IMG/VR virus record: IMGVR_UViG_3300045988_182948
Source of the DNA: a virus
Length of the DNA: 64,000 nucleotides
Reading direction: 5' to 3' (one strand)
Part shown: piece by piece, positions 1 to 64,000 of the stretch
Numbering within the stretch: the first letter of the stretch is position 1
Layout of the letters: each line of letters opens with the position of its first letter
Program-made: the position numbers and the translations under genes
The notes under the pieces: model-generated
What the model was told of the DNA's origin: nothing
Databases searched by the model: none
The model's input: the letters and a program-made list of their open reading frames with translations, nothing else

Positions 1-93
1 CTCATATTCTTCTTTAATACTTTTTAAATTATAATAAACATATCTTAATTCATTTTCAGTAATATCATCTTTTGTATTAATTTGTATATTCAT
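1..93 (-). CDS. hypothetical protein, N-terminal fragment; the gene continues beyond the window start
   Basis: ATG at 93..91 on the minus strand, preceded by AGGAGG (105-110). The frame stays open to position 1 (MNIQINTKDDITENELRYVYYNLKSIKEEYE...). Confidence 0.4.
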   Translation of the reverse strand, partial: MNIQINTKDDITENELRYVYYNLKSIKEEYE

Positions 94-200
94 TTTATTA
101 TTTTCCTCCTGTAATAAAAAAAGACTCATTCCTGCTAGGAAAAGTCTCTTACTTCGTATATATTACAACTCTAGTATAGCATATTTTGTGAATACTTTTT

Positions 201-505
201 TATTTAATAAATTTATAATCTTGTAATCCTTTTTTTAAAATATTTAAACATTCTAGCCAGTCTTCTCTGGACTCGATTTCATAGCTACTCCATTCTTCAA
301 TATTATCACAACTAGACCAGTCAAATACTCCATACTTTTCTATACCCGTAGTTTGATTATTTATATAATCATTACAAAAACTGTCTATATGATTATAAAA
401 CCAGTCCTCAGTACAAGTTAGTTTAAATTTCTTCTGCCAATGTCCTTTTGCATTTACGTTTTCTATTCTTACAAAAAGTTCTTCTTATTTATTAATATCT
501 ACCAT
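201..505 (-). pseudogene. interrupted ORF: ATG at 505..503, in-frame TAA after 6 codons, then a 94-codon open frame (Cys-rich CTEDWFYNHIDSFCNDY...) with no in-frame ATG
   Basis: Manual translation of the minus strand. MVDINK-stop is followed in the same frame by EELFVRIENVNAKGHWQKKFKLTCTEDW... down to the TAA at 203..201. Confidence 0.3.
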
Positions 506-517
506 TTTCCTTCCTCC

Positions 518-1030
518 TCACTTCTCTATAAATTCTATAATTTCTTCAATATTGACTGGTTTAAACTGATTCGCATCAACTCCCACATCATACCTTTTTA
601 ATCCCTTCAACTTCATCTTATAATTGTAATCAGAATGATTATGCTGATGTCCATGTAAATGAATGGCTCCACTAAAGAAATGATTCCATTCTTCAAATGG
701 ATAATGAGAGAGTATAAAAAGTTGTTTGTTATATTTTAATTCCTTATAGTCACATATATCCTGGAATAACCCTTCATCATACTGCTTATCATGATTGCCT
801 CGAATGAGAATTTTCTTTCCATTTAATCTTTGAATAATCTTATGAGATTCTTCGAGGGTCATTTTAAAGCATAGGTCGCCTAAGATGTAAATTGTATCTT
901 GGGGTTTGATGGTGTTGTTCCAGTTTTTTATGAGAGTTTCATTCATTTTCTCTACATCAGAAAAAGGTCTGTTTGTCAGCTTAATAATATTCTTATGCCC
1001 AAAATGTAAATCGCTTGTCAAATATATCAA
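518..1030 (-). CDS. calcineurin-like metallophosphoesterase (MPP superfamily)
   Basis: Motifs DLHFGH, GDLCF, GNHD and GHQH are typical of metal-dependent phosphoesterases. Confidence 0.75.
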   Translation of the reverse strand: MIYLTSDLHFGHKNIIKLTNRPFSDVEKMNETLIKNWNNTIKPQDTIYILGDLCFKMTLEESHKIIQRLNGKKILIRGNHDKQYDEGLFQDICDYKELKYNKQLFILSHYPFEEWNHFFSGAIHLHGHQHNHSDYNYKMKLKGLKRYDVGVDANQFKPVNIEEIIEFIEK

Positions 1031-1056
1031 TTGTTTTATCCTCCTTTTTCTTTTTA

Positions 1057-1440
1057 TCAGTTTTCTGATAAACCTATAAATGAAAACGGTGCAGTGTATT
1101 CCATTCCCTTTTCATCTTTTAAAACACATGGATAAAGATGAGGATTCTTTTTTGCTATTGGATTTAATCCAATAAGAGTATAAAGTTGCCCATCATTTCC
1201 TTGAAATATCTGCTGATACATTGATTCATCTACATTTGAAAAATATTGACAATTTTGTTTAAACTGTTTTTCTTTTTCTTTTTCTTCATTTGAGACTTGA
1301 ACTTTGAAACTAAATGTATCTTGCTCAGCGGAAATAACTTCTCTCTCAAAAATAAAAACACCATATTTCTTTTTTAATGGTTTCATTGCCTCTTCAAAAT
1401 CCTCTAAAAATCTAAAAACGTCTTTCTTGCTCATTTCCAT
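1057..1440 (-). CDS. hypothetical protein
   Basis: 127-aa ORF, overlaps the upstream gene by 10 nt (operon-like packing). Confidence 0.45.
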   Translation of the reverse strand: MEMSKKDVFRFLEDFEEAMKPLKKKYGVFIFEREVISAEQDTFSFKVQVSNEEKEKEKQFKQNCQYFSNVDESMYQQIFQGNDGQLYTLIGLNPIAKKNPHLYPCVLKDEKGMEYTAPFSFIGLSEN

Positions 1441-2048
1441 TTATTGTTTTCCTCCATATTTTGTATTTTCTGAATCACTTCATTAGTGTAAGGAACTCCA
1501 TCAGAAATATTAATAACTAGGCCATCAGCAGAAAAAACACCACTTGGAATCAATTCCTCGATGAAGTTTCTATCTTTATCCATTCTTTCCATTCCATTTT
1601 CGTCTTCATATCCCCAATCACTCCTATCATCAAATGAATAATCTTTTGTGAGGTTCAATAATTCTTTCAAATTATCTACTGCCCAACTACTTCCAAATAT
1701 CTGAACAAAATAACCTTCTATATCATGATGATATAATACAATATCTACTAAAAAATCATTTAGATAGCATACAAACCATGAATCAATTCTATATCCAACT
1801 TCCTTTTGTCTCGCAACATCTTTTCGGAGTATATGAAAACAATAATTACACCATTGCTGGTATGTTTTAGGCTTCTTTCTATCTGCAAATTCTTCATACT
1901 TCATGAAAAACTTCAATTCGTTCTTAATGACTTCTGGAATTCTATCTTCAAGTCTTTTTTGATATTCATTTTTAGCAGTAAGCAAACTTCTAAACAACTC
2001 TTCAGAATTCTTATCTAATTTATATAAATTTGGTACGACTGTTGACAT
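1431..2048 (-). CDS. hypothetical protein (candidate toxin partner of the adjacent Panacea-domain protein)
   Basis: 205-aa ORF lying 5 nt downstream of the Panacea-domain gene. Confidence 0.45.
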   Translation of the reverse strand: MSTVVPNLYKLDKNSEELFRSLLTAKNEYQKRLEDRIPEVIKNELKFFMKYEEFADRKKPKTYQQWCNYCFHILRKDVARQKEVGYRIDSWFVCYLNDFLVDIVLYHHDIEGYFVQIFGSSWAVDNLKELLNLTKDYSFDDRSDWGYEDENGMERMDKDRNFIEELIPSGVFSADGLVINISDGVPYTNEVIQKIQNMEENNKWK

Positions 2049-2052
2049 TCTA

Positions 2053-2613
2053 TCACTCTCCTTGTGTCAATCTTGATATATATTCTATTTTCAAATAGTC
2101 TAAATCAATTATTTCTCCTGAAACTTGATAAGCCCAGCTATCAAAGATAACTGATTTTAATAGTTCAGTATTGCTGATAATCACGAGTTTATTTATGGTC
2201 TGTTCAAGAATTAATCTTGTTATTTCATCCAATTCTTCATTTTTGTAATATGCCAAAGCAAACGTATCATGACAATCAGGATGTACTAAGTATCTCCTGT
2301 AATAGGGAATACTGCAAAAAATGGACTCAGCCCAATACATATAATTAACTTCTAAATAAGTTGATGGAATAGTATTACAACCATAACTCTTTAGAAAAGC
2401 TTTATCAGCTTCTTCAATTCTAACTCCATACTTGCATTTTTTTATTTCATCTTTAAATAATGGTTGGTGGTATATAGCTAAGGAAAGCCCTTGAGCTACA
2501 TAAAGCAGCTTGCTCATTTTTAAAGGCGAGAGATAGCATTCTAATTGTTTTTTATGAGTATAATCTACCATATAATATGCTAATTCTAATGCTGTATATT
2601 TTGCTTCTTTCAT
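2053..2613 (-). CDS. Panacea-domain (DUF4065, SocA-like) putative antitoxin
   Basis: The N-terminal region TALELAYYMVDYTHKK...KMSKLLYVAQGLSLAIYHQPLFKDEIKKCKYGV matches the Panacea consensus (KLQKLLYYAQG...LF.D.I.AW.YGPV). Confidence 0.5.
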   Translation of the reverse strand: MKEAKYTALELAYYMVDYTHKKQLECYLSPLKMSKLLYVAQGLSLAIYHQPLFKDEIKKCKYGVRIEEADKAFLKSYGCNTIPSTYLEVNYMYWAESIFCSIPYYRRYLVHPDCHDTFALAYYKNEELDEITRLILEQTINKLVIISNTELLKSVIFDSWAYQVSGEIIDLDYLKIEYISRLTQGE

Positions 2614-2622
2614 ATTTCCCTC

Positions 2623-2817
2623 CTATTCCAAATAACAATAACTTTCTACCAGTTTCTCATAGTCCTCATCTTCATTTGCTTCAATGACAACATATTCTCT
2701 TATTTCATCATCAGTAATAATGCTTCTATAGATTGTTCTCTCAAAAATATCATTTGACGCATCTTCCTCTTCTCTGATGTTAATACTCTTCACATCTCTT
2801 AATACTCTCTCATGCAA
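2623..2817 (-). CDS. small acidic hypothetical protein
   Basis: 64-aa ORF rich in D/E. Confidence 0.35.
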   Translation of the reverse strand: MHERVLRDVKSINIREEEDASNDIFERTIYRSIITDDEIREYVVIEANEDEDYEKLVESYCYLE

Positions 2818-3036
2818 CTTATCATAAGATGTGTATATACCTAAGAAAGCAACGTCTCCTGATATCCCGTAATCTCCGTACTCTAAAAGATTTTTGGTAT
2901 TTTTTAATAAAATTAATAGTTTTTTTCATAGGTTTCCTCCTTTCTTTGTAACAAAAAAGGATGTACGTTTATGCACATCCAGTCGTTTAACTTTACTCTT
3001 CTATTGTATCATAAATATCACTAATTATAAGCATAT

Positions 3037-3384
3037 TTAGTATCCGATAGTATACTCTATACTTTCTTTTACCTCTCTATAGTCTTTTGCTGGAATCATT
3101 TTCTTTAGCAATGTTACAGCTTTAAAATGTGATTCTTGATGATTTCCTTTCATTGTCATTCTTCCCTCTGAAGAAACATTTTCAATAATGAAAAAATCAA
3201 TATAATCAGTTAATTTCAGTGGAAATCCATTTGAATTAAACGTATATATGATGAGATTATTCTTATTATAGACTTGTTTCAGATTTCTCAAACAGATAGA
3301 TTTGCTTTCCTTAAATAATAAGTTCTTCAATTTTTCATCATGATTTGAATCAATAACCAATGTGTTTTCAGTAATCAGGCTCAT
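3037..3384 (-). CDS. hypothetical protein
   Basis: 115-aa ORF. Confidence 0.4.
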   Translation of the reverse strand: MSLITENTLVIDSNHDEKLKNLLFKESKSICLRNLKQVYNKNNLIIYTFNSNGFPLKLTDYIDFFIIENVSSEGRMTMKGNHQESHFKAVTLLKKMIPAKDYREVKESIEYTIGY

Positions 3385-3405
3385 ACTCTTTCCTCCTCTG
3401 ATAAA

Positions 3406-3654
3406 CTACAAAATAAAAACGCAGCAAATATGGTTTGCGAGTTGATTTTCTATAGTTTGAATATCATCTTCTAAACCATTCTCATAAACAATTTGAGTAG
3501 CAACCTTTACACCAATATATGAGCTTGGTCCTCCATGCTTATTTTGAGGGTATGTGACAACAATCTTCGTTCCAAATGGCAACCCCCTTATATCCTCTGC
3601 TCTTATTTTTTTCATGTAATCCCTCCTACCTAATTTATTATGAATGAACACCAA
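3406..3654 (-). CDS. hypothetical protein
   Basis: 82-aa ORF. Confidence 0.35.
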   Translation of the reverse strand: MVFIHNKLGRRDYMKKIRAEDIRGLPFGTKIVVTYPQNKHGGPSSYIGVKVATQIVYENGLEDDIQTIENQLANHICCVFIL

Positions 3655-3853
3655 GCATTAAAGAATACAGTTCTTTTTCTCTGCACCCTTTATGAAACAT
3701 CTTTAATGCATCTTCTAAAATAATCTCTCTTGTCATCAGAGTTAAGGTCTGCCCATATAAGACTTCTAAATTCTTTAAACACGCCAGTTCCTCTTTTGCC
3801 ATCTTTACTGCTAAATCCCAATCATATTCAATTGTTAATTCCATTTCTATCAT
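3638..3853 (-). CDS. hypothetical protein
   Basis: 71-aa ORF overlapping its neighbour by 17 nt. Confidence 0.35.
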   Translation of the reverse strand: MIEMELTIEYDWDLAVKMAKEELACLKNLEVLYGQTLTLMTREIILEDALKMFHKGCREKELYSLMLGVHS

Positions 3854-3933
3854 CCTTTCTCTTCTACTTGAAAATAAAAAGAGATATATCTCTATAATGA
3901 TATACCTCTTATTTCTCGTTTATTGTTACATCT

Positions 3934-4206
3934 TTATTTTATCATAAAATCTAAAATCTTTCTTTTATCACTACTTATTTTCTTATTGCATATTAGCATA
4001 TCCAAATGAACACAGAGAAGATACAACTGGTCTCCATTCATATCCTCAATATCTAGATTTTTGATATGGGCATTCTTTTTTAGCTGTTGATAATTTTCGC
4101 CTCTCTTGTAAGAAACTTTTAAACTATCTAGTTTCTCCATATTTCTTTTGGCTTCCTTAAGAAGTTCTTTTTTTGTGAATGAAGATATTTTCTTATAATA
4201 ACTCAT
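3934..4206 (-). CDS. hypothetical protein
   Basis: 90-aa basic ORF. Confidence 0.35.
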   Translation of the reverse strand: MSYYKKISSFTKKELLKEAKRNMEKLDSLKVSYKRGENYQQLKKNAHIKNLDIEDMNGDQLYLLCVHLDMLICNKKISSDKRKILDFMIK

Positions 4207-5152
4207 TTCTCAACCTCTTTTTCCTAAAAATGATATTTATATAATCTGAAACAACATCAGCTGTTAAGGGAAACCCAGCAGCTTTCTGATGACCTCCACC
4301 ATTAAATCTCTTTGCAAGAACACTGACATCAATATCTTCTTTAACAGTTCTTAATGAAACAGTCCTACTTCCAATAATCGCAATTGCATCATATTCTGGA
4401 TAGTTAAGTGCTATCTGATTTCCTAGTTCAGATACATACTGCTCAGCAAAGATGACTCCCAAATGATATTCATATAGCTGTAATTCAAATATATCCTTTT
4501 CCTTTGCTTTTATGTAGTTACTTATTCTATGACGCTCCGATGTCAGTAAAACACAATCAGTTTCGCGCAATAATAAGTTATCGCTTGTATCAAGAAGTAT
4601 CTCAATCATATCTTCAGCAAAATTCTTAATACCTTTTATATATAACAAATCGTTAATATCTTTTGCTAAGAGATTATTATATTTGCTCCAGTCCCATGTA
4701 TCATAAGAACGAACTGCTTCAACAAAACGTTCTAGCTTATTAAAGATATCAAGCTGTAATTTAAATTCATAGGTTTTCTTAAGATATTGATAAAATAAGT
4801 ATGTCCCTGACATGAGTTTATCATCTCTCTGTATACAAATGTGTGCAAAATCATATTTGTTTAAGTCTAATGCACTTTTATGATGGTCAATGATTGTTGT
4901 TTTTTCTACAACCTCAGGTGTGAAAAACTGCTGAATATAATCATCATAGACAACAATATCAGTCATGTAGATATGCTCATAATCATCTCCTTTTAATATA
5001 GTCTCTGACATCATTTCCTGAATATTGGAATGTGTACAATATGTTACATCAACACCATAATGATGCTGATGAGCAAGTAGTATTTTTGCTACAATATAAC
5101 ATCCAACGCCATCTAAATCGTTGTGTGTCAGTAATTTAATTTTCTTTTTCAT
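4193..5152 (-). CDS. DHH-family phosphoesterase (NrnA-like nanoRNase / pAp phosphatase fold)
   Basis: N-terminal DHH motif (LLTHNDLDGVGC...HSN) and C-terminal DHHA1 motif (GGGHQKAAGF). Confidence 0.7.
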   Translation of the reverse strand: MKKKIKLLTHNDLDGVGCYIVAKILLAHQHHYGVDVTYCTHSNIQEMMSETILKGDDYEHIYMTDIVVYDDYIQQFFTPEVVEKTTIIDHHKSALDLNKYDFAHICIQRDDKLMSGTYLFYQYLKKTYEFKLQLDIFNKLERFVEAVRSYDTWDWSKYNNLLAKDINDLLYIKGIKNFAEDMIEILLDTSDNLLLRETDCVLLTSERHRISNYIKAKEKDIFELQLYEYHLGVIFAEQYVSELGNQIALNYPEYDAIAIIGSRTVSLRTVKEDIDVSVLAKRFNGGGHQKAAGFPLTADVVSDYINIIFRKKRLRNELL

Positions 5153-5162
5153 ATTCTCTCCT

Positions 5163-5471
5163 TTATCCCAATAAGGCTATTTCTTCATTTGGTACATTAT
5201 CAAAGCAGTAACTATCCATTCTTAGTGCCTCTAGCTCATCAGGATTGCTGTCAATCATGTAAAACAATCCATGATAATCATTACCTTCATCGTCATTTGT
5301 AATAAATAATTTCTTTGCACCATTGCCTTGTATAACTTCTTCTAAAGCATTTTTTGCTAAACAGTGAATTTTATAAGGTCTTTCACTATCTAATTCGTCT
5401 TTTCCCAAATGATTTAACACCAAAGTGGCAGCCTTTAAAACTTCCAGTTCTTCTCTTGTTGCTTCAAGCAT
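5163..5471 (-). CDS. hypothetical protein
   Basis: 102-aa ORF. Confidence 0.35.
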   Translation of the reverse strand: MLEATREELEVLKAATLVLNHLGKDELDSERPYKIHCLAKNALEEVIQGNGAKKLFITNDDEGNDYHGLFYMIDSNPDELEALRMDSYCFDNVPNEEIALLG

Positions 5472-5808
5472 ATTTCATTTCCTCCTTTTCATCTAAATAG
5501 TCATAAATATTTGTTTGTCCTGTTATGGGATAATGATTTTGAGAATCCGTTTTGATGACTCGCACCTCAATAGCCTCAATCATATTCTCATGAAATGAAG
5601 AATCTTTTGCAGCCCTTTTTATTGCATCAGATAATGACTCTGATTCATAGATACCAATAAAATGATTAGGAATAAAATCATTCCAATTGTCATCTTCCCG
5701 ATTATCATTGGAATCCATACTTCCACAATAAATCTGTGTATCTCTTAAATAATCTGACGTTAATAACGCAATATACTTTTTCATAATGTATTCCTCCTCT
5801 CTAAACAA
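5464..5808 (-). CDS. hypothetical protein
   Basis: 114-aa ORF. Confidence 0.35.
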   Translation of the reverse strand: MFREEEYIMKKYIALLTSDYLRDTQIYCGSMDSNDNREDDNWNDFIPNHFIGIYESESLSDAIKRAAKDSSFHENMIEAIEVRVIKTDSQNHYPITGQTNIYDYLDEKEEMKYA

Positions 5809-5881
5809 AAAAAGAATCGCTTCATCTGAAACGACTCCATTCGTATATATTACATATATATTTTATCATATAATGAGGTAA

Positions 5882-6244
5882 TTATTGAATTGGTATTATA
5901 TGAATTGTTAGTCCATGCTGCATTGCCTGCTTAATTATATCAGATATTCCTCTGCTTCCATTATAGAAGGCAATTAATACATCAGCATACTTTGCCATTT
6001 CTTGGTTGCGTATTGGTTCAGCAGATTTTCCATATTTATTCCAGTCAGATGGAAATTCTCTCAATGGATAGAAAAATTCATTTGCATATTGTTTAGCAAT
6101 AGTATCCATGCCTTTGGCACCACCTACAATAATTTCTTCCCAATCTTTACCATCATGATATAAAATTTCTAATTCCAAAAGTTTTAAAAAGATAAATTCT
6201 TTATCTGTATAATCTCTTGGAACTGCTATAATTACTTTTGCCAT
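5882..6244 (-). CDS. SLOG-family protein (DUF2493-like)
   Basis: VIIAVPRDY...IIVGGAKGMDTIAKQYA...SDWNKYGKSAEPIRNQEMAKYADVLIAFYNGSRG is closely similar to the DUF2493/SLOG consensus seen on phages and plasmids. Confidence 0.65.
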   Translation of the reverse strand: MAKVIIAVPRDYTDKEFIFLKLLELEILYHDGKDWEEIIVGGAKGMDTIAKQYANEFFYPLREFPSDWNKYGKSAEPIRNQEMAKYADVLIAFYNGSRGISDIIKQAMQHGLTIHIIPIQ

Positions 6245-6255
6245 TTTTTTTCCTC

Positions 6256-6495
6256 CTAAAACCCCAATAATAAACTCTTATCAGTCATGTCCTCTTTATG
6301 AATAACAACTTCTTTCTTTTCTCCATTTAACATCACTACATACTCTTCATCAAGAGAAATGATTCCTTGTGGAAGCTCACCTCCTTCAATATCAAAAACC
6401 TCTTGCTTATCCAAATCTACCTTACAAATAGATTCTATATTGATTTTTCCACGATTATAAATGGAATGATAATATGCATATACAATTTTATTCAA
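6256..6495 (-). CDS. hypothetical protein
   Basis: 79-aa ORF. Confidence 0.35.
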   Translation of the reverse strand: MNKIVYAYYHSIYNRGKINIESICKVDLDKQEVFDIEGGELPQGIISLDEEYVVMLNGEKKEVVIHKEDMTDKSLLLGF

Positions 6496-6636
6496 TTTAT
6501 CTGTCTCCTTTTTATATCCTTTCTTCTCTTTCGCCTAATAGCAAAAAAACTGTAACTTTATTCTGTTACAGTTCTTGCTTATCGGAATATCTATACATCT
6601 ATTTTACCATATATCTAAAAATTTTATATTTCATGC

Positions 6637-7095
6637 CTAGAAATCTTTCACATCGTCCTCAAAATCCTTTATCATTTGAACAACAAGTGTTAAATCGCTA
6701 TTAGGGAGTTCTTTTTTTAACAATTCTATCAACTTTCTGATAATCTCAAAGTATTCTTCTGCACTTAAAGAGTTATCTGATGAATAATCACGAGCTGATA
6801 TATCTCTACTTTTATTCCTTATAGATTCCTTGAGCATAAATTCTCGATAATCTCCATTTTCATTATCCAATAATTCCTTACTAATATCTTCTCTATGCTC
6901 TTCGATAAACGTCAATACATTTTCAATATCATCAAAACAATTTTTCAGATGTTCATCATCGTTTAACCTGTTTTTTAAAAGATTATGAACATCTATAATA
7001 CCTAGCATTATTCCTAAAGAATTCTCGTATTCACACTCACAAGTGCATTCTCCATTCATAAAAGTAAACTTCCCATTAAATATATAATTATCCAT
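6637..7095 (-). CDS. hypothetical protein (start trimmed to the Met preceded by GGAGG; the longer ORF reaches 7233)
   Basis: The ORF track gives 6637..7233, which overlaps the divergent topoisomerase ORF. An internal ATG at 7095 has a GGAGG SD 8 nt upstream. The Cys cluster CTCECEYEN lies near the N-terminus. Confidence 0.4.
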   Translation of the reverse strand: MDNYIFNGKFTFMNGECTCECEYENSLGIMLGIIDVHNLLKNRLNDDEHLKNCFDDIENVLTFIEEHREDISKELLDNENGDYREFMLKESIRNKSRDISARDYSSDNSLSAEEYFEIIRKLIELLKKELPNSDLTLVVQMIKDFEDDVKDF

Positions 7096-7214
7096 TATCA
7101 ACCTCCGCAAAATCTTTACAATTCTTATTTTATCATGGAAATAGTCATTTAAGGAATATCTTTCCCGCCTATTATTGACTAATATTCTATTATATGTTAT
7201 AATTCGTTGGTAGA

Positions 7215-9401
7215 ATGAGGTGTTTTTTAACAATCTTCCTCTTCTTGGAGGTTATTCCTATAAAGAAACTTATTATTGCTGAAAAGCCTAATGTTATGAG
7301 AGAATTTGTTCACGCTTTGGATTCTCATGCCAAGAGTATTTGCTATGCCAAACCATATGTATATTACTATGAAGGAAAGGATTATATATTTGCAGCTGCT
7401 AATGGACATTTGTTTCAGGCAAAAAATCCTGAAGAAATTAGTATGAACAATAAAAAATGGGACGCTAAAAAACTAGATATCCCTGAAATTATTCCTATTA
7501 AGATAAATAAGCAATATGCTCAGTCATTTTATTGTCTAAAAGAACTTGTTAAAAGAAAAGATATTGATGAAATCATTGTTGCAACAGACCCAGATAGAGA
7601 AGGACAGTTAATATGGGAGCTGATTGCAAGAAATCTAAAAATAACTGTTCCTGTTACACGTATTTGGATTAATGAATGGACAGAAGCATCACTTATAAAA
7701 GCTTTTCATGGCAGAAAAGACAATAAGGTTTATCAGAACCTTGCCGATGCAGGCTTAGCAAGATTACAATCTGATTATCTTATTGGTATGACAGGTACTA
7801 GAGTGCATACTGTCTGCTTTGGTGGTTATAAAAATGTGATTAATGAGGGTCGTGTTCAGTCTCCTACTCGCTATTTAGTAGGAACTCTGGAAAAAACTAT
7901 CATGAACTTCAAACCTGAAAATTATCATATCATCCAACTCCAAACCGGGTCTGATGAAGCAGAAGCAATGACTCTCTTGAGTCATAAGTTAGACACAAAA
8001 GAATCATCAGGATTATTAGAGGTCTTGCCTTCCTATCAATATGAGATTTTAAAAGATGTTCATAAGGTTTCAAAAAAGGGGCCTAAACTATACAAGACAA
8101 ATGATATTCTTATGGATGCAAATAATAAATTAGGCTTATCTGCTGAAAAAACAACAGAAATTCTTCAAAAACTTTATCAGGACTATGCCCTAACAACATA
8201 TCCGCGTACAGAAATCCAACAGATTTCTATATCTGCATCCAAAGAGGTTATGAAAATAGTCAACAGCCTTGAGGGGGTAGGTCTTGTTGATGAGATTATT
8301 GATGAGATTAAGTCAAAACATATGACATTCCAAAAGCGTCTTATTAATTTTAGTGAGGGAGAAATGCCCCATGAAGCTATCACGCCTACATATGAAGGGA
8401 ATCCAAAAGCAACCTTATCAAAATTATCTCATGATGAAAGAAATGTTTATGAGCTGATTGTAAGAAGATTTTTACAGGGATTTTATCCTGAAGCTATTAT
8501 AGAAGAAACAAAAGTAGCAACTGTTATTTCCTATAGTGAAAAAGACTATACTTTCTCAAACTCTGGAAAAATCATTGTTGAACCATCATGGATGAAAGTG
8601 CTAGGCGTACCTCGTGACACTTATCTACCAGCCATTACTGACAGAAAAACCTATCCTTATGTCAATTCATTACTTGAAAGGAAAACAACAAAACCACCTT
8701 CAAGGTTTACTGAAGCAACTCTCTTAAATGCTATGGAGAATGCAGCAAGATATGTTGAGGATTCCTCATCAAAGACTATACTAAAAAAATCCAAAGGAAT
8801 TGGTACAGGTGCTACTAGAAATGAAATCATTAAAAACCTTTATAAAAGTGGCTTTATTATCAAAAAAGGAAAAACTATCTATCCAACTGATAAGCTTATG
8901 CAATGGATGGAAATTCTTCCAGAATCCCCTCTAAAATCTCCTCAAATGACTGCTGATTTAGAAAGTCAATTATCTGAAGTTGAAAAAGGAACATTATCCT
9001 TTCATAACTTTATGAATTCAGTTAATAATCAATTAGATGAACTTATCAAAGTTGCTTTATCCTCGCCTAAAACAAGTATTGTCTCATCGTCTATCAAAAC
9101 TCCTTCAAAAGACACTCATTCATTAGATTCTTTGGGGAATTGTCCAATCTGTGGAAAACCAATGAGAGAAAACAGCAAAAGCTTTTACTGCACAGGATAC
9201 AAGGAGGGATGTAAATTCTCTATTTGGAAAGAAATTAAAGGCAAGAAAATTAGTAAAAGAACAGCCGAAACATTAATTCATAAAGGCTATACTGGAAAAT
9301 TAAAAGGCTTTTATAGTGACAAAACTGGAAAGGATTTTGAAGCAAAACTTAAAATCAATAAATCAACACAAAAAGTTGAATTTGATTTTGATAAGAGGTA
9401 G
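7215..9401 (+). CDS. topB: type IA DNA topoisomerase (topoisomerase III-like) with a C-terminal zinc ribbon
   Basis: The Toprim N-terminus KLIIAEKPNV...AANGHLFQ, the catalytic core and the C-terminal CPICGKP...CTGYKEGCKF zinc ribbon are typical of mobile-element TopB proteins. The true start is uncertain: GGAGG at 7247-7251 is followed by no ATG before 7290, and an in-frame TTG sits at 7245. Confidence 0.8.
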   Translation: MRCFLTIFLFLEVIPIKKLIIAEKPNVMREFVHALDSHAKSICYAKPYVYYYEGKDYIFAAANGHLFQAKNPEEISMNNKKWDAKKLDIPEIIPIKINKQYAQSFYCLKELVKRKDIDEIIVATDPDREGQLIWELIARNLKITVPVTRIWINEWTEASLIKAFHGRKDNKVYQNLADAGLARLQSDYLIGMTGTRVHTVCFGGYKNVINEGRVQSPTRYLVGTLEKTIMNFKPENYHIIQLQTGSDEAEAMTLLSHKLDTKESSGLLEVLPSYQYEILKDVHKVSKKGPKLYKTNDILMDANNKLGLSAEKTTEILQKLYQDYALTTYPRTEIQQISISASKEVMKIVNSLEGVGLVDEIIDEIKSKHMTFQKRLINFSEGEMPHEAITPTYEGNPKATLSKLSHDERNVYELIVRRFLQGFYPEAIIEETKVATVISYSEKDYTFSNSGKIIVEPSWMKVLGVPRDTYLPAITDRKTYPYVNSLLERKTTKPPSRFTEATLLNAMENAARYVEDSSSKTILKKSKGIGTGATRNEIIKNLYKSGFIIKKGKTIYPTDKLMQWMEILPESPLKSPQMTADLESQLSEVEKGTLSFHNFMNSVNNQLDELIKVALSSPKTSIVSSSIKTPSKDTHSLDSLGNCPICGKPMRENSKSFYCTGYKEGCKFSIWKEIKGKKISKRTAETLIHKGYTGKLKGFYSDKTGKDFEAKLKINKSTQKVEFDFDKR

Positions 9402-9406
9402 AAAAA

Positions 9407-9868
9407 ATGCATCATAAAAAAATAAATCTTATTATCTTCTCTTTTCTTGTTATTTGTTTTTTTTGTACTGGATGTACAAGTCGGCAACTAAAAGGAATAG
9501 AAGGAAAATGGTTGTTAAATAATCAGTCTCTTATGCTTATTGAGGAAAATACATTTGTTTGGTATCAAAACATTAATAAAACAGATACAGATTACTTAAA
9601 AGGAAAAGATGTAACCATTCTCTCTGGAGAAGAAGCACTTAATGCAATTAAGGTCCCTGATGCGAACAAAGATAAATTATTAAACACACACATTTATTAT
9701 TTAAGTGTCACTTATACAACAGTGGACATAAACGGTGTAGATGCTAGCCAACAAGCTGATGGAAAACTGAGTGAATTTGCCTTCCAGTTAAGTGGAAAAG
9801 ACCAATTATCTATTGTCAATTTAAATACAAATGAACAATACACTGCAAAAAGAGAGGTAAAAAAATGA
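9407..9868 (+). CDS. lipoprotein (signal peptide plus lipobox FFCTGC)
   Basis: N-terminal hydrophobic segment followed by the CTGC lipobox. Confidence 0.55.
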   Translation: MHHKKINLIIFSFLVICFFCTGCTSRQLKGIEGKWLLNNQSLMLIEENTFVWYQNINKTDTDYLKGKDVTILSGEEALNAIKVPDANKDKLLNTHIYYLSVTYTTVDINGVDASQQADGKLSEFAFQLSGKDQLSIVNLNTNEQYTAKREVKK

Positions 9869-10650
9869 GAATTTTTATAACTGGTGATACCCATGGTGAT
9901 TTTTCTTCTATACATACATTTTGTGAAAAGATGAACACAACAGTAAAAGATATTTTAATCATTGTTGGAGATTCAGGAATTAATTATAATGTCAATTCCT
10001 TTCATAATTCTCAATACAGTTATGAAGATACACAAGAGAACTTATGTTTTAAAAATTATCTGTCATATTTACCAATAACTCTATTCTGTATTCAAGGAAA
10101 TCACGAGGCTCCGGCTGAACTTGTAAAAGGATATCATCTAATACAGAATGTTCATCCACTTTTTAAAGAGCAATCTGTATTTTTACAAGATAATTATCCA
10201 AATATTCTTTTTGCAAACGAAGGTGAAGTCTATAATTTTTTAGGAAAAAGCGTTGCAATACTTGGTGGAGCTTATAGTGTTGATAAAAATTATAGAATTG
10301 CATTGAATAGAAACTGGTTCCCTGAAGAACAACCAGTAATAACTGGTAAAGATAAATTGTTTTTAAAAAATCTAGAAACTTATAACTGGAAAGTTGATAT
10401 TGTTCTTTCACACACTTGTCCATTTCACTATATGCCAACTGAAATGTTTTTAAGTGGAATTCAACAGGACCTCGTAGATAATACAACAGAGGAATTCCTT
10501 GAACATGTAGAAAAGAAATTAAATTATAAACAGTGGTATTGTGGACATTTTCACACAGATAAAACTGTAGATAAAATAAAGTTTCTCTTCCACAATATTA
10601 TTACTTTTATAGAAGATAACGAGGTACCCAATGACAAGACACAATACTAA
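9865..10650 (+). CDS. calcineurin-like metallophosphoesterase
   Basis: MRIFITGDTHGD, GDSG and GNHE motifs. The start overlaps the upstream stop (ATGA). Confidence 0.7.
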   Translation: MRIFITGDTHGDFSSIHTFCEKMNTTVKDILIIVGDSGINYNVNSFHNSQYSYEDTQENLCFKNYLSYLPITLFCIQGNHEAPAELVKGYHLIQNVHPLFKEQSVFLQDNYPNILFANEGEVYNFLGKSVAILGGAYSVDKNYRIALNRNWFPEEQPVITGKDKLFLKNLETYNWKVDIVLSHTCPFHYMPTEMFLSGIQQDLVDNTTEEFLEHVEKKLNYKQWYCGHFHTDKTVDKIKFLFHNIITFIEDNEVPNDKTQY

Positions 10651-11128
10651 AAAAAGACGAATACTTGATATTATTCCTATTATTATTTCGATTCTTCTGG
10701 TTATTGGAATTAATTTCTGTTTTCAACTGGTTTTAGTGAATGGTGATTCAATGAATCCAACATATCAGAACAATGACTTTTTAATCTCTTCAAAAATCGC
10801 CTATAAAAACCATTCTCCTCAAAAAGGAGATATCGTGATTGTAGATGGCAAGTCTAAAGATTTAGATATAGACATCATTAAACGAGTTGTAGCAACCCCA
10901 GGTGATACTGTAGAAATTAAAAAAGGCCAACTCATTATTAATGATAAAAAAGTAAAGGAAGACTACATAGATGAAACAATGAATAAGGATATGCATAAAA
11001 TGACTGTAAAGAAGAATACAGTGTTTATTATGGGAGACAACCGAAATCATAGTATAGATTCTCGGGTTTTTGGAAGTATTCCTATTCAGGATATCATGGG
11101 GAAAGTTATCTTTGATTTGAAATTTTAA
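10631..11128 (+). CDS. lepB: signal peptidase I (S26 family)
   Basis: GDSMNPTY catalytic Ser box, the Lys box and the GDNRNHSIDSR box, with an N-terminal TM anchor. Confidence 0.8.
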   Translation: MTRHNTKKRRILDIIPIIISILLVIGINFCFQLVLVNGDSMNPTYQNNDFLISSKIAYKNHSPQKGDIVIVDGKSKDLDIDIIKRVVATPGDTVEIKKGQLIINDKKVKEDYIDETMNKDMHKMTVKKNTVFIMGDNRNHSIDSRVFGSIPIQDIMGKVIFDLKF

Positions 11129-11130
11129 GA

Positions 11131-11156
11131 GGTATCAGAAGATACTTTTTATTTTA
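11131..11156 (+). terminator. rho-independent terminator after lepB
   Basis: Hairpin GTATCAGAAGATAC followed by TTTTTATTTTAT. Confidence 0.6.
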
Positions 11157-11186
11157 TATCCGCTGTTAACTTAGAGTTAATTTATA

Positions 11187-11215
11187 TTGACTAATACCTC
11201 TTCATATGATATAAT
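11187..11215 (+). promoter_or_regulatory. sigma-A consensus promoter (TTGACT-17-TATAAT) upstream of the ftsH-like gene
   Basis: Perfect -35 and -10 hexamers with a 17-nt spacer, 36 nt upstream of the ATG at 11252. Confidence 0.65.
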
Positions 11216-11251
11216 ATCACTGTAAAATTTACATAAGTGGAGTGATATTTT

Positions 11252-12892
11252 ATGAAAAAGAAAAAAGAATCGATGAAAAAAAACTCAATTATCCCATTTC
11301 TCTATGGGCTCGTTTTCATTGCTATTTATATATATTTAAGATATACAGCAGTTACTGATGGCACTCTTATTGCTTTTCTTCTTGTAGGCTTAATTAGCTT
11401 AGCTATCATCACATATAATCAGCTCAGAACAAATGAAATGGCTCATAGAAATGAAATTCTTACAAATGAAGCTGTTCAGTTAACCCAAACAGCTATGCAT
11501 TCTCACCCCAGCAATAGGAATGCATCTATGAAGTCAGATACTGAAAATTCTACACCTACTCTATTTAAAGTCTACTCACCAGACAATATGAAAACAAGGA
11601 TGAGTGATGTGGCTGGATGTAGTGAGGTCAAAGAAGACCTTATGGAAGTTATTGATTTCCTTAAAAATCCTCAAAAATATAATGAAATGGGTGCACACAT
11701 ACCTCATGGAATTCTATTTATGGGGCCTCCTGGCACAGGAAAAACAATGCTTGCAAGAGCTGTTGCTGGTGAAGCTAATGTCAAGTATATTTATTGTTCT
11801 GGCTCAGAATTTGTAGAAAAGTTTTCTGGGGTTGGGGCTGCTCGTGTCCGCGAATTATTTGAAGAAGCTAAAAAAGCACAGGGTCCTTGTATTATCTTTA
11901 TTGATGAAATTGATGCTATTGGTGGAGCTCGTAATCTTTCTGGAAATGACGCAGAAAAAGACAAAACCTTAAATCAGTTACTAGTTGAAATGGATGGATT
12001 TGAGAAATCAAATGATATCATTGTGATTGCTGCAACAAATCGTAAGGATATGCTAGATGAAGCCCTACTGCGTCCTGGGCGTTTTGATAGACAGATTCTT
12101 GTCGGATTGCCCACAAAAGAGGAACGATTAGAAATCCTAAAAGTACATTCCAAAAACAAGAAGGTCTCTTTGGATTTGGACTTGGAAAGTATTTCAAGAA
12201 AGACTCCAGGATTTTCGGGAGCTCAGCTTGCTGCAGTCCTTAACGAGAGTGCTCTGTTCGCTGTAAGAGAAAATAAATCATTCATTACAAATGATTTCGT
12301 GGATGAAGCAATTGATAGGGTTCTTATGGGTCCATCAAAAAAGAACAGAAAATATATTGATATAGAAAGAAACATCGTTGCTTATCATGAAGCTGGTCAT
12401 GCTGTTGTAGGATTGACTTTGGAAAATGCTATGCAGGTTGAAAAAATCACAATCATCCCTCGAGGTGATGCTGGTGGGTATAACTTGTTTTCTGAAAAAG
12501 AAGAGCGTTTTCTTAATACAAAAAACAGTATTCTTGCTGAAATTACTGGACTTCTTGCAGGACGTGCTGCTGAAGATTTAATGTTTAATGACATTACAAA
12601 TGGAGCAACAAGTGATTTGAAACAAGCAACAAACCTAGCTAGGCGATATATCTGCCAATATGGGATGAGTCAATTGGGTCTTGTGCAAATGGATGATGTT
12701 CGAAATCTTTCACCTCGAACATCTGAAAAGGTTGATATTGAAATCAAATCAATTCTTGATGAATGCTATTTAAAGAGTAAAGATTTATTAACTATGCATA
12801 AAAACCTTTTAGATGCCATTGCCTTGGAACTTTTGGATAAAGAAACAATTGATTCAACTCAAATTCAGAAATTGGCATGCCAGTATTGCTAG
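11252..12892 (+). CDS. ftsH: FtsH-like ATP-dependent zinc metalloprotease (short form, minimal periplasmic loop)
   Basis: Two N-terminal TM helices, Walker A GPPGTGKT, Walker B IIFIDEID, the SRH region and the HEAGHAV zinc-binding motif. At 546 aa it is shorter than canonical FtsH. Confidence 0.8.
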
Positions 12893-13065
12893 AAACCTAA
12901 TGTGACTTAGTGAAGCCTCTACAAACTATGTTTTGGCTTCTTTTTCATAAATATTTGCATTCTTCAACAAACTTTAGATTATAGAATAGAAATATAGAAA
13001 AATTTCCTAGTGATTTTATGTATGAGTTATCACTTGAAGAAATAGATTAAATAAAAATTATCAAG

Positions 13066-13080
13066 GTCACAAATTGTGAC
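13066..13080. promoter_or_regulatory. 7-1-7 palindrome GTCACAA-A-TTGTGAC, candidate operator upstream of the prepilin peptidase gene
   Basis: Seen directly in the sequence. Confidence 0.35.
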
Positions 13081-13265
13081 TTCACCAAATCACTTTCCAC
13101 AAGACAAAATTCCTTTTTTATCAATAGCATAATATAATTTCTACTCTATGATATAATATATATATATTTTCTAATCGAGGTATATATTCTATGAATATAG
13201 AATAAAAACATAAACAAGGTTATAGTGGTTTGCTATAGCCTCTTATTATAATTGGAGGTGGTTCA

Positions 13266-13733
13266 ATGCCCTATTTAGATATCGCTTTTACATTTGTTCT
13301 CTTAAGTATCTGTGCCTACACTGATACAAAGTTCAGAAAAATATATAACTGGATGACTCTTCCCTTCATAGCTATTGGTATTCTTAATACACTCCTGCTC
13401 TATGGACCTAAAGAGGGATTCATGAATTGTCTTTGGCTAATTCCTGCCCTTATTCTTTGTATTATCCTATTTAAACTGCATCAGATTGGTGGAGGTGATG
13501 CAAAGCTTATTTTAAGTGTTGGGGCTCTTATGGGTCTGGAATACACTCTTATTATCCTTCTTATTTCCTTTATATTAGGCTGGTTCTATTCAATATATCA
13601 GCTTCTTAAAAAAAGAAATAATAAAAAAGGAGTCTTAAAGGGACATCAGCAGATTATGATTCCTCTTGGAAGTATTATGCTGGTGGCTTTTGGGATTGTT
13701 GGGGGATTACAGGTATATTTGTTGTATTTATAA
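13266..13733 (+). CDS. A24-family prepilin peptidase (CpaA/TadV-like short form)
   Basis: Polytopic membrane protein with D...D catalytic positions and a GGGDAKL motif. Confidence 0.6.
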   Translation: MPYLDIAFTFVLLSICAYTDTKFRKIYNWMTLPFIAIGILNTLLLYGPKEGFMNCLWLIPALILCIILFKLHQIGGGDAKLILSVGALMGLEYTLIILLISFILGWFYSIYQLLKKRNNKKGVLKGHQQIMIPLGSIMLVAFGIVGGLQVYLLYL

Positions 13734-14034
13734 AACCTAAAGAAGAAGTTTTTTACTTCTTCCTTTGTATACTTTTCTTATTTCAAATAACACAAACACA
13801 AAAGTATCGCCTCCTGGAATGGCATGTTTTTCGTTGCTAAAGATGAAACTAGGGTTGCAACAGTTATTTCAAGAACATCTATCAAAAACGACACTCTCAA
13901 CCATATCATGAAATTTTATCACCTCCGCATAGAAACAATTCATTTATTTAGAATCTGAATGATTTCTATGCGGTTTTATTTTCATTTTTTTGACTATATG
14001 ATTCAACTATTGCTTGAGTTTACACCTAATTCGC

Positions 14035-14289
14035 GACAAAATAAAACTACGCAGAAGCCTCCTTTATTCCCTATTTTTTTATAATCTAGATAGACTATAA
14101 AATAAAGGAGAAAACAAGTATTACTCTGCGTAGAGGTGAATTTGCCTTTGGCTTGCAGGATAAAACCTGCCCTAAAAAAATGCTTGCCAAGTATCCTATT
14201 CATCGTTTTTGTAGATGGGACTATTAACGTTGTCTCAGAATTTTGGGGACATGAGCCATAAAAAGCAAGGGAGCAAAGGCTCCCTTTTT
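14035..14289 (+). ncRNA. repeated structured non-coding element, copy 1 (candidate sRNA with an intrinsic terminator)
   Basis: A conserved core is shared with 27196-27461. It has a P1 stem CTACGCAGA / TCTGCGTAG, an internal GCAGG / CCTGC stem, and a terminal hairpin GGGAGCAAAGGCTCCC plus a T-run. A possible TTTACA-17-TAAAAC promoter lies at 14021-14049. Confidence 0.5.
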
Positions 14290-14410
14290 CCTTGGCTTAA
14301 TTATATTATATAATGTTTTTGTTTTTTATTTATTTTTGATTGTGATTTGAAATTATCTATCTTGTAGCTTAAACTCAAGATAATAAAAAAGAGAACCCTC
14401 TCAGATTCCC

Positions 14411-15256
14411 TCAATTAACATTTACAAACTCGTTAAATACTTTTATCCCCTCTTCATTTCCTAGATGATTTTTCAAACAGTCAAGCAGGTCCATTTTACT
14501 TTGATAAGCTTCAACTACATAATCACTAATAGATAATTTTTCTGCCTTTTCTTTTAACTTCCGACTTGGATACAGTCTTTTATTATTTGAATAATTTTCG
14601 AAACATTTTAGTGCCTTTTTATATTCCTTCAACTTATTTATTTGTTTTCCGTTTATTAAAAATTGAAATTCTCTATTAAATATATCCCATTTCAAATTCA
14701 ATATATCATTACGAATCTCTTCATGTCTAAGTAATATTAACTTATCATAGTTAAGCTGACCTAGTAATTGGCATAGCTCATTCTCATTTCTTATATACAC
14801 TAGCATGTCCAAATCTATAAATTTTTCCAATCTCTTTATTAAGAGTGGTTCTTTTTGATAATCAGTAAGTATTTGACTAATTGATACATTAGGTATGCAG
14901 TCAATGTTGATGCTATAATCACCTTTTAATATGTTTATGGCGTCACCATATCCTTTATCTTTTGATACAATATAATACTCTTTGTTTTCTTTATATTTTA
15001 AAACCATCTTTGTTAGCTCAACAACAATACAAAAATCTAGTGAGTTCTTCTTTTGTTTACTGGCTGTATGTGTATAAAGCCCTATATTTCTATGATTCAT
15101 CAATGTATTCACACTATTAAAATCTATTTTTGCATTATTATTGCAAAAATAATAATAGTACGCATTTTTATCAATTGGAAAAGGCAATTCAAAACCTACA
15201 TTTTCACAATCAATAAAATAAACTTTCTTATATTTCTTGAATTTATTATTAAACAT
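14411..15256 (-). CDS. NYN/LabA-like (PIN-fold) domain protein
   Basis: The N-terminal KKVYFIDCENVG and IVSKDKGYGDAINIL resemble NYN-domain signatures. Confidence 0.4.
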   Translation of the reverse strand: MFNNKFKKYKKVYFIDCENVGFELPFPIDKNAYYYYFCNNNAKIDFNSVNTLMNHRNIGLYTHTASKQKKNSLDFCIVVELTKMVLKYKENKEYYIVSKDKGYGDAINILKGDYSINIDCIPNVSISQILTDYQKEPLLIKRLEKFIDLDMLVYIRNENELCQLLGQLNYDKLILLRHEEIRNDILNLKWDIFNREFQFLINGKQINKLKEYKKALKCFENYSNNKRLYPSRKLKEKAEKLSISDYVVEAYQSKMDLLDCLKNHLGNEEGIKVFNEFVNVN

Positions 15257-15283
15257 TTCTTATAATCCTTTCTTCTTATCTTT

Positions 15284-15580
15284 TTAATGCCAATTATCCG
15301 GCCAACCTACTGCCTGTCCACATCTATGGCAATGAGCATACCCAAACTCTTTAGATAAATCAGCTCCACATTTTGGGCAAAATGCTTTATCACCATCTGT
15401 GATGACTTGCTTATATTTGAATTGTCTATCAATGACTGATAGTATATAATCACACATACTTCTACCAAGCATGGATGATTCACCTAGAGTATGGAACAAT
15501 TTTTCTTCTAATTCTTCTCTTTCATATTTTATCATATTTTTCCTCCTACTCATTAATTTGAGTTTCTTTTGTTCCACCAA
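15284..15580 (-). CDS. zinc-ribbon protein
   Basis: CPKCGADL...CHRCGQ, i.e. two CxxC pairs. Confidence 0.4.
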   Translation of the reverse strand: MVEQKKLKLMSRRKNMIKYEREELEEKLFHTLGESSMLGRSMCDYILSVIDRQFKYKQVITDGDKAFCPKCGADLSKEFGYAHCHRCGQAVGWPDNWH

Positions 15581-15755
15581 ATTCAGTTGTAGAATAATTG
15601 CTGCACCCAGTTAAAGAAGAAACACATATTAACAACATTGCTACAATAAGTATATTTTTTTTAATCATTTCACTTTCTCCTATTCTTGTATTTTCATCAA
15701 CAATATAAATAAAAATTGTTTTCAATTATTATATTTTTATTGGTAAGTCTTTTTT

Positions 15756-15941
15756 TTAAAAATCAGTTGAACCAGTCCAAACTTCATTCTTTAAATTATC
15801 ATCTTCATGAGTACCCCTATGAAAACCAAAGAATATTGTTTCTTGTTTTTTATTTAACGCATCTGTAACTAAAGTTGGATTTTGAAAACAAAATTCATCT
15901 TCACTTTTTAAATCATGAAATTCTTCCATACTATCCTCCAT
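15756..15941 (-). CDS. small hypothetical protein
   Basis: 61-aa ORF. Confidence 0.25.
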   Translation of the reverse strand: MEDSMEEFHDLKSEDEFCFQNPTLVTDALNKKQETIFFGFHRGTHEDDNLKNEVWTGSTDF

Positions 15942-15967
15942 ATAAATACAAGGCTAATATTTTCCTC

Positions 15968-16528
15968 TTATATCTTATTCATATTCTCTAATCTTTTTTG
16001 CAACAGCATAGCAGTATTAATAGCATCATAAGAAGCATGATGTTCAGTCCCCTTAAACTCTCCAAATTCCTTTTCAACAATCTGCATAAGTGATGGCAAC
16101 TGCTGAAAGTTTTCCTGTTCCATGATATAGGATTGAAGGTCAATAAACGTCATCTCATTAAATTCCTTCTCGAATCCATTATCCTTACAGTTCACTCTTA
16201 AAACTGCTGAATCTCTAGGCCCCCATGATACATATAAAGTCTCTAAATTATCCTTATGAATCCATTTCAGGAATTCTTTAAAAACTTCACTAAAATTTAT
16301 TGATGATAGTATTTCATCTCTTGAAACTCCTGTTAAGGACAAGATAGAATTGGAAGGAATGTTATGAGGTTTAATGATTCTTCTGAATTTATCTCCTTCA
16401 ATAATTCTTTCTCCATATCTTGTTGTATATATTTTCTTAGCTGCTAATTCAAATATTTCTGTCTTATTCCTTTCTTTTGAAAATTCTAAATCAATAACGA
16501 TATATTGCCCAGCATAATCATAATTCAT
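15968..16528 (-). CDS. DEDDh 3'-5' exonuclease (DnaQ/epsilon-like)
   Basis: Exo I (YIVIDLEFS), Exo II and Exo III (HHASYDAINTAML) motifs. Confidence 0.7.
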   Translation of the reverse strand: MNYDYAGQYIVIDLEFSKERNKTEIFELAAKKIYTTRYGERIIEGDKFRRIIKPHNIPSNSILSLTGVSRDEILSSINFSEVFKEFLKWIHKDNLETLYVSWGPRDSAVLRVNCKDNGFEKEFNEMTFIDLQSYIMEQENFQQLPSLMQIVEKEFGEFKGTEHHASYDAINTAMLLQKRLENMNKI

Positions 16529-16668
16529 TAATGGTTTTCTCTCCTTTCATTCTCCAAATAAAAAGAATCTACAATTGCTATGTAGATTCTTTTGTTTCGT
16601 ATATATTACCCTTATATTTTACCACATATCAAAGGATATGTACTATGTTCATTTGAATCTCAATCAAT

Positions 16669-18855
16669 TTATAATCTTAGCATTTTTTTAAACACCTTAA
16701 ACATTTCATTTGGCAAATTCTGCGGATTCTTAACACATACAGAGTTTTCATAAATTTGTCTAATTGAATCAAAATCAAAATTACCTAAACCAATGCCAAC
16801 TGAATGGACTTGATAATGTTTTTTAAAAGTATTCATGATTTTCTGCATATCCTCTATTGCAGAAGCTCCACCATATTGTGCTGCTGCAGGTTCGCCATCT
16901 GAAAGTATAAAGAAATAAAGGTCTTCATCAGGTTGAGATGATTTTACCAACTCCCTTAAAGAATGAAATATAGCCAACCCATCTCGGTTATTTTCATGAG
17001 CCTTAATATGAAAGAGGTTATCGAGAGCCTGAAGTTTTCGACAGTTTTGGAAAGATATATATTTCCTTATTCTAACGTCTAAAGAAAAATCTTCATCATG
17101 TCCATATACAGCAAATGGGATTTTCAGCTTTTGAGCAGCCTTTGCTACCATCCAGCAGCCAACGATTGCATTTTCTATTTTAGAACCTCTCATACTTCCT
17201 GATTCATCTACTAAAATGATGAATCGGACTTTTTTCTTCTCTCCAGACGTTTCCTTCTTAAAAACCTGCAAATCAGTTTTTATTCTATAAAGTCCACTCA
17301 TATCAATGTTTCCTTCAAATCTGCCCTTTGATACATCATCCTGGCTTCTGTGCATAAGTATCTTTTTCATTTTTTTAGATAATTCATTCACAGATGATGA
17401 TAATTCATCTTTCTTTATCATTTTTAATGCTTCTTTTCCCTCTGATGTATATTCTTCTTTCATAGAAAGAGAATCCTCCAAATCAATCATAGATACAGAA
17501 ACGCTATGATGACACGCTGTCTCGCCTGCTCTTTCATCTTCATCAGATGTAATAGAGGCTTTCTCTGCTCTATCTTCAGTCTTCTCGAAAGTTTTTGATG
17601 CTCCATCTAAAGCTTCACTCATTGAATTGATGGCTTCATCTTCTAATTCCTTTGCTGTTGGTTTTGTTCTTTCTGGAGCAGCTGATTCATCTGACTTTGA
17701 ATCAGCTTCATCTTTCAGACTCTCTTTACCAAGTTCTTTTGCAGATTCTTCCATTTCCTTTTTTAAATCCTCAGGCAATCCTAAATCATATTTGCTTGGA
17801 GCAGAAGATTTCATTTTAGCGCCACCTCTCGCAGTGCCTCCTCCGCCCATGCTTTTCACTACTTCTGAATCAACTGAACCTGTACTTTTACTATGACTTT
17901 CTGCCTCTTTTGCCATTTTTTCCATCATCTCTTTGGCATGGTCAATATTATAAAGGTACTCATTTGTAAGATTATCTGCTATTTTGTCAAGTAGTGGCTG
18001 ACAAAGATTCAGTAATGCTTTGGCAGTTGCTGCTCTTTCATAGGTTGTTGGTGCTTCAAATCTTGCATATAAAGCAAGATTCTTAATCTTTTCAATATCA
18101 TCATCTTCAAACAATGCATTCAATACCTGTATATCAATATGTTTTCGATATCCAACATGTCCAAAAGCCTGTGCTTCAAAAAGCACAGCTCTTAGAGTAT
18201 TGTCATCCCAATTATCCATGTCAAGGCATACATAACCTGATTCAATGGCCTGTCTGAAAAGTTCTTTCTGCTTATCATGTCCTATATTCCTTAAAAATGT
18301 TAGGCATCCATTTTCTTCCCTTCCTTTTTCACACATACATCTATCTACAGATAAGTCTTCATATATGTTATTGACCTCTGGCATATTAACTTTAAAAACA
18401 AAGTCTCCTACCTTTTCTCTGACAAGAGGAATTAAATCTGCCTTATCTTCTTCCTTGGCAGAATGATAATCATTTGCTGCTTTTTCTACTTCTTTTTTAG
18501 CATCACAAAGGTCTTGGTGAAGCTGACCTATTATATTAAAGTCTGAATAAAGCAAATGCCCAGACTCATGGTAGATGAGAGCTTTTGCAATGATATGATA
18601 ATGAGATGTATCAAAGGCTTTATCTTCATAAGTCCACAAATCTATATTCATAATAGGATTGCCATCTTTATCAAAACTTGTAAAACTGCTCCCAACCTTA
18701 TCCATATAAAAGTTTAAGTTCATTCTTTTGGAAACTATCTGAGCCAAACTCTTGAAAGAAGCTTTGTACCCCTTGCTGGAAAGTAATTCTATCCCTGTTA
18801 AAATTCTTTTTTTACTTTTCTTTCCCAATAGTGATTTCTTTGTTGGTTTCTTCAT
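16669..18855 (-). CDS. vWA-domain protein (CobT/CbbO/NorD-like partner of a MoxR-type ATPase) with an N-terminal HExxH motif
   Basis: C-terminal vWA with MIDAS (ILVDESGSM...SDGEP). HESGH at about residue 97. A long acidic/Ser-rich linker. Confidence 0.6.
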   Translation of the reverse strand: MKKPTKKSLLGKKSKKRILTGIELLSSKGYKASFKSLAQIVSKRMNLNFYMDKVGSSFTSFDKDGNPIMNIDLWTYEDKAFDTSHYHIIAKALIYHESGHLLYSDFNIIGQLHQDLCDAKKEVEKAANDYHSAKEEDKADLIPLVREKVGDFVFKVNMPEVNNIYEDLSVDRCMCEKGREENGCLTFLRNIGHDKQKELFRQAIESGYVCLDMDNWDDNTLRAVLFEAQAFGHVGYRKHIDIQVLNALFEDDDIEKIKNLALYARFEAPTTYERAATAKALLNLCQPLLDKIADNLTNEYLYNIDHAKEMMEKMAKEAESHSKSTGSVDSEVVKSMGGGGTARGGAKMKSSAPSKYDLGLPEDLKKEMEESAKELGKESLKDEADSKSDESAAPERTKPTAKELEDEAINSMSEALDGASKTFEKTEDRAEKASITSDEDERAGETACHHSVSVSMIDLEDSLSMKEEYTSEGKEALKMIKKDELSSSVNELSKKMKKILMHRSQDDVSKGRFEGNIDMSGLYRIKTDLQVFKKETSGEKKKVRFIILVDESGSMRGSKIENAIVGCWMVAKAAQKLKIPFAVYGHDEDFSLDVRIRKYISFQNCRKLQALDNLFHIKAHENNRDGLAIFHSLRELVKSSQPDEDLYFFILSDGEPAAAQYGGASAIEDMQKIMNTFKKHYQVHSVGIGLGNFDFDSIRQIYENSVCVKNPQNLPNEMFKVFKKMLRL

Positions 18856-18894
18856 AATTTCTCCTTTATATTGAAAGGGATGAAAAAATCATCC

Positions 18895-20691
18895 CTAAAC
18901 TAATTCTATTGTTTCAAATTCATATTCTTTTCTTGGCATTTTAGGTTTAACGCCTGCAAATGTATTCATAATCTCATTATAAGCATAATCAATCACAGGG
19001 TCTCCTGTTGCAGTAAAGTCTTCTGGTTTATTTGACCCCTTTACTCTATCAACTTCTTTTGATAGAGGGGCAAGTACTGTTGTAAAAGCGGCTCTTACTG
19101 GATTGTCAATATCCTTAATCTTTTTAGCCCAAGATAGACAATTACGTAAGTCAATATTTTGTGTTGTTTCATCTCCATCATCTCTAATTTGTGTCTTGAT
19201 GTTATTCTTGCATTTAATAATCTTAGAAGCTAAATCTCTATCAATACCTGTAGAGTTAACTATGATATTTGTTTCTGTCATCTCATCATATCCTGATAAA
19301 TTATGCCACTCATCAACACGTGAAATATGAGACAAATTATCTTCTTTTGTTCCTTCATACCCTATATTCATAGCTTCACAATATCTAAAATTATCATGAG
19401 CGATGATTGTTTCTCCAGTTTGAGGAATTGTATACATTCTTGTATCATCAAGCACATTATTTGTTGCTGAAACAACGCCTGCATTCACCATGTTTCTTTC
19501 ATCAAAGAAAAAGATTCCACCATATCTCATAATTCTTGTCAATGGACCTTCACAAAATTCTGTTGTACCATCCTTAATTGTCATATATCCATATAAGTGA
19601 GATGTTTCTGTATCACTATTTCCTGTCAGAATCATGAAAGGCAATTTTAACGCCCCTGCCATCATTTTAACGAATGTTGTTTTCCCTGATGCAGATGGAC
19701 CATAGAATCCCATTTTCCAGATATTTCCGTTTTTAAAGCTTTGAATTGATTCCCATAACTCATCTGTTATTGACTCCTTATTTTTTTCAAATAAGTCCAT
19801 AGCAATTTGACGAGTTCTTTGTAAATCAAGCGGTAATTTCTTTGCTTCTGCATCAGACATTAATGAATAGTCTCTTTCAGAATATGGTACAAATACAGTT
19901 GCTGCTTTAGCATCTTTTCCTTTTTTACTCTTTCTTTTAATAGTTGGAGCATGAATTTCCTTAACTACTTCATCCCCAATATCAAGAGACAAATCATACA
20001 CATTATTGTGCATTGCAACTAAAGGAAGAATATTATATTGGATATAAGGGGCATATTCTTCATCAATGAGTTCATCATTGTCAATCTCCTTGAAATTAAA
20101 TCCATCAAATGTTTTAGCAGTAAAATATAGCGAATCACATAAAGGCAAAAATTTCTCTGCTTCTGATGATTCGACTAAAGTTCCTGCGGTTATAGAATCA
20201 TATTTTTCCTTAGGAAGATTTTTAAATTCACACAAATATGAGAAAACTTCTCTTGCTTCATCACTTGCTTTATTTCCCTTTTTCACAAACTCTAATAAAT
20301 CATATCCCAAAATCAATCTATAAAAGAGATGTGAATAGATATTTGTAGCATAAATCATTTTATCTGCTGGAATGACTACGAATGTTTCAATAGGATTTTT
20401 CGTACCCCCAGTGAATTTACATAAAAGAAATTCCTTTTTATCCTTTTTTCCCCACGCCATAATTGTGTTTTCATCAACAATTTGCGAATCAATTACTGCT
20501 TTAGCAATTTTACTTGATAGCCTTGATACGATTTTTCCACTCGATGGTGAAGGTGTTGTATTTTTAATTGAATAAAAATGCTCATCCTCCTTGTTTGCTG
20601 TAAATTGAGTGTTTGGAATTAAACTTCCTGCATCCGTTGAAGAAAATGCCATCCTAGATGCTTGATAAATCGTTTTTTTAATTGCTGCCAT
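18895..20691 (-). CDS. MoxR/CobS/CbbQ-like AAA+ ATPase (AAA_5 type) with a ~300-aa N-terminal extension
   Basis: Walker A GPSASGKTT and Walker B IFFFDE. Lies immediately upstream of the vWA partner with a 39-nt gap. Confidence 0.6.
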   Translation of the reverse strand: MAAIKKTIYQASRMAFSSTDAGSLIPNTQFTANKEDEHFYSIKNTTPSPSSGKIVSRLSSKIAKAVIDSQIVDENTIMAWGKKDKKEFLLCKFTGGTKNPIETFVVIPADKMIYATNIYSHLFYRLILGYDLLEFVKKGNKASDEAREVFSYLCEFKNLPKEKYDSITAGTLVESSEAEKFLPLCDSLYFTAKTFDGFNFKEIDNDELIDEEYAPYIQYNILPLVAMHNNVYDLSLDIGDEVVKEIHAPTIKRKSKKGKDAKAATVFVPYSERDYSLMSDAEAKKLPLDLQRTRQIAMDLFEKNKESITDELWESIQSFKNGNIWKMGFYGPSASGKTTFVKMMAGALKLPFMILTGNSDTETSHLYGYMTIKDGTTEFCEGPLTRIMRYGGIFFFDERNMVNAGVVSATNNVLDDTRMYTIPQTGETIIAHDNFRYCEAMNIGYEGTKEDNLSHISRVDEWHNLSGYDEMTETNIIVNSTGIDRDLASKIIKCKNNIKTQIRDDGDETTQNIDLRNCLSWAKKIKDIDNPVRAAFTTVLAPLSKEVDRVKGSNKPEDFTATGDPVIDYAYNEIMNTFAGVKPKMPRKEYEFETIELV

Positions 20692-20867
20692 AAATTTTCT
20701 CCTTTCTTTTCTGCTCTTTTTATCTGATATCTTTTTTCTCTCATACGTATTGTCTCCATGACTTTTGTCAAAAGAAAAAAGACTTTCTCTCTGTAGACAC
20801 AGATAAAAAGTCGTTTAATAATACATATATATTTTATCATAAATCATTTGATTTGTGATAAGTCTTT

Positions 20868-21224
20868 TTATTCTATAGAGGATTTTGAATGCTTTTGAAA
20901 CATCTTTTCAAACTCCTCTCTCTTCCGATGAAGATTTTCCTCGTCTAGCTGTTTCCATAACTCTTTTTCCTTTGAAATGCGTTCATATGCATCATTTAAA
21001 AAAAGTGCATCTGGAGACATTCCAAAATAGCGTGAGATAAGATAAGCATCATTATATGAGAGTTCATTTAACCCTCTTTCTAACGCACTCACATATTGAG
21101 GTGTTTTTCCTATAACTTTTGCAACATCAGCCTGTGTAATATTTAACCTTTTTCGCGTTTTTCTATAATGATTTAATCTTCTGCATTCCTGTAAATTCAT
21201 AACTTCCCCTCCACTATCTAACAA
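20868..21224 (-). CDS. XRE-family HTH transcriptional regulator
   Basis: HTH region ITQADVAKVIGKTPQYVSALERG. Confidence 0.7.
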   Translation of the reverse strand: MLDSGGEVMNLQECRRLNHYRKTRKRLNITQADVAKVIGKTPQYVSALERGLNELSYNDAYLISRYFGMSPDALFLNDAYERISKEKELWKQLDEENLHRKREEFEKMFQKHSKSSIE

Positions 21225-21484
21225 AATTCTATATTTGTCATTTTATGATATAATAAATATGTACCTTTAGTACGAATTGTTTTTTTGTGATTCATATTGA
21301 CTTTCCCTCCCTTTTATTGAGGATAGAAATAACATATCAGCTTATTTTATCCTACTAGAGTTTATATCCAATCACAAGACCTATACAAATGAGTTATCTC
21401 CCTAACAAGTTTGTATATCATGTCATTGATTTGACTTTGAAAGTAATTGATTTTAAGAGACAGCATATAATATGTCTCGTCCGA

Positions 21485-21510
21485 AGCCCCTCATCTAGGG
21501 GCCCTTTTTT
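21485..21510 (+). terminator. intrinsic terminator-like hairpin (GCCCCTCATCTAGGGGC plus T6)
   Basis: Seen in sequence. It is canonical in the plus orientation and sits just downstream of the minus gene ending at 21515, so it may act bidirectionally. Confidence 0.4.
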
Positions 21511-21514
21511 ATAT

Positions 21515-22210
21515 CTATATATTGACATTCGTATCTACATTCTCATTAAAATCAATCATATTTCCACTCACTGCATTATAAAATTCCTCATTTTCATCAA
21601 AAGGTATAAACCATTGCTGTTTCCTATCATCATAATAAAACTCAACAATAAATGTTTTCTGATAATTTCTTTTTATTGTATGGACTGCGGATTTAATCTT
21701 TTCAATATTACGAGTTAAAAATTCCTCATGATTATAATTTATATCTATCTGTGTATCATCGTTCACAAGCTGCTCGATAATCTTATCTAATATCTCTAAA
21801 TTATTATATGTCGTTACAGTTATCTTTGCTTTGGAATAAGGAATATGACTTGACCAGTTATCAACTGTCATTGTCTGTATTTGATAAGAAACATTCCCGT
21901 ATATATGTTCTTCTATTATATTGTGAATATCCTGATTATTTTCAAATCCTGTCTCAATAATAAACCTTTCTGGAGCGGTTTGAGAAATCTCTGCAATTTC
22001 TTCAATGTTTTTACTATTCCATGCTATAAATAGCGATTCTACTTTAGCCTGAATTTGAGTCCGCTGCCTATAATTATCTTTTAGCACTCCTATAACCAAT
22101 AGCAAAGCGAAGCACATGAAAACAGACATTAGCATTTTTGCTATTTTTTTATAATTAAATAATCCCCATAAAATGAATGATTTTATCTTTAGTTTTAATC
22201 CTCTTATCAT
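21515..22210 (-). CDS. membrane-anchored hypothetical protein
   Basis: N-terminal TM segment, 231 aa. Confidence 0.45.
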   Translation of the reverse strand: MIRGLKLKIKSFILWGLFNYKKIAKMLMSVFMCFALLLVIGVLKDNYRQRTQIQAKVESLFIAWNSKNIEEIAEISQTAPERFIIETGFENNQDIHNIIEEHIYGNVSYQIQTMTVDNWSSHIPYSKAKITVTTYNNLEILDKIIEQLVNDDTQIDINYNHEEFLTRNIEKIKSAVHTIKRNYQKTFIVEFYYDDRKQQWFIPFDENEEFYNAVSGNMIDFNENVDTNVNI

Positions 22211-22412
22211 TTGTCACCTCTCTCATTTCCTTTTTATTATATCACTATAATCACATTTCTATATTATACAAACTATAATTATAATTTTTTAGCATTTATA
22301 CAAATTGTGATATAATATAAGTGTCTTTTTAATACGAATTTAATTATTATAATTACTTTCAAAACGTAAGTCCTAGTTATCCATAAATCTAGGCAGAAGG
22401 GAGAAAAATTTT

Positions 22413-22937
22413 ATGGAACAATTTATTTTATTATCAGTTTATTCAGAGTATGAAAAAACATCAGAAATGATAGCTAATACTCAAAGATTTATACCTTTTA
22501 TTGCGCTTGCATTTATATTCTTTATAATTGTACTAGTTATTGTTGGAATTTGTACTGCCTTTTTTAGCTATAAGGAGCTAACTGTTAAAAGAAAAACAGA
22601 GCAAGCAAAAATTAGTGCAGAATTATTGAAAGCGAAATCAACTTTATTAGCTGCTCAAGCACAGTTTGCTCATGCTCAGCAAAAAGATGTTGATAGTGTA
22701 ACTGCAACTGCTTTAAGAACTGCTTTTGCTAAGATTAAAAGTCCTGAGGATGTTTTATCTGTTGTTGATTCAGCTGAACATCAGGCTCATTCTCAACTTT
22801 TAAAATCACCTCTTTTTGATGATGATTTCACTATTGAGTCTGAAGCAGACCTTAATCATTTTCTTGACCGCATGGCAGAAGATTTAACTTCTGGTTTACA
22901 ATCTCAAGATGTAACTGATACTATTCCCGTAGAGTAG
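22413..22937 (+). CDS. membrane protein with a coiled-coil region
   Basis: TM helix at residues ~25-50, Ala/Gln-rich helix. Followed by the terminator at 22950-22975. Confidence 0.5.
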   Translation: MEQFILLSVYSEYEKTSEMIANTQRFIPFIALAFIFFIIVLVIVGICTAFFSYKELTVKRKTEQAKISAELLKAKSTLLAAQAQFAHAQQKDVDSVTATALRTAFAKIKSPEDVLSVVDSAEHQAHSQLLKSPLFDDDFTIESEADLNHFLDRMAEDLTSGLQSQDVTDTIPVE

Positions 22938-22949
22938 GAATTCAAAATT

Positions 22950-22975
22950 CTGTAGCATTTGCTACAGTTTTTTTG
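22950..22975 (+). terminator. rho-independent terminator
   Basis: CTGTAGCATTTGCTACAG followed by T7. Confidence 0.6.
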
Positions 22976-22991
22976 TGCATTATTTTATAAA

Positions 22992-23483
22992 TTATATCTT
23001 CCTATATTCTACCTTCAAATCTTTATCAAGCTTATAGGAGATTATGGAAGGAGTGTCTTTTTTATATGCATGGACATTCATAATATACCCTTCATCTATC
23101 TGATGAAATTCTATTGCAATTGGAATAATAGATATTGTCTTTAACATATCAGATACTCTCCTATGTTCTATTTTAACACTTTCACAAATCCATAAAATGT
23201 TTGAAATATTTGTCAATTGAGAATAGATAAGAACTTGTCCAAGGTGCTTAGAATCACTGTTTTCATACTGATTCTCTACAATCAGCCCTCCTTCTCCCTC
23301 TTTCTCTTTGTATATCATATCTATTCTATACTCACCTATTGTGGCTTCTGTTTTAAAAAGAGAAATGGGACTATCAAAGATGTTGAGGGTTTTAGCTATA
23401 TCTGGAATAAGATTATTTTTAGCCAGCCATGGTGTAAAATCTGTAGTCTCATTTGGGAAGATATCTCGTAAATCAATTTTCAC
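22992..23483 (-). CDS. PD-(D/E)xK-like nuclease-fold protein (tentative)
   Basis: The RIDMIY...LIVENQYE...K pattern is consistent with a D...E.K restriction-endonuclease-like core. Confidence 0.35.
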   Translation of the reverse strand: MKIDLRDIFPNETTDFTPWLAKNNLIPDIAKTLNIFDSPISLFKTEATIGEYRIDMIYKEKEGEGGLIVENQYENSDSKHLGQVLIYSQLTNISNILWICESVKIEHRRVSDMLKTISIIPIAIEFHQIDEGYIMNVHAYKKDTPSIISYKLDKDLKVEYRKI

Positions 23484-23515
23484 TCCTTTCTCACTCCTGG
23501 ACGTTTGCCCAAATT

Positions 23516-24181
23516 TTACTTCATCGAAAAATCTAATATCTTTATCTGATTATCTCTTTCTTTTGTCTTTATATATAAATCAAAATGATAAAACATTTCA
23601 TATAATGAATCTTCCTCATAACAAAATAGGAATTTCTTCTCCTGCAAATCAAGTATGGAATATACCCCTGTACTATTCCCTAAGAAATATTTTAATTCTA
23701 TTTTTCCCATAGTTCCAAATAAAGGATTATAGTTAGCCAAATAACTTAGATAGGGAGTGAAAACAGCAAATTCACAAAAGCCATACTCATCTATCAGAAT
23801 ATCTAAACAAAAAGATTCACCTTGATTCTTGTTTCTTAAAAGAGAAAAGTTATCACTATAATATAAAGAAGCCTTTGCCTTTTCTTTCTCCATTGGTAAA
23901 ACATTCATTTTCTTTAGGCTTTTCAAAATCTTTTTAAAATCATCACCCACTACAAATAGATGCCGAATACTTCCATAATTCAATTGATGGTTTCTTATAA
24001 GAATTTCTTCTTCAATACTTTTCAGGTATGTTTCTAGTTTCAAATCAAATAACCTCCATAAAAAAAGTGTCAGGCTTAGCACGACACTTAAAAGTATAAT
24101 ATCTATATAGAATCTGCTTTGGCTCCTTTCTTTTCTTGATTTGTTTTTTGAATGCTCTTGATAACATCTATTTTTACACAA
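23516..24181 (-). CDS. TM-anchored hypothetical protein (overlaps the upstream NTase gene by 79 nt)
   Basis: Single N-terminal TM helix FYIDIILLSVVLSLTLFLW. 221 aa. Confidence 0.4.
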   Translation of the reverse strand: MCKNRCYQEHSKNKSRKERSQSRFYIDIILLSVVLSLTLFLWRLFDLKLETYLKSIEEEILIRNHQLNYGSIRHLFVVGDDFKKILKSLKKMNVLPMEKEKAKASLYYSDNFSLLRNKNQGESFCLDILIDEYGFCEFAVFTPYLSYLANYNPLFGTMGKIELKYFLGNSTGVYSILDLQEKKFLFCYEEDSLYEMFYHFDLYIKTKERDNQIKILDFSMK

Positions 24182-25005
24182 TCTGAAACATAATCCTCAA
24201 TAAGAGAATTAAGTTTATCCAACGTTATATCATTAACTGTGAGAGAATTATTCTCCAGTAACTTGTTTATTTCACATTCGGCTTTTTTCACATATGTATC
24301 AGCCAAATAAATTGCTTCTGAATACTCTATTGGTGCTGTTTTATATTTCTTAATCTTATTTTTCTCTTTTATTGATAGAAAATCAAGATTCATAAGTGAT
24401 TCAAAGTTTACTTTTCCATCTAATCTAGCAACTTCTGAGACCATTTCAGATAAACGTGCAAGATGATGCAACTGCTTTGGGTTATATTTATAAATATCAA
24501 AAATTTCTTGTCCAGAATCTGTTCTCTTTTCAAGCCCCTTTCTTTTTTCATAAATAAATCCCTGCATTGACTTAACAAATCTTTTTACATCCCGATTTGA
24601 GATATCGTCTCTCATTTCCTTCAAAGATTTTAAAAATAATAAAGTTCTAACACGTTGGTATTCCTTATTTACATAGAAATATGGGGTATATAATAACTCC
24701 AGATATGTTGGATTCATCTTATAAAGAAGATTTCCTAATAATCTAATATCTTTCACTTCAATATGACTCTTATCATTCATGACAAGTTCTTTAGAAATCA
24801 TATTTGGTCTTTCAAGTAAGTCTTTAAGCGTTGGGATAATAAAGCACTTAACATCAAAATCACTGCTATAGTCGTCAGTATATTCGTCAAAACCATAATT
24901 CTGGGAACCTTGTAAACACATAAATGCAACATGATAATCAGTATTTTCTTTAAGCCAGTTCATTTTCTTTTTCATTTCATTTAATACCATTTGTTTTTTT
25001 GCCAT
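24103..25005 (-). CDS. Pol-beta-superfamily nucleotidyltransferase-fold protein
   Basis: GSQNYGFDEYTDDYSSDFDVKCF matches the GS-x(n)-DxD nucleotidyltransferase signature. Confidence 0.5.
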   Translation of the reverse strand: MAKKQMVLNEMKKKMNWLKENTDYHVAFMCLQGSQNYGFDEYTDDYSSDFDVKCFIIPTLKDLLERPNMISKELVMNDKSHIEVKDIRLLGNLLYKMNPTYLELLYTPYFYVNKEYQRVRTLLFLKSLKEMRDDISNRDVKRFVKSMQGFIYEKRKGLEKRTDSGQEIFDIYKYNPKQLHHLARLSEMVSEVARLDGKVNFESLMNLDFLSIKEKNKIKKYKTAPIEYSEAIYLADTYVKKAECEINKLLENNSLTVNDITLDKLNSLIEDYVSDCVKIDVIKSIQKTNQEKKGAKADSI

Positions 25006-25111
25006 ATTTCTATCAATCCCCCTATCTCAAGTATTTCTTTACAACCACAATTATAACATATTATTAGATTTTAGTCAATAATATGGATTTTATTTACTTA
25101 GATAAATTATT

Positions 25112-26362
25112 TCATCTTAAAAAACCTGGTGGATGAATATCCATTCCTAACTGTGTTGAAAAATCAGAAAGTTCCTCATCTAGTAGACTATGACCAAATT
25201 TTATGCTTTTTTCTCCCCACCTCTCTTTAATTTCCTGAATAATCTCCTCTAAATGCAACTGTTCATAACGGTCCTCTTCATTAGCAGTATTAAATAGACT
25301 CATCTGATACGCATAAGTTTCCTTCTCAACAAGGCTGCTGACAGATATTGAAAGACTTCTTAAAGGAATAGCCATATTCCAATTATCCCTAAGAAGAATC
25401 ATTACCATATCCAAGATTTCCTGTGCTATGTTTGTAGGAGTATCTACTCGCTTTTGCCTGCTTAATCCCTGTAAATCCTTATACCTCATACCAATGGATA
25501 TAACAGACCCTAGCTTATTTGATTGTCGCAATCGTTTAGCAACACTTTCTGCAAGCATTGACAGGACTATCTTTGCTTCCTCAATAGTATGTATATCATG
25601 TTTTGCTGTTATGCCATTCCCTACACTCTTTATCACTTGCTGACTTGAATTGACTGAGAGAGTGTCATAGCCATTTGCAAACAGCCATACCATTTCACCA
25701 TTCTTCCCCAGAAAACTCTTGATATATTCTTTAGATGATAATGCTAAATCTCCTAATGTATAGATATTTCTTTCATTCAATTGTGATGATGTTGCTTTTC
25801 CTATATAAAGAATATCTGCAACGGGTAATGGAAAAACCATATCTTTAAAATTATCTCGTGTTATCACTGCAAGCCCTTGTTTCTTATCTAAGTCACTTCC
25901 TAATTTTGCAAAAACCTTATTAAAACTTAACCCCATCGATACTGTCAACCCAAGTTCTTTAAACACTCTTCTTTGAATCTCCTCGGCTAATTCCATAGCA
26001 GTCTTATGAAAAAGTTTTTCGGTTCCTGTAATATCAATCCAGGCTTCATCCAAGCCAAAACTTTCAACCTTATCACTATATTCTCGATAAATTCTTTTGA
26101 CTTCCTCTGTATAGAATAAATAGTCATCATAATGCGGAGGAACAATTAACAGTTCTGGGCATTTCTGAAAAGCGTCTCTCAGTGATTCACCAGTTTTAAT
26201 ATGATACTTTTTAGCCAAATCATTTTTTGCAAGAATAATTCCATGCCTGTCCTCTTCATGACCTCCAACAGCCATTGGAACATTTCTTAATTCTGGATAC
26301 ATCATTTCTTCAATCTGAGCATAGCAATGATTAATATCACTATGGATTATCCATCTTTCCAT
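25112..26362 (-). CDS. Y-family DNA polymerase (DinB/UmuC-like)
   Basis: IIHSDINHCYAQIE, FGLDEAWIDIT and GLTVSMGLSFNKVFAKLGSDLDKKQGL align with the DinB/UmuC conserved blocks. Confidence 0.75.
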   Translation of the reverse strand: MERWIIHSDINHCYAQIEEMMYPELRNVPMAVGGHEEDRHGIILAKNDLAKKYHIKTGESLRDAFQKCPELLIVPPHYDDYLFYTEEVKRIYREYSDKVESFGLDEAWIDITGTEKLFHKTAMELAEEIQRRVFKELGLTVSMGLSFNKVFAKLGSDLDKKQGLAVITRDNFKDMVFPLPVADILYIGKATSSQLNERNIYTLGDLALSSKEYIKSFLGKNGEMVWLFANGYDTLSVNSSQQVIKSVGNGITAKHDIHTIEEAKIVLSMLAESVAKRLRQSNKLGSVISIGMRYKDLQGLSRQKRVDTPTNIAQEILDMVMILLRDNWNMAIPLRSLSISVSSLVEKETYAYQMSLFNTANEEDRYEQLHLEEIIQEIKERWGEKSIKFGHSLLDEELSDFSTQLGMDIHPPGFLR

Positions 26363-26475
26363 ATGTCACCCTCCTTACAATTCCATTATATATTCTTTAC
26401 AGATAATGTGATTTATTATCTGTAATAATAAAACCCTTTTTTCGGTGTTAAAACAAAAAAGAGCAGCAATGCTAC

Positions 26476-27021
26476 TCATTCGTATCTATGTTTTTTCTTA
26501 GTACAATCTTTCCAGCTTCTGCTATATTGTCTTGATATGTCGTCCCATGATGTTGGCAGGTTTTTTATTCTACCGTTTTTTAAAGATAATTTTGTATTTG
26601 GATAATTCTCCTTATATTCTCTTCTCTCCTCTTTTGAAACTATGTTCTTTAAACTATGTGTAGTGTAAGGGGTTCTATAGTGTTTATAATGGTTATGTCC
26701 AATATGAGGACAACTTTTGTATTTGCGTTTGTAAAATTCAAGTCTTTCATTGCGGTAATTATCATAGAGTTTTTGAAGATTAATATAAGTTTTTGTATTA
26801 TATTCAGCAAAAAGGAAAACTGTTCCCTTTGTACACATGAAATAATCATCTTGAATTATAAAAAAATTATTTTTCCAAACATCTTCCCAATTTTGAAAAT
26901 TTAATGTATCTGAAAATTCCCATTTACTGTCTATGATTAATTTTCCATCTTCTGAAAATTTGTAAGTGGCAGAATAAATATCGTAAGTTTTAGCTTTATA
27001 ATTTGAATGTATAGCTTTCAT
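26476..27021 (-). CDS. hypothetical protein (basic C-terminus)
   Basis: 181-aa ORF. Confidence 0.4.
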   Translation of the reverse strand: MKAIHSNYKAKTYDIYSATYKFSEDGKLIIDSKWEFSDTLNFQNWEDVWKNNFFIIQDDYFMCTKGTVFLFAEYNTKTYINLQKLYDNYRNERLEFYKRKYKSCPHIGHNHYKHYRTPYTTHSLKNIVSKEERREYKENYPNTKLSLKNGRIKNLPTSWDDISRQYSRSWKDCTKKKHRYE

Positions 27022-27195
27022 ATCTTCCTCCTAAAAAAGACTATCTTTCCTTGAAAAATAGCCACTTCGTTATATATTACTATAAATAGTATATCATGAT
27101 TAAAAACATATTTAATTTTATCAATATTTAATTTTATCAACAGGTTTATTCTTATTTTTATAATTCAAGTTATACTTGAATCTATTTTATATTTA

Positions 27196-27461
27196 TGACA
27201 AAATAAAACTACGCAGACAAGTGATTACTCTGCGTAGAGGTGAAATTGCCTTTGGCTTGCAGGATAAAACCTGCCTTAAAAAAATGCTTGCCAAGTATCC
27301 TATTCATCGTTTTTGTAGATGTCATAGAATGCCTGGCAACAAAAAACATGTCACTCATAAACACAATTATCTTTACCCTGATTGTAGATGTGACTATTAA
27401 CGTTGTCTCAGAATTTTGGAGACATGAGCCAAAATAGGCATGGGAGCGAAAGCTCCCTTTT
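27196..27461 (+). ncRNA. repeated structured non-coding element, copy 2
   Basis: Same core as 14035-14289. It lacks the 58-nt hairpin insert of copy 1 but carries a 69-nt insert at 27321-27389 flanked by TGTAGATG direct repeats. Terminator GGGAGCGAAAGCTCCC plus T-run. Confidence 0.5.
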
Positions 27462-27574
27462 ATTATATCACATTTAGAAATTTGTAATGTTTTTTTTAAC
27501 CTCTAAGAAATGCATATTGTATTTTTAGTGCTCATGGAAAATTATATATATCTTCTTTTTACATTATCAGCAAA

Positions 27575-28141
27575 TTATTTATTCTGAATGAATTGATTAT
27601 CCAGGTACTTTCTTACATTTGTTGCAGACTGCTCTTGAATCTCAATAATTTGGGCACCATTTATATAGGCTATTTCTTTTAGTTCCCTACTGATTCCCGT
27701 ATAATCTGATGCTCCTACTACCAATAATGTATCTCCTTTACCTAGTTGTGAAACCATTTGTATCGCCTTGTTGTAGTTTGGTGCAATATCCCCATAAAGA
27801 ATAGGTTTAGCTACAAGTAATGATGCATTATCTAATTCTTCTTCATCTGGAAGTGTTCCATGTAATTCTAGGGCATCACTTCCAGCATCCTTATGTAAGC
27901 CATCAATATTCATTGTTATAATAGGAATTTTATACTCAGCCAGAGCTATATGAGCATCATTGGGCTTTGCTTCATTCACATTCGCCTTTAATTGTTGGAT
28001 AACTTCATTATATTCATCAGGAAAACTATTGGCATATTCTCTTGTCAGTTTATTTCTCAACTCTTTCTGGTTTTCAAAGGTTGGTATACCGGATTCTTGA
28101 GAAATACCTGCGCCAGTAAATGCTATTATCACCTTTATCAC
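27575..28141 (-). CDS. SIR2-family protein, short form lacking the zinc-ribbon module
   Basis: GAGISQESGIPTF, MNIDGLH and ELHG (catalytic His) motifs. No Cys tetrad. Confidence 0.65.
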   Translation of the reverse strand: MIKVIIAFTGAGISQESGIPTFENQKELRNKLTREYANSFPDEYNEVIQQLKANVNEAKPNDAHIALAEYKIPIITMNIDGLHKDAGSDALELHGTLPDEEELDNASLLVAKPILYGDIAPNYNKAIQMVSQLGKGDTLLVVGASDYTGISRELKEIAYINGAQIIEIQEQSATNVRKYLDNQFIQNK

Positions 28142-28211
28142 CCCAGTATATTTATGACTTTCTATACCATTAATTATATCATATTCATCTTTTCCTTATG
28201 CTATAATTTAT

Positions 28212-28931
28212 GTGAAAGGATGTTTGACTATGGAAAGCGATGAACTAGATATTTTAATGGAAGAATGGCAGGAATATGAAAGAAACCGCCTTGGGAATGA
28301 GTTCAAATATTTTATTAATGATGGATTTATTGATAAGAAGGCTTGGATGAATCAAACAGGAGTCAAGATTTGCTATTTTCTAAAAGAAGCCTATCATGAT
28401 GAAAATAATGATACTCCGGAACATGTTCTTAATTGGATTAGAGATTGTATTCAAAAGGATGGTCCGACACATATGTGGAAAAAAGTATCTACATGGACTC
28501 AAGCCATTAAATCAGCTGAACTTTTAGAGATACCTGTGTATAATTACAAAGAGATTTACACAAATTGTAAAAAGAGAACTCGTGAAATCGCCTTTGTGAA
28601 TATTAAGAAAAGCAATGGTTTATCTCATTCGGATTCAGAGGAACTGATGAAATTGGTAGAAGATAAGCAAACTGCTGAATATCTCAAAAAGGAATTAGAA
28701 ATTATTAATCCTGATGTTATTGTCTGTGGAAACACATTCAAATATCTTCAAAAAATCCTTGGTAATGAACTAACTGGGGAAAAGCCTAATGAAAAATACT
28801 TTGCATTTTGGAAAGATAGAATCATTATTAATTATTATCACCCAGCATCACGAACTTCACAAATTGTTAATTTCTATGCCCTAAGTGCAATTTATAAGGC
28901 AGCCATAAACGAAAGCAATCACAGCTTCTAA
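28212..28931 (+). CDS. hypothetical protein (probable true start MESDELD at 28230)
   Basis: 239-aa ORF divergent from the SIR2 gene. Confidence 0.4.
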   Translation: MKGCLTMESDELDILMEEWQEYERNRLGNEFKYFINDGFIDKKAWMNQTGVKICYFLKEAYHDENNDTPEHVLNWIRDCIQKDGPTHMWKKVSTWTQAIKSAELLEIPVYNYKEIYTNCKKRTREIAFVNIKKSNGLSHSDSEELMKLVEDKQTAEYLKKELEIINPDVIVCGNTFKYLQKILGNELTGEKPNEKYFAFWKDRIIINYYHPASRTSQIVNFYALSAIYKAAINESNHSF

Positions 28932-29052
28932 ATATTGCCTAATACAAATTATAAAAAGAAATATAGGGAGTCAGTATGAAACGAACCTCAAAATTTGGAT
29001 AACCAAATAATTGAGTTCACTTCTAAATAGGCTCCCTTTTATTATCCTATAA

Positions 29053-31029
29053 TTATGCTTCCATAAAGAAGTTATTATCCAGCAATGATACCTCTTTAGC
29101 CTCTTTAGCCTTTTCTAAAGTTAGAATGACTTCTGCCTCTTCTTTATTATTGACCAAAATGCACCCTTGTCCTGTAAGCAGAGCTTCTAAATAGGTCTGA
29201 AGAGTAAATTGAGATTCTTTTTTCTTCCCAGTTCCTTCATCTTGTGACCCATTAAAGATAAGAATCCTTCTCTTAACATCTATATAACCATAATTCATAG
29301 CACGTCCAACTCCCTTTAAATGATGAGAAAAGAAACAATTCTTTTTATTATACAGTTTAACATCTTCTCCCAACTGGTTAACAGCTAGCATACCAACAAA
29401 ACACTCATCAATATCTTTGAAATTATCATATCCACTAAAGATATCAATAGAAGCATTTACAAAATCAAGTGACTGATTTTCTAAATCAACATCAATATAC
29501 TCTGCAGCATTGCTATGCGTAATGTCTCCTGACATAACAATTCCTTCTTTTTTATAGTGACTGTTCCACCCAATATGAATATCTTCCCCTTCAAAATTTC
29601 GTGCAAATGCATGTAAATCTATATCAACTCGTCTTTTATCATTCCAGTAGACAAAGAATCTCAATCTCTTCACAGCATCTGGAATCTTCAATGCTAATCC
29701 ACTTCGAATATAGCCTCCCTCCTGAGATTTTGAGTTCGTTTCTATCAGGGAGTTTTCAAGACTAATATTATTCATTTCAAGATATACAGAACGTCCAGTC
29801 AAAGCTGTTTTCAATGTTGTGGCTTTAGCTTCAAAGACTGCAAGGCAGATATGATAAACATCACGTGCTTCCTCCTCTTTTTCACCTTCAAACTCCTGAC
29901 CAAAATGAGTGAGAATGCTTACCAATGTCTGCATACTTAAGCTTTCAACATGCTGAATCAATTCCATCTGAATCTTTTCAGGAGAATATCCTAATCTCAC
30001 TAACCATGAAACCATTCTCAGTAGAGTTCCTGGATGCTGTCCAATAAAAGATACAGCATTTTCATCTTTTATAGAAAGCAAGTCATGAACTTTAGAATAC
30101 CAGGAATGAAGCTCCTTTTGTCTTAAATACTTAACAGCCTGATTATGTTTTCGACTTCTTGAATACTCCTGATAATCAAGTGCCTGTAGTGCAAATAAAG
30201 TCTCTTCTCTTTTCTTATTCGAAATCATAATATTGACTTTGAAATCTGAAATAGGGAAACTTTCTAAAACCCTTACAAACATCTTTTTATTTGACTTTGT
30301 AAAATGATAATGGTTTCTTTTGTATACATATGATATGACTCTTAGAACATCCCCTGTATGCTGACAAATAGATGACATTGCCTTTATAAACTGTTCTTTT
30401 TTCATTGTCTGGAAAAATACCCAAGATAATTCCAATAAATTCTCCTTAAACTGAATAGAAGTATCTTTTAGGATATGTTCTGGGATATGAATACATGCCA
30501 TTGAAATCATTTCTTTTTCAGGGATTGTCATTCTCTCTCTCTTAGAAAGAATACGAATAAAAGGAGTTTGATATTGGTTTGTTTGGGGAATTAATTCTAA
30601 TACCTTAGCCTCCAATAATTTATCATCTTCTCTTGTTTTGATGCTTTCTTTAACATTAGGAAGCCAACCTTTAGCAACTTCTACAGGAAACAATGATTCA
30701 ACTCCATAAGTGGAGAAATAATGAACAAGCTGATGCATACGATATGTTGCTTCATCTATTTCCATAACCTGATTTGGAAAATCAGGATACATAGGCTTTG
30801 CTGGTATTTCGTCCATTAGGGAAAGTAAAGAGTGATAAAAGGTATCTAGAGATAACGACTGAGCTAATAAAATAATATCTTTAGCATTTAATGTATAACC
30901 TAAAGAGAGCAGATTTTCATTTAATGTCACTGCTTTTGCCAAACGTTCATGAGTTAAAGAAAACTCCTCTGTGTTGTCATATAAAGCAATTCTTAATTCG
31001 GATAATAATAATTTTTCATATTTTTGCAT
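29053..31029 (-). CDS. large protein with a C-terminal TerD-like domain
   Basis: C-terminal VDIDLHAFA...GIVMSGDITHSNAAEYIDVDLEN resembles the TerD Ca-binding core (DLDASA...SGDNxTGEG...DE.I.VDL). Confidence 0.45.
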   Translation of the reverse strand: MQKYEKLLLSELRIALYDNTEEFSLTHERLAKAVTLNENLLSLGYTLNAKDIILLAQSLSLDTFYHSLLSLMDEIPAKPMYPDFPNQVMEIDEATYRMHQLVHYFSTYGVESLFPVEVAKGWLPNVKESIKTREDDKLLEAKVLELIPQTNQYQTPFIRILSKRERMTIPEKEMISMACIHIPEHILKDTSIQFKENLLELSWVFFQTMKKEQFIKAMSSICQHTGDVLRVISYVYKRNHYHFTKSNKKMFVRVLESFPISDFKVNIMISNKKREETLFALQALDYQEYSRSRKHNQAVKYLRQKELHSWYSKVHDLLSIKDENAVSFIGQHPGTLLRMVSWLVRLGYSPEKIQMELIQHVESLSMQTLVSILTHFGQEFEGEKEEEARDVYHICLAVFEAKATTLKTALTGRSVYLEMNNISLENSLIETNSKSQEGGYIRSGLALKIPDAVKRLRFFVYWNDKRRVDIDLHAFARNFEGEDIHIGWNSHYKKEGIVMSGDITHSNAAEYIDVDLENQSLDFVNASIDIFSGYDNFKDIDECFVGMLAVNQLGEDVKLYNKKNCFFSHHLKGVGRAMNYGYIDVKRRILIFNGSQDEGTGKKKESQFTLQTYLEALLTGQGCILVNNKEEAEVILTLEKAKEAKEVSLLDNNFFMEA

Positions 31030-31048
31030 ATCTGCACCTCCATTAATT

Positions 31049-31073
31049 TAAAAAAAGAGGAGTCAAAGACTCC
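31049..31073 (-). terminator. rho-independent terminator (minus strand)
   Basis: Hairpin GGAGTCAAAGACTCC with an A-run on the plus strand, i.e. a T-run on the minus strand. Confidence 0.5.
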
Positions 31074-31418
31074 ATGTGAGCAATCTTGTAGCAGTTCTTC
31101 TTTTCCTTCATATTTACAAGATTTTGAATCAAAAGGATGCTACAACATAATAGAAAAGAAGTTCGCCCACAGCTGAACAATCCGATAGCAATAAAGTTCT
31201 TTTTCTGCAAAATGTCTTCTTTACAAAATAAAAGGAAGCTATCATATATAAATTTATTAAAATAACAATAAATTTGAAAAAAGAACCACGTCCAGCGATT
31301 AATCTCTTTTCATTGCATAACCATTATAACATATAATTTGTTTTTAGTCAATTATATTTAAGATTATATGTCTTATTCTTAATTTCTTAAATGGTTATAA
31401 GTCGGTGTATTTCATTAC

Positions 31419-32678
31419 TTATTTTTTAACCCTTTCATTTTCTTTCACATCTATTTTACATTTTTCAGTCTTAATTGGTACTTTGTTATAATCAGTTAGG
31501 TAAGCAAATTCGCCTTTCTCTACAAAATATGTTTTGATTTCGCTCTCTTCGTCATCACTCTTTATCATTTTTGTGTCAATTATTTTCATAATGATTTTTT
31601 CATTATTTTTATTTTCTAATAGCAAATATTTGTTTTCTTGATTTTCTTCAATAATATGATGTATTTCTTCATCAAGAAGGATATCTATTCCTTTATTATA
31701 GAAATTATCTAGCAAAGATGACATACTGTAGATAAAATAACATGTCATTGCGAAAATAATAAGTATAGAAGATACAAGATAAAGAAATGTTTTTATTTGC
31801 ATTTTATTATCTACATCTTCCTTTTTTTCTTCTTCATCTTGATTATCTTGATTAACTTCTTTTTTTTGAGTGACTTTTTTACCTTTATTTAAGTAACCTA
31901 GCCTATCTAATCCATCAACAAAGTAAGGTATATAAATAATATATGAAATTATAAAACTAATACTTAACCATCCTTGAGCTTCAATTTGTTTTAAACTATA
32001 TATAAACCACACAGTCATACCAATAATAATGGCTATTGTACAACAACTTCTTATTACAATATTTTTTTGTGCTATAAAAACAATATAACCAAAATAACAT
32101 AATATCATAATAAGAAATATAACAATTGGTTTTATTATGAATTGAATTATTTCAATAGTTCCTGTATTCCCATAAAATATCAAAGTACAAATAATAAGAA
32201 GTAACGTTATTTCCATGAATACACAAGGAAAAAATATTGCCTTATGTGTTAATTTGTTTTTAAATTTATACATAATAATTGCTTCTATAAAAATTATAAA
32301 ACAAACCGACAGGCCAACAATCAAATTACTCCAGTACGAAGAAACTTCAACATTTAAAGGAATATTATTTAGTCCCAAATATTCACAGTATCCCTCTGTC
32401 ATAATTTGATTAAAATACCCCATTAACCATGGAAAGATACCAACAGTAATTGCAAATATAGCCCCAAAACTCGTTGAATTCTTTAAAAAGAAAAACAAAA
32501 AAGGATATTTCTTCTGTAACTTATCCTCAGCGGGGGTGTTTGTCTCACCCTTTTCTGGATTTTCAGGCAATTTTACTTTTTTGTCTTCTTCCATTTCTTG
32601 AGAAGTGGGTTCACCTTTTTGTTTCAGATTTATCTGTTCATTTTTTAATTGTTTCTTTGGATTCTTTCTTTTGCTCAT
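31419..32678 (-). CDS. polytopic membrane protein with a Lys/Glu-rich N-terminus
   Basis: Multiple predicted TM helices. 419 aa. Confidence 0.5.
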   Translation of the reverse strand: MSKRKNPKKQLKNEQINLKQKGEPTSQEMEEDKKVKLPENPEKGETNTPAEDKLQKKYPFLFFFLKNSTSFGAIFAITVGIFPWLMGYFNQIMTEGYCEYLGLNNIPLNVEVSSYWSNLIVGLSVCFIIFIEAIIMYKFKNKLTHKAIFFPCVFMEITLLLIICTLIFYGNTGTIEIIQFIIKPIVIFLIMILCYFGYIVFIAQKNIVIRSCCTIAIIIGMTVWFIYSLKQIEAQGWLSISFIISYIIYIPYFVDGLDRLGYLNKGKKVTQKKEVNQDNQDEEEKKEDVDNKMQIKTFLYLVSSILIIFAMTCYFIYSMSSLLDNFYNKGIDILLDEEIHHIIEENQENKYLLLENKNNEKIIMKIIDTKMIKSDDEESEIKTYFVEKGEFAYLTDYNKVPIKTEKCKIDVKENERVKK

Positions 32679-32807
32679 TGTATCATTCCTTTCTATAACT
32701 TCTCACAAATCTCTGTCATCATTATACAAAATTCAACAATTGAAAATCAAACAAACAAAGCAAAATAACAAGAAACTCAACCTTTTAGCAGCAAAAAAAG
32801 AGGATTC

Positions 32808-33089
32808 TCATAAAATCCTCCTAAAAAACACAAAACTTCCTACAATTACGCTGATATAGTATATATAATATGGCATACTCAATATATATATCACTTCTTT
32901 ATTCACACCACTATCTATCCACCCGCTTTTATAATCTTTCCATACATAGGCTATAAAACATCCATGAACAATCCCCATTGGGCCTATAAAAATAAGAAAT
33001 ATATTGTATCTCATCAAAAATAAAATAAGTAATAATAAGCCAAATACAAACCAAAATTGCAGCCATTTCCTAACATATTTATTTTTCAT
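32808..33089 (-). CDS. small membrane protein
   Basis: 93 aa, 2-3 TM helices. Confidence 0.4.
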   Translation of the reverse strand: MKNKYVRKWLQFWFVFGLLLLILFLMRYNIFLIFIGPMGIVHGCFIAYVWKDYKSGWIDSGVNKEVIYILSMPYYIYYISVIVGSFVFFRRIL

Positions 33090-33150
33090 TGATATTTTCT
33101 ATAGAAATATTAGCATCTCCTACCATCATTCATATCCTATTTCCTCTTAT

Positions 33151-33471
33151 TTATTTTTTTGTATCCATTTTCACTATGTAAAGAATATGAGAAGATAAAT
33201 AAAGATTGTAACAAGCATCTTGAAGATATTTTTCATCTGTTATGAGATAATTTTCTTTTGCCTTAATATCTTGTTTTATCTTCCATAATGCAACCTTGCC
33301 TGCACCCTTCAAATTGCAAAGGAGTTTTGCTGTCCTAAGACCAGTGACTTCTAAATCTGTATAAGTTACAATCTTTAAGGTAAGACTTTTGGAGAATTTG
33401 AAGGGTATTGAAACGAAACCATTTTGGTAGCAATACTCCAATACATAACTTTCTTTTTTCTCTTTCCACAT
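33151..33471 (-). CDS. hypothetical protein
   Basis: 106-aa ORF. Confidence 0.35.
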   Translation of the reverse strand: MWKEKKESYVLEYCYQNGFVSIPFKFSKSLTLKIVTYTDLEVTGLRTAKLLCNLKGAGKVALWKIKQDIKAKENYLITDEKYLQDACYNLYLSSHILYIVKMDTKK

Positions 33472-33487
33472 TTTTGAACCTCATATT

Positions 33488-33517
33488 TTATTAAAAAGAG
33501 AGGTATTAATCCTCTCT
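33488..33517 (-). terminator. terminator overlapping the flotillin stop codon
   Basis: AGAGAGG-TATTAAT-CCTCTCT hairpin plus T-run on the minus strand. Confidence 0.5.
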
Positions 33518-34963
33518 CTTATCATTACTCATTTTTTCCAATGCTTTCACTCCAACTAATGACCCAAGAATCTGATTAAGATTTAAGCCCAACCCTTGTT
33601 CCATTCCTGTATTTACTTGATGAGTTGTCTTCATGACATCCTCAATCAGTTTTGCGCTATTCCCTTCACCATACATTGTAATGTTGCCAATCTTTTCAAG
33701 TGGTTTGGCTGCCGCTTCAACTGCTTTTGGCCATGCATTGAAGTACATTTCTGCAATTGCTGCTTCGCCATATTTTTTCATCGCTTCAGCTTTTTTATCT
33801 AATGCTTCAGCTTCAGCAATACCTTTGGCTTCAATAGCCTTGGCTTCTGCTTCCCCTTTTGCACGGATACCTGAGGCTTCCTGCTCCATTTGATATTTTA
33901 AGGCTTCAGCTTGTGCTTTCTTGGCTTGAGCTTCTTTTTCCTGCTCAAATTTCCACGCTTCTGCATTTTGCTGACGTGCATATAAATCAGCCTCTGCTCT
34001 TTGCTGTGCAGCAAATTTTTCTGCTTCAGCTTGCTTCTTGATTTTTGCATCAAGTTCCTGTTCTGTAACTTCAACGTCTTTACGTCTCAATTCAATTTCT
34101 TTTTCCTGTCTCATAATATTTGCGTCAGCTGTTGCAATTTCAATTGCTTTACGAGACTGTTCCTGCTGAATTGTATATGCTGCATCTGCTTCAGCTTGTT
34201 TTGCATCTGCAGTCTTCTTTAATTCAGCTTTTTTGATAGCTAATTCATTATTCTTTTCTGCAATGATTGTTTCAGCAGCAATTTTTGCATCATTTGCTTC
34301 CTGGAATGCTTTTGACTGAGCCTGAGCAATATCTCTTTCACTCACAGCACGAGAAATTGCCGCATTTTTTTGAATCTTTACAATATTGTCAACCCCAAGA
34401 TTTTCAATAACACCATTGCCATCAACAAAATTCTGAACATTAAACGAAACAATATCCAAACCCATCTTTGCCAAATCAGGTTCAGCATTCTCCTTTACCA
34501 ATTCAGCAAACTTCTGTCTATCGGAAACCATTTCCTCAAGATTCATACGTCCTACGATTTCACGCATATTCCCTTCCAAAACTTCTCTTGCAACATTGGC
34601 AATATAATCAACTCTCTTATTCAAGAAGTTCTGTGCAGCTAATCCTAAACGTTCACTGTTATCACTAATCTTGACATTGACTGCTGCATCTACATTAATG
34701 TTGATATAGTCAGCAGTTGGTACAGCACTAGACGTTTTGACATCAATGGGAATTAACTGTAAATTCAATTCATCTTTCTTCTCTAAAAATGGAATTTTAA
34801 TTCCTGCTTTCCCAATTAAAACCTTTGGTTGTTTTCTCAGTCCTGAAATAATATATGCAGTGTCTGGTGATGCCTTGACATATCCTGTCAATACAATCAC
34901 TAAAATAAGAGCTCCTACTAAAACACCTGTAATCACTCCAGGATTCATTAAAAAATCTAACAT
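33506..34963 (-). CDS. flotillin / SPFH (band 7) family protein
   Basis: N-terminal TM, SPFH core, long Ala/Glu/Lys-rich coiled coil (EAEAKAIEAKGIAEAEAL...). Confidence 0.75.
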   Translation of the reverse strand: MLDFLMNPGVITGVLVGALILVIVLTGYVKASPDTAYIISGLRKQPKVLIGKAGIKIPFLEKKDELNLQLIPIDVKTSSAVPTADYININVDAAVNVKISDNSERLGLAAQNFLNKRVDYIANVAREVLEGNMREIVGRMNLEEMVSDRQKFAELVKENAEPDLAKMGLDIVSFNVQNFVDGNGVIENLGVDNIVKIQKNAAISRAVSERDIAQAQSKAFQEANDAKIAAETIIAEKNNELAIKKAELKKTADAKQAEADAAYTIQQEQSRKAIEIATADANIMRQEKEIELRRKDVEVTEQELDAKIKKQAEAEKFAAQQRAEADLYARQQNAEAWKFEQEKEAQAKKAQAEALKYQMEQEASGIRAKGEAEAKAIEAKGIAEAEALDKKAEAMKKYGEAAIAEMYFNAWPKAVEAAAKPLEKIGNITMYGEGNSAKLIEDVMKTTHQVNTGMEQGLGLNLNQILGSLVGVKALEKMSNDKRED

Positions 34964-35036
34964 AATCTACCTCCTTTCTTTTTATTCAATTGTTTCATTC
35001 TTATTTGTTAAACTTTCTTATTTCATGTCTTCACCT

Positions 35037-35070
35037 CAAAAAAAGAATGCAGACAGGTGCATTCTTTTTT
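35037..35070. terminator. bidirectional intrinsic terminator (A7 - hairpin AGAATGCA..TGCATTCT - T7)
   Basis: Seen in sequence. Confidence 0.55.
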
Positions 35071-35282
35071 TATATGCTTTGTCATTTATTTGCACCTGTC
35101 CTTTCTTTATGAGTCTATTATATCATTTATTTGTTATTTTTACAATAATTTTTTCTATATATTTATGAAAATAACAAATGTTTAACTGTTTTCCCTTTGC
35201 TGTCATTATATAAAGAAAAAGACATACCTCATTTGATACGTCTTTTCCTTATCATAATATAATATTTATAAACTATGGAACT

Positions 35283-35543
35283 TTATTCTACATAATTGCA
35301 TCTTTCAATCTTTACTTTATCAGAATGTTTCCATCCAATTGCTCTTGTCTTTGCCTGACACATTGGACAGCTGCAATGTATTTTACTTTTAGCAAGTCTG
35401 TGTGTTTGCCCATTTGTGAATTCCTCTAAAACTCCCTCACCATAACTATCCAAAATCTTTTTCTTTCTTTCAATAATCCTGAATTCATTCTTTCTAGAAA
35501 CTGCTCTATTATGTCTTTTTTCAGTATATGACATTGTCTTCAC
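35283..35543 (-). CDS. small basic Cys-containing protein (CSCPMC motif)
   Basis: 86-aa ORF. Confidence 0.35.
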   Translation of the reverse strand: MKTMSYTEKRHNRAVSRKNEFRIIERKKKILDSYGEGVLEEFTNGQTHRLAKSKIHCSCPMCQAKTRAIGWKHSDKVKIERCNYVE

Positions 35544-35698
35544 CTCACTGAATACTTATAAAAATCGTGAAAAGAAAGCCATTCACCTCTCCAAGTGAAC
35601 AGCCAATATTATACAGGTCCTCTCACGATTTCCATAATTCTATTTTACCATAGATTATTAGGATAAAGAAAAATAGAACTGTTGTATTCTATCATGAT

Positions 35699-35908
35699 TT
35701 ATATAATATAGATTTCACCTTTAACGATTTCATCATTATATAGCCCATTATAATAAATAATCTTTTTATCAGTTACATAATAGATTTCCAAATCATTAAT
35801 CTTGTTAAGAATTATTTTTTTATGTTTTAAGGAATCCTTAACTTCCTTAATGATTCTGCTTTCTTCAATATTGAATCCATTACTCTGTATTTCTAGTTTA
35901 TATTTCAT
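35699..35908 (-). CDS. small hypothetical protein
   Basis: 69-aa ORF. Confidence 0.3.
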   Translation of the reverse strand: MKYKLEIQSNGFNIEESRIIKEVKDSLKHKKIILNKINDLEIYYVTDKKIIYYNGLYNDEIVKGEIYII

Positions 35909-35935
35909 TATCTCACCTCCGTTCTTTTATTCTTT

Positions 35936-36538
35936 TTACTCTTTTAAACTCCTTATAAATACTTTCAGCAATCTTTCATCATATTGAGAAGATTCTTCCA
36001 ATAATCTCTGAATAGCCTCTTGCGTCGTTAGTGTTTGCTTGTAGCATCTTTGAGATGTTAAAGCATCATAACTATCTACAATTGCAACTATTTTTGCTTC
36101 TAAAGGGATAGTATCTCCCTTTAAATTCTGCAAATATCCACTCCCATTATTTCTTTCATGATGATATAAGACAATATTTTGGCAAACGCTTGCAAAATCA
36201 AAATCTTCATCTGTTTTACAGTATTTAAAAAGATTACAGAGATAATATGTTCCATATTGAGTATGATTTTGAATAATCTGATATTCCCTATTTGTTAATG
36301 TTTTCTTTTTTGAAAGAATTTCCAAAGGAATAGCAAGTTTCCCTATATCATGAACAAGAGCCGCCAATTCAACATGAAACTTAAATAAATCAGTTAAGTT
36401 TAACGAAGGGATATCCTTGTCCAATCTCTCAACAAATCTTTTTATATACATTGACACATTTTCTGAATGGTCGTTGAAAAAGTTTTTTTGAGAAGTGACA
36501 AGATGATTAAATTCATCTTCAACAGCTTTTGATATCAT
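35936..36538 (-). CDS. HD-GYP-type HD-domain phosphohydrolase
   Basis: The H...HDIGK metal-binding motif and HHERNNGSGY (GYP variant). Confidence 0.65.
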   Translation of the reverse strand: MISKAVEDEFNHLVTSQKNFFNDHSENVSMYIKRFVERLDKDIPSLNLTDLFKFHVELAALVHDIGKLAIPLEILSKKKTLTNREYQIIQNHTQYGTYYLCNLFKYCKTDEDFDFASVCQNIVLYHHERNNGSGYLQNLKGDTIPLEAKIVAIVDSYDALTSQRCYKQTLTTQEAIQRLLEESSQYDERLLKVFIRSLKE

Positions 36539-36732
36539 TTAAAAATCACCTCATTAAGATACTTTAGTACCTTTTATTTATTTAAATTTATAATACTTAA
36601 CTTATTACTTTCTTTTGCAAAGTATAAAATCATATAAAAACCTGTTACATATTTACAATTTCTTTAAATCATGCTACATTTATATTATAAATCAACTCTT
36701 ATTTCAAGAGTTTCAAAAGGGAGGAATGTATT

Positions 36733-37536
36733 ATGAAGCTCAGTTTTAAGAAATTTTTTGTTGGGGTATCAATTTTAGCATTAACTTTTGCTGCTATAAA
36801 TGTAACCCCAGTATTCGCAGCAGATTTAGATGATATTTATGAAAAAGAAATATCTGAATCTATTATTGCTGGTGACGGAAGTGCTGAAAACCCTTATATT
36901 TTAAATGAAGAAACCTCGCCGATGTTTACACAGTATTTAGAAGAAAAGGGTAAAGAAGCTATAGTGTCTTTACAAGTTCCAACAGTATCAACATTTGGTT
37001 TATTTGATGGCATTTTAAGTGGTACATCTCACGGAACTGCACCAAATGGTGCCTATTGGAAATATACGAGTGGAGCACCAAATGTTAATAGTAATGGTAA
37101 TGTATGGATGAAAAGTGTTGAATATATGACTTACAATGAAGTAAAAAATATGGTGGCAGGGTTTAATTCAAGTTCATATGTTTCAGTGTTTAAAGGTAGT
37201 ATTACAGAAATTGCTGGATGGAGCTTAACTAAAGCTGTTAATCATCTTATAAACAAAGGAATACAAAAGAGTATAGCAACAGCTTTTGCAACTTGGCTTG
37301 GTTGCGGAACAACTTTTATTGGTGCATATCTTATATTAGAAGAATACAGTACTTTTACGAAACAAAGACCATATATAAGAGCCCATGAAGCTGGTGTAGG
37401 ACTTATTCATGCAGCATATAATACTTCTTATCAAGGAAAATGGTATGGTCATTCTGCATCTGATTTATGGCCAACTTATCCAATTGCTAAAGACCCTGGA
37501 ATAATGTATGGAAAAGGAACTTATGTGAAAAAATGA
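36733..37536 (+). CDS. secreted protein (signal peptide ...PVFAAD)
   Basis: N-terminal signal peptide. 267 aa. Confidence 0.5.
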   Translation: MKLSFKKFFVGVSILALTFAAINVTPVFAADLDDIYEKEISESIIAGDGSAENPYILNEETSPMFTQYLEEKGKEAIVSLQVPTVSTFGLFDGILSGTSHGTAPNGAYWKYTSGAPNVNSNGNVWMKSVEYMTYNEVKNMVAGFNSSSYVSVFKGSITEIAGWSLTKAVNHLINKGIQKSIATAFATWLGCGTTFIGAYLILEEYSTFTKQRPYIRAHEAGVGLIHAAYNTSYQGKWYGHSASDLWPTYPIAKDPGIMYGKGTYVKK

Positions 37537-37820
37537 TATTTTACTTTTTAATTGAAACCATTACTTTATTATTAATCTTTATTAATATTCTAAAACTTAT
37601 TAAAAAAAATGATTTAAAAAAATACATTATATTTATTGAGGGAGGATTAATAGTTTCTTTTATTTCAATATATTTGTTTGTATATTTCAATGGATATCTT
37701 CCTCATATCACAGAAGAATTAAATAAAAATGGATTTTTATATCCTTTTCATTTAATTTCTATTCTCGTGTGGGTAGTTTTAAATAGTATTATTCTTCATA
37801 AGCAAAAAAAAAATAAATAG
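37533..37820 (+). CDS. small membrane protein (3 TM), translationally coupled to the upstream secreted protein
   Basis: ATGA overlap with the upstream stop. Hydrophobic throughout. Confidence 0.45.
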   Translation: MIFYFLIETITLLLIFINILKLIKKNDLKKYIIFIEGGLIVSFISIYLFVYFNGYLPHITEELNKNGFLYPFHLISILVWVVLNSIILHKQKKNK

Positions 37821-38188
37821 AATCTTACTCTATAAATGAATATCATTTATAGAGTCTTTTTTATTTCTAATTCACTTAAATCTAAGTATTGAAATATAAA
37901 TATATTGCGAACGTTCCTATGAACCCTAACTCTTCAAGTGTCTAACATAGGCTTTTCCAAGTTTTTCTTCTGTTTCTCAATTGATATGAGTCATTGTCCC
38001 CTATTGCCTTTTACGTCGGTCTCATGTTACTGGCACAACTTCGCAGATACATAAGTTCTTTTGTTATGACTGATTTAAAATTTACCTTCTTTGATTATAT
38101 CTGATAAAGTTATTGTTCTCTTGTATTGTGAAATCACTTATGGGCACAAAATGCCCAGATGTCTTTTCATTATAATAAATTTCTTCTT

Positions 38189-38263
38189 TGGTGTGAAAGA
38201 CGGGAATCGAACCCGTATAGTTGGAGCCACAATCCACCGCACTACCATTGTGCTACAATCACC
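38189..38263 (-). tRNA. tRNA-His (GUG) with G-1; two T:T mismatches in the acceptor stem
   Basis: Manual fold: T-arm ACGGG/TTCGATT/CCCGT, anticodon loop TTGTGGC, encoded CCA. Confidence 0.5.
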
Positions 38264-38316
38264 ATCATTATTTTATAAAGCAACACGCAAAAAGTGAGTG
38301 TTCGTCATAAAATATT

Positions 38317-38391
38317 TGGTACCCAATATAGGAATCGAACCTATAATTGATGGTTCGTAGCCATCTGTTTTATCCATTAGACTAATTGGGT
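38317..38391 (-). tRNA. tRNA-Arg (ACG)
   Basis: Perfect 7-bp acceptor, anticodon loop CTACGAA, encoded CCA. Confidence 0.7.
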
Positions 38392-38399
38392 ATGTTTTT

Positions 38400-38473
38400 T
38401 GGAGGCCTCGACCAGACTTGAACTGGTATAAATAGGGTTGCAGCCTATTGCATAGCCATTCTGCCACGAGGTC
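38400..38473 (-). tRNA. tRNA-Cys (GCA)
   Basis: Anticodon loop CTGCAAC. One A:C mismatch in the acceptor stem. Confidence 0.6.
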
Positions 38474-38517
38474 GCAAATATTTTCTTTTTGTTTTACAAT
38501 ATTTTAACTTTATATTT

Positions 38518-39597
38518 TCATTTAATGACCCATTGAAGTTTTGAATCATCAGTAAAATATAATTCTCCTCCATAATCAGAGCACCAACTTTTGTCCAAAT
38601 TGACTTTTTCTTCATTGTTTTTCAATTCTATTTCATAATCTTGTTTCATCTGAGAAACTAAATTATCTTCTCGTGAAATTGAAATATTACTCTTCAAAGT
38701 TTTGTTTATAATAACATTTCCACTAATAAGACTATCTTTAAATTCATCTATAGTGGCTTTTTTAATGATTTTTTTATATATTTTTTTATTTGCACTTTCA
38801 TAACAACAAATCTGTAATACTTTGCGTATTTGAAAATTAGGCTCATATCTTCCTGCTAAATAAATAATTATTGGGTTTACATAGTTACTAAATGTAAAAA
38901 GTCTTTTTTCTTTATCATCTAATTTTAGAGGAAATAAAATGATATAATCATATTTTTTATTTTCATCTAATTCACATAAAGAAGAACAAGTGTCCTCAAC
39001 TCCATTATAGTTATAGATAATTTCATAATTCAAAAAATAATTATTTATAAGTTTTTTAATATCCTCATACTCTTTTATTTCTTTCAAAGGCTTTGCTTTC
39101 ATTTTCTTTTGATTAAGAACATCAATAATAATATTTATATATTCTTCTGTGACATTTTTATTATTAATAAATATAGGCTCAGATGTAAAATCGGTTGTAC
39201 GATATAACTGAATTGTTTTTTCTCTATATATTTCATTTAAAACGTTAGCTACTTTATCAATATGATTGACATAAATATCCTTTTTCAAGAAAATATTTTC
39301 AATATAAAACTTTAAAACATCTTGCCAATTATTATTAACAAATAAATTTTCCATATCTTCTGGTGATGTAACATAAAAAAGTGTTTTTAACTTATCCATC
39401 AAAATCTCTGATTTTATAAATGAGTCTTTTGTAAACATACTACTTAATTTATTATAATTGTCTATAGTTTCCTCTACATTTTCTCGAAGATGTTTTCCAT
39501 GAAAAGCTTCTTCAAGGTTATTATAATATTTTTCCTTATACAAAAAACCATCTGAATATGTCGGTGACAGATTTAACTCTTTAATATTTGTTATCAT
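38518..39597 (-). CDS. hypothetical protein embedded in the tRNA array (very AT-rich; Lys/Asn/Ile-rich)
   Basis: 359-aa ORF lying between tRNA-Cys and the next tRNA block. Confidence 0.45.
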   Translation of the reverse strand: MITNIKELNLSPTYSDGFLYKEKYYNNLEEAFHGKHLRENVEETIDNYNKLSSMFTKDSFIKSEILMDKLKTLFYVTSPEDMENLFVNNNWQDVLKFYIENIFLKKDIYVNHIDKVANVLNEIYREKTIQLYRTTDFTSEPIFINNKNVTEEYINIIIDVLNQKKMKAKPLKEIKEYEDIKKLINNYFLNYEIIYNYNGVEDTCSSLCELDENKKYDYIILFPLKLDDKEKRLFTFSNYVNPIIIYLAGRYEPNFQIRKVLQICCYESANKKIYKKIIKKATIDEFKDSLISGNVIINKTLKSNISISREDNLVSQMKQDYEIELKNNEEKVNLDKSWCSDYGGELYFTDDSKLQWVIK

Positions 39598-39874
39598 ATA
39601 ACACCTCTCTCGTCCATCTAAAGGCTTTATAGTAGCCTTTTAAAAACTAGTTAAAATAAATCAATACTCCTTAAAAACCCCTGCTGGCATCTGCCATATA
39701 TATTCTGGAGTGCTTTTCAGTATTCTGACTTACCATGCCTATATCAGAAGTTTGATGAACTGAAAAGAATTTTTCGGATAAGGTTTTACATGGATATTTA
39801 TATACCTTATACCTGTAGAGGAAAATTTTAGAATATGTTATCAGCAAAAACAATTTATATCCTAAATAATATTT

Positions 39875-39913
39875 GGTGCTCATAGTAGGATTTGAACCAT
39901 CATATGGGCGTTT
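39875..39913 (-). other. tRNA 3'-half-like fragment (TGG + acceptor + degenerate T-arm)
   Basis: TGGTGCTCATAGTAGGATTTGAACCATCAT. Only the T-loop and acceptor are recognisable. Confidence 0.3.
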
Positions 39914-39989
39914 TGGTAGGAATAATAGGAATCGAACCTATATTGCACGATTATCGGTCGTGAGTACTCACCAGTTGTACGATACTCCT
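39914..39989 (-). tRNA. tRNA-Ile (GAU) with C at position 33
   Basis: Anticodon arm CACGA-CCGATAA-TCGTG. Good acceptor, D-arm and T-arm. Confidence 0.6.
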
Positions 39990-39992
39990 ATA

Positions 39993-40066
39993 TGGTATCC
40001 GTTGGTGGTAATGCTCCACCGTCTTCAACTTGTAAGGATGATGTTCTTCTTTTAAACTAAACGGAT
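39993..40066 (-). tRNA. tRNA-Val (UAC) with an atypical T-loop (AGCATTA)
   Basis: Perfect acceptor and T-stem GGTGG/CCACC. Anticodon loop CTTACAA. Confidence 0.5.
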
Positions 40067-40067
40067 A

Positions 40068-40144
40068 TGGTCTCGATAAAAGGATTTGAACCTTTACAAA
40101 CTCGGTCCCAGGCCGAGTGCACTACCAAATTATGCTATATCGAG
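40068..40144 (-). tRNA. tRNA-Pro (UGG) with C at position 33
   Basis: Anticodon arm CTCGG-CCTGGGA-CCGAG. Perfect acceptor. Confidence 0.6.
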
Positions 40145-40270
40145 AGGAAAGAGAATATCTCTTCCGTATTTATGGTGGACCAGACATAATATGTTTATCT
40201 ATTACTACAATAGACTGGACTCCGAGATACTTCCCAATATCTTATCTTTACCTTATTTCATGAAGGAAAC

Positions 40271-40345
40271 TGGCACCTCTTGAAGGAATCGAACCCACAT
40301 CGTGGAGGTAGAAACTCCATGCTCTATCCATTAAGCTAAAGAGGT
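40271..40345 (-). tRNA. tRNA-Arg (UCU)
   Basis: Anticodon loop TTTCTAC. Perfect acceptor. Confidence 0.65.
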
Positions 40346-40548
40346 AATAATGATAACTACTTATCGCAATAGCCTTAGCATCTGACTCCTTATACAGAAT
40401 ATACTTTCATTTTCTATTCTTTCATGCACTTTCAAATATACTAAGAAAATATATATTTTCGTCAAAGCCAACCTCCTAGCTCGTGACTATCTGCATCCAT
40501 TGCTTATGCAGTTTCCACATGGTTTTATTTAATAAATTATATAATCAT

Positions 40549-40625
40549 TGGTGGACGATATAGGATTCGAACCTATGACCAGTCGGTTATGAGCCGACAG
40601 CTCTGACCATCTGAGCTAAACGTCC
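40549..40625 (-). tRNA. tRNA-Met/Ile2 (CAU)
   Basis: Anticodon arm GTCGG-CTCATAA-CCGAC. Confidence 0.65.
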
Positions 40626-40637
40626 ATATTTTTAAAA

Positions 40638-40716
40638 TGGTGGAAACTTTGGAATTCGAATCCAACTGATTTCCTGTGTGCAAAACAGGTGACCACACCT
40701 AGCAGTCCCAGTTCCC
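40638..40716 (-). tRNA. tRNA-Ala (UGC) with G3:U70
   Basis: Anticodon loop TTTGCAC. Acceptor GGGAACT/AGTTTCC gives the G3:U70 identity pair. Confidence 0.6.
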
Positions 40717-40728
40717 AATAATACATTA

Positions 40729-40816
40729 TGGCGCTGACTATAGGACTCGAACCTATGCTAGATTTACATCTAGTACGGTTTAGCAAACCGCTGCTTTACC
40801 ACTCAGCCAAGTCAGC
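40729..40816 (-). tRNA. tRNA-Ser (GCU), class II
   Basis: Anticodon loop TTGCTAA. Long variable arm CTAGAT-TTAC-ATCTAG. Perfect acceptor. Confidence 0.6.
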
Positions 40817-40824
40817 AAAAATAT

Positions 40825-40911
40825 TGGTACTCCCAATGGGAGTCGAACCCATACGAGCTTTTGCCCACAGAAGTTTAAGTTCTGTATGTCTACCGATTTC
40901 ATCATAGGAGT
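40825..40911 (-). tRNA. tRNA-Leu (UAA), class II
   Basis: Anticodon arm CAGAA-CTTAAAC-TTCTG. Confidence 0.6.
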
Positions 40912-40914
40912 ATT

Positions 40915-40999
40915 TGGTCTTCTCGAAGAGATTTGAACTCTTACGCTATAAAGCACTAGTTTCTAAAACTAGCATGTCTACCTATTCCATCACGAGAAG
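40915..40999 (-). tRNA. tRNA-Leu (UAG), class II
   Basis: Anticodon arm CTAGT-TTTAGAA-ACTAG. Perfect acceptor. Confidence 0.65.
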
Positions 41000-41004
41000 A
41001 TGAT

Positions 41005-41081
41005 TGGTGGTTTCAGATGGACTTGAACCAACGCTACGAGAAGTTTCAGTTATCTGCTCTACCAGATTGAGCTATGAAACC
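41005..41081 (-). tRNA. tRNA-Phe (GAA)
   Basis: D-arm GCTC..GAGC. Anticodon loop CTGAAAC. Perfect acceptor. Confidence 0.7.
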
Positions 41082-41095
41082 AGATGATAAAATAT

Positions 41096-41170
41096 TGGCA
41101 CCTCTGTAAGGAGTCGAACCTTAAGTTTTGGTTTTGGAGACCAATGTGTTCCCTTTTACACTACAGAGAT
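41096..41170 (-). tRNA. tRNA-Trp (CCA)
   Basis: Anticodon arm TTGGT-CTCCAAA-ACCAA. Confidence 0.7.
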
Positions 41171-41172
41171 AT

Positions 41173-41249
41173 TGGCATCAGGGAGAGGGCTCGAACCTCT
41201 AAATGTGGGAGTCAAGGTCCCATGTGCTTACCAGTTTCACCACCCTGAT
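41173..41249 (-). tRNA. tRNA-Gln (UUG) with C at position 33
   Basis: Anticodon arm TGGGA-CCTTGAC-TCCCA. Perfect acceptor. Confidence 0.6.
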
Positions 41250-41363
41250 ATCTAAATAGATTTAGTATACTTGGAAGTGGTTGAACCCTCATACCCTCTA
41301 TTAGAAGTCGAGTGCATTACCAACTTTGCTACAAGTACAATATATAATTATGAAATTTTTTAA

Positions 41364-41450
41364 TGGTGGGCCCCACTGGATTCGAACCAGCAATGTTTCT
41401 AATGTCACAGATTTACAGTCTGCTTCCTTCACCAATTTGGATAGAGACCC
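41364..41450 (-). tRNA. tRNA-Tyr (GUA), class II
   Basis: Anticodon loop CTGTAAA. 3-bp D-stem and long variable region. Acceptor has two G:U pairs. Confidence 0.55.
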
Positions 41451-41457
41451 ATATGTT

Positions 41458-41540
41458 TGGCGCTCAGTGAGGGACTCGAACCCCCAAGTCCTTTCTGACC
41501 AACTGTTTTCAAGACAGCACGACTATGGAATTACCCAATG
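41458..41540 (-). tRNA. degenerate tRNA-like sequence (Ser-UGA-like anticodon arm; acceptor 5' strand and D-arm not foldable)
   Basis: Good TGG, acceptor 3' strand and T-arm (GGGGG/TTCGAGT/CCCTC). Anticodon arm CTGT-CTTGAAA-ACAG. No complementary 5' acceptor was found. Confidence 0.3.
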
Positions 41541-41750
41541 GTTGTTGACAAGAAAGGTCTCCTAAGATGATATAGTCTTAAACTTTATATAAATAAGCGC
41601 ACCATACAGGTGTATCATCTCAGGTTTTTCAAGCCTCAAGGTTTCTGGTCTGCCAATTATCTACTATAAACCTTTTTTCGATTTAATAAATAATCATAAG
41701 ATATAATGTTATTCTATAAAATAACTATCCAACAATGAATACAATATATT

Positions 41751-41825
41751 TGGTATCCGAGGTGGGATTCGAACCCACGATTACCTGATAGAGCGCTAAA
41801 GCGTAAACTGCTTGCCAACTCGGAC
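41751..41825 (-). tRNA. tRNA-like gene, anticodon arm not resolved
   Basis: Perfect acceptor and T-arm (GTGGG/TTCGAAT/CCCAC) with a 40-nt core that did not fold canonically by hand. Confidence 0.35.
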
Positions 41826-41830
41826 ATATT

Positions 41831-41907
41831 TGGCGGACCCTACAGGACTTGAACCTGCGACCCTTCGCTTAACAGGCGAACGCTCTAACCAACTGAGCTA
41901 AAGGTCC
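41831..41907 (-). tRNA. tRNA-Asn (GUU)
   Basis: Anticodon arm TTCGC-CTGTTAA-GCGAA. Canonical D-arm. Confidence 0.7.
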
Positions 41908-41916
41908 ATATAATTT

Positions 41917-41991
41917 TGGAGTGAGTAAAGGGTATCGAACCCTCATCCTCTGCTTGGAAGGCAGATATACTAACCGTTGTACTATACTCAC
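41917..41991 (-). tRNA. tRNA-Gly (UCC)
   Basis: Anticodon arm TCTGC-CTTCCAA-GCAGA. Perfect acceptor. Confidence 0.7.
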
Positions 41992-41998
41992 ATTCATA

Positions 41999-42074
41999 TG
42001 GTGCCATCTGAGAGATTCGAACTCCCAACCAACTGATTACAGGTCAGCTGCACTTCCAGTTGTGCTAAGGTGGC
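41999..42074 (-). tRNA. tRNA-Thr (UGU) with C at position 33
   Basis: Anticodon loop CCTGTAA. D-arm GCAC..GTGC. Confidence 0.55.
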
Positions 42075-42078
42075 AAAT

Positions 42079-42153
42079 TGGCGGAACATAGGAGAATTGA
42101 ACTCCTATCTCTTGATAGACAGTCAAGTATATTTTCCATTATACGAATGCTCC
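42079..42153 (-). tRNA. tRNA-Asp (GUC), position 37 is U
   Basis: Anticodon arm CTTGA-CTGTCTA-TCAAG. Confidence 0.55.
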
Positions 42154-42154
42154 A

Positions 42155-42231
42155 TGGTTGCAGAGGCAGGATTTGAACCTGCGACCTCAGGATAATGAGT
42201 CCTGCGAGCTACCAAACTGCTCTACTCTACG
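42155..42231 (-). tRNA. tRNA-Met (CAU), initiator-like (C1:A72 mismatch)
   Basis: Anticodon arm CAGGA-CTCATTA-TCCTG. Canonical D- and T-arms. 1:72 is unpaired (C/A), as in bacterial tRNA-fMet. Confidence 0.55.
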
Positions 42232-42337
42232 ATATTTCACAAAAGAAAAAGTTCCTCATACGAGAAACAATAAAAAAGAAAATTTAAAATATCTCGTTTA
42301 TTGTTTGTTTTTCACTTCCTTTCGTGATTTTATAATT

Positions 42338-42366
42338 ATTATAACATATAATATAAAATTAGTCAA
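42338..42366 (-). promoter_or_regulatory. perfect sigma-A consensus promoter (TTGACT-17-TATAAT) driving the tRNA array
   Basis: Read on the minus strand it gives TTGACT aattttatattatatgt TATAAT, about 100 nt upstream of the first tRNA. Confidence 0.65.
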
Positions 42367-42373
42367 TATATAA

Positions 42374-42396
42374 ATAAAAAGTGCATATAAATGCAC
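42374..42396 (-). terminator. terminator of the minus gene 42429-42752
   Basis: GTGCATATAAATGCAC hairpin followed by a T-run on the minus strand. Confidence 0.5.
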
Positions 42397-42428
42397 TCTT
42401 CATTTCTATAAACAACATTTAATACAAA

Positions 42429-42752
42429 TTAATACTCATAATCAATTAAAAAATCCTTGACTGTGTATTCATTTGATTTTAATCTTTCATCTTCAGCTTT
42501 TTCCATTGCTTTTTGAATTGCTTCCTCAAATGGAATTTCATCATCTGCAATTGCTATCAGGATTTGGTTGATTTTATTATTGTCCTCTAAAATATGTTCA
42601 GCACATGATTGTAATATATAATCATCACTATATCCAAAACTTTCTAATCTTTCTTTAACTTTATTTCTCATACTTACTTTCATTTTTTTTCCTTCTTTCT
42701 TTTTAAATATTTTCTGCATAAGTTTTATATAATTTTTTAAATATAATTCCAT
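42429..42752 (-). CDS. hypothetical protein
   Basis: 107-aa ORF. Confidence 0.4.
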   Translation of the reverse strand: MELYLKNYIKLMQKIFKKKEGKKMKVSMRNKVKERLESFGYSDDYILQSCAEHILEDNNKINQILIAIADDEIPFEEAIQKAMEKAEDERLKSNEYTVKDFLIDYEY

Positions 42753-43087
42753 CCATGAACTTCATTGTTCATAGCATAAACAAGCAACTCAAAAGGAGGA
42801 AGCTGTTCTGTAGCTTCATAATAACGAGAAATTTGTTTTGCCCTTGCTAATAGGACAGTACAAACTTTTGAGCTTCTCGCATTTAAAATTAAAATAATTG
42901 CTCTTGATAATAAAACATGAATCTCGGGACCATTGGGATGCCCTTTATCAACCCAAAAAATATCCACAATATTCTGTTTGTGAATGTTCTCTATTAACAT
43001 TCTGTTTTGTCTTTGTTTCATATGCTTAGATTCTATAAGATTATCTAAGCATATATGAAAGTTTTGATTTTCCTTTATAATCATCAT
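42737..43087 (-). CDS. hypothetical protein
   Basis: 116-aa ORF. Confidence 0.4.
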   Translation of the reverse strand: MMIIKENQNFHICLDNLIESKHMKQRQNRMLIENIHKQNIVDIFWVDKGHPNGPEIHVLLSRAIILILNARSSKVCTVLLARAKQISRYYEATEQLPPFELLVYAMNNEVHGWNYI

Positions 43088-43145
43088 AATTCTGTCCCTC
43101 CTTTTTGAATTGATGAAAATAACTGCAATCTTTCTTGCTAAAAAA

Positions 43146-43349
43146 TCAATTGTATTTTAGATGTAGATACATCAGAGCAAATACTAGCTCTGCAACTAAA
43201 AAAAGACATCCATCTAATGCTGTCTTATCAACTACTCCTAAAAATACTAAAATCATAATTTTTAAATAATTTAAATTTAATAGTGCGAGAACTGGGATAA
43301 TCATGGTTAATATGACATGATTCCACTTAACTCTTTGTAGAAGCTTCAT
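43146..43349 (-). CDS. small membrane protein (2 TM, holin-like size)
   Basis: 67 aa, hydrophobic. Confidence 0.3.
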   Translation of the reverse strand: MKLLQRVKWNHVILTMIIPVLALLNLNYLKIMILVFLGVVDKTALDGCLFLVAELVFALMYLHLKYN

Positions 43350-43557
43350 AATTTCTCCTTTCCAACTTCTAATAATTTACGAATTTTCCCTCCAAAACTC
43401 ATATCAGAATAAATTTATGGAACTCGTATAGATTACACTTATATTATAGCATATTCCTAAATATTATTAATTTTATATAGGTTAAGTCTAAATGTGATTA
43501 AATAAAAAAACTATAACCTATGAAAATATTTCTAAGGTTATAGTTCGTTTAGTTCCT

Positions 43558-45270
43558 TTATTCATCCCACCAGTTATAATTTTTAATGTCATCTTCAATC
43601 TGATGAGAGCTTGAGGATGATTGTTTTTTTATTTGCCTGATTGCTTCACTTTCTTGAATTCCCGGAGAAAACCATGCTGGTTTATCTGAGTTGTTCTTCA
43701 AATCATTAAACAAAAATGTTAGAAAGCAGTTTATTTGATTATCTGGAGTCTTGAAAGAATATCCAGAGGTTTTTATTCTATCAAGAATATTAAGCATAAT
43801 TGAATCAAAGGATGCCTGATGAATAATAAGTTTTTCAAGATTCATTATTAACAAATCCCCTTCTATCATTTTTGCTTCTTTACTCATATAGAATTTCTTA
43901 AAGAGCTTCAGTTTATTGAAGCAGGCATTGAGAAAGTCTTTATCAGTGTTTTCTATAAAGATTGAATTATAAATAGAAGAATTGATTTCATTAATTAAAT
44001 TAATTAATAAAGAATCGTTTTTATTATTTTCAGTATAAGTATTTAAAGTTTTATTAATGTTGATATCTTTTTCGCTATTTTGTTTCTTTCTTTTTGAAGA
44101 AATTGTTTCTTTCATATCTGATGAAATGATGGCTCTTGATGGAGTCTTGATATCTGTCAAATTCTCTGAATTATGGCTCTTTTCAATTTTTTCTTCATCA
44201 TTATAAGTCAAATTCACGAAATTGTGGCTCTCATCTAATATGTCATAATCATCAAATTGTGGCTCACTGAATTCTTTCATGTCTATATCTTCAAGGTATT
44301 GCTTTACAAATTGATATATTTTATCTGGGAAGTTTCTTGTTCCATTTTCCCATTTGGAATATGTCTGTTTATAAAGGCTTAATGAATATTTTTTATTTAT
44401 AGCCTCTACTATCTGTTTTTGGGTTAAGTTATGCTTTAAGCGAAGCTGTTTAACATATGTATAATTTCTTTTATTTTTATTGATAATTAAATCTTCTTTG
44501 AGTTGGTCCATGCGACTCTTTAGATATAGTTTTTTGTTTTTGCTGTCTAAGCTTTCAAATTCTTCAACATTATCTTCAAAGTTGAAAAGTTTTAATAGAT
44601 AGAAACGGGTATCCTGTGAAAATGCTCTATATTCAAATAATAAACCACAGGCTTTTAAAAGATATCTTCCTCTTTTTAATGCTGACTGTCCAAGCCCTAA
44701 TTTCTTTTCCTGAGTTTCAAGAGATTCTTGGAAGTATATTCTTTCTTTGTCATCCACAAAATAATTCATTTGAGATAAACACATTGTATCAAAGTATATA
44801 GAATATTGAAGTTTTGTAGCTAGAGGTAGATTGTTATAAATATCATCAAATAATTCATTTGGAAACCTAAAGAAATTGTAACTATCTAAATCTGTTTCAT
44901 AATAAAACTCATCTGTTTCATCTTTTTTATTATAGTTATATAGATATATCTTATTATTTCCAACGCTTCGCTTATAGTTGATGAGTCCAACCCTCTTTAA
45001 ATCTGCTCTTGCTCGGCAACATGTTGATTCACTAATTTTTAATTTATTCATTATATCAGAATCTGAGTAGATAATATAAGGACCACTGTTATCTTTATAA
45101 GTGGTAATGATATATCTGTTTAAATAGAGAGAATACATAAACTTTGCTGGAACAGAAAGTTTTTTGAATCTATTATCTGAAAATAAGACTTTTGGTATAG
45201 ATAAGAAAGCATCTATTTTTGTTGTATCATTAATATTATAGTATTTAGATTCTTTATCCATAGAAAACAC
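43558..45270 (-). CDS. RepA_N-family replication initiator with an internal XRE-like HTH
   Basis: The N-terminal FLSIPKVLFSDNRFKKLSVPAKFMYSLYLNR...GLINYKR matches the Firmicutes plasmid RepA_N signature. A central HTH is LTQKQIVEAIN. A TATAAT with RBS GGGAGG lies immediately upstream. Confidence 0.6.
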   Translation of the reverse strand: MFSMDKESKYYNINDTTKIDAFLSIPKVLFSDNRFKKLSVPAKFMYSLYLNRYIITTYKDNSGPYIIYSDSDIMNKLKISESTCCRARADLKRVGLINYKRSVGNNKIYLYNYNKKDETDEFYYETDLDSYNFFRFPNELFDDIYNNLPLATKLQYSIYFDTMCLSQMNYFVDDKERIYFQESLETQEKKLGLGQSALKRGRYLLKACGLLFEYRAFSQDTRFYLLKLFNFEDNVEEFESLDSKNKKLYLKSRMDQLKEDLIINKNKRNYTYVKQLRLKHNLTQKQIVEAINKKYSLSLYKQTYSKWENGTRNFPDKIYQFVKQYLEDIDMKEFSEPQFDDYDILDESHNFVNLTYNDEEKIEKSHNSENLTDIKTPSRAIISSDMKETISSKRKKQNSEKDININKTLNTYTENNKNDSLLINLINEINSSIYNSIFIENTDKDFLNACFNKLKLFKKFYMSKEAKMIEGDLLIMNLEKLIIHQASFDSIMLNILDRIKTSGYSFKTPDNQINCFLTFLFNDLKNNSDKPAWFSPGIQESEAIRQIKKQSSSSSHQIEDDIKNYNWWDE

Positions 45271-45472
45271 CTCCTCCCTTTTTTATTATATCTTAATATA
45301 TGAATATAAGATTTGTATAATCTTATTTTAAAACCTATTTATTGGAGTTGTTTTACTTAATTTTCTTGACTTTTCTTATAAAAATGTTAAGATAAAAGTG
45401 CAAAAAATCTCTTATGCCAAAAAGAGTATTATAAAAACAACTGTCCGCAATGCCAATTTGGACTAAACTGAT

Positions 45473-45495
45473 GACCGTCTGCCAGGACGGTTTTT
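45473..45495 (+). terminator. plus-strand intrinsic terminator in the rep upstream region (candidate counter-transcript end)
   Basis: ACCGTCTGCCAGGACGGT plus T5. Confidence 0.35.
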
Positions 45496-45723
45496 CTTTT
45501 ATAGAAGTGCCACCTTCTAAAGAAAAAACAGCTTACTTGAACACACAACCTATGTCGTCGAAAATAATACTGAAATAGGTGATACACATCACCAAAAAGT
45601 GGTTATGTGCTCAAATAAACTGTTTTATAAAAAAATATATTCAAATGTTAAAAAACTCAAGATAAAAAATGTTATTATTTTCGACACTAAGATTATAACA
45701 AAAATGGGAAAATAAAGCAAATG

Positions 45724-45776
45724 AAAAAAAGACAGACATGAAAAGATGAAAATCTTTATGATGTATGTCTTTTTGC
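45724..45776 (-). terminator. long hairpin terminator after gene 45777-46178
   Basis: A7-AGACAGACAT...ATGTATGTCT-T5. Confidence 0.45.
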
Positions 45777-46178
45777 TTATATGTGTGTGAGCTTAAAGCG
45801 CGGATGAGTTGTTAAGTTTGCAGCTTCAATAATAATAATCTCTTTTTTTGAATATTCTGTTTCATGGGTTATTGTCTTGATATATTTTAATCTAATTCGT
45901 TCTCCCTTTCTTGTAATGTAGTGCGAGAATCCATCAAATTGATTATGAGTTTTGTAGTATTTCTTTAAAAGTTCAAAAAGCTTTATTTTAACGTCATAGT
46001 CAAAAGAATTCCGACAATCTGCACATACAAAATTAATTTGTCGAGGCTTGCTCTCATCCATTTTAAATCCTTTGCCATTCAAATCCTTAATATTGGAGAT
46101 ATTCTGTCCAACATGACATGCACATATCAATGCAATTGAGCCCCAATCATTTAAGGGGGAGCTATCTAACTGAGACAT
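45777..46178 (-). CDS. hypothetical protein (CxxC...CxxC)
   Basis: 133-aa ORF. Confidence 0.4.
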   Translation of the reverse strand: MSQLDSSPLNDWGSIALICACHVGQNISNIKDLNGKGFKMDESKPRQINFVCADCRNSFDYDVKIKLFELLKKYYKTHNQFDGFSHYITRKGERIRLKYIKTITHETEYSKKEIIIIEAANLTTHPRFKLTHI

Positions 46179-46479
46179 TGATATTAAAAACAGCTAATTC
46201 AGAGTCTGTATCTGCTATTTTTTCTAAAATAAACACAGGTGTAGAAATTTCTAGAACTTTGTTTTCAGTTTCTAAAAGCTTCCCTGCTCTGGCAATTGTT
46301 TTCATTGTGTTGGCAATGGCTCTGTTACCCATAGCCTTAATAGTTACTGTACTTCCTTCTTCAAGGAAATGCATTAAAGAACTTGAACATTTTGTAACAT
46401 ATGCAGGGATATCTTGAATCCCTTCTTCAGTTCTGATAACTCCTTTCGTGATTTTCATAACCTTATTTCCGTTTTTCAT
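46162..46479 (-). CDS. spoVS: SpoVS-like protein
   Basis: MKITKGVIRTEEG...KAMGNRAIANTMKTIARAG resembles stage V sporulation protein S. Confidence 0.55.
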   Translation of the reverse strand: MKNGNKVMKITKGVIRTEEGIQDIPAYVTKCSSSLMHFLEEGSTVTIKAMGNRAIANTMKTIARAGKLLETENKVLEISTPVFILEKIADTDSELAVFNINVSVR

Positions 46480-46575
46480 TTTCTACCTCCGTAGCTTTGC
46501 TACAGGAAATATTATATCATGTATTTATGAAATCAGTAAATTCGTTTGTGAATATAACAAATATACATATTTATC

Positions 46576-47328
46576 TTAAATATTAAATAAATGCCCAACT
46601 ATGAGAGTTGCATTATCTTCTCCGCCTGCCTCATTAACTTTCTTTAAAACCATATCGACTCCTTCATTTATTGTTTGAGCTGTTGCTAGGATTGATATGA
46701 CTTCATCAGGTGTTATATATCTATAGATACCATCACTTGTCATTAATACAACATCATCCTCTTTTAGATTTCCTGTTAAAAGGATATCTGCAGAAACTTC
46801 TGGAAATACTCCCAATGCAGATGTTAGACGACATCTTCCAGGATGTATATAGAAATCTTTTTCTTCAATTTTACCTGCCATCAACTCTTCATATGTTTCA
46901 GAATAGACTCTATTCACTCTTTTAAACTGTCCATTTCGAATAAGCTGTATTTCCGTATTTCCAGTTGACGCTGTTAAGAAGTTAAATGATGTTTTACTGA
47001 TTACTGATATTGATAGTGAAGAATAAATATTTCTGTATTTTTCACTCATTGCGTTGATTGATAGGAATGCCTGTGAGACTACATAAAAACCGAAATCTAG
47101 AGAGTCTCTGATATCTATAATGGTTGTTTTATCATTAATGATTTTATGTAGATACTGGCTCATAATATGAATAGCGAGCTGACCTATATTAATATCTCCA
47201 GCCTGCCCACCATTACCATCAGCTACCATAAGTATATAATAATCCCCTATTTCCTCCATTAAAATTCCATCTTCCAGCTTATCAAGCTGACATTTTGCTG
47301 TATTCCCATAAAAATAAAGCTGCTTCAA
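46576..47328 (-). CDS. PP2C-family Ser/Thr protein phosphatase
   Basis: MVADGNGGQAGD, TSDGIY and GGEDNATLIV motifs. Confidence 0.7.
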   Translation of the reverse strand: MKQLYFYGNTAKCQLDKLEDGILMEEIGDYYILMVADGNGGQAGDINIGQLAIHIMSQYLHKIINDKTTIIDIRDSLDFGFYVVSQAFLSINAMSEKYRNIYSSLSISVISKTSFNFLTASTGNTEIQLIRNGQFKRVNRVYSETYEELMAGKIEEKDFYIHPGRCRLTSALGVFPEVSADILLTGNLKEDDVVLMTSDGIYRYITPDEVISILATAQTINEGVDMVLKKVNEAGGEDNATLIVGHLFNI

Positions 47329-47458
47329 TTTTAATCACCTCTTTTTTCATCGTACTCTTTTATTATATATCAATATTTGTTAAAAGAACAAATATAAAAG
47401 CATAGAGTTATGAATAAAACAAACCATGTTATAATAATGAGGTAATGGAGGTGATTAC

Positions 47459-48448
47459 ATGAAGTTTAAAAAGATTGTTATGAGTATCATGGGTATTGGA
47501 CTCTCATTAAATCTTGTAGGAGTCTCGCCTGCATATGCAACAGATAATCCTTTGAAAGATTCCCAAGAGAAGGAGCAGGAAAATTTGAAGAAAAAAGCTC
47601 AAAAAGAAGATATTTCTAATAAGGCTGACGAAAATCAACCCTTTAGCATAAAGGATGAGGCTTATTCAATCTATGCATCATCTAAAGAGTCTTTTAATAA
47701 TTTACAGATGCAATATGGCCATTTAGATGGAGACTCTCAAGCTGGTCAAGGATTTAAATCATATCTTAAGATAATAAGTGAGGATAAGGAAAATCAGCAG
47801 TTACAAGCAAGATTAAATCAAATGGCACAAGGAGATTATAGTGTGAACGTTTCTGCTGATAAATATGATTCATTGAAGGACGCTGTTGAAGGAGTGACTG
47901 ATGAACAAAAGGAATCTAATATGAATATTCAGGAGAATGAGGAGTCTAAAAGTAAGGATTCCCAGATTATAAATTCAGATGATTACAATAGTGATATAGC
48001 TTTTGGTTCGGGTTATCAGTCATATGTTCAGCAATATACCAATAAATATGAACAGAATAAAAAAGATACTCAAGATAGCTCAGAGGAGGTAACTTCGCAA
48101 CAAACCAAGGAATTTGGCAAAAGCAAGGAGAATAGTCAAAGTCAAAGTGAGAAAGATAAACAGGAAGTTGCTCAAAAAGAAAAACAGAATAAGGAGGCTA
48201 TCCAAAGAAATTACAATAAGCAATTTAATTCTCAAAAGAATGAGAATAGCCAAAGTCTTTCCAAAAACGAAAAGGCTAATGAGAAGTTTTTAGAGTCTGG
48301 AAAGAATAAAAGTATTCTTAAAAGCTATAATCAATTGAAAAATGTGATTGTTGCTTCTCAAAAGGCTGTTTCCAAGGCAGGAAAATCAGCAAGTGCATCA
48401 AAGAGTTATGAAAATAAAGTAAAAAACATAATTGCAAAATCTAATTAG
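47459..48448 (+). CDS. secreted low-complexity (Q/K/E/S-rich) protein
   Basis: Signal peptide ...SPAYATD. Compositionally biased. Confidence 0.5.
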   Translation: MKFKKIVMSIMGIGLSLNLVGVSPAYATDNPLKDSQEKEQENLKKKAQKEDISNKADENQPFSIKDEAYSIYASSKESFNNLQMQYGHLDGDSQAGQGFKSYLKIISEDKENQQLQARLNQMAQGDYSVNVSADKYDSLKDAVEGVTDEQKESNMNIQENEESKSKDSQIINSDDYNSDIAFGSGYQSYVQQYTNKYEQNKKDTQDSSEEVTSQQTKEFGKSKENSQSQSEKDKQEVAQKEKQNKEAIQRNYNKQFNSQKNENSQSLSKNEKANEKFLESGKNKSILKSYNQLKNVIVASQKAVSKAGKSASASKSYENKVKNIIAKSN

Positions 48449-48457
48449 GAGGGAAAA

Positions 48458-48910
48458 ATGAGAAAATTAATAAGAATCTTATTGGTTTTCTCTTTCTTTT
48501 TGAATATTTATGGCTGTCAGAATGTTGACAGGAAAGAAATGTTAGATTACAAAGAGATAGAGATTGCCAATCGTCATAATGATGAGGATTTAATTGATAA
48601 AGCAAAAAATATTTATACTTCGAATCTATCCAAGGCACAGGAAGATGAGGAAAGGCAGGTCGCTACAGTCAAATATTTGGATGATATTTATCAGATAGCT
48701 TCTACACGAGTAAATCTGGATTTAGATATATTATATGTTTTTTCTGAAGATTATGAAACATATATTGCTACAATGCAGGCATATTCGGAAGTATATCTTA
48801 AGGAACGTGGAGAATTAGTTAAAAATCAGTCTTTATCAAAAAAAGAAAATATTGATAAAACAAGTACAGGAAAAATGCTAAAACTTTTATATCAGGCAAT
48901 TGATGAGTAA
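48458..48910 (+). CDS. lipoprotein
   Basis: Signal peptide with lipobox LNIYGC. Confidence 0.5.
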   Translation: MRKLIRILLVFSFFLNIYGCQNVDRKEMLDYKEIEIANRHNDEDLIDKAKNIYTSNLSKAQEDEERQVATVKYLDDIYQIASTRVNLDLDILYVFSEDYETYIATMQAYSEVYLKERGELVKNQSLSKKENIDKTSTGKMLKLLYQAIDE

Positions 48911-48954
48911 GAAAAAGAGACCCAGTAGGGTCTCTTTCGTTTATATAATAGCAT

Positions 48955-49962
48955 TTAAAGTATCAATACAGTATCATTCATTTTGAAATATTCAGAACTG
49001 AGATATAACTCATCAGCATTCATGAGAACTGCATTCATGAGAAGTTTTGTGAATTTGTAAGATTCAATAGGCTTTTTGACTGTTACTTTTTTTGATATCT
49101 CAAATATTTTTTCCCCTTGCAAATAGAATATACCATCAATCACCTCAATAATGACCTTGAATGGGGCATTTGTTTTTTTATTAATAGAACTATTCTTCTT
49201 TTTTAAATTCAATTCCTTGAGCTGTTTCAGTTCTTCCAATGAAAGAACATATTCTCTTGCTTTGGCATATTCACATAAGTATGCTTCATCTGTGTCTATT
49301 AAAGGAGCTACATAAATATCATTTTTCCCCTTAAATATTAAAGTTGAGGAATGATTGCGAGTTTGGATGGATAATTCTATATTTTCATATAATCCATCAG
49401 CAAAGCTACTTATTGCCTTGCAGAGACTCTTTGAGAGATGATATGCAAGATTTTTGTTGGTGCTTGTGACACCTTCAAGTCTTAGCTGATGAATGCAATC
49501 TGTTCCCCAAAAATAAAGTTCCTTATTTTGAAGAATGAAAGTGGGATGTTGCAGGAATTTTAGATAGCTGAGACCTGTTGTCATTTCCTCTAGAATATTA
49601 AAATTTCTTAGCGTTCTGGAATGAATATTCCCTATAGCCTCACCAGTAATATCCAATATACTTAAATCCGCCTCTTTATAGGGTATTGTTATTTCTTCTA
49701 CTAAGCTTCCATTCTTTTTCATATAAATAACTATCCTATGGTTTTGAATGCCAAAGACATGCTTTGCGCCATGAATTCTCTTATATCCCTGATAAAAATC
49801 CTTTATTGTAAACATGATAGGTGCTTCAATCTTTTCTGGTAATATATGAATTTCTTTCGTTTTTGCTATGCTATCAGTTATACAGCATTTGTTATCAATA
49901 AAAATAATATCCCCTTCCCTATTCTCATAATTCTCTATAAACTTAATATTTCTCTTAATCAT
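48955..49962 (-). CDS. hypothetical protein
   Basis: 335-aa ORF. Confidence 0.4.
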   Translation of the reverse strand: MIKRNIKFIENYENREGDIIFIDNKCCITDSIAKTKEIHILPEKIEAPIMFTIKDFYQGYKRIHGAKHVFGIQNHRIVIYMKKNGSLVEEITIPYKEADLSILDITGEAIGNIHSRTLRNFNILEEMTTGLSYLKFLQHPTFILQNKELYFWGTDCIHQLRLEGVTSTNKNLAYHLSKSLCKAISSFADGLYENIELSIQTRNHSSTLIFKGKNDIYVAPLIDTDEAYLCEYAKAREYVLSLEELKQLKELNLKKKNSSINKKTNAPFKVIIEVIDGIFYLQGEKIFEISKKVTVKKPIESYKFTKLLMNAVLMNADELYLSSEYFKMNDTVLIL

Positions 49963-50300
49963 CTGACTACCTCTTTGTTTCTATATGGTCCTTTTCTTTT
50001 TGGATGAATATCCATAGAGATTGTAAAGATTGATGTCTTATCCTTGTATCGGGAAATATATTCATAGGTTTTGGAAAGAATGTTGAGAGAATCGGTGTTT
50101 ATATAAAGGCTGATATTATTGGGAATATAGATTTCATTGAATAGGTAATTTGTAAGTTCCTCATTTGTAAGAAATTCATCAAATCGGGGGTTTTGAAGAT
50201 ATAGCCAAGCAAGATATGACTGTAGGAATTCCTTATAGATATCCCCCATTTTCTCTAAATCTTTTGATTTTTTTTTCTTAGCTTGTTCTTTTAGGCTCAT
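49959..50300 (-). CDS. hypothetical protein
   Basis: 113-aa ORF, coupled to its neighbours by 4-nt overlaps. Confidence 0.4.
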   Translation of the reverse strand: MSLKEQAKKKKSKDLEKMGDIYKEFLQSYLAWLYLQNPRFDEFLTNEELTNYLFNEIYIPNNISLYINTDSLNILSKTYEYISRYKDKTSIFTISMDIHPKRKGPYRNKEVVR

Positions 50301-50881
50301 TTGCTTTCACTCCTGATAGATACATCAAGTTCTTTATTTTTTGAGATTCCTTTTCTACTATATATATCCTTGTCACGGAAAGCTTTTTTGGAAATAGATA
50401 TGTAGTCTCTCAATTTATCATCTTCAACTAGAGACGTTATGAAGTCCTTTGCATTTTCTATATTTGGCACAGTAATATATTTACATGTGACAGTTCCATA
50501 TCCCTTAAAATGTATTGATTTCTCTGTTAGCCCTTCTTTTTTTGCATCAGTCATAATCAGTTCACCAATCTCAGACTTAATACTGTCAGACGCCCCTTTT
50601 ATTCCTTTAAGTGTTTTTCTTGCTTCATTGACATATGTTGAGGATTCCTTAATTAGCGTTTTGGCTAGATTGTGTATTTCTTTATCTGTAAAGCCTCTGT
50701 CTTTTAGTGTGCTGATTGTCTCATGAAGCTCTTCAGGAAAGTCTTCACTATTCTCATAGAATGACTGAATCATTTTGTTTGCACTATCAGAATACTCATC
50801 AAAGCGTGAGATATCTTGATTTATATTTTGTAAGTCTTCTAGCCTATCTAGAATTTTTTCCTCTGTTTTATAATCTTTCAT
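50297..50881 (-). CDS. hypothetical protein
   Basis: 194-aa ORF. Confidence 0.4.
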   Translation of the reverse strand: MKDYKTEEKILDRLEDLQNINQDISRFDEYSDSANKMIQSFYENSEDFPEELHETISTLKDRGFTDKEIHNLAKTLIKESSTYVNEARKTLKGIKGASDSIKSEIGELIMTDAKKEGLTEKSIHFKGYGTVTCKYITVPNIENAKDFITSLVEDDKLRDYISISKKAFRDKDIYSRKGISKNKELDVSIRSESK

Positions 50882-51437
50882 TGTCTTCCTCCTTTACTGT
50901 AATCTTGTTTTTATCAATATCTTCATGATAACTTGCAAAGAGTGCAAAGGCATCACTGATATCTTCGTTTGGAAAAATATATCCATATTTTAATCCTAGA
51001 GTTTCTCGTACTGTTTCCTTTTTTGCGTGACCATCACCTGTTATGTTTTTTTTAATAACTGATGGTGATAAAAAGTACTGCGGAGTATCTATAAAATAGG
51101 ACATTAAGAAACCATGGAGTTTCAAGAGTGTTTGTGATGATTTCAATCTCTTAGGATAAATAAAAATTCCTTCCATATACACACCTGTAATAAAATATTG
51201 GTTTTTAAGAGTATCTAGATAGTTTTTTATGCAGCCAAACTTGAGCTTTTCAAAATCCTCAGGTTTCATTTGGAGAGGTTTTTTGATTTTTGAGAGATTT
51301 ATATCATCTAGTAATATTCTCTTACTTTTTTCTTCATAGATGACAACGCCAGTATTTGATGTTGAAGCATCTAAAAAGAGTTGAATAGATGGCTTCTTTT
51401 TTAAGAATTTCGTTTCACGTGAAACATTTTTTGTCAT
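50868..51437 (-). CDS. RuvC-like Holliday junction resolvase (tentative)
   Basis: IQLFLDASTSNTGVVIYEE (cf. LGIDPGSRVTGYGVI), MEGIF, KNITGDGHAKKETV and DISDAFALFASYH parallel the RuvC catalytic blocks. Confidence 0.45.
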   Translation of the reverse strand: MTKNVSRETKFLKKKPSIQLFLDASTSNTGVVIYEEKSKRILLDDINLSKIKKPLQMKPEDFEKLKFGCIKNYLDTLKNQYFITGVYMEGIFIYPKRLKSSQTLLKLHGFLMSYFIDTPQYFLSPSVIKKNITGDGHAKKETVRETLGLKYGYIFPNEDISDAFALFASYHEDIDKNKITVKEEDNERL

Positions 51438-51489
51438 ATTCCTAAACCTCTTCTTTAGCAGAAAAAGAGGCTTTATAGCCCCTTTTCAC

Positions 51490-52164
51490 TTAATCGATTA
51501 AACCTTCAGCTTTAAATGCTTCAACTGCTGCTTCTGTAATGGCTTTGGCTGCTTCGGTATTGAATGTTCCACAGTGTGGAGCAGCTTTCCATTCCTTATT
51601 TGCATCTTGATAGCGTCTTGATGGGAATCTTAAATGATACTTTCCATTTTCATGATGCAATTCGACATCATGCATTGCCATTTTTTCAGTTGTTACAAAT
51701 GATGCATTTCCAACGAGTGCCTCAAAAGTAGGAACATCGCGCAATGTAGGGAAACGGATAATTGTTGGGTTTTCTTCTAATGCATTTGCCATTTCATCTT
51801 TCTCTGTTTCCACAAACTTTTCTTCCACTGTATCTTCAAAAGCTTTAACTACAGCAGCTTGAACTCTATCACGAACTTCCTTAGAAATAGGATGAATATA
51901 GCTTTGAGTCTGAGTTTCTCCATTTTTATCCTGATACTTTTTATATGGGAAGAAGATTGAGAATTTGTCATCTTCTTTTTCTGTCAATGAGACATTGCCA
52001 AATAGAGGTAAGCCCTCTGTTGTTACAGAGAAGAATCCGACTAATGTTGGATTATTTTCGAATGAAACTTTTCTAGGAAAAGTTACCTCCACTGATGGAT
52101 TTTCTTTATCAGCTGTTGATTTTGAAGCTGTAGCTGCAGCTTTTTTTGCTTTAATGCTTGCCAT
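51490..52164 (-). CDS. tandem SpoVG-domain protein
   Basis: Two repeats. The first contains ...FSIFFPYKK...SYIHPISKEVRDRVQAAVVKAFED, matching the SpoVG pattern (HPI..E.R..I..AV). Confidence 0.5.
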   Translation of the reverse strand: MASIKAKKAAATASKSTADKENPSVEVTFPRKVSFENNPTLVGFFSVTTEGLPLFGNVSLTEKEDDKFSIFFPYKKYQDKNGETQTQSYIHPISKEVRDRVQAAVVKAFEDTVEEKFVETEKDEMANALEENPTIIRFPTLRDVPTFEALVGNASFVTTEKMAMHDVELHHENGKYHLRFPSRRYQDANKEWKAAPHCGTFNTEAAKAITEAAVEAFKAEGLID

Positions 52165-52278
52165 GTTTATTTCCTCCTTATGTTTCGCATAGATTTACGT
52201 ATATATTTTATCATAAATTTCATGAGTTGCGTTTTTCTGTTTGGATGTTATAAGTGTCAAAGGGGTTAGATAGCCCAT

Positions 52279-53016
52279 TTACCCTTTGTCATGAATTATC
52301 CAATGCATAATAGCTAATTCTTTTAGCACTTCCTTTCTGACAACAATGTTAATTGGCTGCTCATATAATCCACATGATAAGACTGGATAGATATTCATGC
52401 GATTCCTATTTTTGACTAACTCTCCTTTTTCATTGAACCTTGCAGCACTTTTTTGGTGTATTTCATATGCTCTTATCTTATCAACAAGTACTTCTAAATC
52501 TCCTAAATGTCTTTCAATCTCTTTTTTAAGAGTTTCTTTATTGATAAGCATTGCTTCTGTTTCAGCTACATTATCTTGTGTCATAAGAGCCTTACCTTGC
52601 CTGTAGGATGAAGCTCCAATAATCTCATGATAGACGATAAGATAGTAATCTGTTTCTACATCTGGGTTAATTAGCCAACCTTTTTGCGAAGTGTTTATAT
52701 TTCCTGAAATTTCAAAGCAGAATGTTGGAAGCTGTGAAGCAATAGACTTTATATCTACTTTGATATCCTGACCATAAAGTTGAGCAATGACGTCAATTCC
52801 TCGTAGCTGTCTATCCCTGTCCTTCACAATTTCCTGAATATTCATATCCTTAAATATATTCGTGTTTTGAAGATATTGGATAGAAGTTTCTTCAAATGCT
52901 TTATCCCCTACCCAGTTTGTTCTTTTATTTGATTGTGATGAATGGATAGACCGAGATGTCCTGTTTCCTAGATTTAGTTTGTATACGTGGTTATTTTCTC
53001 TTTTATAAAAATCCAT
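52279..53016 (-). CDS. hypothetical protein
   Basis: 245-aa ORF. Confidence 0.4.
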   Translation of the reverse strand: MDFYKRENNHVYKLNLGNRTSRSIHSSQSNKRTNWVGDKAFEETSIQYLQNTNIFKDMNIQEIVKDRDRQLRGIDVIAQLYGQDIKVDIKSIASQLPTFCFEISGNINTSQKGWLINPDVETDYYLIVYHEIIGASSYRQGKALMTQDNVAETEAMLINKETLKKEIERHLGDLEVLVDKIRAYEIHQKSAARFNEKGELVKNRNRMNIYPVLSCGLYEQPINIVVRKEVLKELAIMHWIIHDKG

Positions 53017-53037
53017 AAAGTTTCATTCCTCCTTCCT

Positions 53038-53703
53038 TTATTTTTTATCAATATTTAAGATAGGCAAATCACCATTATAGTCTTTTTTTAGATGTTCAAA
53101 GATTTGATAAAGTGCTTCAACGTCATTAATAGCTCTATGTGCGACATATTCAATACCATATAATTTTCCTAAGTCAGACTGCTGATTTGATGCAACAAGT
53201 CCTTTTTCTTTTAGCTTCATGTTTATTGCCATCTTTAGTGTGTCTAGACTCCTTTCAAATGGAAAGTTAAGTTTGAATCTCTTTGTAGCTACTTTTAACA
53301 TTCTGTTATCAAAACTATTAATATTTTGTCCAACTGCTAGACTTGTTTCTTTGCTGTTGCACCATTCAACAAACTGTTTAACTACATCATATTCTGGTGG
53401 CTTATCACTTAACATCTTATTTGTAATACCAGTAATCTCAACAATTCTTTGAGTAATAAAAATCCCTGGATTACATAGTGCTGAAAATGAGTCAACAATA
53501 GTATTATCTTCAACATAAATAGCTCCAATTTCAATGATATGGTCCTTATTAGTTAAACCTGTTGTCTCTAGGTCATACATGATATAATTGCCAAGCGTTT
53601 TATCTGTGACTTGCTGATAGATGCAAATCGGAAATCGCAGGCATCTTAAATCATTTGATTCATCCAATAGGCAACCACATATTGGACACTTGTTCTGTTT
53701 CAT
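53038..53703 (-). CDS. DEDDh 3'-5' exonuclease with an N-terminal zinc ribbon
   Basis: CPICGC...C at the N-terminus. Exo motifs MYDLETTGL and HRAINDVEAL. Confidence 0.65.
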   Translation of the reverse strand: MKQNKCPICGCLLDESNDLRCLRFPICIYQQVTDKTLGNYIMYDLETTGLTNKDHIIEIGAIYVEDNTIVDSFSALCNPGIFITQRIVEITGITNKMLSDKPPEYDVVKQFVEWCNSKETSLAVGQNINSFDNRMLKVATKRFKLNFPFERSLDTLKMAINMKLKEKGLVASNQQSDLGKLYGIEYVAHRAINDVEALYQIFEHLKKDYNGDLPILNIDKK

Positions 53704-53956
53704 CTTTATCCTCCTTTAAATAATAAGATAATTGAAATTGTATAATAGACTGTTCTTTGATGTTCCTCCTCCTTGAATTGTTTAGACAGAGTCAATATGA
53801 TGACCTTGTCTTCAACAAAAAAGATATACCTCTGCTGAGATATACCTCTTCTTCGTTCTAATATACATTCATATTGTATCATATTTTTTAGCATTGAGTA
53901 TTTATATTAATCATGAAATTATTGTTTTAAGAGAAGTGACTCGTGAAATAAAAGGG

Positions 53957-53998
53957 GTTAGTTAACCCATTGTAAAGGTCAAGGGCTATTTAACCTTT
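53957..53998. repeat. two adjacent 14-bp palindromic parS-like sites (GGGGTTAGTTAACCC; AGGGCTATTTAACCT)
   Basis: The motif GGGYTAAnTTAACCC recurs at 54719, 54743, 55977 and 58107. Confidence 0.45.
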
Positions 53999-54035
53999 TT
54001 TATAAAAATGCTCTAATTAATTTGCAGGATTTCAT

Positions 54036-54088
54036 GTTGACTTTTAAAAGGGTTCTTCTTAAGTAAATATAACACTAACTTTATATTT
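54036..54088. repeat. left arm of a ~53-bp inverted repeat (partner at 55849-55900)
   Basis: GTTGACTTTTAAAAGGGTTCTTCTTAAGTAAATATAACACTAACTTTATATTT is the reverse complement of 55849-55900 with 3 mismatches. Confidence 0.6.
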
Positions 54089-54440
54089 ATAATTATTTTT
54101 AAGAGGATTTTGGTCGTTTATTTATGGTTTTTCTTATTTCTTATTCAGAATGCATTTTATTGGATATTTTTTCAGAAAAATGCATATTTTTTCAATTTTT
54201 TGAATTAGCATTATACTATCACTATTCAACCTTTGTTAAGTATAAAGCGAGGTGGGAGGGATTTATCAGGTATCTTGAAAAACTCTTTGGATATACTACC
54301 TCCTTAACATTCTTTAAAAACTCCTCCTATACCCCTTTTATTTCATTTGAGCTTATATGCTATAGCAAGTTTTTATATAATTGCTTATATAATCTCTAAA
54401 TTTCAATTCTAAGAGACTTTTATGTGCTTGGTGGATAGTT

Positions 54441-54480
54441 GGAGGGTGTTTGCGAATAGGAGGCGGAGAGAGGGAATTAA
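54441..54480 (+). repeat. GA-rich tract (GGATAGTTGGAGGG...ATAGGAGGCGGAGAGAGGG)
   Basis: A related purine tract lies at 55676-55725 in the same orientation. Confidence 0.4.
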
Positions 54481-54715
54481 GAGCGTTTTTATATGCTTAT
54501 GCTTAAAAATATATAAATGTTGATAAAGTAATAATTGAGTAACATCTCTTAACATCCCTCAATCTCTTTTAAACTCCTTTTTTTAAATTATGTTGGACCG
54601 TGATTCGTTTCATCATCTATTGAGAATCACCTTATGAAAGGTAGCAGAAAAGCATGTAGAAAGAATTTTATATAGAGCAAGTTTTTATATTGGATATAAA
54701 AGGATTGTAGGGAGG

Positions 54716-54756
54716 GGTTAAATAGCCCTTGACCTTTGATAAAGGTTAATTAGCCT
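54716..54756. repeat. inverted copy of the paired parS-like palindromes
   Basis: GGTTAAATAGCCCTTGACCTTTGATAAAGGTTAATTAGCC matches the reverse complement of 53957-53998. Confidence 0.45.
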
Positions 54757-55068
54757 TTGTATATAAAAGAAATGACTGGCATAGGTGATAATCCTATTTA
54801 CATTCTAGTAAAAATCTAATGACATAAAAAACAGCTAGATATGGAAGGAGTTAAAGAGATTTTTGTCATGCAGATATGTGTTAGCATATAAAAGTTTCCT
54901 TTTATAATTCCTTCTATCCTCTTTTCAATTCTAAATTTTAATAGATACAAAGAATGGTAGGAGGTTTTAATGAGAGTCTGCCTGTTAAGGGGAGTAGTTG
55001 GGGTATAAAGAGAATTTTGAGAGTAGATTAAGCTTATCTAAAAAAGTATGACTTGAGTTTGAGTGGAA

Positions 55069-55097
55069 TAAAAAAAAGACTCTCGAGAGAATCTTTA
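55069..55097 (-). terminator. terminator after minus gene 55095-55499
   Basis: A8-GACTCTCGAGAGAATC on the plus strand, i.e. hairpin plus T8 on the minus strand. Confidence 0.45.
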
Positions 55098-55499
55098 CAA
55101 ACACTTTCTAAGCTGTTCAGAGAGACTTCTAAGAATTTCCTGTGGGTATCTTACAAGCATGTTTAATGAGTCAGTATAGCAAAACTGTTTAGACTGAAAT
55201 CTAAATATTATCCATGATAATCCTACTAAAAATATAAATAGTATGAGCAGCACCAGAGAAAATGCCTGAGCATTCCATTGATGAGAAATGAAGATATAGA
55301 GGAGTGTTAGGAATGTTGAAAGAGCAATACTCATCAAATAATAAGTTGAAGTTTTAAATCTTGTATAAATATCAATCTTTGTTTTCTTTCCAGTCCCTAA
55401 TAAAAACTCTATACATTCCTGCTTGATAAGAATAGTTTCTCTTAAGTTAAATTTCATATATGACACCTCTTTTTTTTGTGAGTTACGAATAGCGAACAT
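55095..55499 (-). CDS. small membrane protein (3 TM)
   Basis: 134-aa ORF inside the inverted-repeat-bounded segment. Confidence 0.35.
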   Translation of the reverse strand: MFAIRNSQKKEVSYMKFNLRETILIKQECIEFLLGTGKKTKIDIYTRFKTSTYYLMSIALSTFLTLLYIFISHQWNAQAFSLVLLILFIFLVGLSWIIFRFQSKQFCYTDSLNMLVRYPQEILRSLSEQLRKCL

Positions 55500-55675
55500 C
55501 TTTTATAGTTAGGATTATAACATAAATACTTTTGGAAATCAATAAATATATGTTGCATCAGGTAAAGTATTGCTTTAGCATAAAAACTAGGAATGTGGTT
55601 GAATCAGAAGCAAACAAAGTATTTTGGGTAAGTGAATGGAATGGGTTTTTAAGAGAAAGGAAATGAATGTTGAGA

Positions 55676-55725
55676 GGAGGATAGGGGAGTAGGGAGAAGG
55701 GAGAGAGGTAGTAGGGGATAGAAAA
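55676..55725 (+). repeat. GA-rich iteron-like tract (GGATAGGGGAGTAGGGAGAAGGGAGAGAGGTAGTAGGGGATAG)
   Basis: Direct sub-repeats of GGGAG / TAGGG. Confidence 0.4.
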
Positions 55726-55848
55726 TGCGAAATCAATAAAATCGCTTTAAAATCTTCAAAATTAAAAAATTCACCATAAAAAAGTATGATGAAATAAAAG
55801 TCCAAAAAAACGCTCAAAAACCTCTAGAAACTCCTTAAAAATAGTGGC

Positions 55849-55900
55849 AAATATAAAGTTAGTGTTATATTTGCTTAAGAAGAACTCCTTTAAAAGTCAA
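55849..55900. repeat. right arm of the ~53-bp inverted repeat
   Basis: See 54036-54088. Confidence 0.6.
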
Positions 55901-55976
55901 ACCTTATTGACTCTCAATATATAATTCTCTAAAGATATTAAAAAAATCTAAAAACTTAAAGAATTATGCTTATGTG

Positions 55977-55990
55977 GGCTAACTAACCCA
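55977..55990. promoter_or_regulatory. parS-like 14-bp palindrome GGGCTAACTAACCC upstream of parA
   Basis: About 115 nt upstream of the parA ATG. Confidence 0.45.
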
Positions 55991-56102
55991 TGAAAATAAT
56001 TTCTATTGCGGAAAAAGTCAATTCAAGTTATAATTGACTTTGATTAGAGTATCTTGGATATAAAAATTTTATTAAAAAGCAAGGAATTCAATTGAGAAGG
56101 GA

Positions 56103-57056
56103 ATGGTAGCAATGGGCAAAAACACAAAAGTAATTACACTCTATAATCAAAAAGGAGGCGTTGGTAAAACAACAACAACAATTAATCTCGCTCAAGTTCT
56201 AGGGAGTACCTTTAATAAAAAAGTATTAATTATTGATAATGATGCTCAAAACTCTCTTAGCTTTCTGGCAAATATACAAATAAGAAATAATGGAGCTGTA
56301 GAAGATGAAGATGGATTAAAGACATTAGGGTGGCTGGAACAGATGTTTCAGTTATACGGAGATGTTCCAACAGTTCGAGATATTCAGGAAACAATTATAA
56401 CTCCAACATATCAAAAATCGGAGAGAATTGAAGGAACCATTGAGTGGGATATAGTCGAGAAAAAATTTGCGTTCGATATGATTCCTGGAACTGGAAAAGA
56501 CTTATCTTTGGCTGAATTGATTTTTATCACGCCCAACGATGAACCTTTTATTCTTAAGCCAGAAAATAGAAAATTGGCGCCATATGTCTTGAAAGTTATC
56601 ATTGAGCAAATAAAGAAATACTTTGATTATGATTATATCTTAATTGACTGTCCTCCATCACTAGGTATCTTAAGTATGGGAGCTCTAGTTGCATCAGATT
56701 ATTTAATTATACCAACAACAAGTGATATGCTTTCAACGATAGGGATTCAAACAATTATAGACAATCTTAAGGAATTACACTTATATGTACCAGACTTTAA
56801 TATATTAGGGGTTTTGTTTAATTGCTATTCAGATACAAAATATGATAATGAGTTGATAGAAGATGTAAGAAATTTTGGAGACTCTCAAGGAATATCTGTA
56901 TTTGAAGTGAAAATTCCTAAGAAAAATCAAATGAGAATGGTAAGTTCTGAAGAGATTATAGCAGTTCTCAAAAACGAGAAGGCTTTTAAGAGTTATACTG
57001 AGTCAATTATTGACCTTGCTCAAGAAATTATAAAGAAAAGTGAAGGGGGAGAATAG
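56103..57056 (+). CDS. parA: ParA/Soj-family partition ATPase
   Basis: Deviant Walker [15 protein letters not shown] and IIDCPPSLG. Confidence 0.85.
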
Positions 57057-57058
57057 TT

Positions 57059-58087
57059 ATGCCACCAAAAAAGAAATCGATGAGTGATACGGGAACACAT
57101 AAGGCTTCTTCATCAAGTCTGTTCTCAGCTCTTGGAGATGGAATAGATGTTACTGGTTTTGACCCAGATTCAAAAACAGTGAGTGAAACATCCAGATTTA
57201 GAACCGAATATCTAGAACTATCAAAAATTATAGACAATAAAAGTAACAATTTTAGAGCCTTGGATACATTCTATTTGGAATTGTCAATTGCAAAGGTAGG
57301 GCAACTTCAACCAATTATTCTAGTTCCAGAAGTTGTAGAAGGAAAATCAACTGGGCTCTATGAAATAAAAGTGGGGTCTCGACGTTTTGCTGCATTAAAT
57401 AGGCTACTAGAAAAAGCTTTTAAAAAGAGTAATCAAAAGGACATTGAAAAGTACTCAAAAGCTTTTGCAATTATTCTGCCTTATGGTGCTACTCAAGATG
57501 AAATTGAAACAATTTATCGAGAAACGAATACTACAGCCAGACCATTAACTGTAGAAGAAGTTTTCGCCCATTTTGATGGTATCTTTAAAATAAGTGACAC
57601 AGGTGAATTTGTTCATATTCCAAAAGGTGTCAACAAGTATGAATATGTATCCAAAGAGTTTAAGAGGATGGGATTTGATTTTTCGGCAACAAAAGTCAAA
57701 GAGTACTTAACAATTTATAGTGCATCTGATAAAAGAGTTACAGACTGGTTTGAAGATAAGCTTTTAACACGTCAGCAGGCTGTAGAAGTGTCAAGAATGC
57801 CTTCGGCTATGCAAATATCTGTAATGGATAAGTTTGAGCAGATGACAACTAAGGAAATAAGTGATTATATTAAGACTTACATGCTGGAAAAGAAAACAGA
57901 GAAGCTTACAAAGAAAATGAGAGGAATCGATGCAATTAGCTTTGTAATAAAGAGCAATAAAAATCTGAAACATATTGCAGTAATGGAAAATATCAGATTT
58001 CAATCAGAAGATGAGAAACTTAGTTTCTTAAGTCAGATACAGGAGCTTCAGGACCATTTGAATAAAATTGAAAAGTTATTAAAATAA
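57059..58087 (+). CDS. parB: ParB-like partition protein
   Basis: YEIKVGSRRFAAL corresponds to the ParB GERRxRA box. Lies immediately downstream of parA. Confidence 0.6.
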   Translation: MPPKKKSMSDTGTHKASSSSLFSALGDGIDVTGFDPDSKTVSETSRFRTEYLELSKIIDNKSNNFRALDTFYLELSIAKVGQLQPIILVPEVVEGKSTGLYEIKVGSRRFAALNRLLEKAFKKSNQKDIEKYSKAFAIILPYGATQDEIETIYRETNTTARPLTVEEVFAHFDGIFKISDTGEFVHIPKGVNKYEYVSKEFKRMGFDFSATKVKEYLTIYSASDKRVTDWFEDKLLTRQQAVEVSRMPSAMQISVMDKFEQMTTKEISDYIKTYMLEKKTEKLTKKMRGIDAISFVIKSNKNLKHIAVMENIRFQSEDEKLSFLSQIQELQDHLNKIEKLLK

Positions 58088-58102
58088 TAAATGAGCATTA
58101 TA

Positions 58103-58130
58103 AAAAGGGCTAATTAACCCTTTTTATTTT
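58103..58130 (+). terminator. terminator after parB that also carries a parS-like palindrome (GGGCTAATTAACCC)
   Basis: Hairpin AGGGCTAATTAACCCT followed by TTTTTATTTTTT. Confidence 0.5.
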
Positions 58131-58155
58131 TTGTCCTATTGTAACAATAGGACAA
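58131..58155. promoter_or_regulatory. perfect 12-1-12 palindrome TTGTCCTATTGT-A-ACAATAGGACAA (operator candidate)
   Basis: Seen in sequence, about 105 nt upstream of the gene starting at 58261. Confidence 0.4.
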
Positions 58156-58260
58156 CACATATCTGTAGATATGTGATACAATATATATGTAAATTTAAAC
58201 GAGGCATCAGGACTATATTTTCATAATATAGTCTTTTTTGTGCTCAAAAGGAGGAAATTT

Positions 58261-58917
58261 ATGAGTTTAAAAAGTAGATTGAAAGAAAATCAAACAGAAG
58301 GAGATGTAAAAGAAGATGTTAAGAAATCTTTGAGTGAGGAAGAAACAGAAAAAATGAGCGATACATATGAAACACCAGAACGAATTGCGTTCAGCAAAGG
58401 AGAAAAAGATTACCCAAAAAAAATAGACAAAGTTTATGCTCAAATGAAAACAGGAGATGTTTTTTTAGAAGTTCTTGAAGATGGTTTTAATCTAACTAAT
58501 GAAGATAAGGGATATAACACAAAAATTCATATCAATTTCTCTCAGCTGGATAAAAGTATGAAACAAAAAGCATTTAAAAGTCATTATCTTGACTTAACTA
58601 ATTTTCTATATTTAAGAAACATTTTTCTCTCAGGCAAATATTCCGTATTAGAAGAATTGGAAAGAGCGACGTTAAATGCTACAAAAAAATATTGTGAAAG
58701 TATTTTTTCTGAGTATAAACAGCCTGATAAAAGTATTTCAAATACTTTTTATGTAACTCCAGGAATGAAACAAGGCAATTGGATGATTGGCATTGTAGAA
58801 GTGAATTCAAAGACTAAGGAAAACCAAAGAATTCAGGTGCCAGTTACAACTGCCCGATTGATTGCCATGCTTGAGCTTATTTATTTAGCTTACCAGAGAC
58901 ATCTTTTTAGAAACTAA
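58261..58917 (+). CDS. hypothetical protein (start moved to the ATG after AAGGAGG)
   Basis: The ORF track starts at 58240, but the SD AAGGAGG lies inside that extension. MSLKSRLKEN... follows it with 7-nt spacing. Confidence 0.45.
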   Translation: MSLKSRLKENQTEGDVKEDVKKSLSEEETEKMSDTYETPERIAFSKGEKDYPKKIDKVYAQMKTGDVFLEVLEDGFNLTNEDKGYNTKIHINFSQLDKSMKQKAFKSHYLDLTNFLYLRNIFLSGKYSVLEELERATLNATKKYCESIFSEYKQPDKSISNTFYVTPGMKQGNWMIGIVEVNSKTKENQRIQVPVTTARLIAMLELIYLAYQRHLFRN

Positions 58918-58945
58918 TATTTCAATTGAACAGGAGGAGCTTTAA

Positions 58946-61249
58946 ATGGACTTAAGATTAAAGGATAGATACAAGCAAAGGCTGGCGAAGAATTCTATGC
59001 CAGCTTCTTCTCATAAAAAGGAAAATGAACTGGAAACAATTAGAGGTGCTGTTCAATATCGAATTGTACCTAGAGGATTTTTAGAATCAGATAAGTTAAT
59101 CTGGGTAGTCATGGATATTAAGGATGTTGCCACAAAAGAGCATATCAAAGTTGTTGGAGAAACCAATCACTACAATGTTGGAGACTATTTGGAATTTTAT
59201 GGAACATGGGTAGAAAGAAATGGAAAAAAAGAATTTCATTTTAAATATGCATTAAGAGTAGATGATGATTATGTTGGTGCAACAGCTATGCTAGCTTTTC
59301 TATTTGGAGCAAAGACAGCAAAAAGAATTATTGAGCATTATGATAACAAACCTCAAGAACCTATGAATATTTTTAAAAACAATGAAGAGAGATTTAGAGA
59401 AGATATGAAGTCAGTTAAGGGAATAGGTGATAAAAAAATTCAAAAGGCCTATGAGAAACATAAAAAATATATTGCAGTTGATGCTCTTTATTTTAAATTT
59501 GCAAGATTCAATCTTTCATTGTCAAAGGCTCTTAAACTTATTAAAAAGTGGGGAAGTGCAGCAGCCGATATTATTGATGAGAATGTTTATCAGTTAATTC
59601 ATATTGATGGTTTCTCATTTGAAACAATTGATAGAATTGGATTAGGATATTATAAGTTTGATAAAAAGGATGGAAGGAGAATAGAAGCATATCTTATTCA
59701 AATTCTAAAAAATGCTGCATCAGGAAAAGGAGACTGTTTTTTGCCATTAGAAGGACAGGAAGGTCTTATTGCTCAGGCACAATTAGGCTTAAATATATCA
59801 GATAATCTTATTAGAGAAAAAGTCATTGACCTTATCTATAAACAAAAGTTGTACAAAAGATTATATGAAGGCAATATAGTTATATATCTTCCTCATATTT
59901 ATAAAGCTGAAAAAACTGTTGTGCAAATAGTTTCATCTGCAATACATAAGAATAAAGTTATCAAAGAAGATAAAGTTGATATGATAATTGCTGATTATGA
60001 AAAGAGAAAAGGCTTTACTCTTGCAAACAAACAGAAGGAAAGTATTAAAACCTCATGTATTAATCAGTTTAGCATAATATCTGGTCCACCTGGTTCTGGC
60101 AAAACAACAATTGTTGATGTCATATGTGAAGTTTTTAGAAGGCATAAAAAAACATGTAATATCAAATTGGCTGCCTTGGCTGGGAAAGCAGCAACACGAA
60201 TGGCTGAAACAACAGGGATAGAAGCCAGTACAATTCATAGATTGCTAGGATATAATCCAGACACTGGATGGACATATAATGAAAAAAATCAGTTGCCAAA
60301 TGTTGACTTGCTAATTATTGATGAGTTTTCTATGGTTGACATTCTTCTGTTTGAGAAATTGATGAAAGCTGTCTCAAGAGATACCGTTGTGATTTGTGTA
60401 GGAGATAAAGACCAGTTACCATCAGTGGATTGTGGACAGGTTTTAGAAGACCTAATTGATGTTCCCTATATTCCTAAAACCATTCTGGAAGAAATCTATA
60501 GACAAAAAAAGGATAGCACCATTTTAAAAAGAGCTCTTGCATTTAATAAAGAACAAATTCCCTCTTTAACTGAAGCGAAGGATTTTAAATTTATTTCCTG
60601 TGAGGTAAATGATATTAAAAAGACTTCAGAGACTGTCTTAAATTTATATGTAAATAAAATTAAGCAATGGGGAATAAAGAACGTCTGTCTCATGGTTCCA
60701 CAAAATGTCAAAGAACTAGGAGGAGATATAATGAATCTTCAACTTCAAGGAATTATTAATCCGCCTGATAAAAGCAAAGCTGAAATCAGTAGTGGGCATA
60801 AAAGAGTTTTTAGAGAGGGTGATAGAGTTATCCAGTTGAAGAATATTGAGAATGGGATTTCAAATGGAATGGTTGGAACTGTTATTGAATGTTTTCCTAC
60901 GGATAGACATATAGCATCAGAAGATAAGTTTACAGTATTATTTGATAATGGAAATGAAAAGACATATGCCAGAGAAGATTTTGATATGTTAAAGCTTGCA
61001 TATGCATTAACTATTCACAAAAGCCAAGGTTCAGAATATAAATGCATCATTATGCTGATGGATGAGCATCAGAGATTTATGATAAGAAAGAAATTAGTCT
61101 ATACAGGAATGACTCGATGTAAAGATGAACTTTTTATCGTTGGACAGGAAAAGATGTTTGAGCATGCCTTGAAAAATAAAGATAAGCGAAGAAATACTAT
61201 GTTAACTCACTTATTTATGGAATATAAAGAAGGAGCCACAATTTCGTGA
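58946..61249 (+). CDS. RecD/TraA-like superfamily 1 helicase
   Basis: Walker A GPPGSGKTT, Walker B LLIIDEFSMVD and the C-terminal AYALTIHKSQGSEY motif. Confidence 0.75.
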   Translation: MDLRLKDRYKQRLAKNSMPASSHKKENELETIRGAVQYRIVPRGFLESDKLIWVVMDIKDVATKEHIKVVGETNHYNVGDYLEFYGTWVERNGKKEFHFKYALRVDDDYVGATAMLAFLFGAKTAKRIIEHYDNKPQEPMNIFKNNEERFREDMKSVKGIGDKKIQKAYEKHKKYIAVDALYFKFARFNLSLSKALKLIKKWGSAAADIIDENVYQLIHIDGFSFETIDRIGLGYYKFDKKDGRRIEAYLIQILKNAASGKGDCFLPLEGQEGLIAQAQLGLNISDNLIREKVIDLIYKQKLYKRLYEGNIVIYLPHIYKAEKTVVQIVSSAIHKNKVIKEDKVDMIIADYEKRKGFTLANKQKESIKTSCINQFSIISGPPGSGKTTIVDVICEVFRRHKKTCNIKLAALAGKAATRMAETTGIEASTIHRLLGYNPDTGWTYNEKNQLPNVDLLIIDEFSMVDILLFEKLMKAVSRDTVVICVGDKDQLPSVDCGQVLEDLIDVPYIPKTILEEIYRQKKDSTILKRALAFNKEQIPSLTEAKDFKFISCEVNDIKKTSETVLNLYVNKIKQWGIKNVCLMVPQNVKELGGDIMNLQLQGIINPPDKSKAEISSGHKRVFREGDRVIQLKNIENGISNGMVGTVIECFPTDRHIASEDKFTVLFDNGNEKTYAREDFDMLKLAYALTIHKSQGSEYKCIIMLMDEHQRFMIRKKLVYTGMTRCKDELFIVGQEKMFEHALKNKDKRRNTMLTHLFMEYKEGATIS

Positions 61250-61324
61250 TTATGACAGATACAAAGTTTCTAATAACGAGGAGGAGCCATAAATTCATGA
61301 ATTTGACATGTTGGAGGAATAAAA

Positions 61325-61852
61325 ATGAAAAAAAGACTTATTTTGGATTTTGATGGAACTCTGGTTGAATTTAAACCAGTTGAGAGATTAGATGAACTAT
61401 TGACTCCTGGATATTTTTCAAAACTATTTGTTTTTGAGAATGTTGTTTTAGCTATTCAGGAATTATACAAAAGGCATCCAGAAATAGATATACTTATAGG
61501 AAGTAAAGTGTTAGATGCACCACATATTCCAAAAGACAAAGATGTAATTATAGATAAGCACTTGCCATTTATAAATAGAGAAAATAGAATCTATATCCCT
61601 TATGATGCTAAAAAAACCGATTATATACAAATTACGTCTTGTGATTATGTTTTGGATGATTTAACAAAAAACCTTGTAGAGGTTGAAGAGAGTGGGGGAC
61701 ATGGTATCAAACTCTTGAATGGAATAAACGCTAATAAAAGAACATGGAAAGGACCAGCTGTACATAAGGATTATCCTTATACGCTTATTGTTGAGCAGCT
61801 AGAAATTTACATGAATTTGAAGGAGAAAGAAAATGAAATGGAAAAAGTATAA
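61325..61852 (+). CDS. 5'(3')-deoxyribonucleotidase-like HAD-fold protein
   Basis: LILDFDGTLVEF (DxDGT nucleophile motif). 175 aa. Confidence 0.5.
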   Translation: MKKRLILDFDGTLVEFKPVERLDELLTPGYFSKLFVFENVVLAIQELYKRHPEIDILIGSKVLDAPHIPKDKDVIIDKHLPFINRENRIYIPYDAKKTDYIQITSCDYVLDDLTKNLVEVEESGGHGIKLLNGINANKRTWKGPAVHKDYPYTLIVEQLEIYMNLKEKENEMEKV

Positions 61853-63671
61853 TAAGACAAGTGGATTGCATGTATGTCCTCAAATGGATATGTATCTTAC
61901 ATCTTGTGGATTTACCAAGGCATCCGCCTACTACTTAACTCACCCTTGTGAGATGCATGATAAATATCTTCTACACGATTTAAGAGAAGTTGTTCATGCT
62001 ATTGGGGAGTTTATTAAAAATAATAAAAAGATAGTTATTATAGGAGATTATGATGCAGATGGAGTGACATCAACAAGCTGCTTATATTTAACTCTAGATT
62101 ATTGCGGGGCTTGTGTGGAGTATCTCATTCCACATAGAGTCAAGAATGGATATGGATTAAGTCATGCTTTGGTGGATGATGCTATTGCAATTAATGCTGA
62201 TGTTATCTTAACATGTGATAATGGCATTTCCGCCTTAGAAGCAATCCGATATGCTAAAAGCAAAGGAATCACTGTTATTGTGACAGACCACCATACACCA
62301 GGAGAAACTTTGCCAATTGCAGATTATATTGTTCATCCTGCTTTAGGAGACTATCCATTTTCTAATATAAGTGGATGTCAGACAGCATATAAACTATGCT
62401 TAGGTATCATTGAAGAATGCTCCCCATTAAAGGATAAGAAATTAATAAAAAAAGCAATGAGGAGAAAGGAATTCCAATTGAAGGACTATCTGTTTCAGCT
62501 GTCAGCAATTTCTATTGTAACTGATGTTATGCCACTTGCTTCCATTGATGAAGATACAGCAAAAGTCAATGAAAATAGAAAATGGTTAATGGATGGAATT
62601 GAAATGATTAAAAAGAATCCAGATTGGAGAATTCAAATGATGTTAAAAGAACTTGGGGTCAATCAAAAAACATTTGAAGAAACATCAATTGGGTTTTATG
62701 TTGGACCGTGTTTAAATGCAGTTGGAAGGTTAACTGATGCAGGTAAAGCAGTTCAATTTTTAACAGCACAAACTAAAGAGGAAGCAAAAAAAAGATTTTC
62801 ATTTATGTACTATATCAATGAAGAGAGAAAAAAGGTAAAGTTGGAGTGCCTAGAAAAAATTCATATGAGTGATAAACATAAGATTAATTTAATTGTCCAA
62901 AAGGAACTGCATGAAGGGGTACTTGGGATTTTGGCATCGCATTATACAAATCAGAATGGATATCCAACTTTTGTATTGACTGACTGCACAATCGAAAGTG
63001 GTCAAAAAGCTTGGAAAGGTTCAGGAAGAGGAGTAGAAGAACTAAATTTGTATGATATTCTTTCTCAGGTTCAAGATGAAACAGGGACACTCTATACCTT
63101 TGGTGGACATGCGGGGGCAGTAGGGGTTACTGTTCTGGATGAAAATATTGAACAATTTAAAAGTAGAATTACTGAAATTGTAGAGGACAGACTTGCTCAT
63201 TCCTCTTATGCAAAAAGTTATATTCAGTTAACGACAATTGAACAAAGAAAGGAAATTGCTGAAGCAGTTAAAGAATTAAAGCCTTTTGGAAATGGACTTC
63301 GTTTGCCAATCGTGGAATTAAGCTATAATGTTAAGGAAATTAATCTGTATTATAAGTCTAAACACGCTAAATTTCTTCATAAGGAACCTGATAAATCAGG
63401 AACAAAGACTATTTGGAATAATTTTGAATTATGGAACTATGGAGGATTAGAAGAAGCTAAAATACTATGTAATAGAGATTTTGTTTTATCTTTTGACAAT
63501 GTTCAAAAACTTATAGATAATGGAAAAACAGAATCTGAAGCTCAACAGCAAAAATATGAAAAATATATACGAAAAACGAAGGAATCAAGGGTGACATATA
63601 AAGTTGAAGTTGGTTATAGTGACTTTTGTGGAATGGGGCCAAGATTTAATGTTTTAGAGGTTACTTTTTAG
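61833..63671 (+). CDS. recJ: RecJ-like DHH-family single-strand DNA exonuclease
   Basis: DHH motifs (IIGDYDADGVTS, IVTDHHTP) and DHHA1 (FGGHAGAVGV). Confidence 0.65.
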   Translation: MKWKKYNKTSGLHVCPQMDMYLTSCGFTKASAYYLTHPCEMHDKYLLHDLREVVHAIGEFIKNNKKIVIIGDYDADGVTSTSCLYLTLDYCGACVEYLIPHRVKNGYGLSHALVDDAIAINADVILTCDNGISALEAIRYAKSKGITVIVTDHHTPGETLPIADYIVHPALGDYPFSNISGCQTAYKLCLGIIEECSPLKDKKLIKKAMRRKEFQLKDYLFQLSAISIVTDVMPLASIDEDTAKVNENRKWLMDGIEMIKKNPDWRIQMMLKELGVNQKTFEETSIGFYVGPCLNAVGRLTDAGKAVQFLTAQTKEEAKKRFSFMYYINEERKKVKLECLEKIHMSDKHKINLIVQKELHEGVLGILASHYTNQNGYPTFVLTDCTIESGQKAWKGSGRGVEELNLYDILSQVQDETGTLYTFGGHAGAVGVTVLDENIEQFKSRITEIVEDRLAHSSYAKSYIQLTTIEQRKEIAEAVKELKPFGNGLRLPIVELSYNVKEINLYYKSKHAKFLHKEPDKSGTKTIWNNFELWNYGGLEEAKILCNRDFVLSFDNVQKLIDNGKTESEAQQQKYEKYIRKTKESRVTYKVEVGYSDFCGMGPRFNVLEVTF

Positions 63672-63858
63672 TAGCCTTTTTTTATATATTAGTAAGGTAA
63701 TGTACAACTGAGTAGCGTCTGTTTAATAATATATATAGGTTATATATTACACTTCTTAAGATATGTGATACAATAATAATGAAATATATAACGAGCAGAG
63801 GATATGTCATGAAGGCGTATCCTCTTTTGGTTAATAAACAAAAAAGGAGGAAATTTTA

Positions 63859-64000
63859 TGTTAACAGCGTTTGATGAGAAAGCGCAAAAAGCAATTGTCA
63901 TTGCAGAGAGTATTGCTTTTGATTTAGGACATAGTAGTGTAGGAAGTGAACATCTTCTCTTATCTCTTTTGAAGATAAAAGATTGTCCTTTTTCTAAGAT
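63859..64000 (+). CDS. ClpC/ClpB-like AAA+ chaperone, N-terminal Clp_N repeat; truncated by the window end
   Basis: AAAGGAGG SD, then MLTAFDEKAQKAIVIAESIAFDLGHSSVGSEHLLLSLLK, the Clp_N repeat signature. Confidence 0.6.

What the first reader, a model, noticed from the sequence alone, without database searches (positions are those of the whole stretch)
9407..13733. Replicon-borne membrane-protease cluster: lipoprotein, phosphoesterase, signal peptidase I, short FtsH, prepilin peptidase
Downstream of topB, four genes are translationally coupled with overlapping stop and start codons: a lipoprotein, a metallophosphoesterase, and signal peptidase I (S26, GDSMNPTY). These are followed by a terminator (11131-11156). 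A perfect TTGACT-17-TATAAT promoter (11187-11215) then drives an FtsH-like AAA metalloprotease that keeps Walker A/B and HEAGH but has only a minimal extracytoplasmic loop and a truncated C-terminus. A 7-1-7 palindromic operator (13066-13080) and an A24 prepilin-peptidase-like membrane protein (GGGDAKL) follow. Three different membrane-embedded protease families on one accessory replicon suggest it carries its own machinery for processing secreted or pilin-like substrates, or a protease-based exclusion or quality-control module.
Basis: partly seen in the sequence, partly recalled or inferred. Interest (0 to 1): 0.55.

Follow-up and report, generated by a model that had tools for sequence, protein, structure and literature searches.

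The report
Membrane protease cluster on giant element
A very large, undescribed extrachromosomal element of human-gut Coprobacillus-type bacteria carries a conserved gene block for three intact membrane proteases (signal peptidase I, an FtsH without its outer domain, and a minimal prepilin-peptidase-like enzyme) plus an orphan surface lipoprotein; it most likely processes and polices the element's own membrane and secreted proteins, but no substrate has been identified.

Summary
All genes lie at the stated coordinates. Profile searches support S26, M41/AAA (FtsH) and A24 above their curated cut-offs, and every catalytic residue is present. The FtsH has two transmembrane helices joined by a loop of about 8 residues instead of the usual extracytoplasmic domain.

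New evidence: the block topB – lipoprotein – (S26) – short FtsH – A24 recurs in the same order in six lineages whose proteins are only 43–78% identical. The short FtsH proteins form their own clade beside Erysipelotrichales housekeeping FtsH. The lipoprotein and A24 families are almost confined to these elements. The lipoprotein is predicted to be a lipocalin-like β-barrel.

The host replicon is at least 205 kb, about 31% GC, and comes from the human gut. It has 21 tRNA genes, RepA_N/ParA and a split DNA polymerase III α. No relative exists in the annotated plasmid or phage collections searched.

Corrections:
- The metallophosphoesterase is lineage-specific.
- S26 is missing in one lineage.
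- Only two gene junctions overlap.
- The 7-1-7 palindrome is neither unusual nor conserved.
- No prepilin-type substrate, pilus-assembly gene or known defence system was found.

Function is inferred: an element-borne toolkit for envelope-protein processing and quality control. This is a new variant of known kinds and moderately interesting.

The parts
7175..7203 (+). Promoter-like site TTGACT-17-TATAAT with TG extension, upstream of topB. Shares ATTGACTAATA and ATATGNTATAAT blocks with the ftsH promoter.
7215..9401 (+). topB (DNA topoisomerase III with Toprim_Crpt tail), first gene of the upstream operon. True start uncertain (ATG 7215, or in-frame ATA 7260 after GGAGG).
9407..9868 (+). Conserved orphan lipoprotein (lipobox ..CTGC; Cys23). 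Predicted 8-stranded lipocalin-like beta-barrel. Present in 6 of 6 lineages.
9865..10650 (+). Calcineurin-like metallophosphoesterase. ATGA overlap with the lipoprotein gene. Found only in the window lineage, so not part of the conserved module.
10631..11128 (+). Type I signal peptidase (S26), N-terminal TM anchor at residues 17-35, Ser/Lys dyad and box E intact. Present in 5 of 6 lineages.
11126..11156 (+). Terminator-like hairpin (11 bp, -10 kcal/mol) followed by a U-rich tract, after S26.
11187..11215 (+). Promoter-like site TTGACT-17-TATAAT with TG extension, upstream of ftsH.
11252..12892 (+). Short FtsH (546 aa): TM1 11-29, loop of about 8 aa, TM2 37-55, linker of about 50 aa, AAA+ module, M41 protease. 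No FtsH_ext domain and no C-terminal tail. Present in 6 of 6 lineages.
13066..13080 (.). 7-1-7 palindrome GTCACAAATTGTGAC. Present, but single-copy, not above chance and not conserved. An operator role is not supported.
13149..13157 (+). Extended -10-like motif TGATATAAT within the 373-nt ftsH-A24 spacer (poor -35). Possible extra promoter, specific to the window/L010 lineages.
13217..13251 (+). Hairpin plus CTCTTATTAT tract immediately before the A24 ribosome-binding site. Conserved in position in all lineages with different stem sequences. Terminator/attenuator-like.
13266..13733 (+). Minimal A24 (GxGD) aspartyl intramembrane peptidase, 155 aa, D20 and D78 invariant, no methyltransferase domain. 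Present in 6 of 6 lineages.
13742..13762 (+). Terminator-like hairpin after the A24 gene (-9.6 kcal/mol, z -3.0).

Best explanation
The cluster is a conserved, element-encoded toolkit for envelope-protein processing and quality control. It belongs to a family of very large extrachromosomal elements of gut Erysipelotrichales.

Shown:
- Three catalytically intact proteases act at three different places in the membrane. Signal peptidase I has its active site on the outer face behind a single anchor. The A24 GxGD aspartyl protease cuts inside the membrane near the cytoplasmic face. FtsH is a membrane-tethered AAA+ zinc protease with cytoplasmic active sites.
- They are co-conserved with an orphan lipocalin-like surface lipoprotein.
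- The FtsH was captured once from the host lineage and lost its extracytoplasmic domain.

Inferred:
- The signal peptidase matures the element's own Sec-exported proteins. At least two classical signal-peptide proteins and several lipoproteins are encoded in this window.
- The short FtsH extracts and degrades surplus or misassembled membrane proteins, or unstable regulators. Lacking the outer domain, it may do so without the control that SPFH-family partners exert through that domain.
- The A24 enzyme removes short N-terminal leaders, or remnant type II-oriented peptides, from substrates still to be found on the rest of the element or in the host.
- The two halves are transcribed from two near-identical strong promoters. 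A conserved hairpin ahead of the A24 gene probably keeps that enzyme at a lower level than FtsH.
For: - Family membership and catalytic residues.
- Topologies.
- Conserved order topB-(TM protein)-lipoprotein-(S26)-FtsH-A24 in six lineages at 43-78% protein identity.
- The short FtsH proteins form a clade next to Erysipelotrichales housekeeping FtsH. Their N-terminal regions are 104-128 aa against 157-167 aa.
- The lipoprotein and A24 families are nearly restricted to these elements (7 and 20 hits in 5.8 billion proteins).
- The lipoprotein model is confident and lipocalin-like.
- Sec-type signal peptides at 36733-37536 and 47459-48448, and lipoboxes at 48458-48910 and 15546-15725.
- Other proteostasis genes lie on the same element: flotillin and a Clp_N-AAA protein.
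- Precedents: plasmid SipP (PMC5243856), mobile FtsH xenologues in tLST (PMC7685784, PMC8290217) and jumbo phages (PMC6892783), and gut megaplasmids carrying SecYEG, trigger factor and sortases for their own surface proteins (PMC12934698).
Against: - No substrate has been identified for any of the three enzymes.
- No class III signal peptide was found in about 180 kb examined.
- S26 is absent from one lineage (L011), so the three proteases are not an obligate trio.
- The entire region from pol III alpha to AAA_5/VWA is syntenic. Adjacency may therefore reflect vertical inheritance rather than functional coupling.
- The genes sit among replication genes rather than next to genes for secreted proteins.
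- There are no expression data.
Confidence: 0.45

Rival explanations
1. Pilus or pseudopilus maturation. The A24 enzyme is a TadV/FlaK-like prepilin peptidase that processes pilin-like proteins. These would be encoded elsewhere on the element (at least 140 kb was not seen) or by the host, and would serve transfer, adhesion or DNA uptake. SPase and FtsH would be accessory.
For: PF01478 match with both catalytic Asp invariant. The only solved relative is the preflagellin peptidase FlaK. All characterised A24 enzymes cleave class III signal peptides (established knowledge). More than two thirds of the element was not examined.
Against: No class III signal peptide was found in the window, its flanks, or the loci of five related elements. 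No T2SSE-type assembly ATPase or platform protein appeared among the Pfam-scanned ORFs. Prepilin peptidase genes normally sit in or near pilus operons, whereas here the conserved neighbours are ftsH and an exonuclease.
Confidence: 0.15
2. Regulated proteolysis cascade. The lipocalin-like lipoprotein senses an outside cue. Signal peptidase makes a site-1 cut in a membrane-spanning regulator, the GxGD protease makes the intramembrane site-2 cut, and FtsH degrades the released cytoplasmic fragment. This would switch the element's life cycle or gene expression.
Against: No anti-sigma-like or membrane-bound regulator substrate was identified. No bacterial A24 enzyme is known to perform site-2 cleavage. 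S26 is missing in L011. The lipocalin fold is generic.
Confidence: 0.12
3. Conflict module. The block excludes competing phages or plasmids, or counters host defences. The surface lipoprotein could block entry (as in Llp/Ltp-type exclusion), and FtsH or A24 could degrade host or invader membrane proteins, receptors or pilins.
Against: PADLOC finds no defence family for four of the five proteins, only AAA cross-hits for FtsH, and no IetS partner. The block is core and syntenic rather than sitting in a variable island. Retaining the full, canonical catalytic machinery does not discriminate between readings.
Confidence: 0.13
4. No joint function. These are independently useful host-derived auxiliary genes that happen to be neighbours because the whole region is inherited vertically.
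For: Synteny extends well beyond the proteases, from pol III alpha and topB on one side to RNase_T, VWA and AAA_5 on the other. S26 and the phosphoesterase come and go. There are two separate promoters, with terminators between the parts.
Against: Four consecutive envelope-associated genes lie inside a DNA-metabolism region in every lineage. Lipoprotein/S26 and ftsH/A24 are tightly spaced, at 24-146 nt in relatives. The lipoprotein and A24 families are essentially found only together with the short FtsH.
Confidence: 0.15

Closest known systems
Housekeeping FtsH of Bacillota (nearest: Sharpea and other Erysipelotrichales, 54-56% identity)
   Same: AAA+ module, second region of homology, pore-loop aromatic, HEXXH and downstream Asp, and two N-terminal TM helices. 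Passes TIGR01241 (603.5 bits against a cut-off of 600).
   Different: The extracytoplasmic domain (PF06480) is replaced by a loop of about 8 residues. The TM2-to-AAA linker is longer and there is no C-terminal tail. It forms a separate long-branched clade and is encoded on an extrachromosomal element.
Mobile FtsH xenologues: tLST/TLPQC islands of Proteobacteria (PMC7685784, PMC8290217), jumbo phages PA5oct/MIJ3 (PMC6892783), phytoplasma PMU hflB (PMC10210161)
   Same: An extra FtsH copy carried by a mobile element. Its function is mostly unknown or linked to protein quality control.
   Different: Different hosts and partners: tLST pairs FtsH with sHSPs and ClpK, and PMUs pair it with replication genes. 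None is reported with a signal peptidase, an A24 peptidase and a lipoprotein. The phage proteins are only 41% identical.
Plasmid-borne type I signal peptidase SipP of Bacillus (for example pS499; PMC5243856)
   Same: A P-type S26 signal peptidase with a Ser-Lys dyad and a single N-terminal anchor, encoded on an accessory replicon of a Bacillota host.
   Different: SipP sits on small cryptic plasmids without FtsH or A24 partners. Here S26 is embedded in a conserved operon of an element of at least 205 kb and is dispensable in one lineage.
Minimal A24 peptidases TadV/CpaA and archaeal FlaK (PDB 3S0X)
   Same: A protein of about 150 aa with only the multi-TM core, two catalytic Asp (one in GxGD), and no N-methyltransferase domain. 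FlaK is the only PDB sequence match (E 2e-4).
   Different: It is not located in a pilus or archaellum operon. No class III substrate is nearby. The family is almost confined to these elements.
Hodor conjugative megaplasmids of gut Bacillota (PMC12934698)
   Same: Very large gut Bacillota extrachromosomal elements that bring their own protein-export machinery (SecYEG, trigger factor, sortases) for their own surface proteins.
   Different: Hodors have 44-47% GC, a Rep_3 initiator, a T4SS and giant surface proteins. This element has about 31% GC, RepA_N, 21 tRNAs, a split pol III alpha and proteases rather than translocon genes. There is no sequence relationship.
Bacterial lipocalin-like lipoproteins and barrels (Tp0751, BtaiB, VtrC/ToxS, potempin E)
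   Different: Sequence identity is 5-16% and the family has no Pfam model. The ligand or partner is unknown.

Membership tests
Peptidase S26 (type I signal peptidase, P-type) | Profile match above the curated cut-off | tested here: met
   PF10502 147.5 bits (cut-off 22.9); TIGR02227 141.9 bits (cut-off 47)
Peptidase S26 (type I signal peptidase, P-type) | Ser-Lys catalytic dyad and box E (GDNR..S.DSR) | tested here: met
   Ser of GDSM and Lys of IKRV align with SpsB and 4NV4. Box E is GDNRNHSIDSR. All are conserved in four orthologues
Peptidase S26 (type I signal peptidase, P-type) | N-terminal membrane anchor placing the catalytic domain outside | tested here: met
   Hydrophobic segment at residues 17-35 after a basic N-terminus
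Peptidase S26 (type I signal peptidase, P-type) | Cleaves Sec signal peptides | not testable with these tools
   Candidate substrates with AXA-type sites exist in the window (36733-37536, 47459-48448)
FtsH (AAA+ / peptidase M41) | AAA+ module with Walker A/B, second region of homology and pore-loop aromatic | tested here: met
   [36 protein letters not shown] and [10 protein letters not shown] are present. Conserved in 10 clade members
FtsH (AAA+ / peptidase M41) | M41 domain with HEXXH and a third zinc ligand | tested here: met
   PF01434 181.8 bits; HEAGH present. The Asp in TSDL aligns with the Asp of T. maritima GAANDIERAT. Its identity as the third ligand is recalled from Bieniossek et al. 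2006
FtsH (AAA+ / peptidase M41) | Two N-terminal TM helices | tested here: met
   Residues 11-29 and 37-55
FtsH (AAA+ / peptidase M41) | Extracytoplasmic FtsH_ext domain (PF06480) between the TM helices | tested here: not met
   Absent from all 536-564 aa clade members and present in the housekeeping hits. TIGR01241 matches only from model position 146. This is typical of the family but not required for catalysis
Peptidase A24 (prepilin / preflagellin peptidase) | Profile match and two catalytic Asp (second in GxGD) in a multi-TM core | tested here: met
   PF01478 59.6 bits (cut-off 26.5). D20 and D78 are invariant in 10 sequences and align with the two motif regions of FlaK
Peptidase A24 (prepilin / preflagellin peptidase) | Substrate with a class III signal peptide encoded nearby or on the same replicon | tested here: inconclusive
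   None found in the window, about 20 kb of flank, or five related loci. At least 140 kb of the element and the host genome were not seen
Peptidase A24 (prepilin / preflagellin peptidase) | N-methyltransferase domain (PilD/ComC type) | tested here: not met
   The protein is 155 aa and consists of the protease core only, as in TadV and FlaK
Type IV pilus / Tad / Com pseudopilus system | Assembly ATPase (T2SSE), platform protein and pilins in the locus | tested here: not met
   No such Pfam hit among the window ORFs scanned. Several mid-sized ORFs were scanned only against PHROGs
Known anti-phage defence systems (PADLOC), for example Iet | Match to the system's signature proteins (IetA plus IetS) | tested here: not met
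   Only AAA-domain cross-hits of FtsH to IetA and TRIP13. There is no IetS, and the other four proteins have no hit
tLST / TLPQC stress-tolerance island | FtsH together with sHSPs, ClpK and the other island genes | tested here: not met
   The neighbours are topB, lipoprotein, S26, A24 and RNase_T. The host phylum is different
Bacterial lipoprotein | Signal peptide ending in a lipobox with an invariant Cys | tested here: met
   ..FFCTGC / LLVGC / LTAC / LIGC in orthologues. Lipidation itself is not testable

The most novel reading that the evidence does not exclude
The four conserved genes form a self-contained proteolytic relay carried by a giant mobile element. A lipocalin-like surface sensor gates a signal-peptidase (site-1) cut. 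A bacterial A24 GxGD protease then acts as a site-2 protease or signal-peptide peptidase, a role so far known only for eukaryotic and archaeal presenilin/SPP-type GxGD enzymes. A domain-stripped FtsH removes the released fragment. The relay would thereby control the element's life cycle in response to a gut cue.
Probability: 0.1. Interest if true: 0.75.

Novelty: new variant of a known kind. Interest (0 to 1): 0.45.

Why it matters
Each enzyme family is well known, and single extra copies on plasmids, islands or jumbo phages have been reported. A conserved block that combines signal peptidase I, an FtsH lacking its extracytoplasmic domain, a minimal A24 protease and an element-specific lipocalin lipoprotein does not appear in the literature searched.

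The block sits in the core of an undescribed family of elements of at least 200 kb from human and animal gut Erysipelotrichales. If it works as proposed, very large mobile elements invest in their own membrane-protein maturation and quality control, in parallel with the SecYEG/sortase module of Hodor megaplasmids.

It also offers a natural 'minimal' FtsH for studying what the extracytoplasmic domain is for. And it offers an A24 protease with no pilus context, whose substrate could broaden the known roles of that family.

Tried and rejected
- Megablast of the 7-kb region against PLSDB plasmids and INPHARED phages gave no match.
- tblastn of the FtsH against both collections found only housekeeping-like or distant phage FtsH at 51% identity or less.
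- IMG/VR scans with the FtsH and A24 proteins found no close relative.
- The RepA_N initiator and the AAA_5 protein gave only remote hits: Staphylococcus plasmid RepA at 29-30% identity over about a third of the protein, and unrelated phage AAA proteins. The element could therefore not be assigned to a known plasmid or phage group.
- PHROG scans of 40 proteins from the window and flanks found DNA-metabolism functions and one Ig-domain protein, but no capsid, terminase, portal or tail genes. Phage versus plasmid remains open.
- Walking beyond about 10 kb from the window edges was not possible with the look-up rules.
- Strict and loose motif scans for type IV pilin, Flp and generic class III leaders found nothing. 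The single hit lay inside the A24 gene itself.
- The palindrome-as-operator idea was rejected on statistics, copy number and lack of conservation.
- PADLOC membership was rejected.
- Identity with Hodor megaplasmids was rejected on GC content and Rep type.
- Rfam found no known RNA in the ftsH-A24 spacer or downstream.
- The afdb50 fold library was unavailable.
- Two of my own promoter pattern searches used the wrong spacer length and are uninformative.

Full report
**Observation**

Profile searches support every family assignment above curated thresholds:
- Peptidase_S26: 147.5 bits against a cut-off of 22.9. TIGR02227 signal peptidase I: 141.9 against 47.
- Peptidase_M41: 181.8 bits, plus AAA at 156 bits. 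TIGR01241 FtsH: 603.5 against 600.
- Peptidase_A24: 59.6 against 26.5.
- Metallophos: 51.6 against 21.5.
- topB is a topoisomerase III with the Toprim_Crpt tail.
- The 153-aa first gene has no hit in Pfam, NCBIfam, PHROGs or PADLOC. It does have a typical lipoprotein signal peptide and lipobox.

**Catalytic competence**

- The signal peptidase keeps the Ser of GDSM, the Lys of IKRV and box E (GDNRNHSIDSR). These align with S. aureus SpsB and PDB 4NV4.
- The FtsH aligns from residue 107 to 542 with Thermotoga FtsH 2CE7. It keeps Walker A and B, the second region of homology, the pore-loop Phe, HEAGH and the downstream Asp, which I recall as the third zinc ligand.
- The A24 protein keeps both catalytic aspartates, D20 and D78 of GGGD. 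Both are invariant in ten family members and align with the two motif regions of FlaK.
- The same residues are retained in all orthologues inspected.

**FtsH architecture**

Hydropathy puts two helices at residues 11-29 and 37-55, leaving a loop of about eight residues. TIGR01241 matches only from model position 146. None of the 536-564 aa relatives carries PF06480, whereas the housekeeping hits do. The region before the AAA module is 104-128 aa in the short clade and 157-167 aa in housekeeping proteins. The protein ends five residues after the M41 model, so the 'truncation' is only the loss of the variable tail.

**DNA signals**

- TTGACT-17-TATAAT with a TG extension is at 11187-11215. A second promoter of the same design lies at 7175-7203, before topB. 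The two share ATTGACTAATA and ATATGNTATAAT.
- The hairpin after S26 (11126-11151) folds at -10 kcal/mol with z -3.2.
- Only two junctions overlap: ATGA at 9865-9868 and 20 nt at 10631-10650. topB and the lipoprotein gene are 5 nt apart.
- The 7-1-7 palindrome is real. However, the window holds six comparable GC-containing palindromes against 3.4 expected. It occurs once and is absent from relatives, whose ftsH-A24 spacers are only 24-145 nt.
- What is conserved in that spacer is a hairpin plus a U-rich tract directly before the A24 ribosome-binding site. Each lineage has a different stem sequence. This looks like a leaky terminator that would lower A24 expression relative to FtsH.

**The replicon**

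- The window is about 31% GC.
- It encodes RepA_N, ParA, RecD2, DHH proteins, a Y-family polymerase, an AAA_5/VWA pair, a flotillin and 21 tRNA genes.
- Just beyond the window lie a Clp_N-AAA protein, RadC and a DNA polymerase III alpha gene in two pieces.
- In relatives the polymerase gene is broken by HNH and GIY-YIG endonuclease genes.
- Identical proteins occur on many human-gut assemblies, on contigs up to 180 kb and 205 kb.
- One near-identical FtsH is labelled Coprobacillus cateniformis. A relative lies in a Massilimicrobiota MAG. Both are Erysipelotrichales.
- Nothing similar exists in PLSDB, INPHARED or IMG/VR.
- No virion, conjugation or pilus genes were seen in about 84 kb of this element. 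It is an undescribed large extrachromosomal element with both plasmid-like and phage-like traits.

**Conservation**

In six lineages (the window, L010, L011, L012, L013/L014 and L015) the order is pol III alpha, topB, (a small two-TM protein in four lineages), lipoprotein, S26, short FtsH, A24, followed by convergent RNase_T, VWA and AAA_5.

Identity to the window proteins is:
- 43-57% for the lipoprotein,
- 46-57% for S26,
- 52-65% for FtsH,
- 52-78% for A24.

The lipoprotein, FtsH and A24 are present in six of six lineages, S26 in five of six and the phosphoesterase in one of six. A neighbour-joining tree places all short FtsH proteins in one long-branched clade beside Erysipelotrichales housekeeping FtsH (no bootstrap was done). 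This fits one capture from the host lineage followed by loss of the outer domain. The lipoprotein and A24 families gave only 7 and 20 hits in 5.8 billion proteins, on the same contigs as the short FtsH where contig lengths can be compared.

**The lipoprotein**

The fold suggests a ligand- or protein-binding module on the outer face of the membrane. It does not identify the partner.

**Substrates**

Strict and loose scans for class III leaders found none in the window, its flanks or the five related loci. The window does encode two proteins with classical Sec signal peptides (36733-37536 and 47459-48448) and further lipoproteins. None has a known domain.

**Interpretation**

The best-supported reading is an element-encoded toolkit for maturing and policing envelope proteins (confidence 0.45).

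The enzymology, topology, conservation and origin are shown. The substrates and any cooperation between the enzymes are inferred. Precedents exist for each part:
- plasmid SipP (PMC5243856);
- mobile FtsH copies in tLST islands (PMC7685784, PMC8290217), jumbo phages (PMC6892783) and phytoplasma mobile units (PMC10210161);
- gut megaplasmids that carry SecYEG, trigger factor and sortases (PMC12934698).

Hodors themselves are a different element, with 44-47% GC and a Rep_3 initiator.

The rivals are pilin maturation for substrates encoded elsewhere, a regulated-proteolysis relay, a conflict or exclusion module, and mere vertical co-inheritance. Each is rated 0.12-0.15. The last deserves weight, because the whole region, and not only the proteases, is syntenic.

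**Verdict**

The finding is a new variant of known kinds, and interest is moderate (0.45). The undescribed giant element that carries the block may be as interesting as the block itself.

Noticed in passing
window 38189-42231 (- strand): An array of 21 tRNA genes covering 18 amino acids (no Glu, Lys or Val) on the same element. Local GC rises to 40%.
   Followed up: partly
whole window; L030-L035: The replicon is an undescribed element of at least 205 kb from human-gut Erysipelotrichales. It has RepA_N and ParA, but also homing endonucleases and a split DNA pol III alpha. No relative exists in PLSDB, INPHARED or IMG/VR, and no virion or conjugation genes were seen in about 84 kb.
   Followed up: partly
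window 13997-14288 and 27159-27461: A two-copy non-coding repeat of about 290 nt, 90-98% identical in its core; the second copy has an insertion of about 69 nt. Each copy ends in a strong GC hairpin plus T-run. No Rfam family matches. It may be an sRNA gene or a small mobile element.
   Followed up: partly
window 7175-7203 and 11187-11215: The two strong promoters share identical ATTGACTAATA (-35 block) and ATATGNTATAAT (-10 block). The -35 block ATTGACTAATA occurs only at these two positions in the copies of this element that were fetched.
   Followed up: partly
window 7215-7262: The topB ORF from ATG 7215 has about 16 extra N-terminal residues relative to family models, and almost no leader after the promoter. 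A GGAGG at 7247-7251 precedes an in-frame ATA at 7260, so the true start codon is uncertain.
   Followed up: no
window 33506-34963 (-); L030 12026-13273: A flotillin (Band_7 + Flot) and a Clp_N-AAA (ClpA/B-like) protein are further membrane and proteostasis genes on the element. From memory, flotillins are reported partners of FtsH in B. subtilis.
   Followed up: no
window 16669-20691 (-); L012, L013, L015: An AAA_5 ATPase and a VWA/CobT_C-like protein (a MoxR/CobS-CobT-like pair), plus an RNase_T exonuclease, are conserved convergently next to the A24 gene in relatives. In L011 only the RNase_T carries a domain call.
   Followed up: no
L011 8932-9438; L012 8591-8971; L013 8525-8935; L015 6855-7274: Four related lineages carry an extra small protein with two TM helices and a C-terminal soluble domain, between topB and the lipoprotein gene. 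It is absent from the window and L010.
   Followed up: no
window 13734-15968: Between the A24 gene and RNase_T, the window lineage has an insertion that relatives lack. It holds a PIN7-domain protein (14411-15256), a zinc-ribbon-like 98-aa ORF and a lipoprotein ORF of about 40 aa (within 15546-15725).
   Followed up: no
P0028: The closest named non-clade hit to the short FtsH is a 472-aa FtsH of Candidatus Phytoplasma pruni with a very short N-terminus. It groups next to the short clade in the NJ tree. This could reflect shared ancestry or long-branch attraction.
   Followed up: no

What the first reader, a model, noticed from the sequence alone, without database searches (positions are those of the whole stretch)
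14035..27461. A ~255-nt structured non-coding element in two direct copies bracketing a 13-kb gene block
14035-14289 and 27196-27461 share a ~190-nt core at more than 90% identity. The core runs from GACAAAATAAAACTACGCAGA through TTACTCTGCGTAGAGGTGAAATTGCCTTTGGCTTGCAGGATAAAACCTGCC and TGCTTGCCAAGTATCCTATTCATCGTTTTTGTAGATG to GACTATTAACGTTGTCTCAGAATTTTGG. Each copy ends in a GC-rich hairpin (GGGAGC-AAAG-GCTCCC) plus a T-run, i.e. a rho-independent terminator on the plus strand. Internal complementarity is visible: a 9-bp stem CTACGCAGA / TCTGCGTAG and a GCAGG / CCTGC stem. Neither copy precedes a same-strand gene, so they do not look like cis leaders or riboswitches. The ORFs overlapping them (14003-14203, 27176-27437) are not conserved between copies because of indels. 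This looks like an unclassified sRNA family, or a recombination or boundary element flanking an accessory module that includes a MoxR-vWA pair, a nucleotidyltransferase, a Y-family polymerase, a NYN protein and an XRE regulator.
Basis: seen in the sequence. Interest (0 to 1): 0.8.

Follow-up and report, generated by a model that had tools for sequence, protein, structure and literature searches.

The report
Repeated small membrane-protein gene cassettes
The two repeats are most likely not a non-coding RNA but copies of a tiny gene with its own promoter and terminator, carried on a roughly 190-kb plasmid- or phage-like element of the gut bacterium Coprobacillus cateniformis, and some natural strains lack the 13-kb block between them, with a junction that fits recombination between the two copies.

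Summary
The repeat is real. Copy A (14035-14289) and copy B (27197-27461) share blocks of 21 nt (100% identical), 105 nt (97%) and 80 nt (90%). No Rfam family matches.

The sRNA reading is not supported. Each copy is a self-contained small-gene cassette:
- a sigma-70-like promoter, TTGA(A/G)T-N17-CAAAAT;
- a 5' hairpin that abuts a Shine-Dalgarno site, AGAGGTGA;
- a TTG-start ORF of 37 aa in A and 61 aa in B, where the 69-nt indel is in frame;
- an intrinsic terminator.

A third, diverged, inverted copy (C, 13739-14006, minus strand; 43-aa ORF) lies head-to-head with A. A fourth copy (D) lies outside the window.

NCBI already annotates the B ORF as a 61-aa hypothetical protein of Coprobacillus cateniformis. 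dN/dS between paralogues is 0.17-0.52. A Massilimicrobiota homologue with 44% protein identity keeps the same architecture with different hairpin sequences. It also keeps an extended -10 box on the opposite strand just outside the terminator. This suggests a cis-antisense RNA, that is, a type I toxin-antitoxin-like module. That step is inferred, not shown.

Metagenomic contigs from three samples lack the 13-kb block and carry a single chimeric copy. The direct repeats therefore look like substrates for homologous recombination, analogous to PeSL cassettes of T4-like phages.

Verdict: a new member of known kinds, of moderate interest.

The parts
13739..14006 (-). Copy C, a third, diverged, inverted cassette lying head-to-head with A. 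Parts: -35 TTGAAT 14006-14001; -10 GAAAAT 13983-13978; 5' hairpin 13973-13925 (CCGCATAGAAA/TTTCTATGCGG); SD GGAGGTGA 13926-13919; 43-aa ATG ORF 13909-13778; terminator 13765-13739.
   Evidence: Sequence read. ORF listed. The motif TTGAAT-N17-SAAAATAAAAC hits only A, B and C cleanly. DNA blocks are shared with B. Terminator found. The hairpin shows a compensatory C-G to U-A change in four loci.
14014..14047 (+). Copy A promoter-like motif: -35 TTGAGT 14014-14019, 17-nt spacer, -10 CAAAAT 14037-14042, then AAAAC.
   Evidence: Among its four hits the motif matches A, B and C (0.38 hits expected by chance); the fourth hit, at 45537, was examined and rejected. The same layout occurs in copy D and in Massilimicrobiota.
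14047..14139 (+). Copy A 5' hairpin (arms 14047-14055 and 14125-14133, with a 58-nt palindromic insertion in the loop), followed directly by the SD AGAGGTGA at 14132-14139.
   Evidence: On the minus strand the hairpin is followed by GUUUUAUUUUG, which looks like a terminator.
14148..14261 (+). Copy A small ORF: TTG start, 37 aa, MACRIKPALKKCLPSILFIVFVDGTINVVSEFWGHEP. It is a one-helix deletion derivative of the 61-aa form. A GCAGG/CCTGC hairpin lies at 14155-14170.
   Evidence: In six other loci this copy carries a TAG at the start position, so it is decaying.
14267..14310 (+). Copy A intrinsic terminator (14267-14286 plus T-run), with TATAAT boxes on the opposite strand (ATTATA at 14300-14310).
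14290..27158 (.). The 13-kb block between A and B. It encodes PIN7, an RNase T-like exonuclease, a vWA/MoxR pair, an XRE-type HTH protein, an RlaP nucleotidyltransferase, a Y-family polymerase and a 181-aa protein. It is present or absent among natural variants.
   Evidence: Pfam hits. The block is absent in L009, L010 and L036. Homologues of some block genes sit next to the peptidase in distant relatives, so deletion is the likelier direction.
27165..27209 (+). Copy B palindrome TCAAGTTATACTTGA (27165-27179) overlapping the -35 TTGAAT (27176-27181), a 17-nt spacer, the -10 CAAAAT (27199-27204), then AAAAC.
   Evidence: The same palindrome occurs three times in 500 nt around the Massilimicrobiota homologue (0.13 expected).
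27209..27243 (+). Copy B 5' hairpin (arms 27209-27217 and 27229-27237, 11-nt loop) abutting the SD AGAGGTGA at 27236-27243.
   Evidence: A G-C to G-U change in L025 keeps the pair.
27252..27437 (+). Copy B small ORF: TTG start, 61 aa, MACRIKPALKKCLPSILFIVFVDVIECLATKNMSLINTIIFTLIVDVTINVVSEFWRHEPK. Predicted two-helix hydrophobic hairpin. A GCAGG/CCTGC hairpin lies at 27259-27274.
   Evidence: 100% identical over the full length to NCBI RGO14167.1, a hypothetical protein of C. cateniformis. dN/dS 0.17-0.52. AlphaFold predicts helices 7-30 and 33-57. Hydropathy.
27442..27470 (+). Copy B intrinsic terminator (27442-27457 plus TTTT). Its U-tract, TTTTATTATATCA, is the complement of an extended -10 box (TGATATAAT, 27470-27462) on the minus strand. 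This is the candidate antisense promoter.
   Evidence: The equivalent TGNTATAAT is found in copy D and in Massilimicrobiota.

Best explanation
Each repeat is a compact, autonomously transcribed small-gene cassette (a 'moron'). It sits on a roughly 180-205-kb ParAB-carrying plasmid- or phage-like replicon of Coprobacillus cateniformis.

Layout of one cassette:
- a sigma-70-type promoter, TTGA(A/G)T-N17-(C/G)AAAAT;
- a 5' hairpin that starts at about +1 and abuts or overlaps the Shine-Dalgarno site;
- a 37-61-codon ORF for a hydrophobic protein. The full-length form has two helices, a basic N-terminus and a VDV motif in each helix;
- a second hairpin over codons 3-8;
- an intrinsic terminator.

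Proposed mechanism (inferred):
- A conserved extended -10 box on the opposite strand lies immediately outside the terminator. The 5' hairpin reads as a terminator on that strand. I therefore propose that a cis-antisense RNA is made across the ORF.
- The pair would then work like a type I toxin-antitoxin or addiction module, or at least as an antisense-controlled membrane peptide.

Independent of that function, copies A and B are direct repeats of about 200 bp. They serve as substrates for homologous recombination that deletes or exchanges the 13-kb block between them.

My confidence in each step:
- protein-coding cassette: about 0.85;
- recombination role: about 0.85;
- antisense RNA: about 0.5;
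- toxin or addiction function: about 0.3.
For: Coding:
- The SD and a start codon sit at a fixed place in every copy: TTG in A, B and some D copies, ATG in C, L025, L034 and Massilimicrobiota. In L025 and L034 a 1-nt indel just upstream accompanies the switch to ATG and keeps the frame.
- The 69-nt indel is in frame.
- NCBI calls exactly this ORF.
- B versus D: dN/dS 0.17-0.52, with differences by codon position of 7/4/19.
- A HMMER profile finds 62-aa homologues in Massilimicrobiota (E = 4.5e-10) and in a metagenome.
- AlphaFold predicts a two-helix hairpin. Hydropathy agrees.

Architecture:
- The promoter motif hits A, B and C, against 0.38 hits expected.
- The hairpin sequences differ between A/B, C and Massilimicrobiota, but their positions are kept.
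- The C hairpin shows a C-G to U-A double change in four loci.

Antisense:
- TGATATAAT or TGGTATAAT lies just outside the terminator in B, D and Massilimicrobiota, and TATAAT in A.
- The reverse-strand hairpins are followed by U-tracts.
- The 5' region is much more conserved at the nucleotide level than the rest of the ORF.

Recombination:
- L009 and L010 match the window at 29265-27217 and at 14217-11544. The two matches overlap by 104 nt inside the shared block.
- L036 is a second type of block-less junction.
- L035 joins the A-locus flank to the D-locus flank.

Replicon:
- ParA and ParB are present.
- Exact copies of the neighbouring PIN7 protein occur in 671 data blocks, on contigs up to 205 kb.
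Against: - There are no expression or translation data.
- The start codon is TTG in most copies.
- The wobble-aligned antisense frame is also open and looks conserved. Strand assignment therefore rests on the SD, the start codon, the promoter and the terminator, not on periodicity alone.
- Covariation is thin. RNAalifold gives a positive (unfavourable) covariation term. The attractive 5'-3' long-range pairing of the start region with the 3' end has no compensatory changes.
- Copy C has no recognisable antisense promoter of its own.
- Copies A and C are often inactivated: a TAG at the start in six loci, a 107-nt ORF deletion in four loci (L002, L003, L007, L028), and a further deletion of part of the ORF in L030 and L035.
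- Classical type I toxins usually have one helix and a basic tail.
- No known toxin family matches.
- The block-less junctions come from short-read assemblies. L035 and L036 have very low coverage.
Confidence: 0.55

Rival explanations
1. A small membrane-protein 'moron' with no toxin-antitoxin logic. The cassette would encode an accessory membrane peptide, for example an exclusion, holin-like or signalling peptide. The opposite-strand -10 box would simply be a promoter for the downstream minus-strand genes, or a by-product of the AT-rich terminator tail.
For: - All the coding evidence applies here too.
- The two-helix topology resembles class II holins and small phage membrane proteins more than typical one-helix type I toxins.
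- In copies A, B and D the minus strand beyond the cassette carries further genes that such a promoter could serve.
Against: - The TGNTATAAT box is conserved right at the terminator across genera.
- The reverse-strand terminator-like 5' hairpin is kept in every copy.
- There are several paralogues that decay often.
- The cassette is not next to an endolysin in the window.
- No holin family matches.
Confidence: 0.28
2. A PeSL-like regulatory or insulator cassette. What is selected is the pair of bidirectional terminators plus promoters at points of convergent transcription, and the portable homology they provide. The ORF would be incidental.
For: - All copies are convergent with the neighbouring gene.
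- The C hairpin keeps pairing through a compensatory change even where ORF C is deleted.
- Indels and rearrangements end in the cassettes.
- The layout matches published PeSLs: promoter, stem-loop, SD and start codon (PMC2839356).
Against: - The ORF is under purifying selection.
- The ORF is conserved at protein level at 44% identity in another genus, while the DNA is no longer alignable.
Confidence: 0.1
3. One reading: a plus-strand structured non-coding sRNA of about 250 nt.
For: - The fold is stable (z = -3.0 and -6.5).
- The unit has its own promoter and terminator.
- The 5' 110 nt are very highly conserved at the nucleotide level.
- No Rfam family matches.
Against: - An SD and a start codon are conserved.
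- Substitutions are mostly at third codon positions and dN/dS is below 1.
- The indel is in frame.
- Homologues are found at the protein level.
- Most predicted internal helices are broken in paralogues, and the covariation term is +2.04.
Confidence: 0.05
4. Site-specific recombination sites (att-like) or ends of a transposable element that mobilise the 13-kb block.
For: Direct repeats bracket a block that is variably present.
Against: - No integrase or transposase lies next to the repeats.
- There are no terminal inverted repeats.
- The junctions differ between variants, and each lies anywhere within the shared homology (L009/L010 versus L036 versus L035).
- The copies are 90-97% identical, not identical.
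- Block genes are syntenic with the peptidase in distant relatives.
Confidence: 0.02

Closest known systems
PeSL (promoter-early stem-loop) cassettes of T4-like phages (Arbiol et al. 2010, PMC2839356; Comeau et al. 2014, PMC4122927)
   Same: Both are repeated composite motifs made of a sigma-70-like promoter, a stem-loop or terminator, an SD and a start codon. Both sit in plastic regions. In both, homologous recombination between copies creates insertions, deletions and replacements of accessory genes (for the published description; here).
   Different: Here the repeat is about 250 nt and includes a conserved small ORF and a second terminator. Four copies are seen (three in the window, one outside it), against about 50 per PeSL-bearing genome. 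The replicon belongs to a Firmicute and carries ParAB. Mini-circles were not tested.
Type I toxin-antitoxin modules of Firmicute mobile elements, for example the C. difficile prophage pair CD0977.1-RCd11 (Peltier et al. 2020, PMC7699646). The par/Fst locus of pAD1 and hok/sok are cited from my own knowledge.
   Same: - A small hydrophobic ORF with a consensus SD, often unannotated.
- Several paralogues on one mobile element.
- Its own promoter and a Rho-independent terminator.
- A candidate convergent or antisense transcript.
- Structured 5' ends that occlude the SD (for the published features; here).
   Different: The peptide has two helices and 60-62 aa, with a basic N-terminus rather than one helix plus a lysine-rich tail. 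There is no sequence similarity to any Pfam, NCBIfam or PHROG toxin family. Neither the antisense RNA nor toxicity has been demonstrated.
Phage 'morons' (Hendrix and colleagues; cited from my own knowledge)
   Same: A promoter-ORF-terminator unit inserted between genes, transcribed against its neighbours, and absent from related genomes (L017-L024).
   Different: Morons are defined by arrangement, not by family. This one is multi-copy and also acts as recombination homology.

Membership tests
Any curated RNA family (Rfam 15) | Covariance-model score at or above the family's gathering threshold. | tested here: not met
   The gathering scan of the whole window finds only 21 tRNAs at 38.2-42.2 kb. 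Permissive scans of both copies give only sub-threshold noise.
Type I toxin-antitoxin system | A small hydrophobic toxin ORF with a ribosome-binding site. | tested here: met
   The ORF is 37-62 aa. The SD AGAGGTGA or GGAGGTGA lies 8-10 nt upstream of TTG or ATG. GRAVY is 0.4-1.2. Two helices are predicted.
Type I toxin-antitoxin system | An antisense RNA antitoxin overlapping or complementary to the toxin mRNA. | tested here: inconclusive
   An extended -10 box on the opposite strand is conserved just outside the terminator in B, D and Massilimicrobiota. The reverse-strand 5' hairpin has a U-tract. There are no transcript data, and copy C has no such promoter.
Type I toxin-antitoxin system | The peptide is toxic when expressed without the antitoxin. 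| not testable with these tools
   This needs an inducible expression experiment.
Known type I toxin or holin protein families (Pfam, NCBIfam, PHROGs) | A significant profile-HMM match. | tested here: not met
   There are no Pfam or PHROG hits at E up to 10, and only noise in NCBIfam. There is no PDB match by sequence.
PeSL regulatory cassettes | A composite of a sigma-70-like promoter, an adjacent stem-loop, an SD and a start codon. | tested here: met
   TTGAAT-N17-CAAAAT, then the hairpin, then the SD and start codon, in A, B, C, D and L037. Published definition read.
PeSL regulatory cassettes | Indels between close relatives are bounded by the cassettes, through homologous recombination. 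| tested here: met
   The block-less junctions of L009, L010 and L036 lie inside the shared homology. L035 is an A/D recombinant.
PeSL regulatory cassettes | Short non-coding motifs present in tens of copies in T4-like myovirus hyperplastic regions. | tested here: not met
   Three copies in 64 kb plus one outside. The repeat contains a conserved ORF. The replicon carries ParAB, and no T4-like markers were seen.
Moron | An autonomous promoter-ORF-terminator unit between genes, absent from related genomes. | tested here: met
   In relatives whose peptidase is 52-78% identical, the next gene follows 25-40 nt after the peptidase and no cassette is present.
att site or transposon end | An adjacent recombinase and a fixed crossover point, or terminal inverted repeats. 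| tested here: not met
   The neighbours are a prepilin peptidase, PIN7, Sir2 and a 181-aa protein. Crossover positions differ between variants.

The most novel reading that the evidence does not exclude
This would be a previously undescribed type I toxin-antitoxin-like family of the Coprobacillus/Massilimicrobiota group, with a mirror-symmetric design. The -10 box plus A-tract of each promoter is the complement of the U-tract of the opposing transcript's terminator. Each terminal hairpin serves as the 5' cap structure of one RNA and the terminator of the other. The multi-copy cassette would also act as portable homology that shuffles 10-kb-scale accessory blocks on a plasmid- or phage-like replicon of about 190 kb.
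Probability: 0.3. Interest if true: 0.55.

Novelty: new member of a known kind. Interest (0 to 1): 0.38.

Why it matters
- It corrects a likely false 'new sRNA' call. Stable fold, own promoter and terminator, and no Rfam hit can all be features of a small-protein mRNA.
- It defines an uncharacterised family of two-helix peptides of about 60 aa, with a strikingly compact architecture that looks antisense-controlled. The family sits on a replicon that is very common in human-gut metagenomes. If it is a type I addiction module, it would be a tool and a maintenance factor for a large extrachromosomal element of a gut commensal.
- It gives a concrete natural example, outside T4-like phages, in which repeated regulatory or gene cassettes appear to mediate loss and exchange of a 13-kb accessory block.

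Tried and rejected
Searches that found nothing useful:
- Rfam at gathering and at permissive thresholds: only noise at the element.
- blastn or megablast of the element and of 7-27 kb against INPHARED phages and PLSDB plasmids: no match.
- tblastn of the peptide against the same two collections: only a chance hit.
- Exact or degenerate DNA patterns in IMG/VR: none.
- The same pattern in GTDB genomes: one chance hit in an Omnitrophota MAG, which I read and rejected.
- The metagenome pattern scan gave five loci. Two are real (L025 is a D-type copy and L028 is a C copy). Three are chance.
- The search for related loci with P0027 and P0028 in IMG/VR: nothing.

Readings I considered and rejected:
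- Frame Y (MLAKYPIHRFCR...) has no SD and is interrupted by stops in D copies.
- The minus-strand frame is open, but it has no SD and no fixed start.
- A fourth promoter-motif hit at 45537 has no hairpin or ORF after it.
- A Cas12a-repeat-like reading of UUGUAGAUG fails because there is no complementary UCUAC arm.
- The long internal hairpin and the 5'-3' long-range pairing predicted for copy B are not supported by covariation.
- More distant relatives of the replicon do not carry the cassette at the peptidase locus.

Full report
**1.
- Reading both loci, the repeat finder and blastn confirm two direct copies, A (14035-14289) and B (27197-27461).
- They share a 21-mer at 100% identity, a 105-nt block at 97% (E = 2e-45) and an 80-nt block at 90% (E = 2e-26).
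- A has a 58-nt palindromic insertion in the loop of the 9-bp stem. A also lacks 69 nt that B carries between two TTGTAGATG repeats.
- Both copies end in a GC-rich hairpin plus T-run that the terminator scan detects. Both fold more stably than shuffles (z = -3.0 and -6.5).
- No Rfam family matches at gathering or permissive thresholds.

**2. Context.**
- The window has 31% G+C and carries 21 tRNA genes.
- It encodes an FtsH-like protease, a prepilin-type peptidase, PIN7, an RNase T-like exonuclease, a vWA/MoxR pair, an RlaP nucleotidyltransferase, a Y-family polymerase and Sir2.
- It also encodes helicase and exonuclease genes and ParA/ParB. A topoisomerase is called at this position in the matching contigs.
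- It matches nothing in INPHARED or PLSDB, and pattern searches found nothing in IMG/VR or the GTDB representatives.
- Exact copies of its PIN7 protein occur in 671 blocks of public assemblies, on contigs of up to 205 kb, largely from gut metagenomes.
- The cassette proteins are annotated in Coprobacillus cateniformis isolate genomes on 182-204-kb contigs.
- I therefore treat the replicon as a large ParAB-bearing plasmid or phage-plasmid of C. cateniformis. Its exact nature was not resolved.

**3. The copies are gene cassettes, not an sRNA.**
- Six-frame translation shows one plus-strand frame open through both copies. The 69-nt indel equals 23 codons.
- A Shine-Dalgarno sequence, AGAGGTGA, directly follows the 3' arm of the 9-bp stem. 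An in-frame TTG lies 8 nt downstream (14148 in A, 27252 in B). This gives 37 aa in A and 61 aa in B.
- A pattern scan of metagenomes recovered a copy that is 83% identical (L025). There the start is ATG, created together with a 1-nt indel, and the 60-codon frame is intact.
- A profile search found that NCBI annotates exactly this ORF. P0021 is 61 aa, 100% identical to B over the full length, and is named 'hypothetical protein DXB30_12265'.
- The same search found a fourth paralogue, D (P0024, P0022, P0023, P0025), elsewhere on the same replicon.
- Between B and the D variants, dN/dS is 0.17-0.52. For winB versus L031, differences fall 7/4/19 on codon positions 1/2/3.
- A full HMMER scan of 1.8 billion representatives found 62-aa homologues in Massilimicrobiota sp. 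An142 (P0027, E = 4.5e-10, 44% identity) and in a metagenome (P0028).
- AlphaFold predicts two helices, 7-30 and 33-57, at pLDDT 68. Hydropathy shows two hydrophobic segments behind a basic N-terminus.
- No Pfam, PHROG, NCBIfam or PDB family matches.
- Caveat: the wobble-aligned antisense frame is also open and looks conserved. Strand assignment rests on the SD, the fixed start, the promoter and the terminator, not on periodicity alone.

**4. A third copy and a shared architecture.**
- Copy C lies on the minus strand at 13739-14006, head-to-head with A. Its layout is TTGAAT-N17-GAAAAT-AAAAC, an 11-bp hairpin (CCGCATAGAAA/TTTCTATGCGG), GGAGGTGA, 9 nt, an ATG ORF of 43 aa, and a terminator.
- It shares DNA blocks and the LATKNM peptide motif with B, including B's 69-nt segment. 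A is therefore the deletion derivative.
- The motif TTGAAT-N17-SAAAATAAAAC hits A, B and C, against 0.38 hits expected by chance. A fourth hit at 45537 was rejected.
- The Massilimicrobiota locus keeps the same plan with different sequences:
  - the palindrome TCAAGCATAACTTGA overlapping the -35 TTGAAT, a 17-nt spacer and TAAAAT;
  - a 5' hairpin CCTCTGTCG/CGACGGAGG, which there sequesters the SD;
  - GGAGGTGA and ATG;
  - a hairpin GCAGAC/GTCTGC over the early codons, against GCAGG/CCTGC here;
  - a terminator.
- Within the species, the C hairpin shows a C-G to U-A double substitution in four loci. The A/B hairpin shows G-C to G-U in L025 and an A·C mismatch in six A copies.
- RNAalifold on five full-length copies gives little covariation overall (covariation term +2.04). 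It does not support B's long internal hairpin.
- RNAalifold does predict pairing of the start-codon region with the segment just upstream of the terminator. That pairing is conserved but not compensated, so I treat it only as a lead.

**5. A candidate antisense partner (inferred).**
- In B, D and Massilimicrobiota the flanks are otherwise diverged. Even so, the sequence immediately after the terminator reads TGATATAAT or TGGTATAAT on the opposite strand, which is an extended -10 box. In A it reads TATAAT.
- On that strand the 5' hairpin is followed by GUUUUAUUUUG-type tracts in A, B, C and Massilimicrobiota.
- Thus each promoter's -10 box plus A-tract is the complement of the U-tract of the opposite transcript's terminator.
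- The 5' 110 nt (promoter, hairpin, SD, codons 1-11) are nearly invariant. The rest of the ORF differs by about 20% between B and D.
- Together with the ParAB replicon, the several paralogues and the frequent decay of A and C, this resembles type I toxin-antitoxin loci of Firmicute mobile elements (PMC7699646). The decay comprises a TAG at the start in six loci, a 107-nt ORF deletion in four loci, and further deletions in L030.
- No transcript or toxicity evidence exists here. I put the antisense RNA at about 0.5 and the toxin function at about 0.3.

**6. Recombination role.**
- Contigs L009 and L010 come from two samples and two assemblers. Sir2 is followed by a single cassette and then C, the peptidase and FtsH.
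- L009 matches the window at 29265-27217 (99.9%) and at 14217-11544 (99.4%). The two matches overlap by 104 nt inside the shared block.
- The L009 copy is A-type on the 5' side, including the loop insertion, and B-type on the 3' side, including the 69 nt.
- L036 is a second block-less junction with a different mosaic. L035 joins the A-locus flank to the D-locus flank. Both have low coverage, so I weight them less.
- Relatives whose peptidase is 52-78% identical have no cassette. They do have RNase T, MoxR and HTH genes next to the peptidase. The block is therefore probably ancestral, and the block-less forms are probably deletions.
- No recombinase flanks the copies, and crossover points differ. 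This is homologous rather than site-specific recombination.
- The closest published analogue is PeSL-mediated modular shuffling in T4-like phages (PMC2839356 and PMC4122927).

**7. Verdict.**
- The sRNA interpretation is not supported. The boundary or recombination interpretation is supported.
- The element is a multi-copy small membrane-protein cassette with probable antisense control. It is a new member of known kinds (moron, type I-TA-like module, PeSL-like recombination cassette).
- It is of moderate interest, mainly for its compact symmetric architecture and the documented structural polymorphism.

Noticed in passing
window 38192-42231 (minus strand): An array of 21 tRNA genes in about 4 kb. 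This is unusual for a plasmid and typical of large phages.
   Followed up: no
window 56103-58087: A ParA-like and a ParB-like partition gene pair. Upstream, at 53956-55900, lie nested inverted repeats (136-nt arms, 74% complementary; 40-nt arms, 83%). These could be a centromere or an origin region.
   Followed up: partly
window 14056-14119: The 58-nt insertion in the loop of copy A's 5' hairpin is itself a near-perfect palindrome (CCTCCTTTATT...AATAAAGGAG, with an inner TTATAATCTAGATAGACTATAA). It looks like a hairpin-forming mini-insertion.
   Followed up: no
window 27165-27179; L037 9921-9935, 10332-10346, 10416-10430: The palindrome TCAAG-N5-CTTGA overlaps the -35 of the cassette promoter. 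It is clustered three times within 500 nt in the Massilimicrobiota locus (0.13 expected). It may be an operator for a shared regulator.
   Followed up: partly
L037 10200-12070: A 1.9-kb gene-free stretch lies downstream of the Massilimicrobiota cassette. It has iteron-like AT-rich repeats followed by a GC-rich segment that looks structured. There is no Rfam hit at gathering threshold.
   Followed up: partly
L017 1-4775; L023 1107-4569: In related replicons the DnaE (DNA_pol3_alpha) gene is split into pieces. GIY-YIG and HNH homing-endonuclease genes lie between the pieces.
   Followed up: no
L031 13403-14443: The variable region downstream of copy D encodes a Lactamase_B protein with a weak Anti-Pycsar Apyc1 Pfam hit. 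Downstream of D the gene content differs between strains (L031 versus L034).
   Followed up: no
window 25039-25079, 31312-31352, 42327-42367; 3908-3948, 20803-20843, 52177-52217: Families of roughly 41-nt repeats in intergenic regions. On the minus strand they read as strong extended -10 promoters, for example TTGACT-N17-(TG)TTATAAT.
   Followed up: no
L030 3813-4240; L035 1779-1941: A recurrent deletion joins the middle of ORF C (window 13872) to the 3' arm of copy A's hairpin (window 14127). It removes both divergent promoters. The same junction is seen in two samples.
   Followed up: partly

Follow-up and report, generated by a model that had tools for sequence, protein, structure and literature searches.

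The low-GC plasmid of the human gut bacterium Coprobacillus cateniformis carries a tRNA array unit of 22 intact genes, all on the minus strand between positions 38189 and 42231 of the window, by which we mean the whole stretch of 64,000 nucleotides that was analyzed. The window is a portion of a larger plasmid of ~180-206 kb. Such array units on megaplasmids are already known (cf. Bifidobacterium pMP7017), and their purpose is still unsettled. The best explanation overall, to which we give a probability of about one half, is that this is a near-complete plasmid tRNA array that would be conditionally expressed as a host-independent back-up.

The set of 22 genes is the union of the ARAGORN list and the list of matches to the Rfam tRNA model, each containing 21 genes and differing by one gene each way. 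Val(UAC) was overlooked by ARAGORN at default settings, and the atypical Ala(UGC) by the Rfam model, whose 21 matches in the array score between 43 and 71 bits (gathering score 29). A density of 22 genes in 4043 bp is far above chance. The original prediction had listed 21 tRNA genes, all of which are real and have the anticodons given to them; ARAGORN returned 21 genes rather than a few low-scoring matches. The total was nevertheless one short, as the second Arg(UCU) had been missed. That gene is also the sole exception to the claim that each tRNA has an encoded CCA, which was borne out for the other 21. The initiator-type C1:A72 end ascribed to one of the CAU tRNAs is found in the first of them. 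The features are as follows, from 5' to 3' on the minus strand.

56103-58087: ParA/ParB genes
43558-45270, minus: repA, RepA_N initiator
42429..45270, minus: repA, then a trio of small conserved ORFs of 67, 116 and 107 aa immediately ahead of the array; synteny kept in relatives L015, L016, L018 and L019
42338..42366, minus: sigma-A-type promoter TTGACT-17-TATAAT with extended -10 TG; top-scoring site in the region, 11/12
42232..42337, minus: structured leader, ~100 nt; MFE -23.3 kcal/mol, z = -3.7
42155..42231, minus: tRNA-Met(CAU), initiator type, C1:A72 mismatch, anticodon loop CUCAUUA with U37 (ARAGORN, Rfam)
42079-42153, minus: tRNA-Asp(GUC), loop CUGUCUA, U37 (ARAGORN, Rfam)
41999-42074, minus: tRNA-Thr(UGU), C33 (ARAGORN, Rfam)
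41917-41991, minus: tRNA-Gly(UCC) (ARAGORN, Rfam)
41831-41907, minus: tRNA-Asn(GUU) (ARAGORN, Rfam)
41751..41825, minus: degenerate tRNA-Glu allele (Rfam, 28.9 bits; ARAGORN structure at relaxed threshold)
41458..41540, minus: 5'-truncated tRNA-Ser(UGA) pseudogene
41364-41450, minus: tRNA-Tyr(GUA) (ARAGORN, Rfam)
41265-41338, minus: tRNA-Arg(UCU), second copy, no CCA
41173-41249, minus: tRNA-Gln(UUG), C33
41096-41170, minus: tRNA-Trp(CCA)
41005-41081, minus: tRNA-Phe(GAA)
40915-40999, minus: tRNA-Leu(UAG)
40825-40911, minus: tRNA-Leu(UAA)
40729-40816, minus: tRNA-Ser(GCU)
40638-40716, minus: tRNA-Ala(UGC), phage-type (ARAGORN only)
40549-40625, minus: CAU tRNA, elongator Met or Ile2
40346..40548, minus: spacer, 203 nt, with promoter-like site TTGACG-16-TAGTAT at 40465..40438 (9/12 match only; folding z = -1.7)
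40271-40345, minus: tRNA-Arg(UCU)
between Arg(UCU) and Pro(UGG), minus: spacer, 126 nt, 82% conserved in L015
40068-40144, minus: tRNA-Pro(UGG), C33
39993-40066, minus: tRNA-Val(UAC), T-loop AGCAUUA (Rfam; not ARAGORN default)
39914-39989, minus: tRNA-Ile(GAU), C33
39870..39913, minus: 3' half of a lost tRNA, comprising T-arm, acceptor 3' strand and CCA (seen in the sequence itself)
38518..39597, minus: orphan ORF of 359 aa (ORF359), inserted within the array
38400-38473, minus: tRNA-Cys(GCA) (ARAGORN, Rfam)
38317-38391, minus: tRNA-Arg(ACG) (ARAGORN, Rfam)
38317..38324, minus: recombination hot spot, 3' end of tRNA-Arg(ACG), GGGTACCA (junction sequences, segment maps)
38189-38262, minus: tRNA-His(GUG), A73 (ARAGORN, Rfam)
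38141..38157, strand unassigned: GC-rich hairpin just beyond tRNA-His, between the array and convergent genes of 267 and 95 aa

The intact genes serve 18 amino acids (18-19 by some counts), and are accompanied by two decayed genes and one 3' fragment. No tRNA-Lys is present in the array, yet lysine, with 9.9% of codons, is used more than any other amino acid; the window covers 64 kb of the ~200-kb plasmid, elsewhere on which a tRNA-Lys could sit. The suggestion that two loci without a foldable anticodon might be Lys or Glu was half right: 41751-41825 is indeed Glu, though degenerate, and 41458-41540 is Ser(UGA) and not Lys.

The replicon is a RepA_N/ParAB plasmid of C. cateniformis, with the array beginning 1.3 kb downstream of repA. 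Isolate assemblies of C. cateniformis include annotated proteins to which its RepA is 99% identical, and contigs of the plasmid from isolates and gut metagenomes measure 182,565 and 189,856 bp and reach 206,066 bp. The rep, par and repair functions proposed for an extrachromosomal replicon are present, the last being a Y-family polymerase, RecD2, a RecJ-like DHH protein and topoisomerase III. Isolates and hundreds of gut metagenomes contain the plasmid. An assembly collection has 932 indexed blocks with the exact ORF359 protein, and the contigs read came from human gut metagenomes. PLSDB gave no sequence match for the replicon, and PADLOC detected no defence system among ten window proteins tested.

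The promoter ahead of the array was originally described as a perfect consensus. It is the best match in the region and has an extended -10 TG, but one position departs from the consensus. The form TTGACW-17-TATAAT with TG occurs at the equivalent position in the distant relatives L015, L016, L018 and L019, and on this comparative evidence we take the promoter to be real and conserved. Between it and the first tRNA lies a terminator-like hairpin (42268-42251) with a T-tract (42250-42241), and a purine box GAAAGGAAGUG at the 5' side of the leader is predicted to pair with the U-tract 3' of this hairpin. The leader ends 9 nt before the first tRNA. Its architecture is common to four divergent lineages, in which the internal sequence differs. 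Since the hairpin is conserved, expression of the array is probably conditional, and the earlier statement that the genes are driven by the promoter is oversimplified. Within the 203-nt spacer, the TTGACG-16-TAGTAT site is a possible internal promoter. At the far end, the hairpin beyond tRNA-His is probably a terminator; it gives a terminator score for the plus strand, and its minus-strand T-tail is weak.

We propose that transcription would start at the strong promoter (42366-42338) and cross the leader, where the hairpin would make read-through conditional; weak internal promoters may contribute. The polycistronic precursor would be cut by RNase P and trimmed on the 3' side to the encoded CCA. 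The products would form a decoder set of one tRNA per codon box, supplementing the host tRNAs and not replacing them. Such a pool could keep translation going when host tRNAs are limiting, damaged, or hit by tRNA-targeting toxins or defence nucleases, and the unusual loops and lack of tRNA-Lys might then be escape adaptations. We assign this stress-proof, back-up function tentatively, at somewhat less than even odds; we know of no tRNA-targeting toxin of the host. The loops in question have C33 in four tRNAs and U37 in two, to which the intact Glu found in sister copies adds a third U37; several of the loops are conserved in relatives. Among these tRNAs, C33 has a frequency of 19% and Y37, a pyrimidine, one of 10%, compared with 2.2% and 1.7% in the 1130 viral tRNAs sampled, an enrichment of ~8-fold (binomial estimate for the C33 excess, P ~0.001). 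They could instead reflect relaxed selection or AT pressure rather than escape mutations. Phage tRNAs evade anticodon nucleases through a changed anticodon loop, and genes for tRNAs cleaved within the anticodon are avoided by phages (PMC10264068; also PMC11555353, PMC11464382). In Anabaena, an array carried on a plasmid is expressed only once translation is impaired (PMC8421152).

It is also possible, though we would not favor it, that the array serves codon supply or gene dosage, providing more tRNAs for the A/U-ending codons of plasmid genes and thus faster translation and cheaper carriage. The array of pMP7017 is highly transcribed and was read in this way (PMC10832533). The comparison of isotypes with codon usage that accompanied the original prediction bears on this on the side of the replicon: plasmid genes have a GC3 of 24%, and in most boxes the array anticodon is the Watson-Crick match to the most used codon (e.g., GCA, GGA, CCA, ACA, UCA, UUA, AGA, GAA and CAA). 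However, codon compensation predicts a selective subset directed at codons poorly read by the host, whereas this set is near complete with one tRNA per box, omits lysine, and has C33/U37 loops and a leader terminator that codon supply leaves unexplained. Moreover, the G+C content of C. cateniformis is near the 31% of the plasmid, so a codon mismatch is unlikely.

The promoter, leader and terminator might alternatively constitute a separate gene for a small RNA of ~90-95 nt, perhaps involved in plasmid control, with the tRNAs expressed by leakage or from weaker internal promoters. The finding in four divergent lineages of a consensus promoter with a canonical hairpin and U-tract ~70-90 nt further on, the pairing of the leader ends (z = -3.7) and the promoter-like sites in array spacers would all suit such a gene. 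We consider it unlikely, as in every lineage the first tRNA begins just 7-9 nt after the terminator, there is no other good promoter ahead of the first five or six tRNAs, and the leader has no match to an Rfam family. A small RNA is in any case compatible with attenuation, and does not exclude the conditionally expressed back-up array.

That array is maintained, to judge from its distant relatives. Plasmids with a RepA of only 37-47% identity also bear tRNA arrays downstream of repA, starting ~1.2 kb past the gene in L015, L016, L018 and L019, and ~6 kb past it, with other genes in between, in L020. They contain 16 (L015), 25 (L016) and 10 (L020) tRNA genes, with 5 (L018) and 14 (L019) up to the contig end. 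Across the stem pairs of these arrays 169 of 390 have compensatory double changes, and any break is seen in only 29 of 390. The abundance of compensatory changes indicates that the genes have been kept. This makes it improbable that we are seeing a hitch-hiker in decay, one taken over from a phage or other element and now being lost with no current function; the conservation of promoter and leader and the encoded CCA in 21 of 22 genes argue likewise. What such decay would explain is the two pseudogenes and the fragment in this copy, the one tRNA without CCA, and the deletions and inversions between near-identical plasmids.

The tRNA-Glu allele falls just below the Rfam gathering score. It retains an intact acceptor stem, T-arm and CCA; in the anticodon arm CGCUUUAGCGC takes the place of the 5' half, and the loop has a nominal CUA. 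By alignment it is the positional homologue of a canonical Glu(UUC) in four sister copies, and the degenerate form recurs in three others and, by 96% BLAST identity, in three more. The Ser(UGA) pseudogene has lost its 5' 20 nt by a ~63-bp deletion between direct repeats (A/G)TAGTCGTGCTGT, and all sister loci have the gene intact, at 87 nt. The 3' fragment best matches the 3' end of Leu(CAA) in L015. ORF359 has no match in Pfam, PHROGs or PADLOC, and its homologues among 5.8 billion proteins are near-identical copies only; annotated fragments of 94 and 270 aa imply a frameshift in one isolate. Together, ORF359, Cys and Arg(ACG) make up a variable cassette, which in sister copies is inverted, absent or replaced. 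The breakpoints of inversions and deletions lie at tRNA 3' ends, the hot spot in Arg(ACG) having as partners the 3' end of Ile (39914-39920), GGTA at 33121-33124 and the 3' end of Leu(UAA). One copy has lost nine tRNA genes and three lack others. Gene loss this frequent shows that no single tRNA is strongly needed, and with the decayed Glu and Ser(UGA) and the absence of Lys it marks the array as accessory and not essential.

The tRNAs look like those of mobile elements, and tRNA-Ala(UGC) is of the T5-phage type. It has G8G9 and the D-arm GGGACUGCUAGGUGUGGUC, retains G3:U70, is conserved with compensatory changes in L016 and L020, and is 76-80% identical to tRNA-Ala of T5-like phages. Among 120 IMG/VR matches, the same D-arm is shared by no fewer than 72 Ala and 12 Asp tRNAs, and T5-type tRNA-Ala lies within clusters of 7-17 tRNA genes (three tRNA-like matches among the genome loci examined). 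That the replicon is itself a phage, phage-plasmid or essential chromid, in which case the array would be a phage tRNA cluster or the one supply of some tRNAs in the cell, is very improbable despite this tRNA-Ala, shared with T5-like and many uncultivated phages, and the large tRNA sets typical of large phages: PHROGs gave no structural or packaging match in ten large or unannotated window ORFs, RepA relatives are absent from IMG/VR, 50,697 phage records gave no megablast match to the replicon, RepA_N and ParAB are plasmid functions, and an essential chromid is at odds with the missing Lys and the varying gene content between strains.

By the thresholds of Tran et al. for a tRNA array unit (at least 20 genes and at least 2 genes/kb; PMC4758250), the C. 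cateniformis locus is such a unit. The closest parallel is pMP7017, a 190-kb megaplasmid of Bifidobacterium breve (PMC10832533). Both are human gut megaplasmids of ~190-200 kb with ~20 tRNA genes adjoining the replicase gene, interpreted as supplementing the host pool. However, pMP7017 belongs to the Actinomycetota rather than the Bacillota and its replicon is of a different type; it carries a tmRNA and a manA motif in the stretch from rep to array, neither of which ARAGORN or Rfam found in the C. cateniformis array; and it covers 12 amino acids compared with 18-19. Expression has been shown for pMP7017, whereas the C. cateniformis array is known from sequence alone; divergence between plasmid and host tRNAs was likewise reported for pMP7017 (PMC10832533).

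L-arrays, exemplified by the trn operon of the Anabaena PCC 7120 delta plasmid (PMC8421152), are similarly long, non-periodic, horizontally mobile and plasmid-borne, with apparently extra tRNA genes. Their regulatory elements are unrelated to those described here, and stress induction has been shown for Anabaena; the leader terminator would fit the same silent-until-needed behavior. Firmicutes also have long tRNA operons on their chromosomes, and we therefore leave aside the division into L-arrays and A-arrays in this phylum. The tRNA clusters of large phages, T5-like ones included, and the arrays of Mycobacterium plasmids, for which an anti-defence role has been proposed (PMC10264068, PMC12803027), resemble the C. 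cateniformis array in their near-complete sets and anticodon-loop deviations, and T5-like phages share the unusual D-arm of tRNA-Ala; the present element differs from these phages in being a plasmid, with no virion genes detected in the ORFs scanned.

Inocles, giant extrachromosomal elements of oral Streptococcus, can be likened to this plasmid by description only; the host here is an Erysipelotrichaceae-type Coprobacillus, the element is about half the size, and the Inocle paper describes no tRNA array (PMC12340149). Both are large, low-GC (~32%), plasmid-like elements of human-associated Bacillota that do not match reference plasmid collections, and both carry some tRNAs together with RecD, RecJ and exonuclease-type repair genes.

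We have searched for tRNA genes by two independent methods. ARAGORN returned 21 genes rather than a handful of weak ones; all are encoded on the minus strand within 38189-42231, and the rest of the 64-kb window has none. The Rfam tRNA model, which is independent of ARAGORN, gave 21 matches scoring 43-71 bits, where the gathering score is 29. Twenty genes are common to the two lists, and their union contains 22 intact tRNA genes. The Val(UAC) gene was missed by ARAGORN unless the threshold was relaxed, and the atypical Ala(UGC) gene was missed by the Rfam model. All 21 genes of the original prediction are found in this union; it had overlooked a second Arg(UCU) gene, the sole intact gene without an encoded CCA. 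The first base is A or C, not G, in 9 of the 21 genes called by ARAGORN at default settings.

Features of the tRNA array
38189-42231, minus strand: 22 intact tRNA genes, comprising Met(CAU) twice, Asp, Thr, Gly, Asn, Tyr, Arg(UCU) twice, Arg(ACG), Gln, Trp, Phe, Leu(UAG), Leu(UAA), Ser(GCU), Ala, Pro, Val, Ile(GAU), Cys and His
38189-38262, minus strand: tRNA-His
38518-39597, minus strand: ORF359, an orphan ORF of 359 aa inserted in the array
39870-39913: 3′ half of a tRNA
39993-40066, minus strand: tRNA-Val(UAC)
40549-40625, minus strand: second CAU tRNA
40638-40716, minus strand: tRNA-Ala(UGC)
41265-41338, minus strand: second tRNA-Arg(UCU)
41458-41540: 5′-truncated tRNA-Ser(UGA)
41751-41825: degenerate tRNA-Glu
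42155-42231, minus strand: initiator-type Met(CAU)

The 22 genes occupy 4043 bp, corresponding to 5.4 tRNA genes per kb with the 1.4-kb ORF insert included. A tRNA array unit is defined as at least 20 tRNA genes per region, at two or more genes per kb (Tran et al., 2016; PMC4758250), and the array falls within this definition on both counts.

Two loci had been left without a foldable anticodon or D-arm in the original prediction, which had resolved neither Glu nor Lys. The first, at 41751-41825, scores 28.9 bits with the Rfam tRNA model. Its acceptor stem, T-arm and CCA are sound, and three of the five anticodon-stem pairs can form. A canonical tRNA-Glu(UUC) occupies exactly this position in the sister plasmid copies, and alignment with these reveals CGCTTTAGCGC in place of the 5′ half of the anticodon arm in the window. 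The sound acceptor 3′ strand and T-arm were correctly seen, and the locus can now be identified as a damaged tRNA-Glu gene; the degenerate allele was found again in several samples and in one isolate assembly. Its nominal CUA anticodon is unlikely to make it an amber suppressor, given the three of five stem pairs, U37 and the clear damage to a Glu gene; the window genes have ordinary stop codons and long ORFs under code 11, which also argues against this idea. The second locus, at 41458-41540, is a tRNA-Ser(UGA) gene lacking its first ~20 nt, present as an intact 87-nt gene in all sister copies. The truncation is a deletion of ~63 bp between direct repeats (A/G)TAGTCGTGCTGT. Its 3′ part is thus tRNA-like as described, while its identity is neither Lys nor Glu. 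No tRNA-Lys was found anywhere in the window, nor within 10 kb flanking any close copy. The tRNA fragment at 39870-39913 has its nearest match in the 3′ end of Leu(CAA) in L015, one of the distant relatives discussed below.

The replicon carries rep, par and repair genes, all as originally predicted.

Other features of the window
43558-45270, minus strand: RepA_N initiator (PF06970, E = 5e-15, 55.6 bits against a cut-off of 30)
56103-58087: ParA and a ParB-like protein
Further products: topoisomerase III, FtsH-like protease, Y-family polymerase, RecD2, DHH/RecJ-like proteins, two RNase T-like exonucleases, RlaP RNA-repair nucleotidyltransferase, flotillin and an HD protein
24103-25005, 15968-16528, 53038-53703, 35936-36538, 4193-5152 and 61833-63671: genes for RNA-end enzymes

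RepA is 99% identical to proteins of Coprobacillus cateniformis isolate assemblies (HMPREF9488_03306 and others), and the contigs that bear it measure 182,565 and 189,856 bp among the isolates, the metagenomic ones reaching 206,066 bp. From these matches we conclude that the replicon is probably a plasmid of ~180-206 kb of C. cateniformis. A tRNA cluster of a phage or jumbo phage is rejected for the 64 kb of ~200 kb covered here: ten large or unannotated ORFs gave no PHROGs match to virion or packaging genes, no relative of RepA was found in IMG/VR, and megablast with a 20-kb query gave no relative in 50,697 phage or 72,556 plasmid records, nothing matching in PLSDB and the phage matches being short tRNA-Asn stretches only. 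An alignment scan with RepA gave no match in species-representative genomes, and no description of the plasmid was found in the literature searched. The exact ORF359 sequence occurs in 932 blocks of the assembly collection, those contigs read coming from human gut metagenomes; a scan of the JGI metagenomes with ORF359 gave a single 3.3-kb contig. The megaplasmid that carries the array is abundant and, it appears, has not been described before; its host is a human gut bacterium that can be cultivated, and its exact proteins occur in hundreds of gut metagenomes. ORF359 has no homologues and no match in Pfam, PHROGs or PADLOC, and its single-sequence AlphaFold model is uninformative (pLDDT 32); the small ORFs between repA and the array have no significant Pfam match at E up to 1.

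The RNA-end enzymes, which could take part in processing or repairing tRNA, comprise RlaP, two RNase T-like exonucleases, an HD_5 protein and two DHH phosphoesterases; the exonuclease at 53038-53703 is called from a Pfam match to the 221-aa protein that corresponds to it in sister loci. Proteins with PIN7, SocA/Panacea antitoxin and Sir2 domains are also encoded (14411-15256, 2053-2613 and 27575-28141), and PADLOC assigned none of the three to a known defence system.

We have compared the array with those of distant relatives, whose RepA proteins are 37-47% identical to that of the window. These share the gene order of an RNase T-like gene, RepA, and ORFs of 67, ~117 and ~75 aa. The array begins ~1.2 kb past repA in L015, L016, L018 and L019, and ~6 kb past it in L020, with other genes between.

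tRNA arrays of the distant relatives
L015: 16 tRNAs and a PTH2 peptidyl-tRNA hydrolase
L016: 25 tRNAs
L018: 5 tRNAs, to the contig end
L019: 14 tRNAs, to the contig end
L020: 10 tRNAs, Lys(UUU) among them

The closest of the distant relatives (L014, 54%) was left out of this comparison, its contig stopping just past repA, and two more distant RepA homologues in other gene contexts are without a tRNA array. Isoacceptors from the window, the sister copy L003, and L015, L016, L019 and L020 were aligned. Among 390 predicted stem pairs, 174 are invariant, 169 show compensatory double substitutions, 27 are changed on one side, and 29 have any break. The compensatory changes in 169 of the 390 pairs therefore indicate that the cloverleaves have been preserved by selection. 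Judged by this comparison, the array is conserved across the plasmid clade and is under selection. The PTH2 gene of L015 (16147-16542) lies between Leu(CAA) and Cys; the same place in the window holds ORF359 and the Leu(CAA)-like 3′ fragment.

The content of the array varies between close copies. L008, L012 and L013 have no called Glu and lack one Arg(UCU), L010 has lost all genes from Ser(GCU) through Arg(ACG), and in L011 ORF359 is replaced by another small ORF. This variation, together with the decay of Glu and Ser(UGA) and the absence of Lys, rules out an essential set that is the sole source of its tRNAs. From its gene content, the array is accessory.

The copies are separated by two inversions and one deletion.

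Arrangements of the array among the copies
Arrangement A (window, L003, L005, L008, L009, L012): as in the window
Arrangement B (L002, L004, L006): cassette of tRNA fragment, ORF359, Cys and Arg(ACG) inverted
Arrangement C (L001/L007, L013): 5-kb block inverted, from His through the flotillin gene to a 106-aa gene

The junctions lie at the Ile 3′ end (CCTACCA; 39914-39920), the Arg(ACG) 3′ end (38317-38324) and, 5 kb away, GGTA at 33121-33124; in L010 the deletion has brought the 3′ ends of Leu(UAA) and Arg(ACG) together. The CCA end of Arg(ACG), GGGTACCA, which includes the palindrome GGTACC, is used in all breakpoints. Junction homology is only 5-8 bp, with a core of GGTA/TACC; no long inverted repeats flank the junctions, and none of the window ORFs scanned showed a recombinase domain. 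The rearrangements thus lack the marks of a switch of the shufflon or invertase type, namely specific inverted repeats bounding the segments and a recombinase gene next to them. Arrangement B was found with both Glu alleles, suggesting either recurrence or recombination between lineages. In this arrangement Cys and Arg(ACG) point toward the array promoter, and the encoded CCA is lost from both Ile and Arg(ACG).

The best promoter-like site of the region is TTGACT-17-TATAAT with an extended -10 TG, at 42366 to 42338, following the terminator of the upstream ORF. An equivalent form is found at the equivalent position in L015, L016, L018 and L019; the 203- and 210-nt spacers contain weak promoter-like sites. 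The consensus promoter of the original prediction is thus present at its site, but its driving of the array must be qualified, as a conserved terminator-like hairpin precedes the first tRNA. The leader between the promoter and the first tRNA is 100-118 nt long and conserved in design. It begins with a Shine-Dalgarno-like purine box, GAAAGGAAG(UG), has a variable centre, and ends 7-9 nt before the tRNA with a canonical hairpin and U-tract (42268-42251 in the window, with the T-tract at 42250-42241). The minimum-energy fold has the purine box paired with the U-tract, and the folding z of the window leader is -3.7. We read the leader as a putative attenuator, such that the array would be conditionally expressed. 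Alternatively the leader unit may be a separate small RNA gene, or an RNase III processing stalk; no Rfam family matched the leader or the spacers. It may also be a 5′ stabilizer of the STAB-SD kind, a motif that it presumably resembles. Such stabilizers are known in Bacillus (PMC7509114; PMC5737220). A leader peptide is rejected, there being no start codon after the Shine-Dalgarno-like box in any lineage.

A number of the tRNAs are unusual. The Ala(UGC) gene combines G8G9 with the D-arm GGGACUGCUAGGUGUGGUC and retains the G3:U70 identity pair of tRNA-Ala, which is also present in L016 and L020 despite changes at other acceptor positions; the unusual form itself is kept in both relatives, with compensatory changes. 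We scanned IMG/VR and the species-representative genomes with the D-arm pattern GGGACTGCTNGGNGTGGTC. The 120 IMG/VR matches listed include at least 72 tRNA-Ala(UGC) and 12 tRNA-Asp(GUC), and by BLAST the window Ala is 76-80% identical to the tRNA-Ala annotated in T5-like coliphages and in Salmonella phages. Nearly all matches in the species-representative genomes were chance occurrences in high-GC coding DNA; the three tRNA-like exceptions examined all lie inside tRNA clusters of 7-17 genes, one of them in a Solobacterium MAG. By these signatures the array tRNAs are of the mobile-element type. The T5-type signature may provide a simple marker of mobile tRNA arrays, though the Rfam tRNA model misses the window copy. 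In the form GGGACUGCUNGGNGUGGUC with G8G9 it marks a large class of tRNA-Ala and some tRNA-Asp of phages and mobile arrays, including T5-like phages (window; loci L084, L091, L138 and L142-L261).

The anticodon loops also deviate. C33 replaces the near-universal U33 in Gln, Ile, Pro and Thr, and U37 is found in Asp and the initiator-type Met, as well as in the intact Glu of the sister copies. Among 1130 unique tRNAs from viral loci C33 occurs in 2.2% and a pyrimidine at position 37 in 1.7%; the corresponding values in the plasmid family are 10-29% and 0-19%, and several of these deviations are common to the distant relatives.

The anticodons follow a simple scheme, with one tRNA per codon box, U34 in all four-codon boxes and G34 in two-codon pyrimidine boxes. 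The Arg boxes are served by ACG and UCU, and those of Leu by UAA and UAG. The plasmid genes have a GC3 of 24%. Coverage of AUA (25.8 per thousand) depends on the second CAU tRNA being Ile2 and not elongator Met. Lys, the most used amino acid (9.9% of codons), has no tRNA in the array. On its anticodons the array is a minimal complete decoder design, not a selective rare-codon set.

Plasmid-borne tRNA arrays are already known, and their function is unsettled; codon supply, survival of translational stress and anti-defence are the main candidates. The closest analogue is on the 190-kb plasmid pMP7017 of Bifidobacterium breve, where ~20 highly transcribed genes flank the replicase gene (PMC10832533). 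pMP7017 differs in having a tmRNA and a manA motif between rep and the tRNAs; ARAGORN found no tmRNA here, and Rfam neither element at gathering or E-value thresholds. Anabaena has a plasmid-borne L-array that stays silent unless translation is impaired, L-arrays being defined as beyond the housekeeping set, horizontally acquired, silent and stress-induced (Santamaria-Gomez et al., 2021; PMC8421152). The conserved terminator-like leader hairpin hints at similar silent or induced behavior, and the variable content, the absence of Lys and the phage-type Ala give indirect support to a supernumerary, horizontally acquired array. The window array also resembles those on plasmids and phages of Mycobacterium, which have been suggested to serve in anti-defence (PMC12803027; PMC10264068).

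The reading we favor, tentatively and with a probability of roughly 40%, is that the array would provide a back-up tRNA pool proof against stress or attack. We prefer it because of the near-complete decoder design, the absence of Lys, the odd anticodon loops and the leader terminator. Codon supply ranks after this and is doubtful. Less probable again is a self-contained, nuclease-hardened decoder set, in which the C33 and U37 loops and the lack of Lys would sustain translation in a widespread gut megaplasmid when host toxins, defence systems or competitors attack tRNAs, the leader terminator would turn the set on, and recombination at 3′ ends, with its hot spot at the Arg(ACG) CCA end, would reshuffle or uncouple the distal Cys, Arg and His genes in the manner of a tRNA shufflon. 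Natural variants are available with losses, inversions or anticodon changes that affect single tRNAs or blocks of them; with the conserved promoter and terminator leader and a cultivable host, these make a practical test system for array function.

Several individual tRNAs depart further from the norm. The initiator-type Met has an unpaired 1:72 position, C1 x A72, in the window and in L016, in agreement with the original prediction for one of the CAU tRNAs. The three consecutive G:C pairs of an initiator anticodon stem are absent from the window gene, where CAGGA/UCCUG gives two G:C pairs followed by A31:U39; all three are present in the L016 homologue. The usual identity pair of bacterial tRNA-His is G-1:C73. 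The tRNA-His of the window has an encoded G at -1 opposite A73, together with two U-U mismatches in the acceptor stem, and its L016 homologue also ends in A73. The T-loop of tRNA-Val(UAC) is AGCAUUA, against the usual UUCxAxU, and the gene still scores 49 bits with Rfam. In L011, a metagenome contig of 4x coverage, tRNA-Trp (14166-14240) has the anticodon UCA, not CCA, and would read UGA besides UGG; either a genuine variant or a fault in the assembly may account for this. Lastly, the arrays of L015 (12950-13044), L018 (12942-13036) and L019 (12904-12998) open with a 95-nt tRNA-like gene having the anticodon UAU and an extra arm of 21 nt, which is unusual for an Ile tRNA.
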